From the NCBI GenBank assembly GCA_965202585.1, contig OZ241827.1, positions 10,726,001 through 10,790,000 of the forward strand: DNA of 64,000 nucleotides. The letters run 5' to 3'. The notes under the pieces were generated by a model. It was not told where the DNA came from and did no database searches. It saw only the letters and a list, made by a program, of their open reading frames with translations. This DNA comes from Thalia democratica. Its lineage: Eukaryota. Positions 1 through 64,000 of this stretch are shown in pieces (within the stretch, counting starts at the first letter, position 1; every line of letters starts with the position of its first letter). A program made the position numbers and the translations under genes.

Positions 1-34
1 TTTTTACTTAAAACAAAAAAAAAAGCCTCTAAGA

Positions 35-1549
35 CAGTGGTTCCCAACCTTTTTGATGCCCTGCACCCCTAAAGTCACTTAATTTGATCTCGCACCCCAA
101 ACACTATATGCTATAATTATTTATTAGTAATTTGATAAAAAAATCATTGATTTCATTAACTATAAATTGTATTTTAATTTTTATGATAGTGTACTATATT
201 AACAAAAATAAAATACTTTGAAACTTAAAAACATAATAAACTATATTTGAACAAGCTTTATCTATTTTTTATAAGGTAGAAAACATCAGAACTCACTCTT
301 ACCTCTACTGTTTCTTCTGCAACGATAAATATTTTCTGAAGCAAGTGATTTTGGAGCTCATCACTTGTAAATATACATGCTCATTTTTAAACTAACTAAA
401 AAAATTAATTACTATTCAATTAAACGAAAAAAAAAAACAAACCTATACTTATAAAAAAAAATAATTCTTTTTTTCAATTAACATTAGCAAAAACTAAATT
501 AATATCATATATTTAATAAAAACATCCTAAATGACTTGTCGTTATACTCACAAGGTATTTAACAAATTATTAAAACTCTATTCATGCAATATTATTTTGA
601 AAATATTAAGAACTTAATTTTAAATCTACTCTAAAGTTAATGACTTTTTTGTTCCTGTTTATTGCACAAAACTTTCTGAAAACGTGGCATTTTGTTGCTG
701 ATGGCAATTCGCATGTCTGCCTGTGTATTCAAACTGTTTCTTGATTTAGTTTTTATTGGTAAAACAGTACTAAATCCAGACTCACACAAGTAAGTCGTTG
801 CGAATAGAATGAGAGTACTAAGTGCTTTTTCACCAAGTTTTAGAAACATATTCGTTGAACAACACCAATATTGTTTAAGAGTTTTGCTTTCAAACTGCAT
901 TTTGAGAAAACGGTTCATGATCTATAAAATTAGTTTCACAGTAGCTAAAAACAAGTTTTCTTAAATGGTATAACATACAGTAATTGCTGTGAACTGTACA
1001 ATTTACTGATGTTAAATCTTTAAGCATCACTTTCTGCACAACTAAGCTTAATAAAAGATTACATTATAAATGTAATAGACTTAACAGAGCCCGTTCTTAA
1101 CAGCTAATATAAAACCTGCTGAAGATACTAATTTTTATCTATGTATTTCAATTAAAATAGAAGCTAGTTCATAAACTGTTTTATATAATTAATGGCCAGT
1201 TAATAAAATAAAATATTTAATGAATAGATGATTAAAATTCGCAGGTGTAAAGCTCTAAGAAGGCTTTACTCAAATGTTAATTCTAAACTAACAACTATTA
1301 AATGAAATTAGTAAAATGAATTTACTTCTAGAAAAGCGCTCTTGCTCTATGACGTATTAAAAAATTAATATATTAAGAAAAATAGCACCAACTTTTTTTT
1401 ATAACAAAATGTACTTTTTACTTTATAAACTTTATCAGAGAGTGAAAATCTCCTTATTTATCATACAAAAATAAATAGCCATCTCGCACCCCCTGGAATG
1501 CTGCCTCGCACCCCCAAGGGGTGCGAGTACCTTTGGTTGTGAACCCCTG
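35..1549 (-). mobile_element. Non-autonomous hAT DNA transposon (Buster/Charlie type), 1515 bp
   Basis: Imperfect TIRs CAGTGGTTCCCAACC / CAGGGGTTCACAACC, subterminal TCGCACCCC repeats, and a perfect 8-bp TSD CTCTAAGA (27-34 and 1550-1557). Confidence 0.92.
637..918 (-). pseudogene. C-terminal hAT dimerisation-domain fragment of a Buster/Charlie transposase
   Basis: LFATTYLCESGFSTVLPIKTKSRNSL...DMRIAIS...PRF matches the hATC motif of Charlie/Buster transposases. No catalytic core is seen in the element. Confidence 0.88.
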
Positions 1550-1554
1550 CTCTA

Positions 1555-2800
1555 AGACATCACAGTAACACATATGAGTTGTACCACCTATAAATATTGT
1601 GTATATACGTATAAATTTATTTAATATTGTACCACCTATAAACAGTGTTTGTGCTGAGAGAAAGTAACCACATGTCTCACAAGAATTGATTGATGCTTGT
1701 AGAGTGAAAAGATAACTAAAAATTTTAGTTTAAACAAAAGTAACACGTGTAAACGATTAAATGTAAAACAAAAACAGGTTTTGGCACGTTAGTAGAATTT
1801 AAATTCGCGCGCATTGAAACAGTTATTTACGAAAGTGTTACAATTACGTAAACTTTTTAGATTATGTTTTGTGAGGTTATAAATATAGGTTAAGTTTTTA
1901 TTTGTGGCGACACACATAAGTTTAAACCTATTTAAAGTATGTATTTTCATAAAATAAAGAGCCTTTTAAAACAATATCTAAGTAGAATATTAATGATTAT
2001 CTAAACTTGAGTCTAGCATTGATTAAACTTGATTATAATTTAGTTGCAAAAATAAAATTGTACTAAGGGCTGTTTGTTTTGTGTAGCAATGACACGACAA
2101 AGCTAAATCAAATAATACATGTCAATTTTAAAATTTAGGAATAGAAACTTAGTTGTACGCATATAAATCAATCAAAACTTGAACCCCAAGAGCAAATAAT
2201 TCAAAAATAAACAAACTTATAACTCTTAATCTCTGCTACTTTTACTCGGTTTTATAAGGTCTTAAATTACGGTGAAAAGTGTATATTTGAAGTAACATTG
2301 AGATATATTGCTTGATTTATCAAGTAATTTGATACAACTTCGGATTTACTGCAATTAAAGTTCATTTTCCCAAAACAGACCACCTTCGGTTTTTAAAATG
2401 AAAATTTGAATAAGGATTTTAGTTTAAATAAAGTTTTGTGAAAGATTTTTTTGCGACGTTCAGACAGTTCTGTGAAATAATTTTTTTTATTACATTAAAC
2501 CTATAAGTTCGAGAACAAGTTAAATTAAATATTTTTTATAGTTAGGTTAGTAGCATAGGCTATATTAGTATCTATATTTTAGTCTAAAATAAATAAAAAA
2601 AACTTTTAAAATAAAGTAGTTTGTAGTAAAAACTTAACTTGAATCTAATAGCCTATGGTCGATTGTTTTAAGCGCTATGAGACCAAGTTTAAATTGAAAT
2701 TTATGATAAGACGACCTGTTAGATGTGTGATATATTTTATATATGAAACAGGCGTGAAATAAATACGATTTATATTAGACTTATAAGGGGATAAGTACAA
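1555..2800. repeat. Unclassified interspersed repeat, copy A (copy B at about 21660-22905)
   Basis: Collinear blocks shared with copy B: TGTACCACCTA(T/G)AAA x2; TTTACTCGG..CTTAAATTACGGTGAAAAGTGTATATTTGAAGTA; AGATGTGTGA.ATATTTTATATATGAAACAGGCGTGAAATAAATAC. Confidence 0.75.
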
Positions 2801-3579
2801 GCTTGTTTGAAGTGTGAAACTAAATTTCAAATATTTGTGATTTTGTGTTATAAAATTGTTTATTTTTAAAAACGTATATTTGAAATTTATGCATACTGTA
2901 AATTTTTTTAAAAGTAACTTTGTCTTAATAATTTTAATAAATAGTAACAAACGTAATTCGCATAGATTTTAAAAGTTAGATTGCTCAAAAAAATCTATAA
3001 AGGAGGTTCGTCAAAATATTTAAATTATGTTTTTAAGTAGTTATATCTGATATAATGTTTTTTTTAATTAAACCTACATCTTATTTTTTCATAAATTGAT
3101 TTAAATATAAATTTTGTGCAAATTAAAATAGTTATAAATTTTAACCTCGTTTAAATATTTTTTTAATTTAAAGGTAGAATGTTAACCAAACAAAAATCCA
3201 AAGTAAAAAGTACTAAATCATTATAAAAAGTTTAAATTTTAGGTTTATTTTTAGGTTACAGGTTTGAACTAATTCATTCTATCATGTACATAAAACATGG
3301 TTTAAAACAAATCTTTGATTGACAGCTGGTTATATAAAAACATTTGTAAATAGAATAAAAATTAAAATATAAGATAATTGATAGTTTGAAAGAGTTGACT
3401 AAACTAATAAACTTATTACAAAATATTTGTACAAAACGATGAGTATAATAACACTTGCAATTATTTATTTTATTGCTTTATTATTTGCGTATACACACAT
3501 ATTGCCTCAGACAAATTTTTAAAGAAATTCTAAACTGAGAATTAAAAAAATTGTAAGCATTTTATGAATAAAAACAAAC

Positions 3580-3762
3580 TAAATAAAAACAAGTTATACA
3601 GTAGTCTTCCTTTATTGTACCAAAATATGTTTCTTTGTGTTAAAGAATCAACACACTTAAAACTGTGTTTTTAATGGAAAGAATAACTCAGTGATTCGTT
3701 AACACACAGAAACATATGTTGGTACAATAAAGAAAAATTACTGCATAACTTGTTTTTATTTA
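3580..3762. mobile_element. Fold-back MITE-like palindrome with about 71-bp arms and TA at both ends
   Basis: 3580-3650 is the reverse complement of 3692-3762 with few mismatches; 41-nt spacer. Confidence 0.75.
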
Positions 3763-5550
3763 TATTACAGTGAACTTGTTTCACTAGAATCTTTTGTTAG
3801 CATCCGATTGTTTCTATATTTTGATCAGTAAAAACAAACTAATAAATTTTTATACAATAATTTAACATCTTGATTAAGTACAAGCATGATAAGTATAATA
3901 GAATTAAATTTTATAAAGATTAATTTATTTCGCAAACAATTTTTCAAACGTTTCCCAATCTGATTGCCAATCTAGCAATATTTTATAATTTTATAAACAC
4001 TACAATCAGTTCATAAACATTTGCTGTTAGCTTTACTTATTTTTCTATGTTCGACGAAGTCTTTCAACTCAGGTTTATGTAGAAAAAATCAGCTTATCTA
4101 TATTTTTTAGAAACATCATTTATCGTCACTACAAATTGGTTTGCAGACAGTTTTATGGTATTCAACTTTGTCACTTGAAATTTCCGTAGAGATCCTCCGA
4201 ATCCCGTATTTATACGAGTTTTCTATAATTTAACATTTTTGTGTCTAGTTGAGTAGTTTTTGTTAACGGTTGATTCAAACAAAATTTATAATTTAAAAAT
4301 TAATTTTTCAAAACTTTTTGTTAATCAGTTTTACTCGTTAACCAATAGTATGCTTATCTGCAAAATATAATGAATTAATAATCTTTTATTGGTGTTGTCC
4401 AGTTAGTAAGAAATTTATTATATAAATATGAATATGTCCTGTATGAAACTTTTATAAAATAAAAACTGCTTTTATGTTTATCGTTTAACAAAGATTATAA
4501 ACATAAACGTGTTAATCTATATAAGGTTTGTATCTTTGAATTTCACCTAAAATTTTTCTTTAAGTATAAACTCAATTTACAAATAAGTTAAACTTTGATC
4601 AATGATTTATATAAATTAAAAAAAATAACTTTGTTTGTCTTATTGAAAACAAAAGAACATTTGATTTCTATGAGTAAAGTAAGACTATAATAATTTACAT
4701 GTATTATAAAAATATATTAGTTATTAAACTAAAAACAAACTTTAGTAACTTAACACTGGTAAACAAGTAGTTTATTATTAATAAACAACGTAACATATGA
4801 CAAACTTTTAAATAAAAACACTAAGGACTTAATATTATGCTGAAATAAGTAATAAAACGTATACAGTAAGTTTTGTGTAAAAAATTTACCTCAAACAAAT
4901 AGTAACTTTTTAAAAAATATTAAGGACTTCAAAAATTTAAGGCAACCCTAATGAGGCAGATAAAACAAATACCAGAAATGTTATTTCTAATTGAAAAAAG
5001 GTAATAATAACTTATTAGAAAACTTTATTAAAATGCAGTTTTGGCCAATAAACTTTGGTTTTGTGAGTCAAAAGAATAGTGTTAAAAGAAAACACTTCGT
5101 GCTAAAAAATTAGTTCTAGGTTTACATTACAGATTTGAATAAATCTTGAAAAAATAAGAAGTTTATAAATGAAGTCACGGATAGAAATGATTGTGTAAAA
5201 ACTTTTAAAAACAGGAAAACACTACGGATACAGAATGTTATAGACTAATTGTGAAAAATTAAAATAACCTACAAGACTTTATTAGTTGTTAATGTTATGT
5301 TTTAAATAGTTTTAATTATATTTTATGAGAATGTATTTTTTTAAGTGATTTTAGATAGATTTTTTCTAACTTTTGCTTAAAGCGTTTAAAATAAAACAGA
5401 TTTACAACCTAAGAAAAAAATTACATAAACAAGTTCAAAAGACTTCTTCAATCAACTGACGTTTGTCTATATTATTGCAATACAAACGATCTTTGTATGT
5501 TCTTCCCTCATATCAGACGATCTCTAACAATCTCGATCTTGGGAATTTTT

Positions 5551-5720
5551 TTACTGATCTTCTTCAGAGAGCATCTTAACTTTGTCCTGCAACTTCTTCA
5601 TCATCACCATCATGTCCTCCATCTCTTTCTTCAGTTTTTCCACCGTCTCCTCCTTATTTTTTGTCTCTTTCTCTTCTTTTTTGTCTTCTTTCGATCTTCG
5701 AGACCTCGATCTCAAATGAC
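5551..5720 (-). CDS. PXDN: PXDN exon 35 (terminal: furin-type site, coiled coil, stop)
   Basis: 170 nt, CTCCAG| acceptor; [56 protein letters not shown]. Confidence 0.88.
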
Positions 5721-8700
5721 CTGGAGTAACATAAAGCTTATAACAAATAACACAAACTACAATATATACACAATCATTACACTGCTTAGTGTTAAGGAGG
5801 TATACTGAAAAATGATTTACGATTTTATGATCTAAAGAGATGGTTAATGTACAAATACCTAAAATGTACTGTATTATATACTTAACAAAAATTTTTTTTT
5901 AGTTTTTCTGGTTTAAAAACCACATAAACAACTGTAGTTAGATACCAAACATAGATAAATATTTATAAATGTATGACAAACCAGATAGAGTCTCAGTATG
6001 GTCATCCTCATCATCAGAACAAAACCCGTCGCATTCTTTCCACGGCGACAAATCGACTTGGGGTATTTGATCACATGACACGAACTCCGACGATGATTGG
6101 ACCAACAAGAAAACGTCACGTGGAACGTTTGTGACGTCATCGGTGTTGCGGCATATGACGTCAGCTAATGAAGTTTGCTTGAGTGACGTCAGCTGGGCCG
6201 GACTAAATATTCCCGGGTTTTCGTACCTGGAGAAAGTTGTTTACAACTAAAACTTCTAATTTTATATTTTCATTTATTCAAGCTGTTTAAAACTTTCAAT
6301 TTTATGATTTAGTTGTGGATTTTCGTACCCATATATATTTGTCAATTCATTATACTGCTAATTATATGATTTACTTTTATTAGTTTTAAATATTTAAGCT
6401 AATCACTTTAAAAACCTATGTTAAACATATAACAAGGTTCCATACAAAGCTTTAGCTTACTAGTGTTTTTAAGATTTTCATTAAAGATCTAATGAACTAA
6501 CTTATTAATTATATAATTAGTTTGTGAAACTTGTAAGAACATAGTAATTAAGCTTGGTTGAGAAACCATGAAAATTTAACTTAAGTATTTCGAAACAAAA
6601 AAAAATGGTACCAACTCCCTTTTAAAAATTCTGTGAAAACAAATAATGGTAAAAAGTGATAAATTATGTATTATTTTAACTAAATGAAGTTATTCTATTA
6701 AAAAAAAAATCAGACAGAAGGTTTTTGTGTATTTTATATTTTAAGAAGATCATTATTGAATACAAACAAAAAAGACAAAAAACTTTTCCGAAGTAACTAA
6801 AATTTTACTTTTTTTTGTACAAAAATTATTCGCTATTTTAATGGTCGTTATATGCAACTTAAACGTCGCTGTGTCACGGGTAATTGTCAAATAAAGAGGT
6901 AATATTTTTCACAAATTAAAATAGTTTTAAGTTATACACTTCACTGACAATAGTGACATTTGTAAATGTTGAAATATATAAAAAACTTGACATTTAATAT
7001 TTTCTATGAATATCTTGAATATTATCATTCCGTAACGGATTTTCCCTTGATTTAAGCTTTGTTAATTTAAGTTTTCGTAATTATGTCAAAGTTCAAAGTT
7101 TCAAACAACTGTTACATAACAAATTTACTAATCATAAGCTTTTTGTTTTTTATCTAAGTTTCCTAAACACATTTAAAAGTTTTTTAAGTTTTATAAAAAT
7201 GATTTAAAGTTTAAATGTGAAAAAACTAAATATATTTTGAAGGTTGTTTTGATGCTATGTCAGTTATATTTAAAAATATAATTCATTATAAAATTTACAG
7301 TTACTCAGTTCCATCATAATTAAGTGGAGTTAAATATGTCATTAGTTTGTGGTGAAATTAAGTAACTGTAAATTGCTATACCAAAATTCAAAACTAGGTT
7401 TCAAAGCAAAATTAAATAAAACAAACCAGAATCTGTCTCCGTCCCTCGTCCTACTGAACTGTTCTTTCAACAGGCACCTAAGAGTGGGTCCTACTCTGGA
7501 TCCTTCTAAAATGTCTTCAAGGATCATTCCAACAAAAGGATCGATGTTGTGCGGAGTCTTGTACAGCTCTTGAAGTTTGTTACGTACCTAGATGTTTTTT
7601 ATTTAAAAAAAATTGTGAATTGTTTATGTATAATGTTGTATACAACTTTTAAATTTTGATGCGTAAATAAAACATATTCAAAAAGTAAATCGTAGAAAGT
7701 ATATATATATTTTTGTTATATTGTGCGGGTTTTGTTCAATTTTGCGAACTTGTTGCGTATCTATATATCGTATATAAAAAAATTTATGAAGAAGAGTTTT
7801 TATTAATTTCTAACACGTAACTAAAGTACAAGATAAAAATATTTTCTACTTTTATCTATCGTTGATAAAAACTGTTTTATGTACAAGAGTTTAAAATAAT
7901 TTTTGATTTAATTCGTCTTGTAAAATTTCCAAAACACTGGTATCTCGTTACGCACCTGAGATATTTGTTGTTAGGTAGAAAAAAACATTTAAGATCTATT
8001 ATTACATCTGTCACTTAAAATCAAATAAAAATGTTTATATTGAATATCAATTAACAACTAAGTACTAAACAGCATAGTTTTTAACATGCTTTGTTTTGCT
8101 TTTATCGAATACACGTTTACTTTTAGGTGCACCTTCGATTAAAACAAAGAATATCAATTTTTAATCTTCAGTTTACAAAAATTATTTATTAATATTTATT
8201 AAAAAAGGTACTTTGTCTGTTATCTAACTAAAAATTTTTTTTTTCATTTATTAGTTTTGTTTGCTGAGCGACCTAAAAACTTTAAATTGAAAACTAACAA
8301 TCTGAGTTGTGTATTTAGTATTTAAAGTTTTAAATTGATTTAAAATAAGACAAAAGTAAACAAATATAAATTCAAAATTACCTTAAAATACTTCCACAAA
8401 CAAAACAATTTTACTCAAGACTTTTTGATAAAACTTTTAGTTACTTTAAAGTTTATTTTTAGACTTACTAATGACATAGCATATAGAATCATACAAATTA
8501 GTAAATATTAAGAATTAAAGTTTTACACACAAACCTGTTCGCTTTTGATTTCTTCTCTAAGATCATCGAAAGTGTTGGCGAATGTGAGGTTGCAGTACTG
8601 TCTCCACTGATTGTAGAAGGGAAGAGCGTGATCCCTACCTCTCTGCACGTTCAATGCTCCCAAGTCTAATGCGACGCTCTCCGCCAAAGCGAACAACCTC

Positions 8701-11700
8701 TCGATCAGTTCAGCGTTCATAGAAGAATCCGTATCTCGTTTCTGAATAATAAAAGTAATTTTTGTACTTGTATGGTTTACATAAATTAATTAGTTGATCA
8801 GTTTCTATTTTCTCTGTAGTAGGTTTATGGAGACTAAGTTTGTACTTATAAAAGTATTAAATTAACTACTTTTGAAAAAAATTGTGTTTGTTAAGCTTAG
8901 GATGTACATCAACAGCTAAATATTTTATTGCTAGTTTGAATTAATCGAAAATCCTTGTATAGTTAGTGCGTAAGTGTTGCCAACAAAAGCTTGGAATTTT
9001 CCAAATTTAATTTTTATAATCTAATGGAAACCAAATTAAGAGTTAGCTATTTTACATAACTATGACCTGTAACAGTAGTTATATAAGTTTGTAGCGAACT
9101 GTTCTCAAGAAAAACAATCAAACTTTATTTAGACTGTCATCACTGGGTAAAAACTACCAAACAATAAACTTGTAGACAGAAAATATAAGTATAATGAATA
9201 GCTTTATTGTGGTATAACAGGCAAGATAAAAATTTTGATAAACATCTAAAATTTTTGATTGTTAGAATTATATAACAAACTTAAACATTTGGCATTTTAC
9301 TAAATTATTAAATTTACCAACGGTTACGTAATTTACATTTACTTAATAACCTATCACTAAAAAACTCAAAAAATTCTAAATGATTTAAAACAAAACTTTT
9401 AGCTCAAAAAACTTAAAAATAGATGACAGAACTTGGAAACTTTGAAATAAATTCAGAAAACAACTGTTTTTATTAAAATATGTGTTGTTAAACACTTTTT
9501 TGTGTTCAAGTTATGCACAAATAAAAACACGTGTCTTTTTAAGTCATATGAATTTGTTAAGATAACAAAGGCACATGTTTTTAGACATTGTTTAAAAATA
9601 TGATCTTCTGTAGACAATATTTTCGTGATGATAAAACTGTTTGCTTACAAAGTGATGCATTATTCCTTTTGCTTACACGAGTATTACTTTATTACTTATT
9701 ACACTTAAGAAGTATACTAACTGCGTCAAAGTTTATGTTGGTCTACTGATATTATTTTGGGGCTTCTAGCTTACAAGTTTTGTTACTATGTCAGAATACG
9801 TTCATACTTGATGACTTGTTAGAAAACAGTATATAGTTTAGTAGCTCACTAACTGTAAAACTATTTGTAAATAATTTTATAGTTTACTACTTATTAAGCC
9901 ACCTTTGTTGTTTTAGTTTAAATAAAAAACATAGAATAAGTTAATTTTAAATAACAAAATATTTCAAATATTTTGTTGGGATCCCTAAATGTTCTTGTTA
10001 TAGATATTTGTTATAGATATAAGATTTTGATAATTCCTAACAAAAAAAAATCAAGTTTTTAAAACTAGTCCAACATTTTTCTTATTTAGCAATTTCAAAT
10101 TTAATAAGTTTATAATATCCTTATGTTTTAAGCTGTCAGAATACTATGCAAAAATTTTGTTTATTTATATTTATCAAGATAATTTAGGGATAAAGTGAAA
10201 AAAATAAACATTACTAGCCTGTTACAAAAGTTTTACTTAAAGTTTTGTTTAGATTAAGTAAAAAAGTTGTTGATCATTATTATATAAAAAATTAACTCAT
10301 AAGATATGACTTCCAAAAAAAATCAAATATGTCGATTATGACGTATTAACAACCGATTTTAAATGTTAGTGGTGAATTTACAATAGAGCCATTAGATAAT
10401 AGTAAACGCATACAAGTGAAATAAAGTCGATTGATAACAAGTATCAGGATAAGTGAAGCTTTTAAAACAACGATAAAACATACTAACGAAAATAGTTGAA
10501 TTTTTTTGATTTTGTAATTAAAAAGTTATTTTTGTTTGAATGTTTACTGATAAAACAAAATTCCCAAGGAAAAAATGTGCTCAGTACGTCTAATTATTCT
10601 AAAACTACGACTTTCAGCTGTGTTTTTACAACAAAAATTTTCGCGGTTATTTTATTCCCCGCACTGGTGATTAATACTAATGATGACGTAATTGTTTTAA
10701 ACGTTCACAAATTGGAATAATTTGTTTTAGAACTTTGGACAGCCGCTTTGCTAAACTGCTGCAATTAATATTAAATTATTGAAAATAAAGTTAGTACTTA
10801 TAATTGATCAGGTGGTCGCTTAAAGCAATAAACAACATTTTTAAGTACTTACTAAATAAAGTAATGGCAAAACTAAATTAAGTAATTATAGAGTAAAAAA
10901 AAACTATAAAAAAAGTTCAATTTTTTTTCTTTACCATACGGACATGCATTTTATGTTATAGGACTTAATGATAAAAATAGCAATACATTTCAAGTTAACT
11001 GGTAAAGTTTAGTACATAAATTATTATAAAAACTTGCAACTTTTATCAAACTCTTTAAATTTACTTGTTTTTAAAATCAAGGTACGTTTGTTTAAAATAT
11101 TTTGTAACAACACTACTAAAACACCAACTTTCATGGGTTTAGCGATGAGACCCCTCAACAGAGGTTCAATTCCGCCCTCATGAACGATTCTGAAGGGTGC
11201 GAAGAACGCGTGGTGTAGTTGTAAGTGACCCAATGGGTGTTCCTGCCATGTTGAGTTTAACCTGAATAAAACATTGATAGATTAATAAACTAGTTTTACA
11301 TTTCTTTATAGTGTTTTTATAACTTTATCTTGTAGCAGACATTTCTTTAATTATTGTAATATTTGTTGAGCAATAAGCACTACATGTAAATCTTTCTTTA
11401 AAACAACAAAGCTATTATGATCAGGTGTTAATTTAAGAATTTAAAGTTTTTTATAAGTTTTTCTACCGAGGTCATGAACATGTAGATGGAATTTCAAAAA
11501 AAAGAAAACTTAGTAAAAAAATTGGAAGCAATAACAAAAAACTATTAATAAGTATACAATATATACATTTTCGACATAAAAATCTATACAAAATTACATA
11601 TAAGTTTTCTGTTTGAACTGCTATTAAATTTGATTCAACCGACAAAACTGTTATTCAATTTCATGTCAAAATGGATTACTGTTCACGCTCATAATAACTC

Positions 11701-14700
11701 ATGTGTGAAATTATTTGACGTTCGTTACTCAAACAATAAGCAAGTAAACTGACTCATATAAAAGCAAAATAACAGTGATGTTTTGAAAATCAAAGTCCTT
11801 TGATATACTGTTTATTTTTCTTTCAATCTTTGTTTTTATGTTTGTTTACATTAAGATCATTCAGAGTATAGCTTTCGACTAAGTTAATACTATTATATAT
11901 CACTAAACAAAGTCTTTGTTCTTCACATTACTTTTCGCTTAAAAGGTATGAATGTTTGTGTTAAAACAAAAAATTATTTTTTTTTTATTTGATCTTATCA
12001 CCACTATAAAGATTATCATTTTGTTATTTATAGGTACACTTTGTCAAAAAAAAATCTCGAAAGAAGTTTGAGTTACCCTTTCTGTACAATAAAATTTTTA
12101 TACTATATCTAGCTGAAAATCTAATTAGTTTTTGTAACAAGTATTTTCACATTGTAAACAAACACATAAGTTAACACAAAATAGTTGTAGTTATAAAAAT
12201 TTACAAACCTGTACAGTATTGGGTTGATCATTGTGTGTCCGAATCTGTAAGCAGCAGTGGCAAACACATTAACAATTGAGGATGGTTGATTCGGGTTGTA
12301 GCCCCCATAACTTTCCATTGCATCGTTACCTAGCAACTTGGGTAGCCAGTGCTGTTTTGAATATGTTTGTTAATTCTTTTTTTACATAATAATATGTTTG
12401 GTTTGAAAATTTGAAAATATTATTTTTCAGAAAATAAAACTATATTAAGTTTACATTGTAAAAATTGTTTACGTTTATTGTAGTATTATTTGTACGCTTT
12501 TCGTTTTTTTACTTATTTAATTTTAAGTGTTCACAAAATACTTATATCCATTATTTTTAAAGTGTTTAATAACCAAATTTGCTAATTTTAAATGTGTTTT
12601 AAACTTAATGAAAAAATACAAACTGGTTTCAGACTTTGGAATTCTCGAAAACACATCTCTTTTTAAAAGTTTGGTTTCCTACATTTAAAAAGCTTCTAGT
12701 TTAGTGATATATCAGGTTTACAAAAGACTTAGTTTGATCCTATGATTGAAAAGAACTGCGGTTTGATTAATAAATTGACTAAAATTTTTCAAAGTTCCCT
12801 TATTCAATTTTACATGCTAAACTAGTATTATTCTTCATTTAATGATAAACTTGTTTTCGATTAAAGTTATACAAAAAGTAAACTAAGTATCTCAAAAATA
12901 AACATTAGTTTCTATTAACTAATTAAAAGCTTAAATGTAATCAAATTATAAAAATAAGGGATGTTACAAATTAAAACAAAGTAAATGCAAAGTAACAAAC
13001 ATTGTAAGTGATGTGCTGCATTTTGGCGCCAACAATTTTCCTGGCTTCCGAGTAAATTACATCACCTTCCCAATGTGGGTTGAGTTTTTTCAGGTACCTC
13101 GCAATCCTGTTGTGTTCCCGCATAAACAATGTGTGCATGGTCGTTAGCCCCACCTAGTTGATAATTTTATTCTTTTTTCGATTCAATTAAAAATTAATTT
13201 TGTAAATACATAAAACAAATAAAGCTAGTTTCTATACATAATTTAAATAGACTGATAGTATCTAAAACTAATTATTTTTCTTTAAAAAGTCGTTGCTAAA
13301 GCTCGCTTTTGTATATTATAATCTTAAAAGTAGTTTATGGAACATTTATACACTCTTAGCAGTCGTAAAAAAAAAATTAGTTAAAATAAAGATACGGTAT
13401 TTTTTTACTCACATGTTCATTAGCTCTAAGGTCACCAGCAAGAAAACACGGAACACTTCTCTGTCTTGCTGTTTCACTATCTCCTCTTCTGCATTCTATA
13501 GGAGCAACTGGACGAATCACTGAGATCTCTGTTAGTAATATTCATAAATTAAGTTTTGACATTAGTTTTTAGAACATTATACAAGTTGTATATAAATTGA
13601 GAACATCTTTATAAACTACTTGTTTTAAAATTTACTCAAATTGACATTAACTTTTAATTATGTGCACTTGATTTGTAAAGTTGTTTTACTCTTTTTGATA
13701 CAGAATGTATAATGAATGAGTCAAAATTTATTTGTTACTCACAAGCTTCTTTTACTGTTAATTCCGATAAATTAAAAGTACAGTAAACAAATTTAAAAGT
13801 ACCACAAGGACCAAGGTCGCTGTATTTATTTTATGGTAGGAGTGGTTGGTGTCAATTAAATAACATTTAAAAGTTTCATATATACATCTACTCTAACTAT
13901 AATATATATAAATTGCGTCAGAGTGTTTTTTGTTTTTTTGTATAACTTGTGTATCATTGTTTGACAAAGTACTATTTATTTCAAACCGTACTAGCTAATC
14001 ACTTAGAAGTTTAGCTTTATGAAGCATATATTCTATTTTTTTTTAACTACTTTTCTAAATAGATTATATATGTAAAACGTACCAGTACCAAGGTCGCTGT
14101 ATATGTTGTAAGGTAAAAGAGGTTTGTGTCCTGTCTCAAGAGCTTGCCCCTCCTTCAAAAGTCCCTCCTCATTTGTAAGCTCCCTTAAATTTCTACCTTC
14201 CTCTTCAGTGTTTCCGTAAACGTTTGACGCATCCAGGTACGATGTGATCTATAAAATATATATATATATAACTCCCAAGTCTTGATTTTATTTAAGCACA
14301 TGAAAACGTACATCAAAAAGACAATGTTACATATAAAAGTTTGATGGAAAAGTTTCATAGTACTTTGATAATGTTCAGGTATTTACTTTTAAATAAATAT
14401 ACAAAAAACTAAAGAATAAAGTTTTTACAAACTAGTTGCACCAAAAAGCTTATTTGTTATAAACTACTGTAAGTTTTTTTTAAATCGAAACATAACTAAT
14501 ATTGTTCAAAAGTTTTTAAATTCCTAAAGAGCGTTTAACTCGTTTATAAGCGATTATCGCTGCTTTAATGTGTTTATATGAAAACAACAATTACTTAACT
14601 TAATGACACATTACATGGTGTGTAAATACTTCATGTATAAAATGTTTCTTTATGCTTTAATTTATTTTTTATGACAAGCCAAGTATTAACTCATCTTGCT

Positions 14701-17700
14701 CACAATTTAAATTTTAGAACGTGCTGGTTAATACTTTAAATAATGTTTTATTTAAAAAAAAGAATGATAAGTGTCTAATTATCTATTCAGTTGAGACTTT
14801 AAGAGATAATGATGACATAATCTTTTGAGTTGTGAATTTTGATCAATTTAATATGTCACGAACTAATAATTACTTGAAATTTTGCAAGCATGACTAATTG
14901 TATCTAGAGTTTAGATTTTATGTTGCACTTATTTTTTTTTAAAAACTAAAATAAGCAATAAGTATATGAATATTTAATGTATATATGAACTTAACTTTAG
15001 TGGAAATAGATGAATTCTAAAGTTAATTTACTAAATATTTCTACAGATAGGCATATTTTCTTTAATTACTTTAATTTATAGTTTTAAAATAAATAACAAA
15101 CTTTCTTTTTAGGAATACTTATAGGAATACTAATGTAAATTATTTTAATGATTTTTGTCTGGTACTAACTTTTGAATTTTTCCATTACAAAAAGTTCTAA
15201 GTGAACTTTTAAAAATAATAAGCTTTAAAATTTACAGTAAATGTTCGAAAATTGTTTATATATTTAAACGATAAAATACCTATAGTATTTTTTATAGCCT
15301 AATTCATGGAAAAATAGCCAATGAAATTAATGAAGTATTGTATCACAGTTTATAACTAAATCACAGTATTTTGTTATCATCTTCGTAAACGCCACCTTGT
15401 CAGATTAAAAAAAAAAACAAAGTAGCACTCTTGTATTGCTCCTTAAGTATTTAATTTATTATCTTGTTTGACAACTAAAAATTAAGGCTTCTTGATAGTC
15501 AAAACTATCCCTAAAGAGGCAACCAACTTTGGTTCACTCTTGCTTAAATACACAATATCATGTTTATCTCACCTGATTGATTTGTTCCCTCCTACTCAGC
15601 ACGTTGAAGAAGACGGATGTGATCCCACTCCCACATACTGCGGAGGATCTGGTGAACTCCATGCACCCTCCCCCGTTGCCATGGTTACCGTGGTGACCGT
15701 GGTGAAACCTCCCGTGATGGGGGTTTTCCCCGTCCACTGTTTAGAAATAAAGTTATTAAAGGTCTAAGATTCATAGTGTTTAAACTGATAAAACAAACTA
15801 GTTTGTCGATTTTAAACTTATTGTTATAAAAAGTACATGTAGCGTTTATTAGAATATACAAAACTTAATTATTAAAAATTAATTTAATTATTTATGTTAT
15901 ACAACTAATGTTTCATTTTCCTTGTACGTTAAGTTTAAACATTCTAACAATTTAATAAACTACCTCTTAATTTCAATCTTTTTCAACCAAAACTTGTAAT
16001 AAATACTTTATTAATGTATATTTCATTACAAAATTAAGTAATTTCGATAAAATATTTCATTTACATTCAATATTTTTAGGTATATCACTAACGGATGTGG
16101 TCACTGGTTAAAGTTTTTAGTTACAAATACTTCTAACTACATTCTTTTTGCTTAAAGTTTAATGCAAACAAAGCTTTTTAAGAAAAGAATTAATTAAACA
16201 ACCGGCGCAAATAAGTATTTTGAATAATCCAAAACACAAAATTTATAGTTTTTAACCAATTACTTTTTATTTTCAAAATATTTCATTGAATTCCTTTTAA
16301 AGCATTTTACTACTTGTTCGAAATACGTACTGTTTTTAAAATTGAACTGCTTTTAAATAGTTTTAATTTTTTATGATGTTTTTATTACAACGAATACTTA
16401 AAATCATTATTTTAGAACGATTTAAACTGTACGTTTATTAAAAAGTTTTGTCATTTTATAGAAATATAATTACCCAATAAATATAAATAATTATTCACTA
16501 ACAATAAAATTAAGCTTGTAGTATGTTGTAGGAAGTTGTAGAAGGTTCTTGACAACAAAGAAAATTGGCAGCGTTTTAATACAACGTTAATGATTGTTTA
16601 TAAAGAGTGGAGTTCAAGAACCTTTCTTTTTGTTTAAACTTAAACTAAAATATTTTCAAGTGGATATATTCTTTGTTAGAACACAATAGCGAACTCATTT
16701 AAACTGTATGAACTATTAACTGCTTAAAACTTGAATTGATGTTTTTATATAAGTTCAAGTTATTATTATTTCTAAAATTAAGTACAAAGTTATTATGATT
16801 AATTTTGTACTAAGCAATGATCGTAAAAAGAATAAAAAAGGGTTAATAGCCAAAAACTTCTTAACATTACCTACGATGTGTTTACAAAAGTCTAAATAGC
16901 TTTGATTTTGTTATTTTATTCGATTGTTTAATACCGTATACAGATGTTGTGGTAAAATCAAAATATTCATAAACTTAAGCCTTACAGAATGAAATGTCAA
17001 CTTTTAAATAGTTATTTTTTATAACAATTTAGTAGTTCAACATTTTTAATTAAAAAAATTACTTAAGATATATGCTTGTAAATACAAATTAAAAAGAAGC
17101 CTAATATATTTTTGAAGTTTTTTTTGAAATTAAAGCACGATGCACAGTAATGCATAGTTACCAACCATAAATAGGTTAACAAGGTGCCTCTTTGTCAAAA
17201 GAAACTTCACAAGCCGTAATAAGTAAATATTATATGAAGTAGTATCATTATCTAACCATGAATGGAAACAAGGAGCTTACTCTCACATAAGTCCTTGCAA
17301 GCCCTAACAAATAAATATAATTTGTTGTTTTGTTATCTTACCGTGAATAGGAAAGCACGGAGCTTCTCTCTCGCACGAATCCTTGCAAGCCGTACCGGGA
17401 TCGGAGAACCTCTGAATGCTGGGAGCCATTGCTGTGAAATCGAGGTCGTGATCCAGGAACTGTCCCCACTGCATGACCATGTGTGTAAGTTGCTGGTCAC
17501 TAGAGGCGCTCTTTCCCATCTCTCCGTTCGACATCAGCACCCCGTACGACACTGACCTTGGCGAGGGTAGCGGGTGGGAGTTGTACCTGTTTGTTATTAT
17601 TCAAAGTAAAAAGTTAATTATATAAAAAGTGTATTTTAAAGGTTTTTTTTGTTTATACTTAGGGTTTACTACTACTTATTTAGGGATGTGAGTTTGTTAT

Positions 17701-20700
17701 CAGAGATATTGAATCTCAACATAATTAGATAGTGTATATTAAATAGTACTGCATAGGATTCTTATCAACTATAAAAACTGTTTTTTCTTGTGCCAAAGAT
17801 AAAACTAACTTTAAAACATTTTAAGTTTGTTGGTCATAGGTATGTTTTTTATGAATAAATTTGACGAAAATTTATCTTAAAGTTTTACAAAGTTTTAGTT
17901 TTGTTTAATATAATTAGTATAATCTTATAGTTCATTAAAATAGTTACGCAAAGACAAAAATCTGTTTTAGATCTTTTGACGTCAGAAACTTTTAAGAACA
18001 AAGGAGTTTTTGTCTGCTTTACATGTAACCAGACGTTTGAGCTTGAGAGTTGTGTTAAATGTGTCATTTAATCAAAAACAGATGTCTGGCTAAAAACCTT
18101 TAAGAATCTATAAAAATAAAATTTAAGTTTTTAATTATTGTTATCACTTATGAAGTTTGTTTTTGTATTCGAATAATAACTATTAGTCAACATAAATATG
18201 TTTAGAATGTTTTTTAAACTTAACTTTATGGCTGTAAAATATAGTTTTACGTAACATTCATATAATCGCATACTTTGAAAAAGAAATCGCTTGAAAGTAT
18301 GTCACCTAACATCGCAAAGTATTTGAAATGGGTAAAATATTAATATACTGCAAAACAGCTTAAACATATTTACGCCTTGTTGTACAACTATTCAGTTTTA
18401 AGTTGATTGAAATAAAGTAAAAAATATAAGCTAACAATTTACAACAAACAAAAATTAACAGACAAATTAAGAAATACTTACGTTTTGTTAGGATTCCAAG
18501 CGATAGGATTATTGAAACCATTTTCATAAATGGGTTGCAGGACTCTGTGAAACGGGGTCAAAGATGCTCCCCACATCGGGTGTTGTAAATTGTTGCAGGT
18601 TCCATCTAGTGTTCGGTACCTAAGTTTTTATATTAATTTTACTTATAAATAAAAAAATATTTTGTATAACTTTGTATGCAATAATGTATTAAAATACAAG
18701 ATATTATGTGTATTAGGTTAATATTTGTTTAGTTTAATACGCTGTACACTTTCAAAAGTCTATATGTATCTGATATCCATAAAACATAGTGGTTATTAAA
18801 CAAAAAAATAATGAAAACAATTTAGTAAAATTTTATACGCAAACATAGCATGTTAATAAAATTAAGTTTTTAATAATAGAAAGTTTAATATACATATAAC
18901 TAATAGCTAACTTATTAAAATGTATAACAACTAACTAAAAAAAACAACTAACTTTCTGTGATAGCAGAAATCTTTCGAACAGTTTGGTTGTGTCCGATAC
19001 GTGGAACAACCAGATAAATTCGCTACTAGCTCGATAACTTCCGGCCGGATAAACGAAATTACGTCATTGTCCTGTGACGTGATTATTGTTTCTGTTTCTG
19101 CTGTTGTTTCGTCATCAACTTGGTTGAAATCTTGAATTTATTTAACTTGTTATTAGAGCATAGTAAGTCCCTACTTTTTTATTAAAAACTAGTTGTTGTT
19201 GAATAACTGTTAAAAATACATACTATATTTGCATTTTCGATAAATTATTAATGGATCGTAGTATAATTATTTTTTAAAATTGTTAAAATAAATGTTTCAA
19301 ATTACCTATGACATCTACAAAAAAATTGTTTTGCAATACATTTATGAGACAAAATTATAGAAATTATATTTGTAGAATTTTTCTAGAAACTAAAGTTTCA
19401 TTTATAAAAACTACATAATGACATAACACTTGAATAGAATGTTTTGTTACGCTCTAATTTTATTATATTATTATGAACTTAGTTGTACATTTTACGTTTT
19501 TACACAAACGTTTTGCAAGAATTAAAGTTTAAAGTGTAGTAATACAAAACTTTTATGAATACTACATAAATATAAATTTAAGTTAATGAATCTATGTATA
19601 CAATTTTTATATAATGCTTACGTTTAATGTGTGACAAATGTTGAAGTCATATACGAATTGACTAAATGGTGTACTGATAAATTTAAATAACAAAATAATA
19701 TACTATTTATTTGTGTCACTCATAAACTATCTTTCTGAATTTAACTAATTCACTGCTTCCACACAGAACACTACATATTAGTACTAAAAAGATCACTTTA
19801 ATCGGCTATAGCTTAGTTTGAGTGGATTTTCGGTATTAAGCGGATTTAAAATGTCGCTTTCAAGGAAAACCTTTAATTGGTCATTAGTTGATTTTTCGAT
19901 GCAGAATAATGTTGTAATTGACCTATTTTAAACACAATGTAGGCAAAAATTACTTATGTTCACATTTTCTTTTTTATAGTATTTAAGCTTTACTAACACT
20001 TACTCTGAGTTTTATCAACACTAAACTTTCGTAACTTGTATAAAAAAAGTATGGAATTTTTTAGGTGTATGATACTTGCAATAAAATTAAATCTTAAAGT
20101 AACCACATTATTTTTACAGTTGTATAAGAACCATAGCCTTTGTAAAAAAATATATATTTAAAGTTTTTGTTAAACAAATATTTTAACTCTTAATTAAGGC
20201 TGTCTCATTCGACAAAAAAAAACAACTAATTTGGTCAATACTATAAAAAATATTTCAGACTTTTTGTTTTACTTTTGTAAAGTTTTTATTGAAATTAAAG
20301 GAATAAGACTTATATAGAATCTAGATCAGGGTTTTCAAAAGTGGGCTATAAGCATTAAAGTGGCCTATAAGCATTAAAGAGGCCTATAAGCATTAAAGAG
20401 GCCAAAGGGGGAGGATCGTGTAAGTAATAAAAAGGCCACAGGGGGACTATGAAGTCATAATTTAAAACTTAAATTAGATATTTAGGAGTTAATGATGAGA
20501 AGCAAAAATAAAAACTTAGGAGTATATGATGCTAGTTTATGAGAATTTTTGTCAAAGGGTACCATAGCTAATTTATTTCTTTAAAGGGAGCCCTATGAAA
20601 AAAGTTTGGTAAGCCCTGATCTAGATGCTATACTTTTTGTTTACGAATTAACATTCAAAACTAACCAACAACAGCTTGTGGAGAGTCCCTCCTAGCCCTC

Positions 20701-23700
20701 CTGACGCAACACTCGATCACTCGGAGTGAAACGTCGAAGACTTCCGCAGCTTTTGCCATATCAACAGCTAAGTTTGAGGAGGGAAATCTCATCAAGGATA
20801 GTAGATCACCAGCTGTTTGCTTGTGTTTCCTGTTTGTATTGTGTTTATACGTTTGTATTTTTTTAAAGTGAAGTTCTTATAAGTATAATGTTTATTGAAT
20901 TGTACCAAATAAAGTTTAACATTTATTGGCAACAAGTCTACTGCTGCTTGCTTGTGCATGCAGTTGTATATTGATTCTATAATTTAATTGTTTTAAAAAT
21001 GCTCAATCATTTATTAGCAACTTAAATGTGTATTTCTTGTTTTCCTTTAACATTGTCTCATTGTCATAGTTTTAGTGCACTGACTTTATTTTATGTTTAA
21101 GTTAGTATACTGTCTTTGATTTAGTTCGATCTCTTGTAAGTTGTGTATATATATTTGAATTCTTTTTCATTGCATATATAGGTAAGTGATGTTCTTGAAA
21201 GGTTATAGTGCAACAAATATGTTTTGCTTTGTAGATTTGAGTTTGCCCAACGATAAAAAATACTTTTTTCTTTAAATGATAGGACTGTTTATAACACAGT
21301 AAATTAGATTGCTTTTTCGTAATTTGCTGATTTACATAAAGCTAATCAATTAATTTTATATAGTTTAGAAGTATAATTACAAGGTAATGCATTTAAATGT
21401 ACATAAATGTGATAAAGTTAACTAATAAACAATGTCAAACTTTTTAACTGTTTTTGAATTTAAATTTACAATAAAGAAATGTTTAACACTATTTGAGAAT
21501 TAAAACCTTTGTACTTTTCTAAAGAATTTGCGTTATACTAAAACTTTAAGCACAATTTACTAAACTACAACTATATTTTGTCAAGTTTATTAATTTTTTA
21601 GATGATAACTATAACATTTTTTTGTGGTCAAAACCAAAATAGGAACAAAAAATATCATTAGACCTCACAGTAGGACACACATAAGTTTTTGAAAATTTAC
21701 CACCTAGAAACATTATGTGTGTATATATATATATATATACTTATTCACAATTGTACCACCTAGAAACAGTTTCTGTGCCTAGACACAATAACCACAAACC
21801 TCACAAAAGTTGATTTATAGCTGAGACGTGCGAATTTATCAGCTGCTTACTTGTAATATTCAATGTCGCAGTAAGTACGGCACGTGTATACGTTTGAATG
21901 AGACAAAGCATAATACAGCACGTGTAAGAAACTATAGTAGATATATTTTGCTTGTGTTTGGGTTTAAACTGTTGAACAAAAAATTGTGACTATTGCCTCA
22001 TCCTATGTAAACTATTTGTGTGTGACGTCATGATTATTTGTCAACTATTTTGTTTGTGAATATCGTGTTATTTTAAATGCATCGCACTCGGATGACTAAA
22101 GACTTGTAAAAAAGTAAAAAACACTTAAAAATATTTAGACTTGAAATAATTTTAAATATATGTTCTAAAAGTAAACTCGTTTGAATTATTTCTAAATATT
22201 TCAAAATCATATAATTTTGTCAAGTTAAAGATATTTATGACTTTTATCATTTTTTAAACAACTTTAAGTTAAACGATTCATTTATGATATGATTGAAATA
22301 AACTTAATCCCTCAATGAACAATTTTAAAATCATTAAGCTTTGCTATTTTTACTCGGCTTTATAAAATCTTAAATTACGGTGAAAAGTGTATATTTGAAG
22401 TATATTGAGATTTTTTAGTCGCTTTATCAAGTAATTCGATATAGTTTGGGATTTACTGAAATTGAAACAAATTGTATTAAGACCACCATCGGTTAAAAAA
22501 AACAAAAGCGTTTGATCAAGTTTTTATTTATGGGTACTACTTTTGTTAAGTTTGTATGTTTAAATATTACTGTTGTATATAAGGTGAAACAAAATATTTT
22601 AGAATTTTATTTAAGTTATACTTTTTTTTTGGCGAGTACCATAAAATTAAATAACATTAAAGAAGTATTATAGACATTAAAAAGCAAATCACTTACGTAC
22701 TTACACTACTATAATAAAAAACAAGAAATGATAATTCGAATTTTATCAAAATTGAATATTGGTTGTTACATTTGCGCTGTGATGTCATATAAAAACTGAA
22801 ACTTATTGTAAGACCACCTTGCTTGCTAGATGTGTGACATATTTTATATATGAAACAGGCGTGAAATAAATACTATTTATATTAGACTTATGAGGGAATA
22901 AGACAGGCGTTGGTGAAAAATATAATTTTAACAGCAGCATATGTTAGATTGTGAGATAAATCAACTAGATAGAAAATTAGCTAATGTTCTGTATAAAAAC
23001 TTGCCTTTTAAACCTTTTGAAACTATATTAAACCTGTTTCTAAAATAATTTTTTTCGAACAATAGCTAACTTTTAAAAGAAATGATTATAGTAATTGAAG
23101 GTTACGCTACTAAGCAGTTAAGAAGTATTCTCACAGATTATTATTAATTAAAAGAAAAAATACTAACTTGTATTTTTTTTGTAGAACATAAAAAAACTGA
23201 TGCAATACGAAAACTAGTATTTTTGAGTTATAAAGCTAACTTTATCGTTTATTAAACTTTTAAATATATTTATTTTATCTTAAATAATAAGACAATTCGA
23301 ATTACCTAACATTTTAAAGAATTGGTGAGTTTATTGCCTATGAACACAAACAGTAATCTCGCGTTTGTCTAAATTTTTTTCAAATAAGTAAAATCTTTTA
23401 CACAAAACCTGGTTAAGATTCATATAAAGATAATAAAAAATTATAAATATTTTATTCATATTTATCAAAAGTTAAAGATACAGAATGATTTATCGCAAAC
23501 TAATTACGATTGATTACTGATTTGCATGTTTGACTTGAATATCATTGCATACATTAAATATATAGCCTTTTTTATCATTGATAGCTTTTGATTTGTAAAA
23601 GATTTTTATTTTTGCTCATTAAATGAAAATAAATACAAATCTTAAACTTACTTCATTAAAAGTATTACTGTTTAATGGCGTTAAAAAAAGTTTTAGTCTA

Positions 23701-26700
23701 CTTAATATAAACACTTACTTCTTGATGTTATCTTAAGTAACTGAGAACTATAATATATGTTTAAATTTCATTAAATCTGATTTAAAACATTAATCTAGAC
23801 TTACTTCTTGAAGTTTAACTTCTTTCAAGAAACGTTAAAAAATCTTTAAAAAATTAGTTTACTATATACTTAACAAATTTTAAATTAAGTTATTTGTTGT
23901 TTAAAGTATCTTACTTATCGTTGAGTGTTGATATTGTATTGTTAATTGCTCTGTTCACGACTAAATGGGCTCTTCTCATAGCGTGGTTCAACGAATCAAT
24001 GGTTACTATCGCTGTAAAAAGTATTAATTATAATTTTACTTTTATGTAGTAATCTTTTTTTTTTTCTTTTTTTTTTTTGCTTTTAATGTAAATGTTTCAA
24101 AGATCAAAGTCAAACATCTAAAAGTATATTAATCTAATTACTTTTATATGTTTACTAACCACTTTGTCTCTTACTTCTGATATTAAATCTGTTTTCTCCA
24201 GTTGTTTCTTCTCTTATCAAATCTCTTTCGCCTTCGTTGAAAAATGCATCCAGTATTACTTCATCATCAGTCATAACTAAAATGTTTATAATATAATGGT
24301 TTTAAAATAAATACAGTTTTAATATCAAAGTTAAAAAATAATTACATAGAGAGTATATAGTTTAAAGTTTTGTTTTAGAGAAATGTTCGAAAGAAGCCTA
24401 TAAAGTAGTTTCAAAACTTGAAGTCAATAATAAACAAAAAAATTAATATATTATAGATTACTAGGTCAGTTTTTATGAGATTAACTTGTACTTAAAGTAT
24501 GTTCTAAATATAGTTGCTAGTTTGATTGACAACTACCTATATGTAAATTCCTAATATGACCAAAACAAATGTAAACCATTATTTAATATTTTTAAAATAA
24601 ATTATTTCTAAAATAAGTCATTTCATTTCAGATTAGACGTAAATTTTTATTGGTTTATTAAAAGTGCCAAATTTAGCTGAGTATTTTAAATAAATTTTTA
24701 TTAATTGACAATTATAACCAAATGCATTCTTTATACTTGAAATAAATTAAGCGTCTTGATTAAATGTCAGCATGATAAGTTACACAGCTGTATAATTTTC
24801 ATGAAGATTAATTTGTTTTGCAAACAATTGTTGCTGTGTTTCGCAATTTGTTAGCAAACTTAGTATTGTTTTTATACTGTCAGTGCAATTTAATGTGAAC
24901 TACAGCTGAGGATTAAAAACTATTTTATTGTTTCAAAAAACATATGTTCTGTTCATTTTAAATCCAAATATTCGCAATCAACTATTTTAAAGCCTTTCCT
25001 GTAGGGTTTGTGGAAGGTTATTTAAAAATTTTTTAACCATATTATTTTCTATTTAAGTAAAAAATATATATACATAAAGAAAAGAAGAGAAACTAAACAA
25101 CCTTTCACATAGCTCACATAGAGGGCTTTAAATTTTCAAGTTCAACATACAATACAATAGTGTAATACAAGCTATTGCTTATAATCTTTAGTTGTTTAAG
25201 TTAGAAATGAATTATCTTTACATAACTTTAGTACACAAATTACACAGGAAAACAAATTACGTTGTGACGTAATTGTAAAATTTTGTATTGGACGAACTAA
25301 AACAGTATGTTTTTACATATATAGTTGTAAATGGATATTTTATTTCAAACTTACAATTTCCTTCCGATGAGCAACCCTCTTCAAGACATCCGGGAGGTAG
25401 AATGTCCGCAAGACTGTCTACAATCTGCTCCGTGGAGCTACGAGTCCTTACTTTTAGTGTCATTGCTGTTAAAAAACAAACAATTTATTTTTATATATTA
25501 ACAAGATATATTTACGAAACTACAGCTAAAACATTAACTGATATCTTCAAGCTTTTTAAACAGCTTATATTTATTTAATGGTTTAATGGTTAGTATTTAA
25601 AACACTCATATAAAATATATCACTTATTATAAATTTACACTTATAATTTATATGTAATTTATACTTACAAGAAGAAATAGCGTCATGTCTACTCCTAACT
25701 CGGCATTCGTACCTTCCCTGATCAGATTGACCAACTTGCCTGATCGTCAGCACACTAGATGGCGGTGATGAGATGCTGAACCTTCCTCCTGTGACGTCAT
25801 ACTATATTAAGCAAGTTTAACAGTTATCAAAATTTTAAAACAAATCTTATTTTTTTAAATAAATCAAAATATGTTAAAAGTGTAAAGTGCATATTTATGT
25901 ATAAAAATGGTTTCTAAACTACTTCAGCTAAAACAGTTAATATCTGTACAGTACTTTTATTTATTAAATTCAATTGGTGTAATCGGTTTTTTTTTTAATG
26001 ATTTAATTTATGATGTATATACCAAGTAAATTACATCTAAAATAATCGTAGAAACACTTTGCATTATATTTTTATAATATTTCCAAATTACGTTTTTTTT
26101 TGGCACAAAGGTAAATGTTTAAAATACTTTTAACTACATATGACGTATTTAAATTTTTAGTGACTTATATTTACACGACTTAATCGTAAATTTTGGTGTA
26201 TAAAAACTCGTTAATCATTAAAATCTTGTTTATAAAATTTAATTGCTTGTTAGATTACTAAACTTGAAATGATTTTTTTTCAAACAAAATTATTAATAAC
26301 AAGTAGATACTTAACTCTCTATGTGTTAAACTTAAAAGTATTATATTTTAAAATACGAAGTTATAATTACAGTGATTGTTTTAACAGAGCATAATTTACA
26401 TAAAAGATATTACCCGTAACTGGATTTTATAGAAACTACTTTTTGATTTTATTGTTAGTTTTTTAACAGTTTTTAAAAAAGAAGTAAAAAAGGATATTGT
26501 TGTACATAAACGAAGTCAAACCTCATTAATTTGTAATATACAACAGATTTTTATAAGCCTAAAAAAATTTTTTGTTCTTAATTTAGAAACGCAAATAACT
26601 ATTATTGTTTTAGTACACGTAATTTTAAGAATACAACTTACCGTTAGTAGGGATGATTCTGACGTCATCCTTGACCCAAACCATGTTTATGACGTCATCA

Positions 26701-29700
26701 TCTGCAGCCCCTCTGACGTCACAAAGAATTCTAACCGTACTGCTCGCGTCGACTTCCTGATCTTCCAGTGATCTATTGAAAATTATTAAAAGTAAATATA
26801 TATCCAAATTAAGAGTTAGATAAACTTTTTGACTATTAGATTTAATTATCTTAGCACTTCTTGCAAACAGCGTTTCAATTTTTTTTTCACAAACGCGTAC
26901 GTTGAATTAGTAAGTTATAATTTAAATTTTTATATTAGCAAGTCATCTTTAAAATTCGACCAAATCTAAATTTTGACTGGCTTATAAGTTATTTTATTGA
27001 TCATATCATGAAATTTATGTGCTTAAAGTACAGGTATGTTATTACCATGAAAAACATATAGCAAAATTGATATCAATCAACTAATCGCCCATAAAAAGTG
27101 TTTATGTTTGTAAATTACAAAGCATATTCTGTGCATGTATCTACAATATTAAAATAAAATACCTTTACGATAAACTATATAATTAAATCTGAAATTTTTT
27201 TAAATACTTATAAGTTTACTATAAGTAATTTAATTAATACTTTATACATCAATAAAACCTTAGCAAGTTGATAATATTCCATCGCATTTAAAAATCTTTG
27301 TTGTATGAATATAAAAACAAGCGAACAAATAAAACATTGTTAACTAAGTAAAATGATAAAATACTTTATATGTCAATAAAGCTACTTAAAATTTGAGTTC
27401 ACTTAAACTTGTAAAATTTTATTCAATTTGTTAGTACCGAAAGCTATATTTAAACATAAATTTAAAATATTAACAGTATTTTTGTAGTAAAAAAGTAAAC
27501 TGCTAAAAACTCTTTGGGTCATTGAAAGTACCATAAAAAGTTTTTTAAATTTACGATAGAGTTTTGCAGTTTTTATAAATAAAATAAAACTAAATTCTTA
27601 CAAGTATTACTAAATCTAAAGGTTATCATGGTGTTTATAATTATGATAAAAACTATGATTTTCTTTTTAACTCAAATATTTTCTTAACTTTTAGTACTTG
27701 AAAATAATACTCAAATTTTTATCTTTAAAATATTTCACATTTTTACGGTGATCTTTTTTGAAATCACTACTGAACTTATGAGTCAATTAAGTTCATTTAG
27801 AACAGGGATCGGCAAACTGCGGCCCGCGGGCCAAATGCGGCCCGCAAAGGGTAAATCTGTGGCCCGCGAGCACGTTAATTTTTTGAACGGAATGCGGCCC
27901 GCGAAAGAAAATTTTCTGGCCCGCGAGCATGAAAATGTGGCCCGCTGAGCAAAAATTTATTTTAACTTTTTTAATAATATTTTTTATTTAATATATAAAT
28001 TTGTTTAATTGATTTAGTAATAAGTCCCTGTATAACATTATAATATAATTAAAAGACTTTACTGATTTAGCTTAAAAATGTGAAAAAGACAGGTTAGCAT
28101 TGCACAAGGTTATTTTTCTCAATTTCATAATGATTTTATTTTTACAACAGCAAATTAATTTCTGTAGAAAGAATGTAAAAAGTGCTTTGAATTAGTAAGA
28201 TAGTTATATAATACCTTTTTAGTAAATAAACTAAATGCAAATATTTTCGTTTTGTACAAAAGTAATGCACAGTAATTAACTAAAACCTCATTTCTTTACA
28301 AATTAAGTATTTAGTTTATAATGTAATTTATACCTTTGTTTCTCTCATAGATGTTTTATAACTATATGTTATATTTAAATGTGCACGAACACATTAAAAA
28401 TTACATAATAATAAAAACTTAGGTTTGTTATACTTTGGTTTCGACACATTTTGATTTTTTATAAGTTTTCTGTGTACATTAAATTAGTTTCTATGCACAC
28501 AAATGAACTCAGATACTCATTTTTGAACCACTTTTTTATTTAGTACTAAGTTAGAATGAGTTAAGTTTAAAAACAATGTATTATTAGTATTATTATTTCC
28601 ATAAGTGTGTATAGACATGCTTAAAATGATATATATATAACAAAAACTAAAGTAGTTTTTGTTAGGTATATATTTTCAATTTTCTAACAATATTTTTTGG
28701 CAAATTTTTGTTTCTTTTGCCATTTTTTCGCTTTTTTTAATAAGCTATGGTACTCCATAATTTACAAAATAAGAAAAAAATTCAATCAAGCTATTGCATG
28801 TATTAAACTTTGGTTGTAAATGTGCGCTACACTTTAAGAAAATAAATTTTTGTGGAAGTTTTATAGGATCTGAATTTTATTTAATAGTTGATGGTCAGAA
28901 AGTCAGTTTGAAAATTCGTCTGATAAGTTAATAATTGCATTGAAAATGTCAACATCTGTTGTTAGTTTGATGCTTTTAAAGGTTGTGGAATTTTGTATAG
29001 TTTTTTTTCTTTTATCTGAAACTCCTATAGTCTAACTTTGTTACTCCTAGTTTTTTTTTCTGGTAAAACCAAGTTAGGTTTTTAAGTTGCGATGTACAAA
29101 ATACCAGAAATGCTAAAAATAGTATCAAGTTTTTATCTTTATAAGCAGTATTATTCATATGCTTACTTTTAAGAAAAGATAAAATTTCATTTCTAAACTC
29201 ATAGACTAATTATAACATCAAACGAAATCTTAACCAAAGAACAAGCAAAAAGTAAACAGGTCAACGTATTGACTTTTCGTTTTTCTACTATTTTTTGAAA
29301 CTGTCGGTGGTAAAGTTTGTTTGACAAAATTGTGTTCACTACTTAAGTTATTAATTTCATAACTTCTTATGCTTGTTATCTTCGCTCATAATGCTTCCTG
29401 GTTTATTACTAAATGAAGTAATGATAAACAACATAAGTTCAAGATCTGGTTTTAAACAAAATCATATTACCATTATGTATCTAGCAATAATTGCAGTAGT
29501 AACATTGTTTACAAAAACTTAAAATCAACACCCATTATACTGGTGCACTGCACCTTTGCTATTAAACTAACTTTATCTATTTTTGTGCTTTGCATTGGAA
29601 TTAAACCTAGAAATTCTTCTAAAATTTCAAAGCTAGTTTAAACACCTCTTATAAAACTTCTCTAATGAGCAGGATCTGTTGTATCAGTGGTCTTATCTTA

Positions 29701-32700
29701 ACAAATTGATTAAATTCTTAATTTGATTATTATTACTTTATAATCTTCAGAAATCTTCTAAACAAGATTTTTTTTTGTTATTGAACAAATAAACAAAAGT
29801 GTTTTACTATCGCCAAAACATTTTCTTTAAAAAAGTTTTCAATTCTTAACGGTATCTTCTTTTTAGTAATCACTTTTGCTACTTTATAACTTGCCTTAAC
29901 ATTTTTTTCTACTAATTCTGTAACTACAAGAAGATAATCATGTGCTTTGTTGAAACTGACTTAGGTAGTTTGTTTTTTTTATTTCGTTTCTCGCAATAAC
30001 TCCTAACTAACGTTTTTTTAATTCTTATTGCTCGTTTTATATTTCACATTTACTCTTTTAAAACCCAATACTTTATTGCAGATAACAAATTGCAGTAATG
30101 CTCAATAATAAAATAGTTTTTCTACTTCTTTAATGGCTTAATGAATTGTATACTTTAGTTAAAACAATTTAAGAAAGTTAATTGTCTATTCAAGCTGACT
30201 TATAATATACTTTTTTTAATATATTCGATGAATAGTTGGTAAAAATTTTTATCTCTTTATTTTGTAAACTTTATTCTAAACAGGGCTTCCAAACAAACAG
30301 GCTAGTTTAAAAATTTGAAAAACTCATACTAGGTTAAAACTGTTTAAGACATCTTTAAAACTCGGGTGTGTGTCAAATTTTTATATTTGAATAAATTTTT
30401 GAATTCTCATAACAGTTTTTATGATTATAGTGTAGTTTATTGATTATTATTTTATTCTAGCCTACTTACATATTATGTACTTTGTTTAATGATGATATTT
30501 TAGTTAGGTATTTAAGTTTGATTAGCAGCAAGTTTTTAGCTTTTTCAACTTGTAATAAAATAAGAATGGTTTGATATAACTCAGTCATGTTTGCTTTTTA
30601 AGTGGTGATCATGTAAAAGACTAATTTATTGTCAAAAAGTTATTTTATTAAAGTATTTGAATATCAATTTTGTTAAAATATTTTTAAAGTGTCTTTACCT
30701 TGTAAAAAGTTATAAATATATTTAGTTAACTTATTACTGAATTTTTAAAGAGTAAAAACTATTTAAAACGCAAAAGTCATTTTTAAAGGTTAATGTTTTA
30801 CAAAATATGAAAAAGCGGTTCATTATATAAAAAATGTGTTAAAGTACCGCCCCAAAAATGTTTTTAAAGCTCGGTTTTCATAGAGAAATAGATTGTAAGT
30901 AAAAAGTAAAAGCTTTAAATTAAATTTATATAGTCGTAAAGACAGTACGTAAATTTTTAAGACTTAAGTTTTATTTTAGTCATTGTAAATTTTATTTCGA
31001 TAAGTATGTATAACTTAAATAGACGGTTTATGTGTAGCTAAAAGTCAATTAAAATTTAAACTTAATAAAAGTAAAACTTTCTTTAGTGTGACTAAAACTA
31101 AAACCAAAAGTTTATTTAAAGTTCACTAAAACTAAAACTGTGGCCCGCGAAGATTTTGGAAATTTTCAATTTGGCCCGCGAGCACCAACTGCCTGCCGAC
31201 CCCTGATTTAGAAGAAGCTAAAAAACCGTTGTTTAGCAAACTAAATTTACTTTAAAACAAAATTTCATATTCATTTAAGTTTTTCTGACTACTACTAAGC
31301 TAGAAAGTTTTTATTCGTATTTAAAAATTAAGTAAAAACAAGTAATATATATAAAATATGATAATTTTTTACTAAATTTGCAACTCATAAATCTACCATC
31401 GGTTAACTTCCTTCGCCGGAACAAGCCAAGTTTAACCTATTAACATGTCTATTTAAGTTGATCTGACTACTATTAAGCTAGAAAGTTTTTATTCGTATTT
31501 TTAAACCTAGTAAAGACAAGTAATATATTTAAAATATCTTAATTTTTTACTATATATCAACCTCATAAATCTACCATCGGTTACTTTTTATAAACAAATC
31601 ACTATCTAACAAACCTAGCGAAAGCAAGAGGAGTTCTTTCAACAACCTCCAACACAGCAGTGGTTTCAACAGATCCCACAGAATTGGCTGCCTCGCATTT
31701 GTAATCACCGCTGTCACTGGGGAGCGCTCTTGAGATCCTCAGTGTCCCAGATGGGAGAAGGGAGAATCTCCTCTCGTCGGGTATCGCACGGCCTATTAGT
31801 TACTTTTTTTAAATATTTTGCTTTAATTTATACATATTTTTAAAATAAGGTATGCTTTGAAAAGTAATTTAAAACTTTTCATAAATCTTCCACATACCAA
31901 GTTATATAGTTGCTATACTCGACTCACTCATCATTTTGGGTAGCTGTGAAGTTTTAAAATTTGCACGAGCATACAAAATTTCACAAAGACATGGGTTGAT
32001 TTTTTTTTTAGTATTTTTAATTCTTTTTTTTTTTTGATTATTTTATTTACTTTCACTGTTACCCCAAACCCTCGGTCGGTAGCTTTTTTTTCTCTTTGTT
32101 TTTTTATCTCTTTATTTATTAATTTTTCTGTTTTAATTCTTACTCTCGTGCAAAATTGACCCTTGGTGCAACTTTGTCTTCGTGCAATTTTGACCCGTTT
32201 CCAATTATCTTATATTGCAAAAAATGCTTTAGCATAAATTTTTATTTTCAAATACTATTTTTTGAATTAACTTTTCACCAATCACTGGTTTCACTATAAA
32301 AAACATCTAATTTTTGCTGTTTTTATCGTTAAATATTTTTTTACTGTTTTCAATAATGATAATTTGAATTAAACAGTATATAGTTTGATTTAGTAGTTAA
32401 TGTAGTTAAGTTAGTGTAATATAAAACTACTTCTTACCATTAATAGTCCACACAATATGGGGTTGGGGTCTCCCAGTGACCTGACAGTTGAAATCCACCG
32501 AGGACTCCTGAAAAACTCTCCTGTTTTGCGGCCTCAGTGTGAATGTGGGTGGTACTGTTGAATAAAAACGGTTTTAAAATTCTTTTTAAAGGTTCAAATA
32601 TCAAAAGACATATAGTGTGCTTTGATTAACTATTTTATAGTTGACTTTAATAAAAATGCTAAAACTGCATTAAAACAAAAATCGACAGCACTGTTTTAAA

Positions 32701-35700
32701 AAAAGTTATAAACAAAAAAACAGTTAAATGATAAATACCGAGTTATAAAAAAGTTTATAAAACGTGTTAAGTTTGTTTATGTTAATTCTAAAAACATTAT
32801 GAAAATTTGAACATTTTTTGTTGCTGTTTAGTGTATACTTATTTTATTGTAGTATTAACTTACATAAGTTATCAATGAACTTTAACTATCTTTTTAACCT
32901 GTAATTCTCAGACTAGCTTGCACAGTGGTTTTACCTCCTTCGTTATTTGTAGCTGTACACTGGTAAATACCCTCATCTGTAACTCGCACTTGCCTTATTA
33001 GCAGGGATCCTGTTGTTGTGTAGCTATTTTAAAAGATAAATTAAGAAGAGATTTTTTTCGTATAAGGTTTCCTGATTTTAGAAAGTAGGCTGTGGTTTAT
33101 TAAAACTCTAAAAGTTTTAACAAAAATTCCTGAGAATTTAAGTGCCAAGAAACTTGTAAAGTCGTGTTTTTAATGATAGATATTCTTTGTTAAACAAATA
33201 TTCTAGTTTTTTTGTTCTATTTTAGTACATATTTACAAAGCTTTTGGCGAGGTATTGTGATGACAATTTTTAATTAAGCTGTCAAAAACGTCCATCGTTC
33301 AATATGTATTTTTGCCATACATTAAAAAAAATGCGCGCTAAACACCGAATAAACATTTCAATTGATCTTTCTGGTCGCTTTTTAATTAAACCATCAAGCT
33401 GGTATGTGTGAAAGCGTTTAATTTGAGATGTCTGTGTGGTGTCAGAACCCCACTTTGAACTTCAGACCACAGCTTTGTACTTAATACTTCGCCGGCCACT
33501 ACAAAGCGGTACCCCATGTTTACTGAAAACTCTTATCTGCTGTTTGCCCAATATGTGAGCTTTTATTTATATTGTGTGAAGTTTAATTGACGTGCGAATT
33601 TGTTGTTTGCTATCATTTTTTATTAAAAGGTTTGCAAAAGGTATTTTATTGACTTTTTACTAATTTTTATCTATGAAGTTTGTGTACTTGCTTTTCTAGT
33701 TATTTTTTTAATTAACTTTTAACAATAAAACTATTTTGCTTGTGTTTCGTTTCAAACAACTTTTAGTATTTTTAAACTGTTTAAAATATATCATGATTTT
33801 TTAGTGCTGTGTTATAAAACATGAAGTTCTACTATTTATTTAAAGTAAAACTAAGTATCACCTAGTAACACAGTTTGTAATAAATTTAAAGCTAATTTTT
33901 TAAATGTTGCCAGAAAAATTGATAAATTGCACCTTAAAATTGTATCATTAATAGCTTTTTAAAATTTTCCAAATTAAAGTTTTCTAACAAACCCCGGATA
34001 TAATAAAACCCATTGTTAAATATTTGACAATTTTTTATGGCTAGACGTAAAAACTCTATAAATAAAGCTAATATTCATACGCTATTACACTAGTGAAACC
34101 GGAAAAAGAATATTCTATTTCTAAATTACTGCAATTACTCTGTATAGATTTAAGTGACATTTGTAAATTGTTACTTTCATGAAACTTTGACAGATTGTTT
34201 ATTAAAATTTAAATTTTGTACCATCCTAAATTAAGCAAAATCAACTCCGACAGAAAAAATTTAAGTAAAAGTTTATGTAAATTGATAGTGTTATTCTAAT
34301 TTAAATATCTTTAGCATATGTTTCTCTTCTTATTGATTTATAATGGAATTATATTTATACTCCCTTACCCGTTTATAAAAAATGAAAGTAAATTAGCGTT
34401 TAATCAAACAAACCATTAGAAAGTAGAAAATGCATCTGAAACTAAATGACAGTAAATTATCAAAAATTTATCAAAGAGTTTTATATTATTATCTAACTTT
34501 TAAAGTTATAATTTCTTGCAAAACAATAGGGTTTTTGTAAAACTGGTATGTAGCAGTATGCTTACAGATGCTTTGCAATTAAATTCTTCAACTCTTCTTT
34601 TAAATAAAACTTCATACAAAAATTCCAACGATTCTTCGTTGTTAAGACTCATTTTAAATTTTTAGTTTGAAATTTTATATAAAATATTTAAGCTAATGGA
34701 CAATCTCCTCTGCGAACATTCGATTTTCTCATAAAATCAATAAATTAAATTTAAAGTTAAGATTAAGTTAAAAGTTTAATACAAAGAACCGAAACAAATC
34801 GTCTTTTATTGAATTACAACATAAAAAAAATCCAAATAATAAATTACCTGAACTGATAATCAGTCTCCGCTGCGAAGACTCGACCTCCTCTTCCCCAAAC
34901 TTCCACGTGATCCTTGGTTGGGGATTACCCGATGCCCGGCACTCCATGGTTACCGAGGAGCCCTCCTGAATCACTTGGTTGCCAGGCGCCGTTGTTATGC
35001 GCGGTGGGTCTGAAAATATAAAACTTTTCAGTTGTTTTTTATATAGTTTTAGTTTAAAATCAGACTTTTTGAAAATTTCCATAAACTAAATAAAATTTAG
35101 ATAGATGTTTAAAAAAAAAAAATCATGTAATGTTATAAAAACTGTTTTAAAGTTTTTTTTAATAAAAACCTATAGTCAAAAATTAGGCTTGTAAAATTAT
35201 AACTTATTTTTTCTATAAAAAAATAAATTTGGAGCTAATTATCACTTCTTTATTTTTTGCCAAGAAAGAATTATTCAGTATTGATAAAAAACATGGTTAT
35301 TATATGCTTACTTCTAACGGTAACAACGGCAGAGGCTTCCACGCTTCCAAGTGAATTTGCTGCCATGCAAGTGTAAGTTCCATTATCAAGAAGAGAAATA
35401 CTCCTGAAGTGAAGGTTTCCAGCTGAAATATTTTATAATGAATATTAAATTAATTTGTTACTTTAGTTTGAAAAAAAATTATGAATAGTGGTAACAAAAT
35501 ACTATAAACCTTTTAAGTTTATGATTTGTCAACTGGAATAAAAATAATCAATTAAAAAAAAAAAAAGTTTAACCAGTGTTTTTAAAACACCATGGTTTAC
35601 AAGTGTTATTTATTTTTATGCAAGTTAATATTTGTAAGCCGTTAAGAAACTTCGCAATTAAATCACTATTCTCATCATAAAAAATTATAAGATAACAAAA

Positions 35701-38700
35701 ATATTTTTGCTCAGAATTTACCTTATAACTTTAAAACATTTAAGCTTGTTTAAAAAGTTTACCTTTCATGTTTGCAGCTAGTATTTAGAGCAAAAAGTAT
35801 TTCAAAATGTTATCCATTAGCACTTAAAATAGCTATAGCATTGAATATTAAGTCGGGAAGGCTTAGAATTCTCCAATTATTTTTTTCAATTTTGTAATGT
35901 CACATTTTTACGAAATTAAAATAAAGTAGCAGTCAAAAACGCATCATTAGTTTTATTTTTCTTGGAAATCTTTCTGAGTAATAAGTCATTCCTTTTCAAG
36001 CAATACAAAAACTATGTTGACCCCTGAAGGCTTACAAAAACAAAATAGTTTAACAAACAAACAGATTAGTCAGGTGGCAAGCATTTTCACACAAAAACAA
36101 TGGAGGCACTTGTGATAAGAACCAGAATTTAATCCCGTCACTTAGACAGCTGCAAGTTAAGCAGGTTTACAAGCGAGTAAGTGCAAAAAAATCAGGGATA
36201 ATTTGCGCCGAAATTCGGCTAAATGAGGCGTAATTCGGCTGAAACGATATCTGCAACTTCCACCTATTAAATAACCATCTCGCCCACTTACGGTAGCGAA
36301 TTCATCACTTATCAGGGCCGAATTGAATTACTGCCGCTTAATCCCCGCTACAAATAATTTTCTGGCACCAATCTATATTGGTTCAATACGCTTGTTTATG
36401 TTTCCTCTTTTAAAAACAACAAAAATACTTAAACCAGCCAATAATTAAACAGTTTTAAGGCGCTAAAAGGTGAATTTTGTTCAAAAGTTTTGTTTGCTTA
36501 AAATCTTAAAATTTGAACTTCAACTTTTTAATGGCTAGTAATTTAATTAAGGTTGTTTATTTTTGCTAAAAGCAACCCTAAGTTGCATTGCCCCTAAAAG
36601 AAAAACAAATTAAGTTACGAAAATAAAAGCTTAAATTGTAATAAGATAAATTTAGTAATTTTTATGTTTTACTAGTTTTAAGTCCTACGGTAGGTAGCGA
36701 AAACTAAATTGGTATCTATAAATTAAATTACCAAAATTTATAACAAATTTGGACCCAATAATAAAAAGGTTAAACTGTTAGAGAAGTTTTATTTACGGTT
36801 AACATCTAGATTAAAATTTTTTGTGCAAGTATTTAGACATTTGGTATGTTGCTTAGTAATTTGATTAAGTTTACTATTTCCGCAAATTTTGATTATTAAT
36901 TTTAAATACAACACAAATAAGTACCTGTTATATTAGTAGCTGTTAGTTTTTTAGCAAACACAATATTGACCGATCGGTAACTTTTTTGAGTTCTAGCAAT
37001 TTACAGAGGCTTTCTCTATATATTTAAAATTTGTGTATTACGTTTTACCAATTGTTAAATACATTAGCTAATAAAAAAGTATATGGACTAAATAAAGTCT
37101 TTATTTTTCTACTTTAGTTTCTTACCCCAGAGTACAAAAAACATTTTAAATAAACAAAAGTAAAGTTTGTATTTTGATATAAATCGATTTAGACTAACTA
37201 AATGTTGAACAAGTTTTGTAAGTCATTTGCAAAGGTTAAATATTTTAAGAGTTTTGTTTGTGTAAAGTTTGAAGTGTGAACCTTAATACAAGTTTGATGA
37301 GCCAATTAAGTTTGTTTGACTTAAACAGACTCAATCTTAGTTAAGATCTTAAGATACAGATAATTGAAATCTTTTAAAAGCATAAAGAATTTGTTTGTTT
37401 TATAAAAAACAACCATAAGATTGTTATTTGTGTAAAGCCTTTAAAAATTTGATATGACAGTTAAGTTCGTTTGATTTTAAAAGAACAATCTCGAAAAACA
37501 GCTATTTAAAGCCCGTATTAAGCCTTAAATAAGGGCAAGGTCTTTTATAAACAAACTCCGTAAAAAAAGTTTGTTTGTCCAAAGTTTTAGTAATGAACTT
37601 CACCTCGTAGAGTCTTATAAGTCAATTAGGTTCACATATTTGTAAGATTCGGTCTCGAAAAACAACAGATTTAAAGTTTTTAAATATTTGAACACTTGTT
37701 CAAATCTCTTAAAAGGTGAGACGCTGTTTGTATAACAAAGTGATGATTTAAATCCTTCAGATGGTATTGAACTTTACAATAAGCCAATTAAGTTCAAATT
37801 AATCGCGAGATTCAGTTTCAAAATAACACTGGAGCCGTTGATAGGTTAAATACTTGAACAAATCCTTTAAAAGGTTAGCTCTTTGAAAAATCCTGTTCGT
37901 GTTGACTTTAGTGATTTCAATCTCTCAACTGAAATTGAACTTTGCAATTAAAGTTTGATAAGCCAATCAAGTTTAAATATTTTGTGAGATTCAAAGTGCA
38001 AACACGTTTGTTTGCTCTTGCTAAAGATCGAAGTGCGAAGACTTTTGCAAACTGTGAAGACGATTTTAATTTAAAACAAATATTAACTCAGCTGCAATGT
38101 GAATGTGCGAATTTATCATACAACAAAAGGATTGCGTATCTGACGTTTAACTTTTGTGTTACGAAAAAAATCAAGAAAATTTGTTTGCATACATTGATGG
38201 TCGAAGAATATGTTTAAAAACAAATTATTGTAATTTTGTATATGTTATACATAAAATCTTAATTTTTCTACCATTAATAATTGGTAAAAACTTTGTGGGT
38301 CGCAGACAAAATCATGTACAGTAGACTACCGCTTAAGTACGCAAATTGAACCCGACCAAAAAGTTCATACTTAGCACGGGTAGTGCGTACTTTTTGGCGA
38401 CATAGTATAATATGAAATTTAGTTATTTTTCTTCTTTCTTACAACTAGCCACCATATACTTAAACCAAATAAACAAGTCTTTTTATTTTAAATAAAATTT
38501 AACACATAATTCTAATCTGCAAAATTTTTTAATAGATTTTGAAATGATTTATTTTTTCTATAAAAGTTTCTACATAATTAATACATACATTTAATATAGA
38601 AAGTCAATGTCAGTCAACGATATAAAAAGAATATTAAGCCATATTTTTCATATTTTGTTTTGTTAGAGGGAAAGTACCAAACTACATTCTGTTTACCAAA

Positions 38701-41700
38701 CATTTTCAAAACATCAACATTTAAATTAAATTATGACTTAACTGTGTTGTATTTGTAGGTTTTTTTTAACATTGTCATCTAGATTTATTTGTTTTATGGC
38801 ATATATATTTATATTAATATATAAACAATTTATAAAAAAAAATAAAAAAAAATTAGAATTGTTTTATCTTTCTGGATAAGTGCGTACTTAAGGCGGGGTG
38901 CGTACCAAAAAAGTGCGTACTTAAGCGGTAGTCTACTGTATTTTTTAACAGTTTTTTTTAATGTTTAGGCTTTTTATAGTTGTTAGATATGAGCCATATA
39001 TTTTACGCCTATCAGAAAATTTGGAGAATCAACTTAAAAGACTTTAACATATTTTTTAAACAAATAAAGTCATTTTAAAACCGTTTAATGCTAACTCAGT
39101 GTAAAATTGATTAGTTTATACAAACAAATAGGTTGATAACACAACGGAAAACCGATAACAGTAATGCGTAAAAACTAATCTATTTTTTAAATTTAATCGC
39201 ATTATACTTTGATAACCATAAGCTGCATAATGCAGATTATAACTAAAAAACAGATTAACTGATATTTTTAATTGAAACAAAAATTTATAACAACCAACTA
39301 TTCGTTTTGTCTAAAGTATTTAAAGGAATAAAATACAAAGATTCAAATAGGCAACTCAATACTTACACTGGTACAATACAAGCATGATGTTTTATACACA
39401 AATAGCTTATTGTATACTAGAAAGTATCGAGAAAAATAATACTTGTAATTGTACATTAATACATTCTAATAAATTAAAATAAAATTGAACTGAAGAAAGT
39501 TTACATCAGCGACAATACTTTTTTTTTATTATTTAATAAATACACCAATTACTAAAAATTTACTTTTGCAGCATACTTTATTGAACTAAACTTTGAGTTG
39601 TTATCTTACGTTTGTGTATAAGTGAAACAATACTTATATATTATGACGTCATAGAAACGAATCTAACATATCATGACGAAGTAGTTGGGATCACAAAACG
39701 ATAATTACATATTATGATGTCATAAAAACGAAACTAACAGATCATGACGAAGTAGTTGGGATCGTGGGTCGGCGGGAACCTCTCCGTGTTCCTGTACCAC
39801 TGAATAACGGGTTCGGGGGATCCGTTCGTCCGGCACGGTATCGAAATCTCGTCTCCTGAGTGGACCTGAGTAAAAAAGTTTAAACATTAGATTATCAAAA
39901 AAAAATCAAAAGTTAAAAGTAAGAAAAGTTAAATTACTTATATTAAACAATTGAAGTAATAAAACTTTGAAGGGTCTCGTCTCCTGAGTGGACCTTGGTG
40001 AGATAACAAGTATAAATACTGACAAGTTTTTGGATCAGCAACATAAAAGTATAAACGTAGACATTTAATTTGAGTAAGTATAAACATATATTTAAGTTGA
40101 TATTTATGGTGATTTTTTATGTTACTTTTTAAGTTGTTTATGTAAATAAATAGTGTTAAAAAAAAACAGAAAATCTTTATACACAAAAGCTAAAGTTCGG
40201 ATTTCACCTTAGGCAAGCTTGGTTAAACGTGTATTTTAATTCACAAAACTTTATTTCTTTTTTAATTTATATAGGACACACGTAAAAACAAACAACAGTT
40301 TTAGAAATTCACTTAAAATTCCGCAGTTGTAATCGTAAAGTTTTTATAGTGTTTGTCTTTTACATAAACAGTTGAAAAGTAAGTTTGTATGTCAAAAACT
40401 TACACAACAATACATGTGCTGATAAATACGCAGGTGTACTGTCTTAAGTTTATTGAGGATAAAAGTCAAGTTTGACAATTGCAGACTAATTGTTTGCTGT
40501 AAGTCGTTTAACTTTACGGTGGGTTGCAATAAACTAAGAAAACAGGGTGTAGCTTTTTTGTTAAATGTTTGCGCATTGTTTTAACCTAGGAAGTGCTTAA
40601 ATTTAACCTTACTAAACAAACATTCACATTGAAAGTTTAATTTAATTTTCGAAAGTATTTTAAAAGCCATTTTGAGCACCTTGTTTCCGGTGAGCTTTGC
40701 CAAACATGACAGTTTAAAATAAAATTTACGCAATAAAAATAGAAGCGTACTTAAAGTTTTTCTAAAAATACAATTTTTGTCATTTGTTTAATTGAAAACA
40801 TTAGTGCAACGAGTAACAATAAAAAAAAAACAGAAAAAATAATATATATTTACTATAATAAGAATATTAAAATTAGTCAATATAAGAACTTAAGAAAAGT
40901 GTAACAAACATATATAAAAAACCTTAATTTAAAAATATCAAGAAATACTTTAAATAACTTCATTACAGCATGTTTTAGTGTTCGCGTGTTTTTCATACAC
41001 AGATACGAACTGATAGGAGTGATAAGAAAAATCATGGCAATAACTCGGCTATTACAGCATAATTTCTGATAATTTCAGATCATTAGACCTCATGTGAGTG
41101 ACATCACTAATTCAATTACTTTCCTGATCGTTCCTCAGATGCCCAATTCGATGAAAACCGCGAAATTTTATTTTTCACCGCACAGAGTGATGAATTAACT
41201 TTTGGGTGCAAAATTAACGATTTAGTGCAACTTTAACGTATTTACTACAAAATTAGACTGAAGTTTGTAATCTCTTTATATCTGAACATTTTAAACGTTT
41301 TTAGGGTTAATAGTCGTACTTAAGATATATTTTTTATTGAGGTTTGCTGAACAAGTTTAACTCATAACAAAGGAATTGATGATAAAAAACATTATGACGT
41401 AAATACTTTTATTAATAAGATAAATATACAAGTAGTAATTTTAAAAGCTTTTAAACTGTTTGACAGCTAACTTAGAACATTTAGTTTAACAAGTTTAACA
41501 TTTTTAACTATTCAAACCTCTAGATTAAAACAATTAAACAAGCTAAGATAGTTTGAAATTTTTTTATAAGTTGATCATAACAAGTTTTAGTTTGAAGCAA
41601 ATTTAACCGAAACAATCGCTGTTTTGAAACTTCACTAAAAGTATGTTCAAACTAAGAAAAGCAAACTATTAAATATAAAACTGTAGCTTAAAAATAAAAT

Positions 41701-44700
41701 AGAATTTATTTACTCACCAGTATGTCTTGCGGCCTCTCGATGAACTCCGGTTTCCCGTCCGGACCCTTGTAGTCCAGCGACACCTGCCTGCTAGTGGCCG
41801 ACCCCAGGGAATTCGTCGCCACGCACTGGTACTCACCTGCAACATTGTGACGTCATAATACAGTGTGACGTCATAACGAGTCCCGTGAGACGCCAACGGA
41901 CGTTTCTCACGGGTGGTAATGTAGAGTGACGGTTTATTAAAATTTGAATGGTGTGAGAATGTTTTCTTATAAAGAGTCGAGTATTCATTTTTATAAAGTT
42001 TCTGTTGGACAAGAAACTGTTGGCGGAATTTTAATATTATTTCGGTTTTAAAGCTATAAAAAGTTAATTTGTGTTAATGCGACTGTTTATTGAAAATGCT
42101 TTCCAAGAAAGAGTCAATGTGTATTCATTGCAGTAAGTTGTTTGGTGGTATTTTTATATTTAAATCTTGCTGTTTTTGTTCAACTTGATTTTCTATAATG
42201 CCATGATGGTTGAAACTAAATTCTAGCTGACTAGTGTGAAATCTTAATTTCGACAGCAACTTTTTTATTTTAATGTTATAATAAAAGTTGCTACAATTTT
42301 AATACTTGTTTTGCAATCGTTTTTATAATTTTTTATAAACGAAAATGTGACGTTTTATTAAAACTGACTCTTTTGTATTGGTGGACAACTTTCCATTCAA
42401 TAAAAAATCCGTGGTATACGTAAAATTTACACAGGTTTACAAAAAAAAAATAAAGAAATATTTCACTGTATTTGTTTATTTTTTGCATGCTAGAGCTATA
42501 TTTTTTATTAAATTTACTTACGACATGATGAAAACTGACTCTTTGTTGGTAGTGGGAAAATTTTACTTTAGTTGAGAGTATCACACTGAAAATTTATTAG
42601 GTTTTATTACTATTCTCTCATTGCATTTATTTATAGCCTTTCGATGATGTAGGGATAGTTGTTTCGCACGTTAATGTTGGAATTTTTCAATATTAGTCAT
42701 ATGTGGTAAAGTGAATTTTTATTAAAACTTATTCAATAACGATGAGGGAATGTTTAATACTTTACTAACAGTCATTGTTTAACGTTTTTGATAACTAATT
42801 AGATTATTAAGGTTAGTTTTTTGTGGTAAATTTTGTCGTTCTAATTTTATACCCTTCATTAGCTGACAGTTTTTCACTATTGACTCAATAAAATAAAGGA
42901 AGATTAACTCTTTAGAAACAATCTAGTTCTTAAGTCTTTTATTTTGTTTTGGTTTAGCACATGAATCTATTTTTAACGTTAACAGCACTAAGTTTAAACT
43001 TTAAAGTTGTAATAATTACAATGTGTCTCAGAGTGAAAATTAGTTAAAAATGATTTAGTAAGAGTAAGATAAAACAACAAATACATTTCTTAAGTTTTAT
43101 AAAATAAACTTTTTGTAAGTGGTATTGTCTTTTGAATGTTACAACGTCAGGAAAAAATATTATACAGACAACAGGTAATTATTAATTAAGTTTTGTTCTG
43201 AACTCTACATTTAATTTTGTTTTTGGCTTATCCACTAAAAGCTCATTGTAGAATTTACTATGTTTCGTTATTGTGATGGTTTATTTAAATAAAGGCAATT
43301 ACAGTGAAGAAAATTAGTATGCAAACAAGTTCACATATTGATTCCGCTATGACGTTTTATCTATAATGCTGGTAGAAGTTTTTGAATTAAGCATTATTTT
43401 TAGAATTTAAATCTATTTATTATGGTTAAGTCGAATAACTTGTTGACGGCTGTAAATTTTAGCTTTATTAAATAATCTATAATTAAGTGTTTATTACTTA
43501 AAAGTTTATTTTGATACCACAGTGGTATTTAAGGCTTGTTTTTCTTATATTTATTTGATGGGTTTTTGAAAACTTCTAAACTTTTGCTTTTAAAATTTGT
43601 GTTGAAGTTAGTTTAAAACAAAAAAAAAAAAATACATAAACTTTACTAGTGTTTAAACAATCAACGTAAATAAAATAAAACTTATCACAGCATTTATGAA
43701 CAACACATTAGTACTCGATAAAAATGTAATTGACTTTAAATTAATGTCTAAAAGTCAATGCTGTGTTTTGAGAATTGTTTTTATTTCAACGATTCAAGTT
43801 TTTTGTCAACACGTTAACAAAGTTTCATTTCCTGATTAGAATTTATTAAAATCTATAGTAAAATGATATGTTCCCACGAAACTACCACCGACAAACAAGA
43901 AATACTAATAACAACAAAAACTCTTGCTGCAATTAATTACTGTCAATTAATTACATTTGTAACTATGCCTTTTCATTTGAAAATTAGAAAATTATTTATT
44001 TTAAAAAGAAGTATGTTTTAAATCGAAGGCATGAAATTAGTTTATATGTTTTGTTTAAGGGTGTACTAGGTAGTATAAACTTAAAACCCTTGTAATATTT
44101 TGAGTCGAAAACAAAAACATTTATTAACAAAGTTTATAAATGTTAAATATGCCTAAGTATTTACAATATTCGAAAATATCTTGTAAACTTGTTTACCATT
44201 GACCTGAGCTACATGTAAATTAACTTCATTTGAAAAATTTCACATCAACAGTTTTGCTTCTAAAATGTTTTTCATAATCAATCACTATATTGTTAACAGA
44301 AAATCTCGTCAAACACAAAATTAAATTGCAACTTGTTTTTATCAACTTGAAGTTGTCAACATGACACTTTAGAGTTTTCTCGTTAAAATTAATCACTATT
44401 CACATTTGCATCTTACACCGTACCATAAATTAAAACTTTGACTTTTATAGATTACAACCTTTATGCTAAAAACATCTACCAGAAAAGAAGTTTGTATAAA
44501 AGATAGCATGCATTGTTATCATAATTGCATTCGGTATTATAAGCGTATAACTGTACTTTAACTACTTTCCTTTAACTAAGATAAGCAATAACAATAGTCT
44601 AATCTATTTATAATAAAGCGTTTTAATTTTGACAAGATAGGCTGATAGATTTACCTCCCATATAAATTTTAAAACTTATTATTTGTTAGAAAAGCTAAAG

Positions 44701-47700
44701 GACCTGATTAAACTTTTTTAACTAGTCAAGAAAGTCTTATTCAACATAAATTAATCTTAACTTACGCTTGTAAAGCCTAGATTTTAATTTAAACCATTAT
44801 GATATCTAAAACTTAATATATAAAAAAATTAAAGAAATTACAAACTACAAAGAGAATGATCATCTTGAATGTCAAAACATATTAATGAGTAGTATCAGAG
44901 TTTTGTAAAATTAATACAAATTTAAATCTAATCAAAATTTTTGAAAAATTTTCATCAACATTGATTTTTTTTTCGATGAAAAGTGTAAACAAGGACAGAT
45001 AAATCTAGTTACAATCAGTCATTATTAACTTATCAGTACTTGAACCTTGTCAATTTTGTCACAATTTATACCTTGACTTAAAATTGGTATCTTTTTACTT
45101 TAGGTCGTAATATTTACAAAGTTTCAATCAATCATCGTTGTTTTATCTCAATCTTTATTATAGAGATGTATCAAAAAACATAATTAATAACTTTTTTAAA
45201 CTTAAAAAAATAGACTGAATTTATTTAGTTGTTTTTTTAAGCATCTTATAGTATACAAACCAATCTATCACTACTATTTATCGTAGAATCTTGTCAAAAC
45301 AAAAGTTATTTACATAATAACTCGTCAACCTAGCATTGTTGAAGTCAACTTTTACAAAGTTCTACCGTCTAAGATAGTGTTCTATATCTATATATTTACG
45401 ATCAATCACTTAAGTGGTAAGAAATAAAGCCTACTACGTTTACTAACTGCTTAATGTTATTCATCAGTTTTCTAAATCATTTTATACTATTTCATTGAAT
45501 AATTAATCATTGTATTTATTTTAAGAATCTAACTCTCTAGTTGAATTAATCATTTTTATCTTATCAATAAGAATATTTTTTAATCTTCATACAATGTAAT
45601 TTTTGCAACTTTTTTTTTGTATGATTTGTTCGAAAAGATGTAGATATGATAAATCATTACCTGCATCGGCCTCCCTGGCTGATTGTATCAGTAATGTCCC
45701 GTCGGCCAAAACTCGAACCCTACCGTCCAACTGAATCGATGCCCTGATAGTTAGTATCATTTAAAGTTACAACAATCGCAATTTATAACTTTGTTGATAT
45801 CACAAAAGTACATTTAGCTATTATTTAATTATTTTAAGATTATAAAGTTGTTTGTTCTCATAATGTTGTAGTAATAACAGCAGTTTAAATATACTAAGTA
45901 AAAGTTTTATCTTTCAATATTTAACCATAATTTATCTTTTATTTAAAAAAATTAGTTTATTCGTATTTGTTACAAATTGCTGTAAAAACAGTGTGTCACC
46001 TAATATAATACGAGGTATTGAGATTCTACTTAATTTTCACTTTATAATGTAAACTTTATAACTTTTCAGGTAAAAAATTCACAATTTGAAAAGTTTGTCA
46101 ATTTTTATTATAAATATCTTACCCATTAGATTTCCAAATAGTTTTGAGAGTTGGGGTGTAAAATACTTTTTAATTTTTTAGGTTATATAAAAACCAAATA
46201 CTTTATTCTTAATGGTAAACATCGTTCATATTATTTTATTATTCATTATAAATAAACATACCCGTTAAAATTCCAGGTAATTTCGGGTGTTGGGGACCCG
46301 CTCGCCTGACACTTGAACCTGATTATATGGCCTTGTGCGACTTCTGCATTGTGGGGAGGGACTTCTATTGAGGGTTCGACTGAAAAAATTAACTTCTAGT
46401 TTAAATTTAATTAGGTACTTTTTACTTTGCTTTGACTTGAAACTTTGAATTCGTTAAAGCTAAATAAGATAAAGTGGAGTGTATAGATAAATGAAACAAA
46501 AATAACTTATTTATCTTTAATATTTTGTAAAATAAAGCTGCAGACGTTTTTTATTTGTTTGCAACAGTAACAACCGACATTGTAATAACTTTAAAGTGTC
46601 AAGAAAAAAAAAAATTGTGAGCTATTTCAAAATACAAAATAAAAACGAATTATTTTATTCATATGATTATTTTTTTTTTATTGTTTTTAATGTTTTGTGA
46701 TGTAACACTTAAGTTTATAAATATTTCTATGACGCAACAAACCATCGGAACTTCCGTCGCATGTGAACTGCTCGAGCGGAACGTCCGCCAGCTCGTGATT
46801 GGTCACGTGACGCGGGGTGACGCACTTTGCAAGCAGTATGACGTCATCGTGAACTTCTCCCCACTGACGCAACCACGCCAGGTTGCAGTCGCACTGAAGG
46901 GGATTCCCTCCCAGTTGGCTGTAGGTAAGTTTTAGTTTAAAAAATAAGAAGTTTAGAAAAACTTATTACATATAGGGGTTGGATTGATCAACATTTTAAG
47001 CTAAAATAACCTTTGTATAGCTGGTGTAAAGTTGTTTCACTTTAAAACATTATTATTTTTTTTTATTTCTTAAAATAGTTTTCCTCACTAATACTATTTA
47101 ACACAGAAAAATGGTTAAAAAGGTAAATTAAATTTAAAAAAAATAAACCTGTTAGATTAGGGGCTAGAACTATAGTCTTTTTTAAGTTAAAGTAACGACT
47201 AAACACTTTCCCATTTGCCTGAACAGTTATTTGGTTTCAAAGTAATGTTTGATTTTTATTAAAACTTTCATAAATTTTCTACTCTTATGTTGATACTCAA
47301 GATTGTCAACTTTAGTTGTCTGAGAAGTAGAAGGATGATTTTTAGATACATGAAATATAAGTATATAGTTATCATCATAAACATTTATTAGCTGCGTGAC
47401 TCAGCTGCCTGAGGAGGTGTTGATGATATTAAGCTGTATTTATTAAGCATATGTGCACTAAACAAGTTATTTATACTGCATAACTTGGCTTAACTGTTTT
47501 GCTTAATAATTGAGAAACAAAAAAATTCTTTCTCTAAAAAACGTTAATACTTAACACTCAACAGTATAAAAGCAGTTGTTGTAAGTAGAAATCATCACGC
47601 TTTTTATTTTATTTTTGATCATTTTAATTGTTTTTAAGTCTATTATTTAAAGAAAGTTTTTTTTTTACAAGAAGCTTTACATAAAATTAAGAAAACCAAA

Positions 47701-50700
47701 AATAGCATTGAACGAGTTTATTGTTTCGAAAGGGTTTACAAAGTATTTTTGACATTAAATCACTAAACAACTCACGTTTTTGTAAAATGAATTAAACATC
47801 GAATTACGTATTACACGAAAATCTAATTTGTAGTAGGTCTTATTTGTTTGCAAAAAATCAAAAAGTACAAAAATTTGTGTGTAGGTATTAAAACTTACAT
47901 TGAATATTTAAACACAAAATATTTTTTAACTGGTTAAGATACTTAAGTTACAAAGGGATTAAGTAATTATGGTAGGAAATAGAACAATAAAATCCAATAA
48001 TTTTTACAATTATATTGAGCTTAAAACAAATAAACACAGTTATGTCGTTACAAAAATAACTTCAATTCCCTTAAGAGCGTAGATTAATTTAAAAAAAAAC
48101 GTTAACAATACAACGTTCAGAAAGAACATGGCACGATTTACATTATAGTTACGTAATAACCGACTATGCCTTAAACAATTATCTGGATATTTTGAATGTT
48201 GAACTTTCCACTAGTTGATTGACATGGATAATCTGACATGGATTAGTAGAAGTGAAGTTCTACAGATGAACGGAAAATAATAAAAATCAGTGTGAGAATA
48301 TCTTTAATTAATAAATTTTGGGTTGTTTTTAAATATTTATCTGTTGCGGTTTTTTTTTTATATTACGTCCTAACAGTGAGTTGTTTCTAAAGAACTATCG
48401 CTATGTAAATTTTAATTTTAAATAATATTTAAATATGCTAATATTGGTTAGTATTGTCCTAAATTTGGATTCAGCTATACTATTTTTAAAAGCCACATTT
48501 ATATATATATACCTAACTGGTTTACTTAACTTCGGTTATTTTTATTTTAAGCATTTTTGATTTAAAACTATCTATTCATGCCAAAACTAGCTAATATTTT
48601 GTAAGTTCAAATTAAGTTCAGCATATATTTTTTTTTAAACATTGACAAAAACCGTTGAGACACAAACAAACATTTAGGTTGGAATTCGCTCACGAGTTTG
48701 GATTAAATTTTTGTAAACAAAATAATTTCACGTACGATTTTGCACGTGTATTTGTGTGTACATTAATAATTATCTATTTGTTGACAAATGATGTAATGTT
48801 GTGCAGAAATGCGTAATTGCATGAACTAGCTCAAGTGGGTTTATAAATGCTTAAAGCGACAAACATTACAAAACCTTTTAAAACGTTTATGAAATTTTTT
48901 TCTGTGATTTGTATTAGAATTAAGATAAAAGTTGTCAGCAAAAAGACAGATGTTTTATGAAATTTCGAGCAAAAATTTTTACGTAGTTTTTTTTATAAAA
49001 ATATGTGTAAATAAAGAACGAAAAGAATAAGAAAGTTCTAAAACATAACATTTTTTGCAGAAAATTAACTTTAGTAAATTTTGAAGCAAATATTTTACAA
49101 GGTTTTAAAGATAAAAATGTACAAATCAAAGTAAAAAGAATAAAAAAGCTCTAAAACACAAAATTTTAAAACTTTCACAGCATCTAAACCACATTAAAGC
49201 TCAACTTCAAAAAAGTCGAAATAATCGTGTTAGCAGAGGCTCAGAAAACCCAATTTAATTTCTGTGATTTCAGCTGAAGATTACAACTGTTCGGATTACA
49301 AAACTGATTACAACTTTCTCAATACTTTTGTAGCTATAAGCCTGGCTGTTTTACCGCTTAATTATCTCATTTTCTACAAATTGCGCCCATGCAAATTGGC
49401 TACCAAATTACTTATTTGTGTGTCTCAATAAGTAATGATGATTTACTGTTTTGTTTTTGAGATGAAAATTGAAACTTTAATCTAATTTAGTGCTTTTGGA
49501 TGATTACAATGTCTTAGAGGAAAGAAAAGTTTTGAGCTAACGTATAGCAGAAAGTTTCACACTAAATTTTTTAAATTAAGAAACATTTTCAAATAATAAG
49601 AAGTAGATGGTATTTGTTTGTCATATTTTTATTTTAGTTTTTAAATTAAATTATATCTAAACACCCAGATTTAAGTTGATCGCGTGTCTAAAAGCAGAAA
49701 GGTATAGTTTTTTAAGATATTTCATTATTTTTTATTTATTTTATTTTTTTCCAAAACTTACACTTTGTGTATGCTTTCCAGTCTTGAAAAAATTCGAGTT
49801 GGCAAAGTTGTCAGTCGGTTGTTTGAAAGAAACCTGAAAAAAAAAAAGTTTTGATAACAATACACTGTAAACAGTGTGCTGAATTTGTAAGCTTAAAACT
49901 TATATTGTGAATACATACGTTGTAAAAGTGTTTAGATTCTGGTGTAAGCTTTTGCATAAGTTTCAGGTAAATATCCAAGTTGAGCTTAATAACTTTTAAA
50001 CTCGATTTCAAACAAAAGTTAAAAGATCTAAAGTAAAAAAAACAAGTTACACAGAAAACATTTATTTAGCTTCTTAGATGTAACTTTGTCTAAAACTAAT
50101 AAAAATTAAAACCTTAAATCATATACTAGTAAAAACAAAATGATAAGTAAGTAAAAAATTTTTAAGTCTACAAATACATTACTTACAATCTTTCTAATTT
50201 GTTCAATGGCCAGAAAGTCGTAGGAGCTATTGAAACTATCTCATTGGCGTGCAGATATCTGAAAAAATTATAACGTTGCTAAAAACTTAAGTGTAACATG
50301 AACTTTAATGCAACAAAACTATTAGCAAACTGGCAAATGTTTGTTTTGTTCATACTTAGATTCTTAAATTCATTTAGGAGAACAGAGATACATTAAGTTT
50401 AGTTTTTATTTTACACCATATGCACAAAAAGAACATCAAAAACAAACAAAAAACATAATCGAATTAGCTCGTTAAATTTTTAAAACTGGAATTTTGATAA
50501 TAAGAGAGTTAAAATTTAATAAAATTAAACCAGTGTCACTATCTTTTAAGGTCTTTAATATTTTTCTTTAATATTCAAGTTAAAAACAAAACTCACAGTT
50601 GTTTTAGCGAAGTGAGACTTCTTAAGCTGCGCTTGTGAATTGACTTAATTCTGTTTTCGTACAAGTACCTGTAAAATTAAAAGTTTGGAAATTACGTGTT

Positions 50701-53700
50701 TGTGTTGGGATTAGGCGAATTTAGGGTGCGGTGACCCCATTACAAAGTCGCTCGCTTTTAAAATTAGAACTCCCCTTTCATCATGTCTTTTGTGCCCAGC
50801 TATTAAATCTTTGATGCAAGACAAAGGCGTAAGAGTTCACGCATTCGGAAATTATTTTTTACTTAAAGCTTTTTTTTGAGCTGTTTACTGGTTTTATTGA
50901 CCTTTTGAACTAAGTGAAACGCTTTTGTTCGGCTTAGAGTTTAATCTGCTCGATTTTAGTTTTGCGCAGAAATGTTTTTGATGTGCAAAATTTATACTTA
51001 TAAGCATAAAGTAAGTTGTAATTTAGTTTTTAGTTAAGCTTAAGATAACTTGTTTCGAATAAAAAATCTTTAAAAAAAATTTTACCGTGAATAACTATAT
51101 AAAATTTATAAAGTACAGTTAGTTTCCAAAATTAATGCAAAAAAACTAAATTTTTCAACAACAACTAAAAATATTAATTATGTGTTTCAATAAATTTTAC
51201 ACACAAATTCAACTATAAATCCAAGCTTACTTAAACACAGCTTAAATTAAAGATAAAGACAGAATTTAATAATTATTAATTAGTTTAGCAAAAACAAAAC
51301 ACTACTTGTTTATAATTACTTTTTATATATCGTTTTAACTTATTAAAAGTTTAAACTACGTTATCATTTATTTTAACAAACTGAAGTATTTAAGATGTAT
51401 AATTTAGTCTTTACTGTTTCCAAAAAAGAAATTAATCATATTGAAAGTTTAAGATATAGATAAAAAAAACATTAAACTTACAAGTATTGCAGGTTGTTTA
51501 GTCCGTCGAAGGAAAGTTCTCCAATTCCCCTTATTTCGTTGTGGTCAAGAAGTCTGTAAAATGTTTAATTTTGTGAGAAAGTTTGTGTGATTGAGACGTA
51601 AACACAATCCACAGCTCAGTCGGCTGTACAACCGCAATTTCAGAATACACACAATGTGGTTGCATACAGAAATATTTGAAAAACAAAACGTGCTTAGCAA
51701 ATAAAGACATTTCATAAAAAAGTTTAAGTTTTACAAACTTATGTGTGATCATTGACAAAAAAGTATGAAAAATATAAAAATAACTGAAAAAAAAGCCTAG
51801 TCTAAGATAAGCAAGTTTAAAACAATTTTAATAAAAAGACAAACAACTCTTAATAAATGATAACATATCTAAAAGGCTAAATATAAGTTCAACTTCAGAA
51901 TACACATAACATTGGTTACATTACAAACAGGAAAAACGTCTTACAAATAAAAAGTGCCGGATAAAAAAAGTTTATTATCATTAAGCTTATAAGTTTCATA
52001 GAACTATGTACAAACAACAGTAAAAATATGTTTGAAAATAAGAAAAAAAAACCATTAAAAAAATAGTTTGAGATAAGCAAGTTTTGAAAAGTTGATAAAA
52101 AGATAAATAACTTTTAAATATTGATAGTGTTTCAAATTACTAAATATAAATTAAAGTGTACTAATATAACATCATCTCTTTCAAAGTTAAAAGTCAAAGC
52201 ATCTAATTTACAAAACTAAAAGAAATCTACATGCGTATATACATAATCAATGAAATTGAAAAGTTACAAGTTGTTACTCTTCATTGAGACAAACTCTACT
52301 GTCACGACAAGAGAATGTTTTTAAGAGGCTTCGTCTAGACATAAATTCTACTTGGTAGCAACGAAATAAACTATTTAAAACGCTTCAAGTTTGTTCAGTT
52401 ATACTGGAGGTTCTATTGTTTGTTTTTGTTTATTCATGCGCAGTCAAGACAGCGGGTTTGTAAACAAACAGAAGCTGATACGCACTGTTGCATATTAAAA
52501 AATAAATCCTTTTATGGCTTTGTTTATTTGAAAGTTTCAGAAAGCTTGATTTGGTAAGTTGCTTTGTGTATTGCAAAGTAACGCACTTACATTTCATGGT
52601 TGGGTTTGTAACTAAATCTTAAAGTTGAAATTTGATAGAATTTTTCGTTTAAAATAAAAACAAATTTTAAGTAGTGTGCTTTTACAAGTCTCTAAACTAT
52701 ATAAATTAGCTTAAATTTTTTTTTCATTGAAATAATTAAGTTGCAAAAAATCAAAAAAACATTTTAAATTTTGACAGTTATAATACTTTTTTATTTGTTT
52801 TAAAACTAAATAAGCTTTTAACAAAATATCAGCAGTAAATTATTTGATGTTAACGAGATTGACAGGTGAGTATTGCTGTGAGTTACTACAAAAAAGTTTT
52901 TAAAGATCAGTGGGCAGATTATCTGGGAGATTAACCAAGATTGTGTGAATTCCACAACTTGCCAGAAGAATGTTAATTGTGCCAAGTTTTACATAAAAAC
53001 TGAAGATTGTTTACATTGCAGCTGTCAGTAAGCGCCAAATAAAAATTTAACGTAAACATTACGAACTTTTAAACTATTTCAAATTATATATTAGGCTTGT
53101 TAAGTAGTTTCAAGCGCTAAATAGTTTACAGTGAATATTTAAGGAATTCATACTTGCGGTTATTAAGAAATATTTTCACACTTGTTGACGTTTGCAAGGC
53201 TTATTGCTGCATTTATTGGTATTTTTACGAGCCTGCCTTAAAACTTTTACTTTATTTAGAGCAACTATTTATTATTTTTGCTGAATAGTGTTTTGTTTAA
53301 ATTATTACCATAATTTAATATTGCAGCTTATATTAATGTTTTAATATTTCCTGAATTTTGATATGATGTTAACAAAAATGTTCTTTATAAACAAACAACA
53401 AAATAGGGTGAGTTTGTTACACTACCATCAAGTAAACACTGAAGTATTTTAATTAGTTTCACGACTCTCGAGCTAACTTGAAAAAAAACTGGACTTCAAT
53501 AAAACTTAATATAGTGTAGTTATAACCAGGCAAGATGTGGTTTTAATGCGAACTGCAACCGCAACTTCCTACTTTGAAAATCTCCGGTGCCCGGGATTAA
53601 AGAAACCATTTGTTTGAATGCGGGGCGGAAAATATATATTTAATAGGATTATTTAGCTGGAAAATTCTTAATTTGCAGACTGTATCAAACCAAAAACATT

Positions 53701-56700
53701 TAAGTTGCTTACTAAAGCTACAGGCAAACTTTTGTGCCTGGCCATGACAATTGTCAATGAAGGTATTTTTCTCCACCAAACTAAATAAATTAGCCCAATG
53801 GCACTGTTGAGTTACATTGTTTAAAATAAAATTCTTGTAATTGAAGCTGCTGCAAAAAACTAAAATTAGCAAAAAAATTTGCACTTGTAAATTAGTTTCG
53901 AAATGTTACCTTTCTTTACTTTCCATTAATTATAAACAGATTAAAGAAACAAAATAAACTTATAAGTTTTTTAAATGACTATTTAAAAAACAAAAACTGT
54001 TTGTGAATATTTGTATCAAACATTAAACATTTTTCAAAACGGTCTGAACACGTAAGTTGAGATATATAATAAAATAAAGACTGATAAAATAGAAAGAAAA
54101 GGCTGAAAAGATAACAAATACGTGTAATACCTTTTTAGTTTTACCTAATCAGCAAATTTTATTTGTTAAATCATTTTTTATCAACGTTTCAAAGAAGTGC
54201 TTTAATGTGGATAACTTGTAAATTAGCAATCAATCAATTACTGAATAGTTATCTTTATGCTGCTTTAATCAAATTAATCTTTCGGCAGGAAACAAGCTAA
54301 TTTTGTTAACTTGTGCTAAAATCACAAAAAAAAGGTCAAATGAGAAAAATTAAGTTGAAAATAACTAAACAAGGGCAAAAACTGATTATAAAACGTACTT
54401 TAAAACAAGTATTTAAATCTTTTTTAAAATAAAACAAAAATAAGTTGGATTTTTTTATTTTTTTGCTTTATTCCTTTTAAGCATAAGGTTGTTGATTTAT
54501 AAACGTCCTAGTTTTTTTTAAGTTGTCACATTTCAAATCGTTATAACTAAAAAAAATAAATATCTAATAAAAGAATAGAACAAACTTCTTACTCTAAATG
54601 GTATAAATTTCAAATAGTAATGAATAAAATAAAGAAAAATTTGGAGAGTTCTTTTAATAACGTTTGATGAGGCTACCTTAAAAAATTCTTTTAACAAACT
54701 TAAATAAAATATAGATTTTAGCTACATGCTATAAGATCTTAAATTGCAAAAAAAAAACTTTTAAAACTTATAAGAATCAAACTGAGAAGAAAGTAAGTTG
54801 TAGAATGTTGAACAACTTTATTTATATATATAATTAACAAACTAACAAAGATGTGAGATTGTAGAATGGTGAAAAGTGTCTTGGTGGAAGCTGCCTAATA
54901 TTGTTGTTCCTCAAGTCACTGAAAATTAAATTAAATTTGTAAATTATTAACATAACTTTTTTAAACGTGTACTTAGTTTTTAGTCTTTTATAGTTAACTG
55001 TTTATAGATTACTGTTGGTTTAATTTATTTTTAAATTTTTGTTACTCCCTTCAGAAAATTCATTCAACATTTCTCTTAACTAAAGTTTAATACTAATTTC
55101 TTACCTAACCTCTATTTTTTTGTATATTATATAGTCAGAACTTTATAAATTCCTAAATTCATTTAACTGTTGCACAAACTCAATATCAGCAAACAGTTCA
55201 TTCAGTTCAAAGCATGTTGTATATTGAATTATTTCATTGTTGTTTTAATAATTCCCTTTATGACAACTTCATCTTGATAAGGCAAAAACCTTTTAATCTT
55301 TTCAGTAATAACAGCTTTCACATCTTTTAAAAGATCTTTTAAAAACACAAAACAACTTTGAAGTCTGAAAGCGTCAAAAGCTTCATTGTACTGTAAAGAC
55401 AACAAACTCAACAAATATTGAAAGTATTTACTAACTAAACGCCATCGCTCAATTAAATTTCAATTAAGCCATTGAAAAGTGAATCTTTATACTTCCAGGT
55501 GCAAAACTCGCTTCAGATGTGGTAGTTATCTTGTTTGTGATAAACAGCCAAGGTAATGATGATTTCTTTTAAAACTAAAAGGTATGCACTTTAATTTTAT
55601 TTTAATTAAGAACAGAGCCTCAGTTGTGGTAGTTACCTTGTTTGTGGTGAAAATAAAAAGGCTGCTGTAGAAAGTACAAAGTCAATGTAAAAAGCTTGAT
55701 GGTTCAGAAAACGATTTATGCTACTTTGCAGCTTAAACGTGGGATTATACCGTTCAAGGTAAATAAAAAAGGCTACTGTGAAAATGATTTAAATGTGAAT
55801 GTAATGACTGCGCTTTTAAAGCTGCCCTTTTCGAAAAATTGCCTTTTAAACTTTTATAGAAACCTTTGATGTGGCTTGTTAATGTTTACGGTAAAATAAA
55901 AAGTTAGGTTTGAAGATTATTTAGTTTCTAAAGTTTATACTTTGAAACAATACGAGCGTTTAGTATTTTTTTGTTTTGTGTACACAAGATCACATCAAAA
56001 CGGTTTAAAATCTCTCACGACCAAGATAGATTAAGAACATTTAGGTCAGCGTGGATTATAAGCAAGATATTAATTGATAAGAGTCCATCTAACGAGATAA
56101 CGAATGACACTAATCAAACATTCTATGATCCGCAAACAAGAGTTAAATTTTGAAGTTTTGTTTTTGAGACGTTGTCACATGTAATCTTTAAATGAGCCGA
56201 AATGTTTGTATAAAGCAATTGTGTCGTCTAATTTTAAGTAAGTTTGACAAAAGATTATACAAACAAAAACTAAGTTCGAAAAATATAATTTTTATTTTGA
56301 AAAAGCAATGAATTTTAAATAACTAATTTATTAAAAAAAATTGATAGAAAATATAATTTTTTTGTTACTCTTGATTTAATATATTTCAACAATTTTTTTT
56401 TATTATCATAAAAATTAAGACTTTTATAAAGAAACAGCTGGTTCTATAGAAGCTAAACCAATAATTACGCACAAACTCAATGTTTAAATTTCGTGTTAAT
56501 ACATATATTCCTAGCTTTTAGTTGTACGTGGCAAAAAATCCCACAACTTCCAAGACTGGGAACAACTTGTAAAACTTTTAAATTAAATTAACTAACAATC
56601 GCATTTTCAAATTAACGCAAGCTCAGTTGTGTTTGCAAAAATGTTAATGAATTAGCAGACAAATTCAGCTAGTTTAAAATTGACCAGAAATATTTTAAAG

Positions 56701-59700
56701 TACACGGAAAATACACGATTTCATTCCAAATTTCCCAGACACAACTACACCTACTGGTACAGCTAGCAGAATTTTTATTTTGTCAGAAGCTTTTATTATT
56801 TTTAAAGCTTCCTGTATGGAAAGGGCACTTAAAAGCAAATATAACTCATTGTGTTTTATAATAAAGCTACTGAATCTTTTCAACAAAGTGCTTTTTTTAT
56901 TGTTAACAAAACGCCAGCACAAGCCAATTAAACATTATAACAGCAAAGCAAATAGTCCTGATCAAATAACTGATTTTTACAATCAGCTTTTTTAATATTG
57001 TAATTGTAGTAATAATGTTTGCCAATTTTGTCATAAAAACATATTTAAAAAAAACTTTGTACGCACTACATATTAATATCAAATGCAATTTCTTTGAATA
57101 AACCAAAGTACAAATAAGTGTCAAAAGATCATTTATTTGAATCAATTTGCAGCTAAATTACACGCCAGAAGAGAGCATATATAATTTTAAATTGCACACA
57201 TTCTTATGTGCAATATAACAATTTTAAAATTTTCTTGGTAATTGATAACAATCTTCATTTTAATAAAACTTAAAAGTGATTTTTTTTTAACTTATTTCAA
57301 TAAATTTCAAAGAAAACAAACTATTTTAACTGTTTTAGAGTGCTTAAAACAACTCAACTTACTATAAAAAAACAATAAAGTATTTTCGCTTATTTATTGA
57401 AAATCAAACTTATTTTCCTTACATAGTGGCAGGCCTTCTTTTCAAGTTGGCCACGGCCTTCAGACCGTACCTGAGGCATTTGACCCTGGCCCCGTAACAA
57501 TCGCAGTTTTGGGGGCAGTTTCTGTGGGGACCCCTCCGGTGCAGGTGGGGCCTGTGGCGACGCTGGCAGTTGCCTAGCAACAGCAACGTTGCCAACACGA
57601 CAAATGTTAATAATCTCATCTGAACAAATTAGATTGCTGAAAGAAATATGTTTATCTATACATGTTTTTTTTAATAATACCAAAACTGAAGTTTTTTTTT
57701 TCACTAGAACAAAGTATTTTTATAAACAAATAATTTTTATGTGTTGTACTCAAAAGTTTATAACTCTACATAACAAAAACGTATGAAATATTTTAAAGTT
57801 AATACTTGTTTTTAAGCTTATTTTTCAAAAGTAATAAAACACTTGCTAGAAACAAACACTTTCAACAACTGGCGTTAAATTACGTTAATAAAAACGTTGA
57901 AAATTTCTTTTTTTCTCAGCATTTAAAGCTGACAGATGTTTCAGTTTATAATCTCTCATAACTTTGCATCAACAAAAAGCAAATTACTTGTCTAATTTGA
58001 AGTGAATGTCTGCCTTTTCGAATGCAAACAAAGCTCTTCACTTTGAAACTTTGCTCTGTATTTCTTTAACTAAGTAAACAAAACAAAACGCAAACAATGA
58101 AAATTTTCATAAAAACTAGCAGACAACTGTGAAACGAACAAATGTGTTAGCAAATAAAACGTATGTATTTGTTCTATGACATTAAAACTAAAATAATGCA
58201 AATAAAAAGTTTAAAAAAGCACTGCTTCAACCTAATACGTGGTACAAACATTATCACTTTGAACTTTAAGCAAAGTGCACTAAAGTTTAATAACTGAAAA
58301 AACACTTTCTTTTCACAAAAACTCAAACTTAATACGAAAGAAAAATATCATTTTTTTATCAAAATGCCAGATTTTTTTCTAACTGAAACTGATACTGCAG
58401 CATCACAGTTGCCACGCAACCTACTTTTATTTATCAGCACGCAGTATTAATTCTTGTCACTTACACACAGGAAAACATAAAACTTTTTCGCCAACAAACG
58501 AGAGGTGTTTTAATTTCGCCCCTCTTCAACGCAATCACTTAAAAGCTTCTTTTCTTTCCCCTTTTTTGTTCTTTTTTTTTATTTGCACTTCCTGGCTTTT
58601 CGGCTCCAGCACCCTGTGGCCGCTTAAAACACCAATACATACTTGGTTGGATGCGCCGAACAATTAAAATTTTGAGGGCCTATTTCGGCACTCGACTTAT
58701 TTATAATCTGCTGAAACGTCTGCAATCACTTTTTTGCACACACAAAAATGATTGCAGATATTTTAATCTGGAAAAAAAATCTTTTAAATACTTTCAATAA
58801 AACACTAAAAGTCTAATACTTTCACTCCTGCTAGATAATTATAAAAAAAAACATCAAATCTGTCTGAACGACAGCGAGCCGCGAGCCGCAAAAAAACTTG
58901 TTGAAAAAAAAGTTCAGTCTACCGGCGTCGAAGCACTGAAGCGAGTTTTCGTGAAACCATCGAAGCATGACGACTTCCCTCGCTGCCCTTCTCGCTTTCC
59001 TGCTCGTCGGCCGCCTCCTACACAACGCTACATGTCGCGCACCTCCCCCGACGAATTTCTCCTCGAAAACGAGATGTTTGCATTCGTGCGCTGCTGCTTG
59101 TCAGCATTGATGCTTTTGTTCGGTTTGCTTGTTGAGATTTTTCGTACAAAGAAAATGACAGCCAGAAGATTTGAACTTTCTGTTTATTGCTCACTAGGCC
59201 ATACAAAACAAACTTGGTTTTATCTGTCTGCAAAACTAAAATAAGGCTTTTTTGTTGCGTTAAAATACATATAAACTTAAAACAAAAAGCTTCTTTTCTT
59301 ACAACAAATGAACGCGCTAATTTTTGGTAAAACAAGAAACTTTTGCCTCTCCTTAAATTTATACCCTCAAAAGTTGCTCTTTTTTCTTCGGTTTTTTTGG
59401 TGGTTTTTCAGCCGCTAATTAGAGGGAAACGTAAACAACAATTCCATTGTATTTCGGTTAACCGGCTTTAAATCAACTTGTTTGTCTTTGCACTTAAACT
59501 AAGTTGATCTTTTAGGTTTTCTTGGACGCGAAACAATAAAATTTAAGTGATGGCATGAAACGTAATTAAAAAGTTGTCAGGTTATGCTCGCCATACTTTG
59601 ACGGATCTGAGAATTGCAGTTTGTTAATTGCATTGATGTGAGAATGAACTTTTTACGAGCAATCGGATACAAATAATACGATTGTTATATACTTTTCAGA

Positions 59701-62700
59701 CCTCTTTTACAATATAATTGAATTATTAGTTGATTACTTATTCAACTGATTCTATGAACATTTTATGATTTCAATGTTTGATATACTAGCCTATGTTGTT
59801 TTGCGGTAATAATTAATAAAACATGTTTGTTATCCAATATTCCTTACTTGTTAACCACATATACGTAATTAAATAATTTAATTTATTCCGGTAGCTGTAA
59901 TTGTGATTAAGTAAGATTTAGCTAAATTATTAGCTTTGATCTTACAAACGAGCTTTTACGAGAACAAAATATAAACTTAAAAGAATTATCTGTTGTTAAA
60001 TGTTAAAAAATTTTAATTTTAATTTGTTCAAAATAGTTCATTGGTACATAACTGTTTATAATTGCTAGTGGTAAGCAGAACATTTTTCGTTTAAAATTTA
60101 TTATGACGTAGTAAAAAACTGCTAATTTTTAAAGTCGTTTGATTTTTTACCATCAAAATATAGAAAAACTTATCAACTCAAACTGAAAATAAAATAAAAA
60201 AACTTCTAACACACAGCAAAATTATGAAACAACCTTTAACTGAGTAAAATAAATTCAACAACAATTTTACATAGCATACTTCTAAACAAAACAACATTGT
60301 TTTTTAATAACTTGTTGTATTGTATGAAAATACATGTTTTGCAGTCCAATGTTTAATAATTTGAATACAAACTTTTTTCTACCTTCATACCTTTCAGTTT
60401 CAATAAATTCAGCTTAAGTGGATTTTAAAGTAATCTCTGGAGAATAGAACTTAACTCTAAGAATTAAACTGCTAACTTTGAGATTATCGGTAAATTACTA
60501 ACTACTTAACCGTCAGGTCACACAGTTCACATATTCTTCTAAAAAATTTCATTCGTAAATATTAAAATTTAAATACGTTAACGAGTTTAAGAAATACTTC
60601 CAGGAAGTATGTACTAATTGTAGTGTTAAAGTATCCATTACAGTGTTAAATTATGTAAGTTTTATTTTGCAAGCAATTACAACTTGGTGCTTTACCAAAT
60701 AATTGCTATTTATGTTTGATATAACAACAACAATAATATTTTCAAACAATGTTTTTTTTGGATCAAGTAAAAAAAATAAGCATTAATTTACGTTACTTAT
60801 ATTGTTCTGACTTTATTAAAACGACAAAAAATAATAACAAATTCGTCAACGTTTTTTAAGACGTAAGTAGAAACAAAAGCTTTTTAAATTATACATCTAT
60901 CTAGAAGATTTATGTAAACATATATAATAAACTTATATAAAATATAAATCTTTTTTAGAAGCTGTGAATATATGAATATAGTGCAATAAATGTTTCATAA
61001 CTAGTTTTTCAAAAAATTGTCAGCTTTTGAAACATTTTAAAAATAGTAACTTTTTATAAAAAGAACTTTAACAAAATAGCAATATATTTTGTTTGCTGTA
61101 TAGAAGACTTTTGTACTCTATTCAAAATAAAAGTATAAGGTTTTTGGTACAAAAACACTATTCCGCAGTAATTTTTTTTTTCAAACTTATTTTATCCAGC
61201 TGGTTTAACGAACTTTTGAAGTACTAAGCACTCGCATAAATTAAAGTCTCAAGCATACTTTGAGCAAAAACATTATTTTATGAAAAATTACTCATCTAAA
61301 AGATCTACGATTTTTTTTAAATGTCTATTTATTATTTTTCTAAAACAATCTGTAAAAGTTTTATATTATGTATACAAAACATAAAGGGATTAAACTATTC
61401 TAAGTATCTGATTTTCTTAATAATTATTTTCTTGTAAGATTTTTAAATAAGCATGAAGCTGCTATGATATTTAAACATGTATACTTGAACAAAATTAAAC
61501 CATAGCTATAAAAAAAAGGCATTTTTGAACTTTAAAGCATATTTTATAAATAGTTTTTAAGTTCTTGATTACAAATTAGTTATAAAACTTTAAATAAAAA
61601 GACAAGTGTTACTTATTTCAGTAACATTATTTTATATAAATATATTAGCCGTTAAACTTTGAAGAAAATATAGTTTAATTTCATTAATTAAAGTATACTT
61701 ATGTCAAGTATTAAATATTTATTAGGTGGTAAATCAACACAAAAGTATGCAATATACAAATAATTTTCAAATATTTTTGTTTACCGAGACAAATAAGCCG
61801 CTTATTCCAAGAACAAGCTCAATCAATCATTTTCATAGCTAGCTTTGATCGCGCCGACAAAACTTATAGCAAAGTTTTTAGACTTTAATCTTTTTACTTT
61901 AAAATTTACGTAAACAACTTTTGCTACAATACATCAAACATTATTTTAGATATCCTTAAGTAATGTTGTTCATACGTTTTAAGGTTAAAAAAGTTTATAA
62001 CTTTGACTGTCAGATATTTTAATACTAAACTGAAGTTAAAAGTTTTTAGTTATAAAAAAAGTCAATCTGTTAAAATTACTATTTCGAACAGCGTCTTAAA
62101 AGCGATAAAATAAAAGTCTAAAAATACAATTTAGCATCAAAGAATTTCCTTTATATTTCCAATGTTGGATTACTGCTAATCTTGCGAACATTGTCAAAGT
62201 TTGATCAATCGACCAGAAGAGATAAAATTTACTAAATATTTTGCCAAAGATAAAACTTCACATTAAAGTCTAGACTAGAAAATAAAATGACCAGTAATAA
62301 TTGCTTCATTTGTCATTCATTATTATTTAAAATTGTTGGAATTTAACTGAAAATTAGACATGCAATTCTGACGTTTGTTTTAAAAAGCTTTTTTTGTCTA
62401 AAAGTTCAGTGTTTTTGTCAAAATATAAAACTTAAATGATACACTACTTTAGAAACAACATAAAAATGGGTGTTTTCACTACACACAAAGGTTAAATTCC
62501 AACACATAAACAACATATTTTAAAAGTATATAGCGTGTTCGACATACAGCAAGTTTAATTTGTCCATTAATATCTTGTTTTTAGTTTTTGACTATTGTTA
62601 TCACACTTTAGCTTCTAATTTTTAAAGCAAACACCAAATGTTATCAGCATACTAAACAAAATAACTTCAAAGAGCAAATAAAAGCACATATTTTAAATGT

Positions 62701-63380
62701 TTGCTTCCACTTAATCCAGCCAATAGAAAGGCTTCGAAAAACTTTTGTGTGTTTGCACAAGTATATTGCTTTGCAAAATATTCAGCACAAGTTGAAAGCG
62801 CGGTAATTTTTCTTGCAAATATGATAAGTCGACAAATTATTTTTAAATTTGCACGCTCAATAACTCAATCAGGTTATTTTCAATTTTTACTTTTCTGACT
62901 GGTAGATATAAGGCTACTTATCTTTTTGATAAACTACGTAATGCTCATTACGGCAAGTGCTCAGGGTGAAAAGTGTAGAGGCAATTTACATTTTTCAAAA
63001 GCAATTTCAGTTTTTTTTTAGTGCAAACTAGACCAAACCAAATATCCACTTGATTATTTTATTAGTTATTAGATTAAAATTTTGTTGCTTAATTTATTCA
63101 CTTTTGAGGCTTTTGGTGTTTCAAAAAAAAGTACAATCACAAAAACCCTAAAATTAACAAAAAATCACGATCAACAAACTAACATGGTACTCGGTCGGAA
63201 CCTGAGGTAGGATATAAGGTGCATGCCGTTCCTGGAACACCTGACGGTGGATCCCCTGTAGCAGGAGCAGTACCTGGGGCAGCGGTGCCTGTGCGCCCTA
63301 TACCTTCTGTTTTGCGCCTCATTGCAGGTAATTAACGTTGTGGCGATGATAAGTAGCAGTTGAAAGGTGGACGGCTTCAT
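5551..63380 (-). CDS. PXDN: Peroxidasin, whole gene model: 35 exons, 4818 nt, 1605 aa; SP-LRRNT-5xLRR-LRRCT-5xIg-linker-haem peroxidase-coiled coil
   Basis: Every exon listed below has AG/GT boundaries and matching phases, and the exon lengths sum to a multiple of 3 ending in TAA. The LRR+Ig+peroxidase architecture is diagnostic of peroxidasin. Catalytic motifs [27 protein letters not shown] and QRGRDH are intact. Confidence 0.96.
5982..6226 (-). CDS. PXDN: PXDN exon 34 (end of peroxidase domain)
   Basis: 245 nt; [41 protein letters not shown]...[31 protein letters not shown]. Confidence 0.95.
7427..7587 (-). CDS. PXDN: PXDN exon 33
   Basis: 161 nt; [53 protein letters not shown](W). Confidence 0.96.
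8535..8741 (-). CDS. PXDN: PXDN exon 32
   Basis: 207 nt; [69 protein letters not shown]. Confidence 0.96.
11129..11261 (-). CDS. PXDN: PXDN exon 31
   Basis: 133 nt; [44 protein letters not shown]. Confidence 0.95.
12209..12351 (-). CDS. PXDN: PXDN exon 30 (proximal His)
   Basis: 143 nt; [47 protein letters not shown]. Confidence 0.96.
13001..13153 (-). CDS. PXDN: PXDN exon 29
   Basis: 153 nt; [51 protein letters not shown]. Confidence 0.96.
13413..13528 (-). CDS. PXDN: PXDN exon 28 (distal Arg, ester Glu)
   Basis: 116 nt; [40 protein letters not shown] second in-frame acceptor lies 9 nt inside the exon. Confidence 0.92.
14083..14248 (-). CDS. PXDN: PXDN exon 27 (Ca-binding [12 protein letters not shown])
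   Basis: 166 nt; [55 protein letters not shown]. Donor GTACGT; a weaker in-frame GTACTG lies 6 nt upstream. Confidence 0.93.
15573..15736 (-). CDS. PXDN: PXDN exon 26 (His/Gly-rich loop, REQINQ)
   Basis: 164 nt; [55 protein letters not shown]. Confidence 0.95.
17342..17586 (-). CDS. PXDN: PXDN exon 25 (distal Gln/Asp/His)
   Basis: 245 nt; LPSPRSVS...[18 protein letters not shown]...[15 protein letters not shown]. Confidence 0.96.
18482..18619 (-). CDS. PXDN: PXDN exon 24 (start of peroxidase domain)
   Basis: 138 nt; [45 protein letters not shown]. Confidence 0.96.
18953..19130 (-). CDS. PXDN: PXDN exon 23
   Basis: 178 nt; [59 protein letters not shown]. The ANLSGC..NC...C cysteines are conserved. 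Confidence 0.92.
20327..20618. mobile_element. hAT MITE, 292 bp
   Basis: TIRs CAGGGTTTTCAAA / CAGGGCTTACCAAA; perfect 8-bp TSD ATCTAGAT (20319-20326 and 20619-20626); internal 19-bp tandem unit GGCCTATAAGCATTAAAGA x3. Confidence 0.9.
20666..20829 (-). CDS. PXDN: PXDN exon 22 (propeptide-like region with RRARR)
   Basis: 164 nt; [54 protein letters not shown], resembling peroxidasin DLLALFRYP...RAGEIF. Confidence 0.91.
21660..22905. repeat. Unclassified interspersed repeat, copy B (same orientation as copy A)
   Basis: Same three blocks as 1555-2800, in the same order; boundaries approximate. Confidence 0.75.
23915..24011 (-). CDS. PXDN: PXDN exon 21 (pre-peroxidase helix)
   Basis: 97 nt; [32 protein letters not shown], resembling the peroxidasin VDRAINST segment. 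Confidence 0.9.
24160..24276 (-). CDS. PXDN: PXDN exon 20 (inserted acidic linker ending in RSKR)
   Basis: 117 nt, phase 1/1, TTTTAG|...|GTTAGT; [39 protein letters not shown]. No family homology recognised; the call rests on the splice sites, open frame and phase fit. Confidence 0.72.
25355..25465 (-). CDS. PXDN: PXDN exon 19 (end of Ig5 plus inserted linker)
   Basis: 111 nt, phase 1/1; [43 protein letters not shown] supplies the last Ig strand. Confidence 0.88.
25669..25788 (-). CDS. PXDN: PXDN exon 18 (Ig5, C-terminal half)
   Basis: 120 nt; [40 protein letters not shown]. Confidence 0.91.
26642..26772 (-). CDS. PXDN: PXDN exon 17 (Ig5, N-terminal half)
   Basis: 131 nt; [43 protein letters not shown]. 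Confidence 0.91.
27803..31205 (-). mobile_element. hAT DNA transposon (Charlie/SPIN-like), 3403 bp, with a decayed transposase
   Basis: TIRs CAGGGATCGGCAAAC / CAGGGGTCGGCAGGC; multiple subterminal GGCCCGCG repeats at both ends; perfect 8-bp TSD ATTTAGAA (27795-27802 and 31206-31213). Confidence 0.93.
29380..29700 (-). pseudogene. Decayed hAT transposase core (GTF2IRD2/SPIN-like)
   Basis: Minus strand reads [36 protein letters not shown] (compare DESTD..D.AQL.IFIRGV...EE.L...M..T) and [12 protein letters not shown] (compare HCIIHQEALCAK), with in-frame stops. The remnant probably extends further on both sides. Confidence 0.8.
31280..31586. repeat. Local tandem duplication of about 125-135 bp in intron 16
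   Basis: CTGACTACTA.TAAGCTAGAAAGTTTTTATTCGTATTT...CTCATAAATCTACCATCGGTTA occurs twice, about 178 nt apart. Confidence 0.85.
31615..31792 (-). CDS. PXDN: PXDN exon 16 (Ig4 C-terminal half, start of Ig5)
   Basis: 178 nt; [59 protein letters not shown]. Confidence 0.93.
31950..32202. repeat. Possible MITE remnant with 17-bp subterminal units
   Basis: TCGTGCAA(A/T)(A/T)TTGACCC-like unit x3 at 32146-32196 and an inverted AAAATTTGCACGA at 31956-31968. No TSD found. Confidence 0.4.
32438..32554 (-). CDS. PXDN: PXDN exon 15 (Ig4, N-terminal half)
   Basis: 117 nt; [39 protein letters not shown]. Confidence 0.93.
32899..33009 (-). CDS. PXDN: PXDN exon 14 (Ig3, C-terminal half)
   Basis: 111 nt; [37 protein letters not shown]. 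Confidence 0.92.
34848..35009 (-). CDS. PXDN: PXDN exon 13 (Ig3, N-terminal half)
   Basis: 162 nt; [53 protein letters not shown]. Confidence 0.94.
35312..35422 (-). CDS. PXDN: PXDN exon 12 (Ig2, C-terminal half)
   Basis: 111 nt; [37 protein letters not shown]. Confidence 0.93.
36060..36370. promoter_or_regulatory. Candidate intronic enhancer
   Basis: Non-coding island of higher GC containing five CACTT/AAGTG cores, two TAATCC and two GATAA motifs. Motif content only; no functional evidence. Confidence 0.35.
38319..38938. mobile_element. Tc1/mariner-superfamily (pogo/Tigger-like) MITE, 620 bp
   Basis: Perfect 25-bp TIR CAGTAGACTACCGCTTAAGTACGCA, TA on both flanks (38317-38318 and 38939-38940), subterminal GTGCGTAC repeats. 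Confidence 0.92.
39638..39763. repeat. Tandem duplication (period 71) spanning the exon 11 donor
   Basis: ATATTATGA.GTCATA.AAACGAA.CTAACA.ATCATGACGAAGTAGTTGGGATC occurs twice. Confidence 0.88.
39739..39865 (-). CDS. PXDN: PXDN exon 11 (Ig2)
   Basis: 127 nt; [42 protein letters not shown]. Confidence 0.92.
41718..41836 (-). CDS. PXDN: PXDN exon 10 (end of Ig1, start of Ig2)
   Basis: 119 nt, TTGCAG|GTGAGT...|GTGAGT; [40 protein letters not shown]. Confidence 0.92.
45661..45743 (-). CDS. PXDN: PXDN exon 9 (Ig1, middle)
   Basis: 83 nt; [27 protein letters not shown]. Confidence 0.92.
46262..46379 (-). CDS. PXDN: PXDN exon 8 (Ig1, N-terminal half)
   Basis: 118 nt; [38 protein letters not shown]. 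Confidence 0.93.
46743..46918 (-). CDS. PXDN: PXDN exon 7 (LRRCT)
   Basis: 176 nt; [19 protein letters not shown]...AKCVTPRHV...FTCDGSSD, matching the LRRCT pattern NPxxCDC...C...C. Confidence 0.94.
49762..49833 (-). CDS. PXDN: PXDN exon 6 (LRR5)
   Basis: 72 nt, TTTCAG|...|GTAAGT; (L)[23 protein letters not shown]. Confidence 0.94.
50187..50258 (-). CDS. PXDN: PXDN exon 5 (LRR4)
   Basis: 72 nt, TTTCAG|...|GTAAGT; (L)[23 protein letters not shown]. Confidence 0.94.
50597..50668 (-). CDS. PXDN: PXDN exon 4 (LRR3)
   Basis: 72 nt, TTACAG|...|GTGAGT; (L)[23 protein letters not shown]. Confidence 0.94.
51482..51553 (-). CDS. PXDN: PXDN exon 3 (LRR2)
   Basis: 72 nt, TTACAG|...|GTAAGT; (L)[23 protein letters not shown]. 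Confidence 0.94.
54847..54918 (-). CDS. PXDN: PXDN exon 2 (LRR1)
   Basis: 72 nt, TTTCAG|...|GTTAGT; (I)[23 protein letters not shown]. Confidence 0.93.
57423..57619 (-). CDS. PXDN: PXDN exon 1b: proximal alternative first coding exon, signal peptide + LRRNT
   Basis: [48 protein letters not shown]...RPAT. 197 nt, ends AT|GTAAGG (phase 2), in frame with exon 2. Confidence 0.88.
58643..58705 (-). promoter_or_regulatory. Candidate TATA box plus short non-coding leader exon for exon 1b
   Basis: Minus-strand TATAAATA at 58705-58698, followed by a donor-like AA|GTATGT at 58642; exon 1b is preceded by acceptor-like AGs. Confidence 0.3.
63184..63380 (-). CDS. PXDN: PXDN exon 1a: distal first coding exon, signal peptide + LRRNT
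   Basis: [48 protein letters not shown]...RPST. 197 nt, ends AT|GTTAGT (phase 2), in frame with exon 2. Confidence 0.85.
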
Positions 63381-64000
63381 TGCATGGCAGTATCAGGTGG
63401 AGATTGTTTGACTTTTTTTTTAATATTTAATTAAACAGTTTGTATGCTTAGAAACTCTGGATAAACAGTTACTATAATACTAATCAGCTTTTAAAAAACT
63501 TTCTTAAAATATTTGATCTCAACTAAAGTCTAATTTTTTATGTGCATTGTATATTTTTTCAGGTTTATAAAAAAAGAATAGTCTAAAAATAATGTTTAAC
63601 TAAAATTAATATCAAACCTTTTAGTTAAACGAGTTTTTGTTAATGTTCTATTAAACCTGTTGTTAAGTAGCAAATTAACAAAACTACTCATCAAAAAATC
63701 TTAAACACAAAAACTTTTTAAATTGACCGTATTCTTCCGCTTATTTGATTTTACTTTGCCTGTGACGTAATTTTAAAAGTTATTTATAACTCAAAATACC
63801 TTGCGCTTGAAATGCAACAGTCAATCAACTAAATCCACGTTAACTTTCTAAATTATCACTAAATCAAAACTGCTAGAAACTTTACATCTTAAAAACTATC
63901 TTATTTGTAAAAAAAAACTCTAACAACGGCTGCAACCGGTCAAAATAATCTCTTAAAAAACGTTTGTCTTTAACGATGTATTTGCACAGCTAAGCTTTTG

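Follow-up and report, generated by a model that had tools for sequence, protein, structure and literature searches.

In a peroxidasin-like gene of Thalia democratica, the linker that joins the last Ig domain to the peroxidase domain contains an exon, here exon 20, that by its pattern of substitution and conservation is a real coding exon under purifying selection. Its final codons encode R-x-K-R-Q-S, a likely proprotein-convertase site within the Ig-to-peroxidase linker. A sequence-only reading of this DNA had proposed that a second splice donor lying inside these codons could allow splicing to remove the site and so to switch the enzyme between two forms. We consider it probable, with a confidence that is somewhat more than even, that exon 20 is a constitutive, lineage-specific exon with a convertase site and that the internal GT is incidental.

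The gene and its linker exons

All coordinates are positions in the window, the whole stretch of 64,000 nucleotides that was analyzed (Thalia democratica GCA_965202585.1, OZ241827.1, 10,726,001-10,790,000), which is AT-rich animal DNA of ~27% G+C. The parts of the peroxidasin-like gene (Table 1) are, in order, a signal/LRRNT first exon with two alternatives, LRR, several Ig domains, the linker, the peroxidase exons, and a tail. The peroxidase domain consists of eleven exons that align to sea urchin and fish peroxidasin by tblastn, and matches of Pfam PF03098 to the exon open reading frames (E = 1.3e-15 and 1e-07) identify it as an animal haem peroxidase. The Pfam match to LRRNT was weak (E = 0.0037, below the Pfam cut-off), and I-set/Ig matches on exon fragments were also below the cut-off; repeated tblastn matches linked the Ig and LRR exons to the peroxidasins P0010 and P0019. 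The layout expected of a peroxidasin was found, the peroxidase domain being preceded by a signal peptide, LRR, and several Ig domains; the start of the first exon reads in our judgement as a signal peptide. Pfam gave no match to a von Willebrand C domain, and the predicted last exon encodes a basic, Lys/Glu-rich, coiled-coil-like tail that runs to the stop at 5553-5551.

Several smaller features were seen along the gene. Open reading frames at 63174-63392 and 57422-57628 (minus strand) encode similar Cys-rich LRRNT starts that are 38 to 46% mutually identical; they look like alternative first exons, and the upstream one appears to open in the manner of a signal peptide. The stretch at 13774-13851 (minus strand), which recurs at the corresponding position of the tandem copies described below, shares 61% identity with the end of the peroxidase exon at 14036-14248 and could be a mini-exon, either duplicated or alternative. 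Two minus-strand reading frames have a transposon-derived look, one at 640-921 with a hAT-type dimerisation-like tail (...FSTVLPIKTKSRNSLNTQADMRIAIS...) and a repeat-like one at 27786-27987 within the intron that precedes the last Ig domain.

Table 1. Positions of the gene, its linker exons, and the candidate splice and processing sites (a slash marks the exon-intron border)
Feature	Position	Strand	Basis
Peroxidasin-like gene	5551..63392	-	Stop-to-stop ORFs, Pfam, tblastn with sea urchin and fish peroxidasins, stop position
Exon 19, 111 nt, phase 1-1	25355..25465	-	Splice sites; orthologous 111-nt exon L017:6140-6250
Exon 20, 117 nt, phase 1-1, cassette-compatible, 38 residues	24160..24276	-	Sequence, comparison, dN/dS
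RSKR codons AGA AGT AAG AGA, then Q-S	24167..24178	-	Sequence; RNKR or RRKR in other copies
Internal GT of GAA/GTAAGA, candidate donor, 15 nt upstream, same phase	24173..24174	-	Sequence
Canonical donor GT of GTG/GTTAGT	24158..24159	-	Position kept in all copies and species
Intron 20, 148 nt, A-rich tract, acceptor tttttacag	24012..24159	-	Sequence
Exon 21, 97 nt, donor TAA/GTAAGA at 23915	23915..24011	-	Aligns with linker of other peroxidasins
Exon 22, conserved LMRFPS, then vicinal CC and RRARR	20666..20829	-	Sequence, alignment
RSRSRR then S, just after peroxidase domain	5695..5712	-	L017: ARSKR then S at matching place

Exon 20 is bordered by ttttag/TT at its start and AGTG/gttagt at its end, its last codons reading AGA AGT AAG AGA CAA AGT G/GTTAGT (RSKRQS), and exon 21 begins at 24011 behind the acceptor cag/CG. 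The description of this junction in the sequence-only reading, namely the exon end, the RSKR codons, and GAA/GTAAGA lying 15 nt upstream in phase, was correct in all its coordinates. An alignment with the peroxidasins of sea urchin, fish, and three others placed exon 20 in full and the greater part of exon 19 in an insert of ~70 residues, which in that alignment is common only to the T. democratica genome and to a distant full-length orthologue (L017) and has no match among the other peroxidasins that were fetched. Exon 20 had been called an inserted exon, and relative to other peroxidasins the alignment bears this out. Exon 19, which carries a conserved CLxxGC, forms the first part of the insert.

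Copies of the linker exons were available from the same chromosome and from other organisms. In the 120 kb examined downstream, the 3' module of the gene is tandemly repeated, with three further near-intact copies and one decayed fragment. The array lies at G000:C2 ~10639000-10724000 (window -2000 to -86800; loci L002-L016). The repeat unit starts ~1 kb upstream of the last-Ig exon and comprises the last Ig, exons 19-23, the whole peroxidase domain, and the tail; within the array, the LRR/Ig arm is retained only by the copy in the window. In one copy the exons from the last Ig to exon 20 inclusive are missing, and exon 20 is present four times on the chromosome if the decayed fragment is included. 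The tandem copies seem to be under selection, since their exons are 93 to 99% identical compared with 85 to 88% for their introns. A homology search for a signal/LRRNT exon belonging to the 5'-truncated copies found none; they may be transcribed from promoters of their own or by splicing to shared 5' LRR/Ig exons.

Two sets of relatives were compared. The more distant, reached by way of a peroxidase-exon fragment, are two contigs of one ENA sample (L017 and L018) with 37% G+C and 60 to 80% protein identity. The closer ones are short marine-metagenome contigs of 22 to 26% G+C, L020 (ERZ17174914), L021 (a scaffold of the TARA Oceans metagenome TARA_SAMEA2621793), and L022 (ERZ17174903), which represent at least two different sequences and carry exon 20 at 83 to 92% protein identity. 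The presence of exon 20 on these contigs indicates that the organism or close relatives of it occur in ocean plankton samples. Another ENA relative (L019) was set aside, as it is a decayed peroxidase copy with stops and without the linker exons. An exhaustive protein search with a peroxidase exon recovered no protein from the genome itself or from a close relative; at best it matched ORF fragments of 70% identity, and among full-length proteins the top match was a sea urchin peroxidasin. A word-index search with the exon 20 ORF, whose length window was limited to short sequences, returned short genomic ORF fragments only.

Against the relatives the dN/dS of exon 20 is 0.01 to 0.07 at dS of 0.1 to 1.1, and between paralogues it is 96 to 97% identical while the flanking introns are 85 to 88% identical. 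The exon and its splice sites are kept in three intact copies on the chromosome and in four contigs from other species, the acceptor and donor positions being retained everywhere except in the decayed fragment, which has lost the acceptor and gained a stop. The low dN/dS, the excess of exon over intron identity, and the kept splice sites together argue that exon 20 is a genuine coding exon.

If removal of the site is regulated at all, it might occur through skipping of the symmetric exon 20, or of exons 19 and 20 together, with no part played by the internal donor. Both exon lengths are divisible by three, in the window (111 and 117 nt) as in L017 (111 and 93 nt), and skipping therefore keeps the frame; the predicted product without exon 20 reads ...EGNSIVTID. 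Other peroxidasins, moreover, function without the ~70-residue insert. However, the strong purifying selection argues for the presence of exon 20 in the main product, and the symmetric phases could simply have been inherited with the intron positions. We regard skipping as a very unlikely route.

The R-x-K-R motif

The furin consensus is R-X-K/R-R. The motif at the end of exon 20 conforms to it in all of the intact copies, reading RSKRQS in the window, RNKRQS in the tandem copies L002 and L003 and in the marine contigs L020-L022, and RRKRQS in L017 and L018. R-x-K-R-Q-S is the best-conserved part of the exon, with P4, P2, and P1 fixed and P3 free to be Ser, Asn, or Arg. Exon 20 of L017 can barely be aligned except for its last 25 nt, of which 21 are identical, and in L020 the Lys codon AAG has changed to the synonymous AAA. 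Given the fixed P4, P2, and P1, the free P3, and the synonymous change at Lys, an N-terminal convertase site is the most likely function of the motif. The proposal that RSKR is a furin site therefore stands as regards the consensus and its conservation in paralogues and orthologues, and it fits a secreted protein; cleavage at the motif is a prediction from these features.

Proteolytic processing has precedents in the family. Passages of PMC8533639 and PMC5377774 describe how furin cuts human peroxidasin at Arg1336, on the C-terminal side of its catalytic domain, at a site conserved across animals. The candidate site in exon 20 resembles Arg1336 of human PXDN (Colon and Bhave 2016; Kovacs et al. 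2021, PMC8533639) in that both belong to the same family, have a basic motif with Arg at P4 and P1, and would be met along the secretory route. The gene in the window also has a C-terminal motif at the matching place, RSRSRR followed by Ser, which is likely the counterpart of the known C-terminal peroxidasin convertase site, judging from its position and that of the L017 motif. In contrast, the exon 20 site precedes the peroxidase domain and belongs to a lineage-specific exon that lies between Ig4 and the catalytic domain; a cut there would separate the LRR/Ig arm, whereas the PXDN cut separates the C-terminal tail. The passages on processing in PMC8533639 and PMC5377774 do not describe a convertase site in the linker.

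A second comparison can be made with promyeloperoxidase, which has a proconvertase site (128-RKLRS-132) N-terminal to its catalytic domain and a propeptide that is disulfide-tethered (PMC5437232). It belongs to the same superfamily and likewise has its convertase motif ahead of the catalytic domain; its disulfide would have a parallel here if the LRR/Ig arm is tethered by cysteines, as suggested below. However, myeloperoxidase loses a short propeptide, whereas the upstream part here is the large LRR/Ig arm. The exon 20 motif lies ~155 residues before YRTxDGTCNN in an exon without a myeloperoxidase counterpart; the likeness may be one of position and motif type. RX[KR]R was rare in the 230 residues that precede DGxCNN in 29 long reference peroxidasins (P0025/P0164 and P0078), and the exon 20 motif was absent from sea urchin, fish, and the other fetched peroxidasins. 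Its place in an inter-domain insert, between the last Ig and the peroxidase domain, would suit an exposed, flexible cleavage site. An R-x-K-R in a lineage-specific linker exon would be a credible new form of convertase processing in the peroxidase family. Another furin-like motif, RRARR, was observed at 20688-20702 (minus strand) after the conserved VIECC of exon 22; the CC is common to L017, and RRARR is without a counterpart there, L017 reading CCVRRGMKLKKF.

It is also conceivable, but in our view unlikely, that R-x-K-R is kept for a different reason, as a purine-rich exonic splicing enhancer or as a basic patch that binds the matrix or glycosaminoglycans, and that the protein remains a single chain. 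Nucleotide conservation over the last 25 nt, which extends to L017, would suit such a role, and the GAR-rich, purine-rich AGAAGNAAGAG adjoins the modest donor of a short exon, as an enhancer might. Passages of PMC8533639 report in addition that PXDNL has a convertase-competent motif that is uncleaved in cells, which shows that a motif alone is no proof of processing. However, constancy at P4, P2, and P1, combined with variation at P3 and a synonymous shift of Lys from AAG to AAA in L020, is the pattern that a convertase site predicts, and a secreted protein of a family with processing precedents passes through the convertase compartment. We therefore retain the convertase site as the preferred reading of the motif.

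The two candidate donors

The internal GT, 15 nt upstream of the canonical one, is in the same phase, and its predicted spliced translation is ...NRFNIRTIVTID (FNIRTIVTID), from which the five residues SKRQS are lost; we thus reproduced the product FNIR-TIVTID that had been put forward. That the gene uses donors of the type A/GTAAGA was likewise borne out by TAA/GTAAGA at 23915 and by the near-identical GAA/GTAAGC at 35312. Tandem in-frame 5' splice sites are a generally known arrangement, and the two GTs here resemble it in being 15 nt apart, in the same phase, and each donor-like; they differ from it in that the upstream GT is unconserved and known from sequence alone.

The strengths of the two donors were compared by a matrix and by pairing with U1. 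The matrix was built from the 26 curated donors of the gene other than the canonical donor of exon 20, a small sample that makes the scores rough; junctions had been fixed by hand from phase and acceptor quality after a noisy protein-guided choice, and the ambiguous donor at 14089/14083 was omitted. The canonical donor scored 4.98 bits and the internal one 0.58 bits, a difference of 4.4 bits. Energies of U1 duplexes were calculated with the genome's own U1, the genes for which have the standard 5' end AAACUUACCUG; these values, also rough because duplexes may form out of register, were -5.7 kcal/mol for the canonical and -4.5 kcal/mol for the internal donor, a gap of 1.2 kcal/mol. Both sites are donor-like, as had been suggested, with the internal one the weaker. 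It remains within the range of real donors, five of the 27 scoring below it (GAA/GTAAGC and TAA/GTAAGA among them). However, in the 3.5 kb of the gene's exons it was matched or beaten by 15 of 183 exonic GTs by matrix, and 40 of the 183 pair with U1 at -4.5 kcal/mol or better. Most of these equally good look-alikes would shift the frame if used. Strong look-alikes also lie, presumably unused, inside conserved exons: exon 19 has AAA/GTAAGG, exon 20 of all close relatives has GAA/GTAATA at its start, and exon 21 of L017 has CTT/GTAAGT.

The textbook donor consensus is GTRAGT, beside which a T at position +3 is unusual. In this gene, T is found at +3 in 11 of the 27 donors (seven GTTTGT and four GTTAGT, with GTTGGT and GTTAAA also seen), for example at 46743, 31615, 20666, 18953, 13001, 12209, 8535, 7427, and 5982, and it recurs at L017:7049 and in L020-L022. 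The canonical G/GTTAGT is therefore a normal donor for this lineage. Across copies and species it reads G/GTTAGT, G/GTTTGT, or G/GTAAGT, and its position is constant.

The internal GT has a different distribution. It was absent from all seven of the other intact copies (two paralogues, L017 and L018, and L020-L022). At P3, AAC is found in L020-L022 and the two intact paralogues, AGA in L017 and L018, and AGT in the window copy only, from which we conclude that AGT is derived, by two substitutions, in this one copy. It is no assembly slip, as DNA contigs of the sequenced sample contain, at single-copy-like depths, both the AGT form (at ~40x) and the AC form of the paralogues (on two contigs, at ~67x). 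A search for public sequencing runs that hold this stretch returned two, both DNA-like and from one sample, and these are the source of the contigs. Apparent exon-exon joints in the same DNA contigs were rejected: they were few, had sides of 20 to 30 nt, fell off the exon borders, and came from DNA. Since GTAAG is spelled whenever a P3 codon ending in GT is followed by AAG for Lys, neutral change at this unconstrained position suffices to create the site.

It can be argued that both donors are used and that the choice between 24160 and 24175 switches the product between a convertase-cleavable form and a resistant form without SKRQS. The internal site would keep the frame, is matched by donors that the gene uses at other exons, and pairs with U1 only 1.2 kcal/mol less strongly than the canonical one; furthermore, the GT arose in the sole copy of the array with an LRR/Ig arm, where escape from cleavage would matter most. 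These points are to be set against the absence of the GT from every paralogue and orthologue, full-length L017 included, and against the deficit of 4.4 bits at a site that has many equal, mostly frame-shifting look-alikes in the exons. We consider such use of both donors improbable. As a counterpoint, both of the substitutions that set the window copy apart fall exactly on the GT, a notable coincidence, and it is a related and still less probable scenario that after tandem duplication the only copy with the LRR/Ig arm gained a working upstream donor and now yields cleavable and cleavage-resistant peroxidasin from one gene. Its likeness to the real donors TAA/GTAAGA at 23915 and GAA/GTAAGC at 35312 makes some use of the internal site possible; appreciable use appears doubtful from its score and distribution, and a regulated splice switch, as the sequence-only reading had proposed, appears highly improbable for a GT that is confined to the window copy and weaker by both measures. 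Most likely, the internal donor is an incidental look-alike that arose by codon drift in one tandem copy.

Possible fate of the two proposed chains

Our preferred explanation may be put as follows. Exon 20 would be a constitutive, lineage-specific coding exon between the last Ig and the peroxidase domain of a secreted peroxidasin, and R-x-K-R followed by Q-S would act as a furin-type processing site, the second beside the C-terminal one. Cleavage in the secretory pathway would then yield an LRR/Ig chain and a peroxidase chain, and we infer that the conserved flanking cysteines might hold the two together. Drift at P3 from AAC (Asn) to AGT (Ser) in front of the Lys codon AAG would have spelled GTAAG, a site that is presumably unused or used at a low level.

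Peroxidasin cross-links collagen IV. The sequence-only reading supposed that the catalytic part is cut free from the LRR/Ig arm, and this is uncertain, as the flanking cysteines could tether both chains. The T. democratica gene and L017 have in common cysteines that other peroxidasins are without, namely CLxxGC upstream of the motif and the CC of exon 22 downstream. The Ig domains of human peroxidasin are reported to be necessary for collagen IV cross-linking (Ero-Tolliver et al. 2015, as cited in passages of PMC5377774). We speculate that an arm held by disulfides fits this reported need better than a freed catalytic domain would.

The known maturation step of peroxidasin is the C-terminal furin cut, and a site in the linker would be additional to it. 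If a second, N-terminal convertase site is indeed used, the enzyme of this marine lineage would reach its mature form as two chains or lose its targeting arm, which matters for delivery of the catalytic domain to the matrix. The splice switch, if true, would be the more striking claim, since it would place the proteolytic maturation of a basement-membrane enzyme under the control of splicing, and it is based on the resemblance of one GT to a donor.

What the first reader, a model, noticed from the sequence alone, without database searches (positions are those of the whole stretch)
57423..63380. Two mutually exclusive signal-peptide+LRRNT first exons for one peroxidasin
Seen: two exons of identical coding length (197 nt) and phase (both end AT|GT). 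Each encodes its own signal peptide, an Arg/His-rich stretch ([11 protein letters not shown] vs [16 protein letters not shown]) and a complete LRRNT ([15 protein letters not shown] vs [14 protein letters not shown]). They are 5.6 kb apart with no LRR exon found between them, and both join exon 2 in frame (AT|T = Ile). Including both is non-productive: joining 1a to either acceptor before 1b (57619 or 57636) shifts the frame and hits a stop. Their sequences are highly diverged, yet the frame, cysteines and length are intact, which suggests an old duplication kept by selection. Known: vertebrate PXDN uses one such exon. Inference: two promoters produce two secreted isoforms with different N-caps, for example basement-membrane versus tunic/endostyle/immune use.
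Basis: partly seen in the sequence, partly recalled or inferred. Interest (0 to 1): 0.78.

Follow-up and report, generated by a model that had tools for sequence, protein, structure and literature searches.

The report
Duplicated start exon in tunicate peroxidasin
A planktonic tunicate's peroxidasin gene has two intact, old, diverged copies of its first coding exon (secretion signal plus leucine-rich-repeat cap); sequence statistics suggest both are kept by selection, but no RNA data show the upstream copy is used.

Summary
Exon 1a (63380-63184, minus strand) and exon 1b (57619-57423) are each 197 nt. Each runs from ATG to AT|GT and encodes a signal peptide, an Arg/His-rich stretch and a four-cysteine LRRNT. 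Both fit the phase of the 72-nt LRR exon 2 (54918-54847). No LRR exon lies between them. The two exons are each other's closest relatives. They are equally far from outgroup peroxidasins. Synonymous sites are saturated (pS 0.79, pN 0.34). Both keep GC3 above 0.7 in introns of about 22% GC. A neutral-decay simulation almost never keeps 1a's ATG, open frame, cysteines and donor. Exon 1b resembles the single first exon of a distant relative that I traced on an ENA contig. That relative has no second copy between its upstream neighbour gene and exon 2, so the duplication is lineage-specific. Exon 1b has splice acceptors at -17 and 0, which fits spliced-leader trans-splicing. Exon 1a has none and looks promoter-proximal. 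Use of 1a is only inferred: I spent my one sequencing-run search on a 6-kb stretch that hides a 197-nt RNA. Best reading: alternative first exons, a new member of a known kind (0.5). Main rival: an orphaned, unused duplicate (0.3). The scan had noted this gene before, but not this feature.

The parts
63184..63380 (-). Exon 1a: ATG, signal peptide, [10 protein letters not shown] stretch, LRRNT ([15 protein letters not shown]), phase-2 end
   Evidence: GC 0.54 and GC3 0.74, against flanks of 0.24.
63176..63183 (-). Donor of exon 1a (gttagttt), identical in its intron part to exon 2's donor
57423..57619 (-). Exon 1b: ATG, signal peptide, [16 protein letters not shown] stretch, LRRNT ([14 protein letters not shown]), phase-2 end, donor GTAAGG
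   Evidence: All four variants seen in other haplotypes or organism B are synonymous. It is the better match to the relative's single first exon.
57620..57650 (-). Two acceptor-like sites (tttctttcag and tttgttcag) at 17 nt and 0 nt before the 1b ATG; candidate spliced-leader acceptor
   Evidence: The link to trans-splicing is inferred from earlier notes s1-317435 and s1-291954 and was not tested here.
58400..59400 (.). GC-rich island (up to 0.49 GC) between the two first exons, with a consensus donor TGT|GTAAGT at 58464-58459 on the minus strand; candidate promoter or non-coding leader for 1b
   Evidence: No Rfam, tRNA or Pfam match.
54847..54918 (-). Exon 2, first LRR (72 nt, phase 2 to 2), the common acceptor for either first exon
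49762..51553 (-). Four further 72-nt LRR exons (51553-51482, 50668-50597, 50258-50187, 49833-49762)
46756..46917 (-). LRRCT exon, followed by the Ig exons and, further down, the peroxidase exons of the same gene

Best explanation
Exons 1a and 1b are paralogous first coding exons of one peroxidasin gene. They arose by an old tandem duplication of exon 1 that is specific to this lineage. Exon 1b is the ancestral-type start. It is probably transcribed from the GC-rich island about 1 kb upstream and receives a spliced leader at the acceptor 17 nt before its ATG. Exon 1a lies 5.6 kb further upstream. It has no usable acceptor in front of it, so it would be the first exon of transcripts from a second, distal promoter, and its donor would have to skip 1b and join exon 2. 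The result would be two secreted peroxidasins that differ in signal peptide, basic stretch and the N-terminal cap of the LRR domain. In human PXDN the LRR domain binds laminin. Shown here: the anatomy, the homology, the age of the duplication, the signs of constraint on both copies, and the single exon in a relative. Inferred: transcription of 1a, the 1a-to-exon-2 junction, the two promoters, and the trans-splicing of 1b.
For: The exon anatomy and phase compatibility are confirmed. 1a and 1b are each other's best match (score 110) and share derived traits against all outgroups: Y after CxC, R-x-G after VxC, an RP[S/A]T end, and 197 nt rather than 200 nt. The duplication is old: pS 0.79 (saturated) with pN 0.34 over 34 codons. 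1a has not decayed. Its GC3 is 0.74 in introns of about 0.24 GC. In a neutral simulation, ATG, open frame, four Cys and GT all survive in 0 of 3000 runs at p = 0.3-0.44 and in 0.3% at p = 0.2, and GC3 of 0.74 or more is never kept. 1a is no further from outgroups than 1b: 59/53/54 against 72/51/55. The 1a donor gttagttt equals the proven type used by exon 2. An LRRNT cap makes sense only when joined to LRRs, and exon 2 is the only in-phase LRR partner, because there is no LRR exon between 1a and 1b. 1b is under constraint: four of four variants are synonymous. Twin-promoter genes whose 1a/1b exons each encode a signal peptide are known, for example the IgLON genes (PMC5288359). The LRR domain of PXDN binds laminin (PMC10657184).
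Against: There is no transcript evidence. The single run search listed no RNA holder, but a 197-nt exon is about 3% of the words of the 6-kb query, below the 5% needed for a holder. Protein word searches with 1a and 1b found nothing for either exon. The acceptors in front of 1b look as strong as real ones in this gene. A pre-mRNA starting at 1a should therefore often splice 1a to 1b and hit a stop. The metagenome relative X4 covers 29 of 30 bins of the stretch, and the one empty bin is the one that holds exon 1a. The distant relative has no second first exon, so the arrangement is not conserved widely. Only 620 nt upstream of 1a are visible, and no promoter feature was demonstrated there.
Confidence: 0.5

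Rival explanations
1. Exon 1a is an orphan. It would be the surviving first exon of an exon or gene duplicate that was under selection for most of its history, for example as part of a second tandem peroxidasin copy that was later deleted. It is now unused, or used only in non-productive 1a-1b-2 transcripts.
For: No RNA or protein evidence for 1a was found. Strong acceptors before 1b would trap the 1a donor and give a stop. The X4 relative shows no contig over exon 1a although it covers every other bin. The distant relative manages with one first exon. All signs of constraint measure the long-term average and cannot exclude a recent loss of function.
Against: Exon 1a shows no defect of any kind: ATG, frame, four Cys, signal peptide, exact length and donor are all intact, and GC3 is 0.74. 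The depth in organism A (about 71) looks like one contig with both haplotypes collapsed. That is a weak hint of low polymorphism in 1a. No trace of other exons of a lost copy lies between 1a and 1b.
Confidence: 0.3
2. There is one promoter upstream of 1a. The choice of start exon would then be made by competition between cis-splicing (1a donor to exon 2) and spliced-leader trans-splicing at the acceptor 17 nt before the 1b ATG, which discards the 1a-containing outron.
For: 1b has a trans-splice-type acceptor at -17, and 1a has none. Earlier notes say this genome uses the Ciona-type spliced leader and has acceptors 17-19 nt before ATGs.
Against: The GC-rich island with a consensus donor between the exons looks like a separate promoter or leader for 1b. 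Nothing was tested with RNA.
Confidence: 0.1
3. Exon 1a belongs to a different transcription unit: a separate small gene, or splicing to an LRR exon of another gene.
For: The window ends 620 nt upstream of 1a, so its context is unknown.
Against: No coding-like or LRR exon follows 1a before 1b on either strand. 1a's closest relative is 1b, and its phase and length fit exon 2 exactly.
Confidence: 0.06
4. The second copy is a chance ORF or an assembly artefact.
For: None beyond the lack of RNA data.
Against: The homology z-score is 13.9. A sharp GC island coincides with the exon. Contigs of organisms A and B cover the 1a bin. The divergence between 1a and 1b is far beyond anything allelic.
Confidence: 0.02

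Closest known systems
Peroxidasin (PXDN/Pxn) of other animals, including the relative traced on ENA contig ERZ25067590:ctg29775
   Same: The domain order is the same: signal peptide, LRRNT, 72-nt LRR exons, LRRCT, Ig, haem peroxidase. The phase-2 boundary between LRRNT and the first LRR is conserved in the relative.
   Different: Sea urchin, fish and insect proteins and the relative's gene have one N-terminus or first exon. Here there are two. Both are strongly diverged from the [17 protein letters not shown] consensus and lack the IP..VP motif.
Twin-promoter IgLON genes (Lsamp, Ntm, Opcml) with alternative first exons 1a/1b
   Same: Two alternative first exons, each encoding its own signal peptide and joined to common downstream exons (PMC5288359).
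   Different: In IgLONs the mature proteins are identical after signal-peptide cleavage. Here the mature N-terminus (basic stretch plus LRRNT cap) would differ. The IgLON isoforms are proven by transcripts; these are not.
Variable first-exon clusters (clustered protocadherins, UGT1A); comparison from my own knowledge, not checked here
   Same: Tandemly duplicated first exons, each with a promoter, a signal peptide and part of the functional domain, spliced to constant exons.
   Different: Only two copies are present here. The variable part is a 30-residue cap rather than a whole domain. The downstream copy carries an acceptor, probably for a spliced leader, which those systems lack.
Spliced-leader trans-spliced genes of tunicates (Ciona type)
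   Same: An AG acceptor with a pyrimidine tract sits 17 nt before the 1b ATG, as noted for other genes of this genome.
   Different: Addition of a leader at 57636 was not observed here. An upstream coding exon with a donor (1a) would turn the outron into an intron.

Membership tests
Peroxidasin gene | N-terminal LRR domain (LRRNT, LRRs, LRRCT) followed by Ig domains | tested here: met
   Five 72-nt LRR exons, an LRRCT exon and Ig exons lie on the minus strand.
Peroxidasin gene | Animal haem peroxidase domain downstream in the same gene | tested here: met
   PF03098 matches exons at 17307-17600 (1.3e-15) and 5941-6240 (1e-07). Full-length peroxidasins appear among the phmmer hits.
Peroxidasin gene | C-terminal von Willebrand factor type C domain | not tested
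   This lies outside the finding and was not examined.
LRRNT domain (PF01462) | Four-cysteine cap C-P-x2-C-x-C-x(n)-V-x-C directly before the first LRR | tested here: met
   Both exons carry the full pattern and align with the LRRNT of nine other peroxidasin N-termini. C34, P35, C38, C40, V46 and C48 are invariant.
LRRNT domain (PF01462) | Score above Pfam's gathering threshold | tested here: not met
   The scores are 13.4 bits (1a) and 17.5 bits (1b) against a cut-off of 25.8. The domain is truncated by the exon end, and the conserved IP motif is lost in both.
Genes with alternative (mutually exclusive) first coding exons | Each first exon is in phase with, and can be spliced to, the common second exon | tested here: met
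   Both end AT|GT, and exon 2 starts with T after an AG.
Genes with alternative (mutually exclusive) first coding exons | Both junctions are observed in transcripts, each with its own transcription start | not testable with these tools
No own-species proteins are in the libraries.
Spliced-leader trans-spliced mRNA (exon 1b) | The leader sequence is found joined at the acceptor upstream of the ATG | not tested
   Only the acceptor sequence at -17 was seen. No RNA reads were available.

The most novel reading that the evidence does not exclude
A single upstream promoter drives the gene. The cell would choose between two signal-peptide/LRR-cap exons by letting cis-splicing (1a donor to exon 2) compete with spliced-leader trans-splicing at the acceptor before 1b. 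The trans-splicing machinery would then act as an isoform switch for a secreted matrix enzyme.
Probability: 0.1. Interest if true: 0.6.

Novelty: new member of a known kind. Interest (0 to 1): 0.35.

Why it matters
If both exons are used, this tunicate makes two peroxidasins with different N-terminal caps on the LRR domain. In the human enzyme that domain binds laminin (PMC10657184). That would be a simple natural experiment on what the LRR cap and the tunicate-specific basic stretch do. It would also be a case where an upstream coding exon has to coexist with a probable spliced-leader acceptor. Alternative first exons made by exon duplication are a common and well-understood design, and the key fact, use of 1a, is unproven. 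The finding is therefore of moderate to low general interest.

Tried and rejected
RNA evidence. The one run search was made with the whole 6-kb stretch. That was a poor choice: a holder needs 5% of the words and each exon is about 3%, so 'no RNA holder' says nothing. The one read layout returned only DNA contigs. It did give four synonymous variants in 1b, but the rows for 1a were among the 429 rows not shown.

Protein word searches. Searches with the 1a ORF, the 1b exon and the LRRCT exon all returned nothing. The blank for 1a therefore carries no weight.

Exhaustive phmmer search. I ran it with a peroxidase exon. There was no own-species protein, and the best hits were 65-72% identical short ORFs on ENA contigs.

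Metagenome scans. Degenerate DNA patterns for the 1a and 1b cysteine motifs gave 0 hits each.

GC-rich island. Rfam, tRNA and Pfam searches found nothing.

Repeat search. No flanking similarity was found around the two exons. The bacterial-type promoter scan is not meaningful for a eukaryote.

Second relative.

Joined models. Searching or folding a joined 1a+exon 2 or 1b+exon 2 protein model was left out.

Full report
**What is there.** On the minus strand, exon 1a runs from the ATG at 63380 to ..CAT at 63184 and is followed by GTTAGT. Exon 1b runs from the ATG at 57619 to ..TAT at 57423 and is followed by GTAAGG. Both are 197 nt.
- 1a encodes [65 protein letters not shown].
- 1b encodes [65 protein letters not shown].

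Exon 2 begins at 54918 after ttttcag and reads (I)[23 protein letters not shown]. It is a 72-nt, phase-2 LRR exon, like four more at 51553, 50668, 50258 and 49833. These are followed by the LRRCT, Ig and haem-peroxidase exons. The gene is a peroxidasin of more than 50 kb. Both first exons have a signal-peptide-like hydrophobic core and plausible cleavage sites. Both have a weak Pfam LRRNT match, truncated by the exon end.

**Between and around the exons.** No LRR-like exon lies between 1a and 1b on either strand. The only GC-rich feature there is an island at 58400-59400. It has no Rfam, tRNA or Pfam match and carries a consensus donor TGT|GTAAGT at 58464. I read it as a candidate promoter or non-coding leader for 1b.

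Exon 1b is directly preceded by two acceptor-like sites, tttctttcag at -17 and tttgttcag at 0. They look as good as the real acceptors of this gene. Earlier notes of this scan say the genome is that of a planktonic tunicate with the Ciona-type spliced leader, and that acceptors 17-19 nt before ATGs recur in it. So 1b is probably trans-spliced. I did not test this.

Exon 1a has only an AG at -31 behind an A-run, so it looks like a promoter-proximal first exon. Joining 1a to either acceptor of 1b is non-productive. With the acceptor at 57619 the frame reads ATA TGA. With the acceptor at 57636 the frame stays open through 1b but ends in phase 0, so exon 2 starts with TGA.

**Relationship and age.** 1a and 1b are homologous: 44% identity over 36 aa, local score 110, z 13.9. 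Each is the other's best match. They share traits absent from all outgroups: Y after CxC, R-x-G after VxC, an RP[S/A]T end, and loss of the IP..VP motif. Over 34 alignable codons pS is 0.79 (saturated) and pN is 0.34. No flanking similarity remains. The duplication is therefore old but lineage-specific.

**Signs of constraint.**
- Both exons have GC3 of 0.71-0.74, while their flanks have 0.19-0.25 GC.
- I simulated neutral decay, starting from 1b with the intron base composition. ATG, open frame, four cysteines and the GT donor were all kept in 0 of 3000 runs at p = 0.3 or 0.44 and in 0.3% at p = 0.2. GC3 never stayed at 0.74 or more.
- 1a is no further from outgroups than 1b. Scores against the relative, sea urchin and fish are 59/53/54 for 1a and 72/51/55 for 1b. 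So 1a shows no excess divergence.
- The intron part of the 1a donor, gttagttt, is identical to that of exon 2.
- For 1b, contigs of a second haplotype and of organism B show four differences, at 57437, 57446, 57479 and 57500. All are third-position and synonymous.
Organisms A and B cover it. The marine-metagenome relative X4 covers 29 of 30 bins, and the empty bin is the one holding 1a. That is unexplained and may be a coverage gap.

**Comparison with a relative.** The own species is absent from the protein libraries. From the best phmmer hit (P0001, 70% identical over a peroxidase exon) I walked 68 kb upstream on ENA contig ERZ25067590:ctg29775.
- Its exon 2 (DLRFNRIRSIPSSTFRGMRNLNTL) is in the same phase as here.
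- Its only first exon (L008:2087-2286, 200 nt) encodes [66 protein letters not shown].
- No other Cx(2-4)CxC or LRRNT-like exon lies in its 15-kb intron 1. None lies in the 15 kb between exon 1 and the last exon of the upstream neighbour gene, L010:14580-15107.
- Its basic stretch RRGP.R.CP matches 1b.

So 1b is the ancestral-type exon and 1a is the added one. The Arg-rich stretch predates the duplication. It is absent from sea urchin, fish and insect peroxidasins.

**Interpretation.** An LRRNT cap is meaningful only when joined to LRRs. Exon 2 is the only in-phase LRR partner. 1a shows long-term constraint on exactly the residues that build the cap. The best reading is therefore that 1a is, or until recently was, an alternative first coding exon spliced to exon 2, with 1b as the main, probably trans-spliced start (confidence 0.5).

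The main rival is that 1a is an orphan that is no longer productively used (0.3). The sequence statistics average over a long history and cannot exclude recent loss. The strong acceptors before 1b would also tend to capture the 1a donor.

A variant with one promoter and competition between cis-splicing and trans-splicing is possible (0.1).

**Known parallels and novelty.** Twin-promoter genes whose 1a/1b exons each encode a signal peptide are well known, for example the IgLON genes (PMC5288359). Variable first-exon clusters are textbook cases (my own knowledge). I found no report of this design for peroxidasin. In human PXDN the LRR domain binds laminin (PMC10657184), which gives the two caps a conceivable functional meaning. 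This is a new member of a known kind, of moderate to low interest until RNA data show the 63184->54918 junction.

**Limits.** The absence of RNA holders is therefore uninformative.

Noticed in passing
window 58400-59400: A GC-rich, CpG-containing island (up to 0.49 GC) lies in the intron between 1a and 1b. It has a perfect donor TGT|GTAAGT at 58464-58459 on the minus strand and no Rfam, tRNA or Pfam match. It may be the promoter plus a non-coding leader exon for 1b.
   Followed up: partly
window 63201-63400 (read layout): The marine-metagenome relative X4 has contigs in 29 of 30 bins of the 6-kb stretch. The only empty bin is the one holding exon 1a. This could be a coverage gap, divergence above 20%, or absence of 1a in that relative.
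   Followed up: no
window 56741-56770 (-): A CTSRCSC motif resembling the peroxidasin LRRNT consensus CPSRCLC sits in the low-GC intron between 1b and exon 2, followed by no V-x-C. The E-values are at chance level (0.3-3), so it is probably chance.
   Followed up: partly
window 63377-63385 (-): A two-codon upstream ORF (ATG CAA TGA) overlaps the 1a start codon in an ATGA arrangement. Likewise, a 1a-to-57619 junction would place the 1a stop codon over the 1b ATG (ATATGA).
   Followed up: no
window 57540-57565 and 63290-63315 (-); L008:2160-2190: An Arg/His-rich stretch between signal peptide and LRRNT is shared by 1a, 1b and the distant relative (QRRRGPRS). It is absent from sea urchin, fish and insect peroxidasins. 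It contains R-x-x-R motifs, which could be convertase sites or a glycosaminoglycan-binding patch.
   Followed up: partly
L010:14580-15107 (-): In the relative, the gene upstream of peroxidasin on the same strand ends in a 175-aa exon with cysteine-rich repeats and a transmembrane segment. The 15-kb intron 1 of its peroxidasin is full of SINE-like repeats.
   Followed up: no
P0015 (ENA, 1415 aa): A peroxidasin-like protein from short, intron-poor ENA contigs lacks the LRR domain and starts with a His/Asn-rich stretch before its Ig domains.
   Followed up: no
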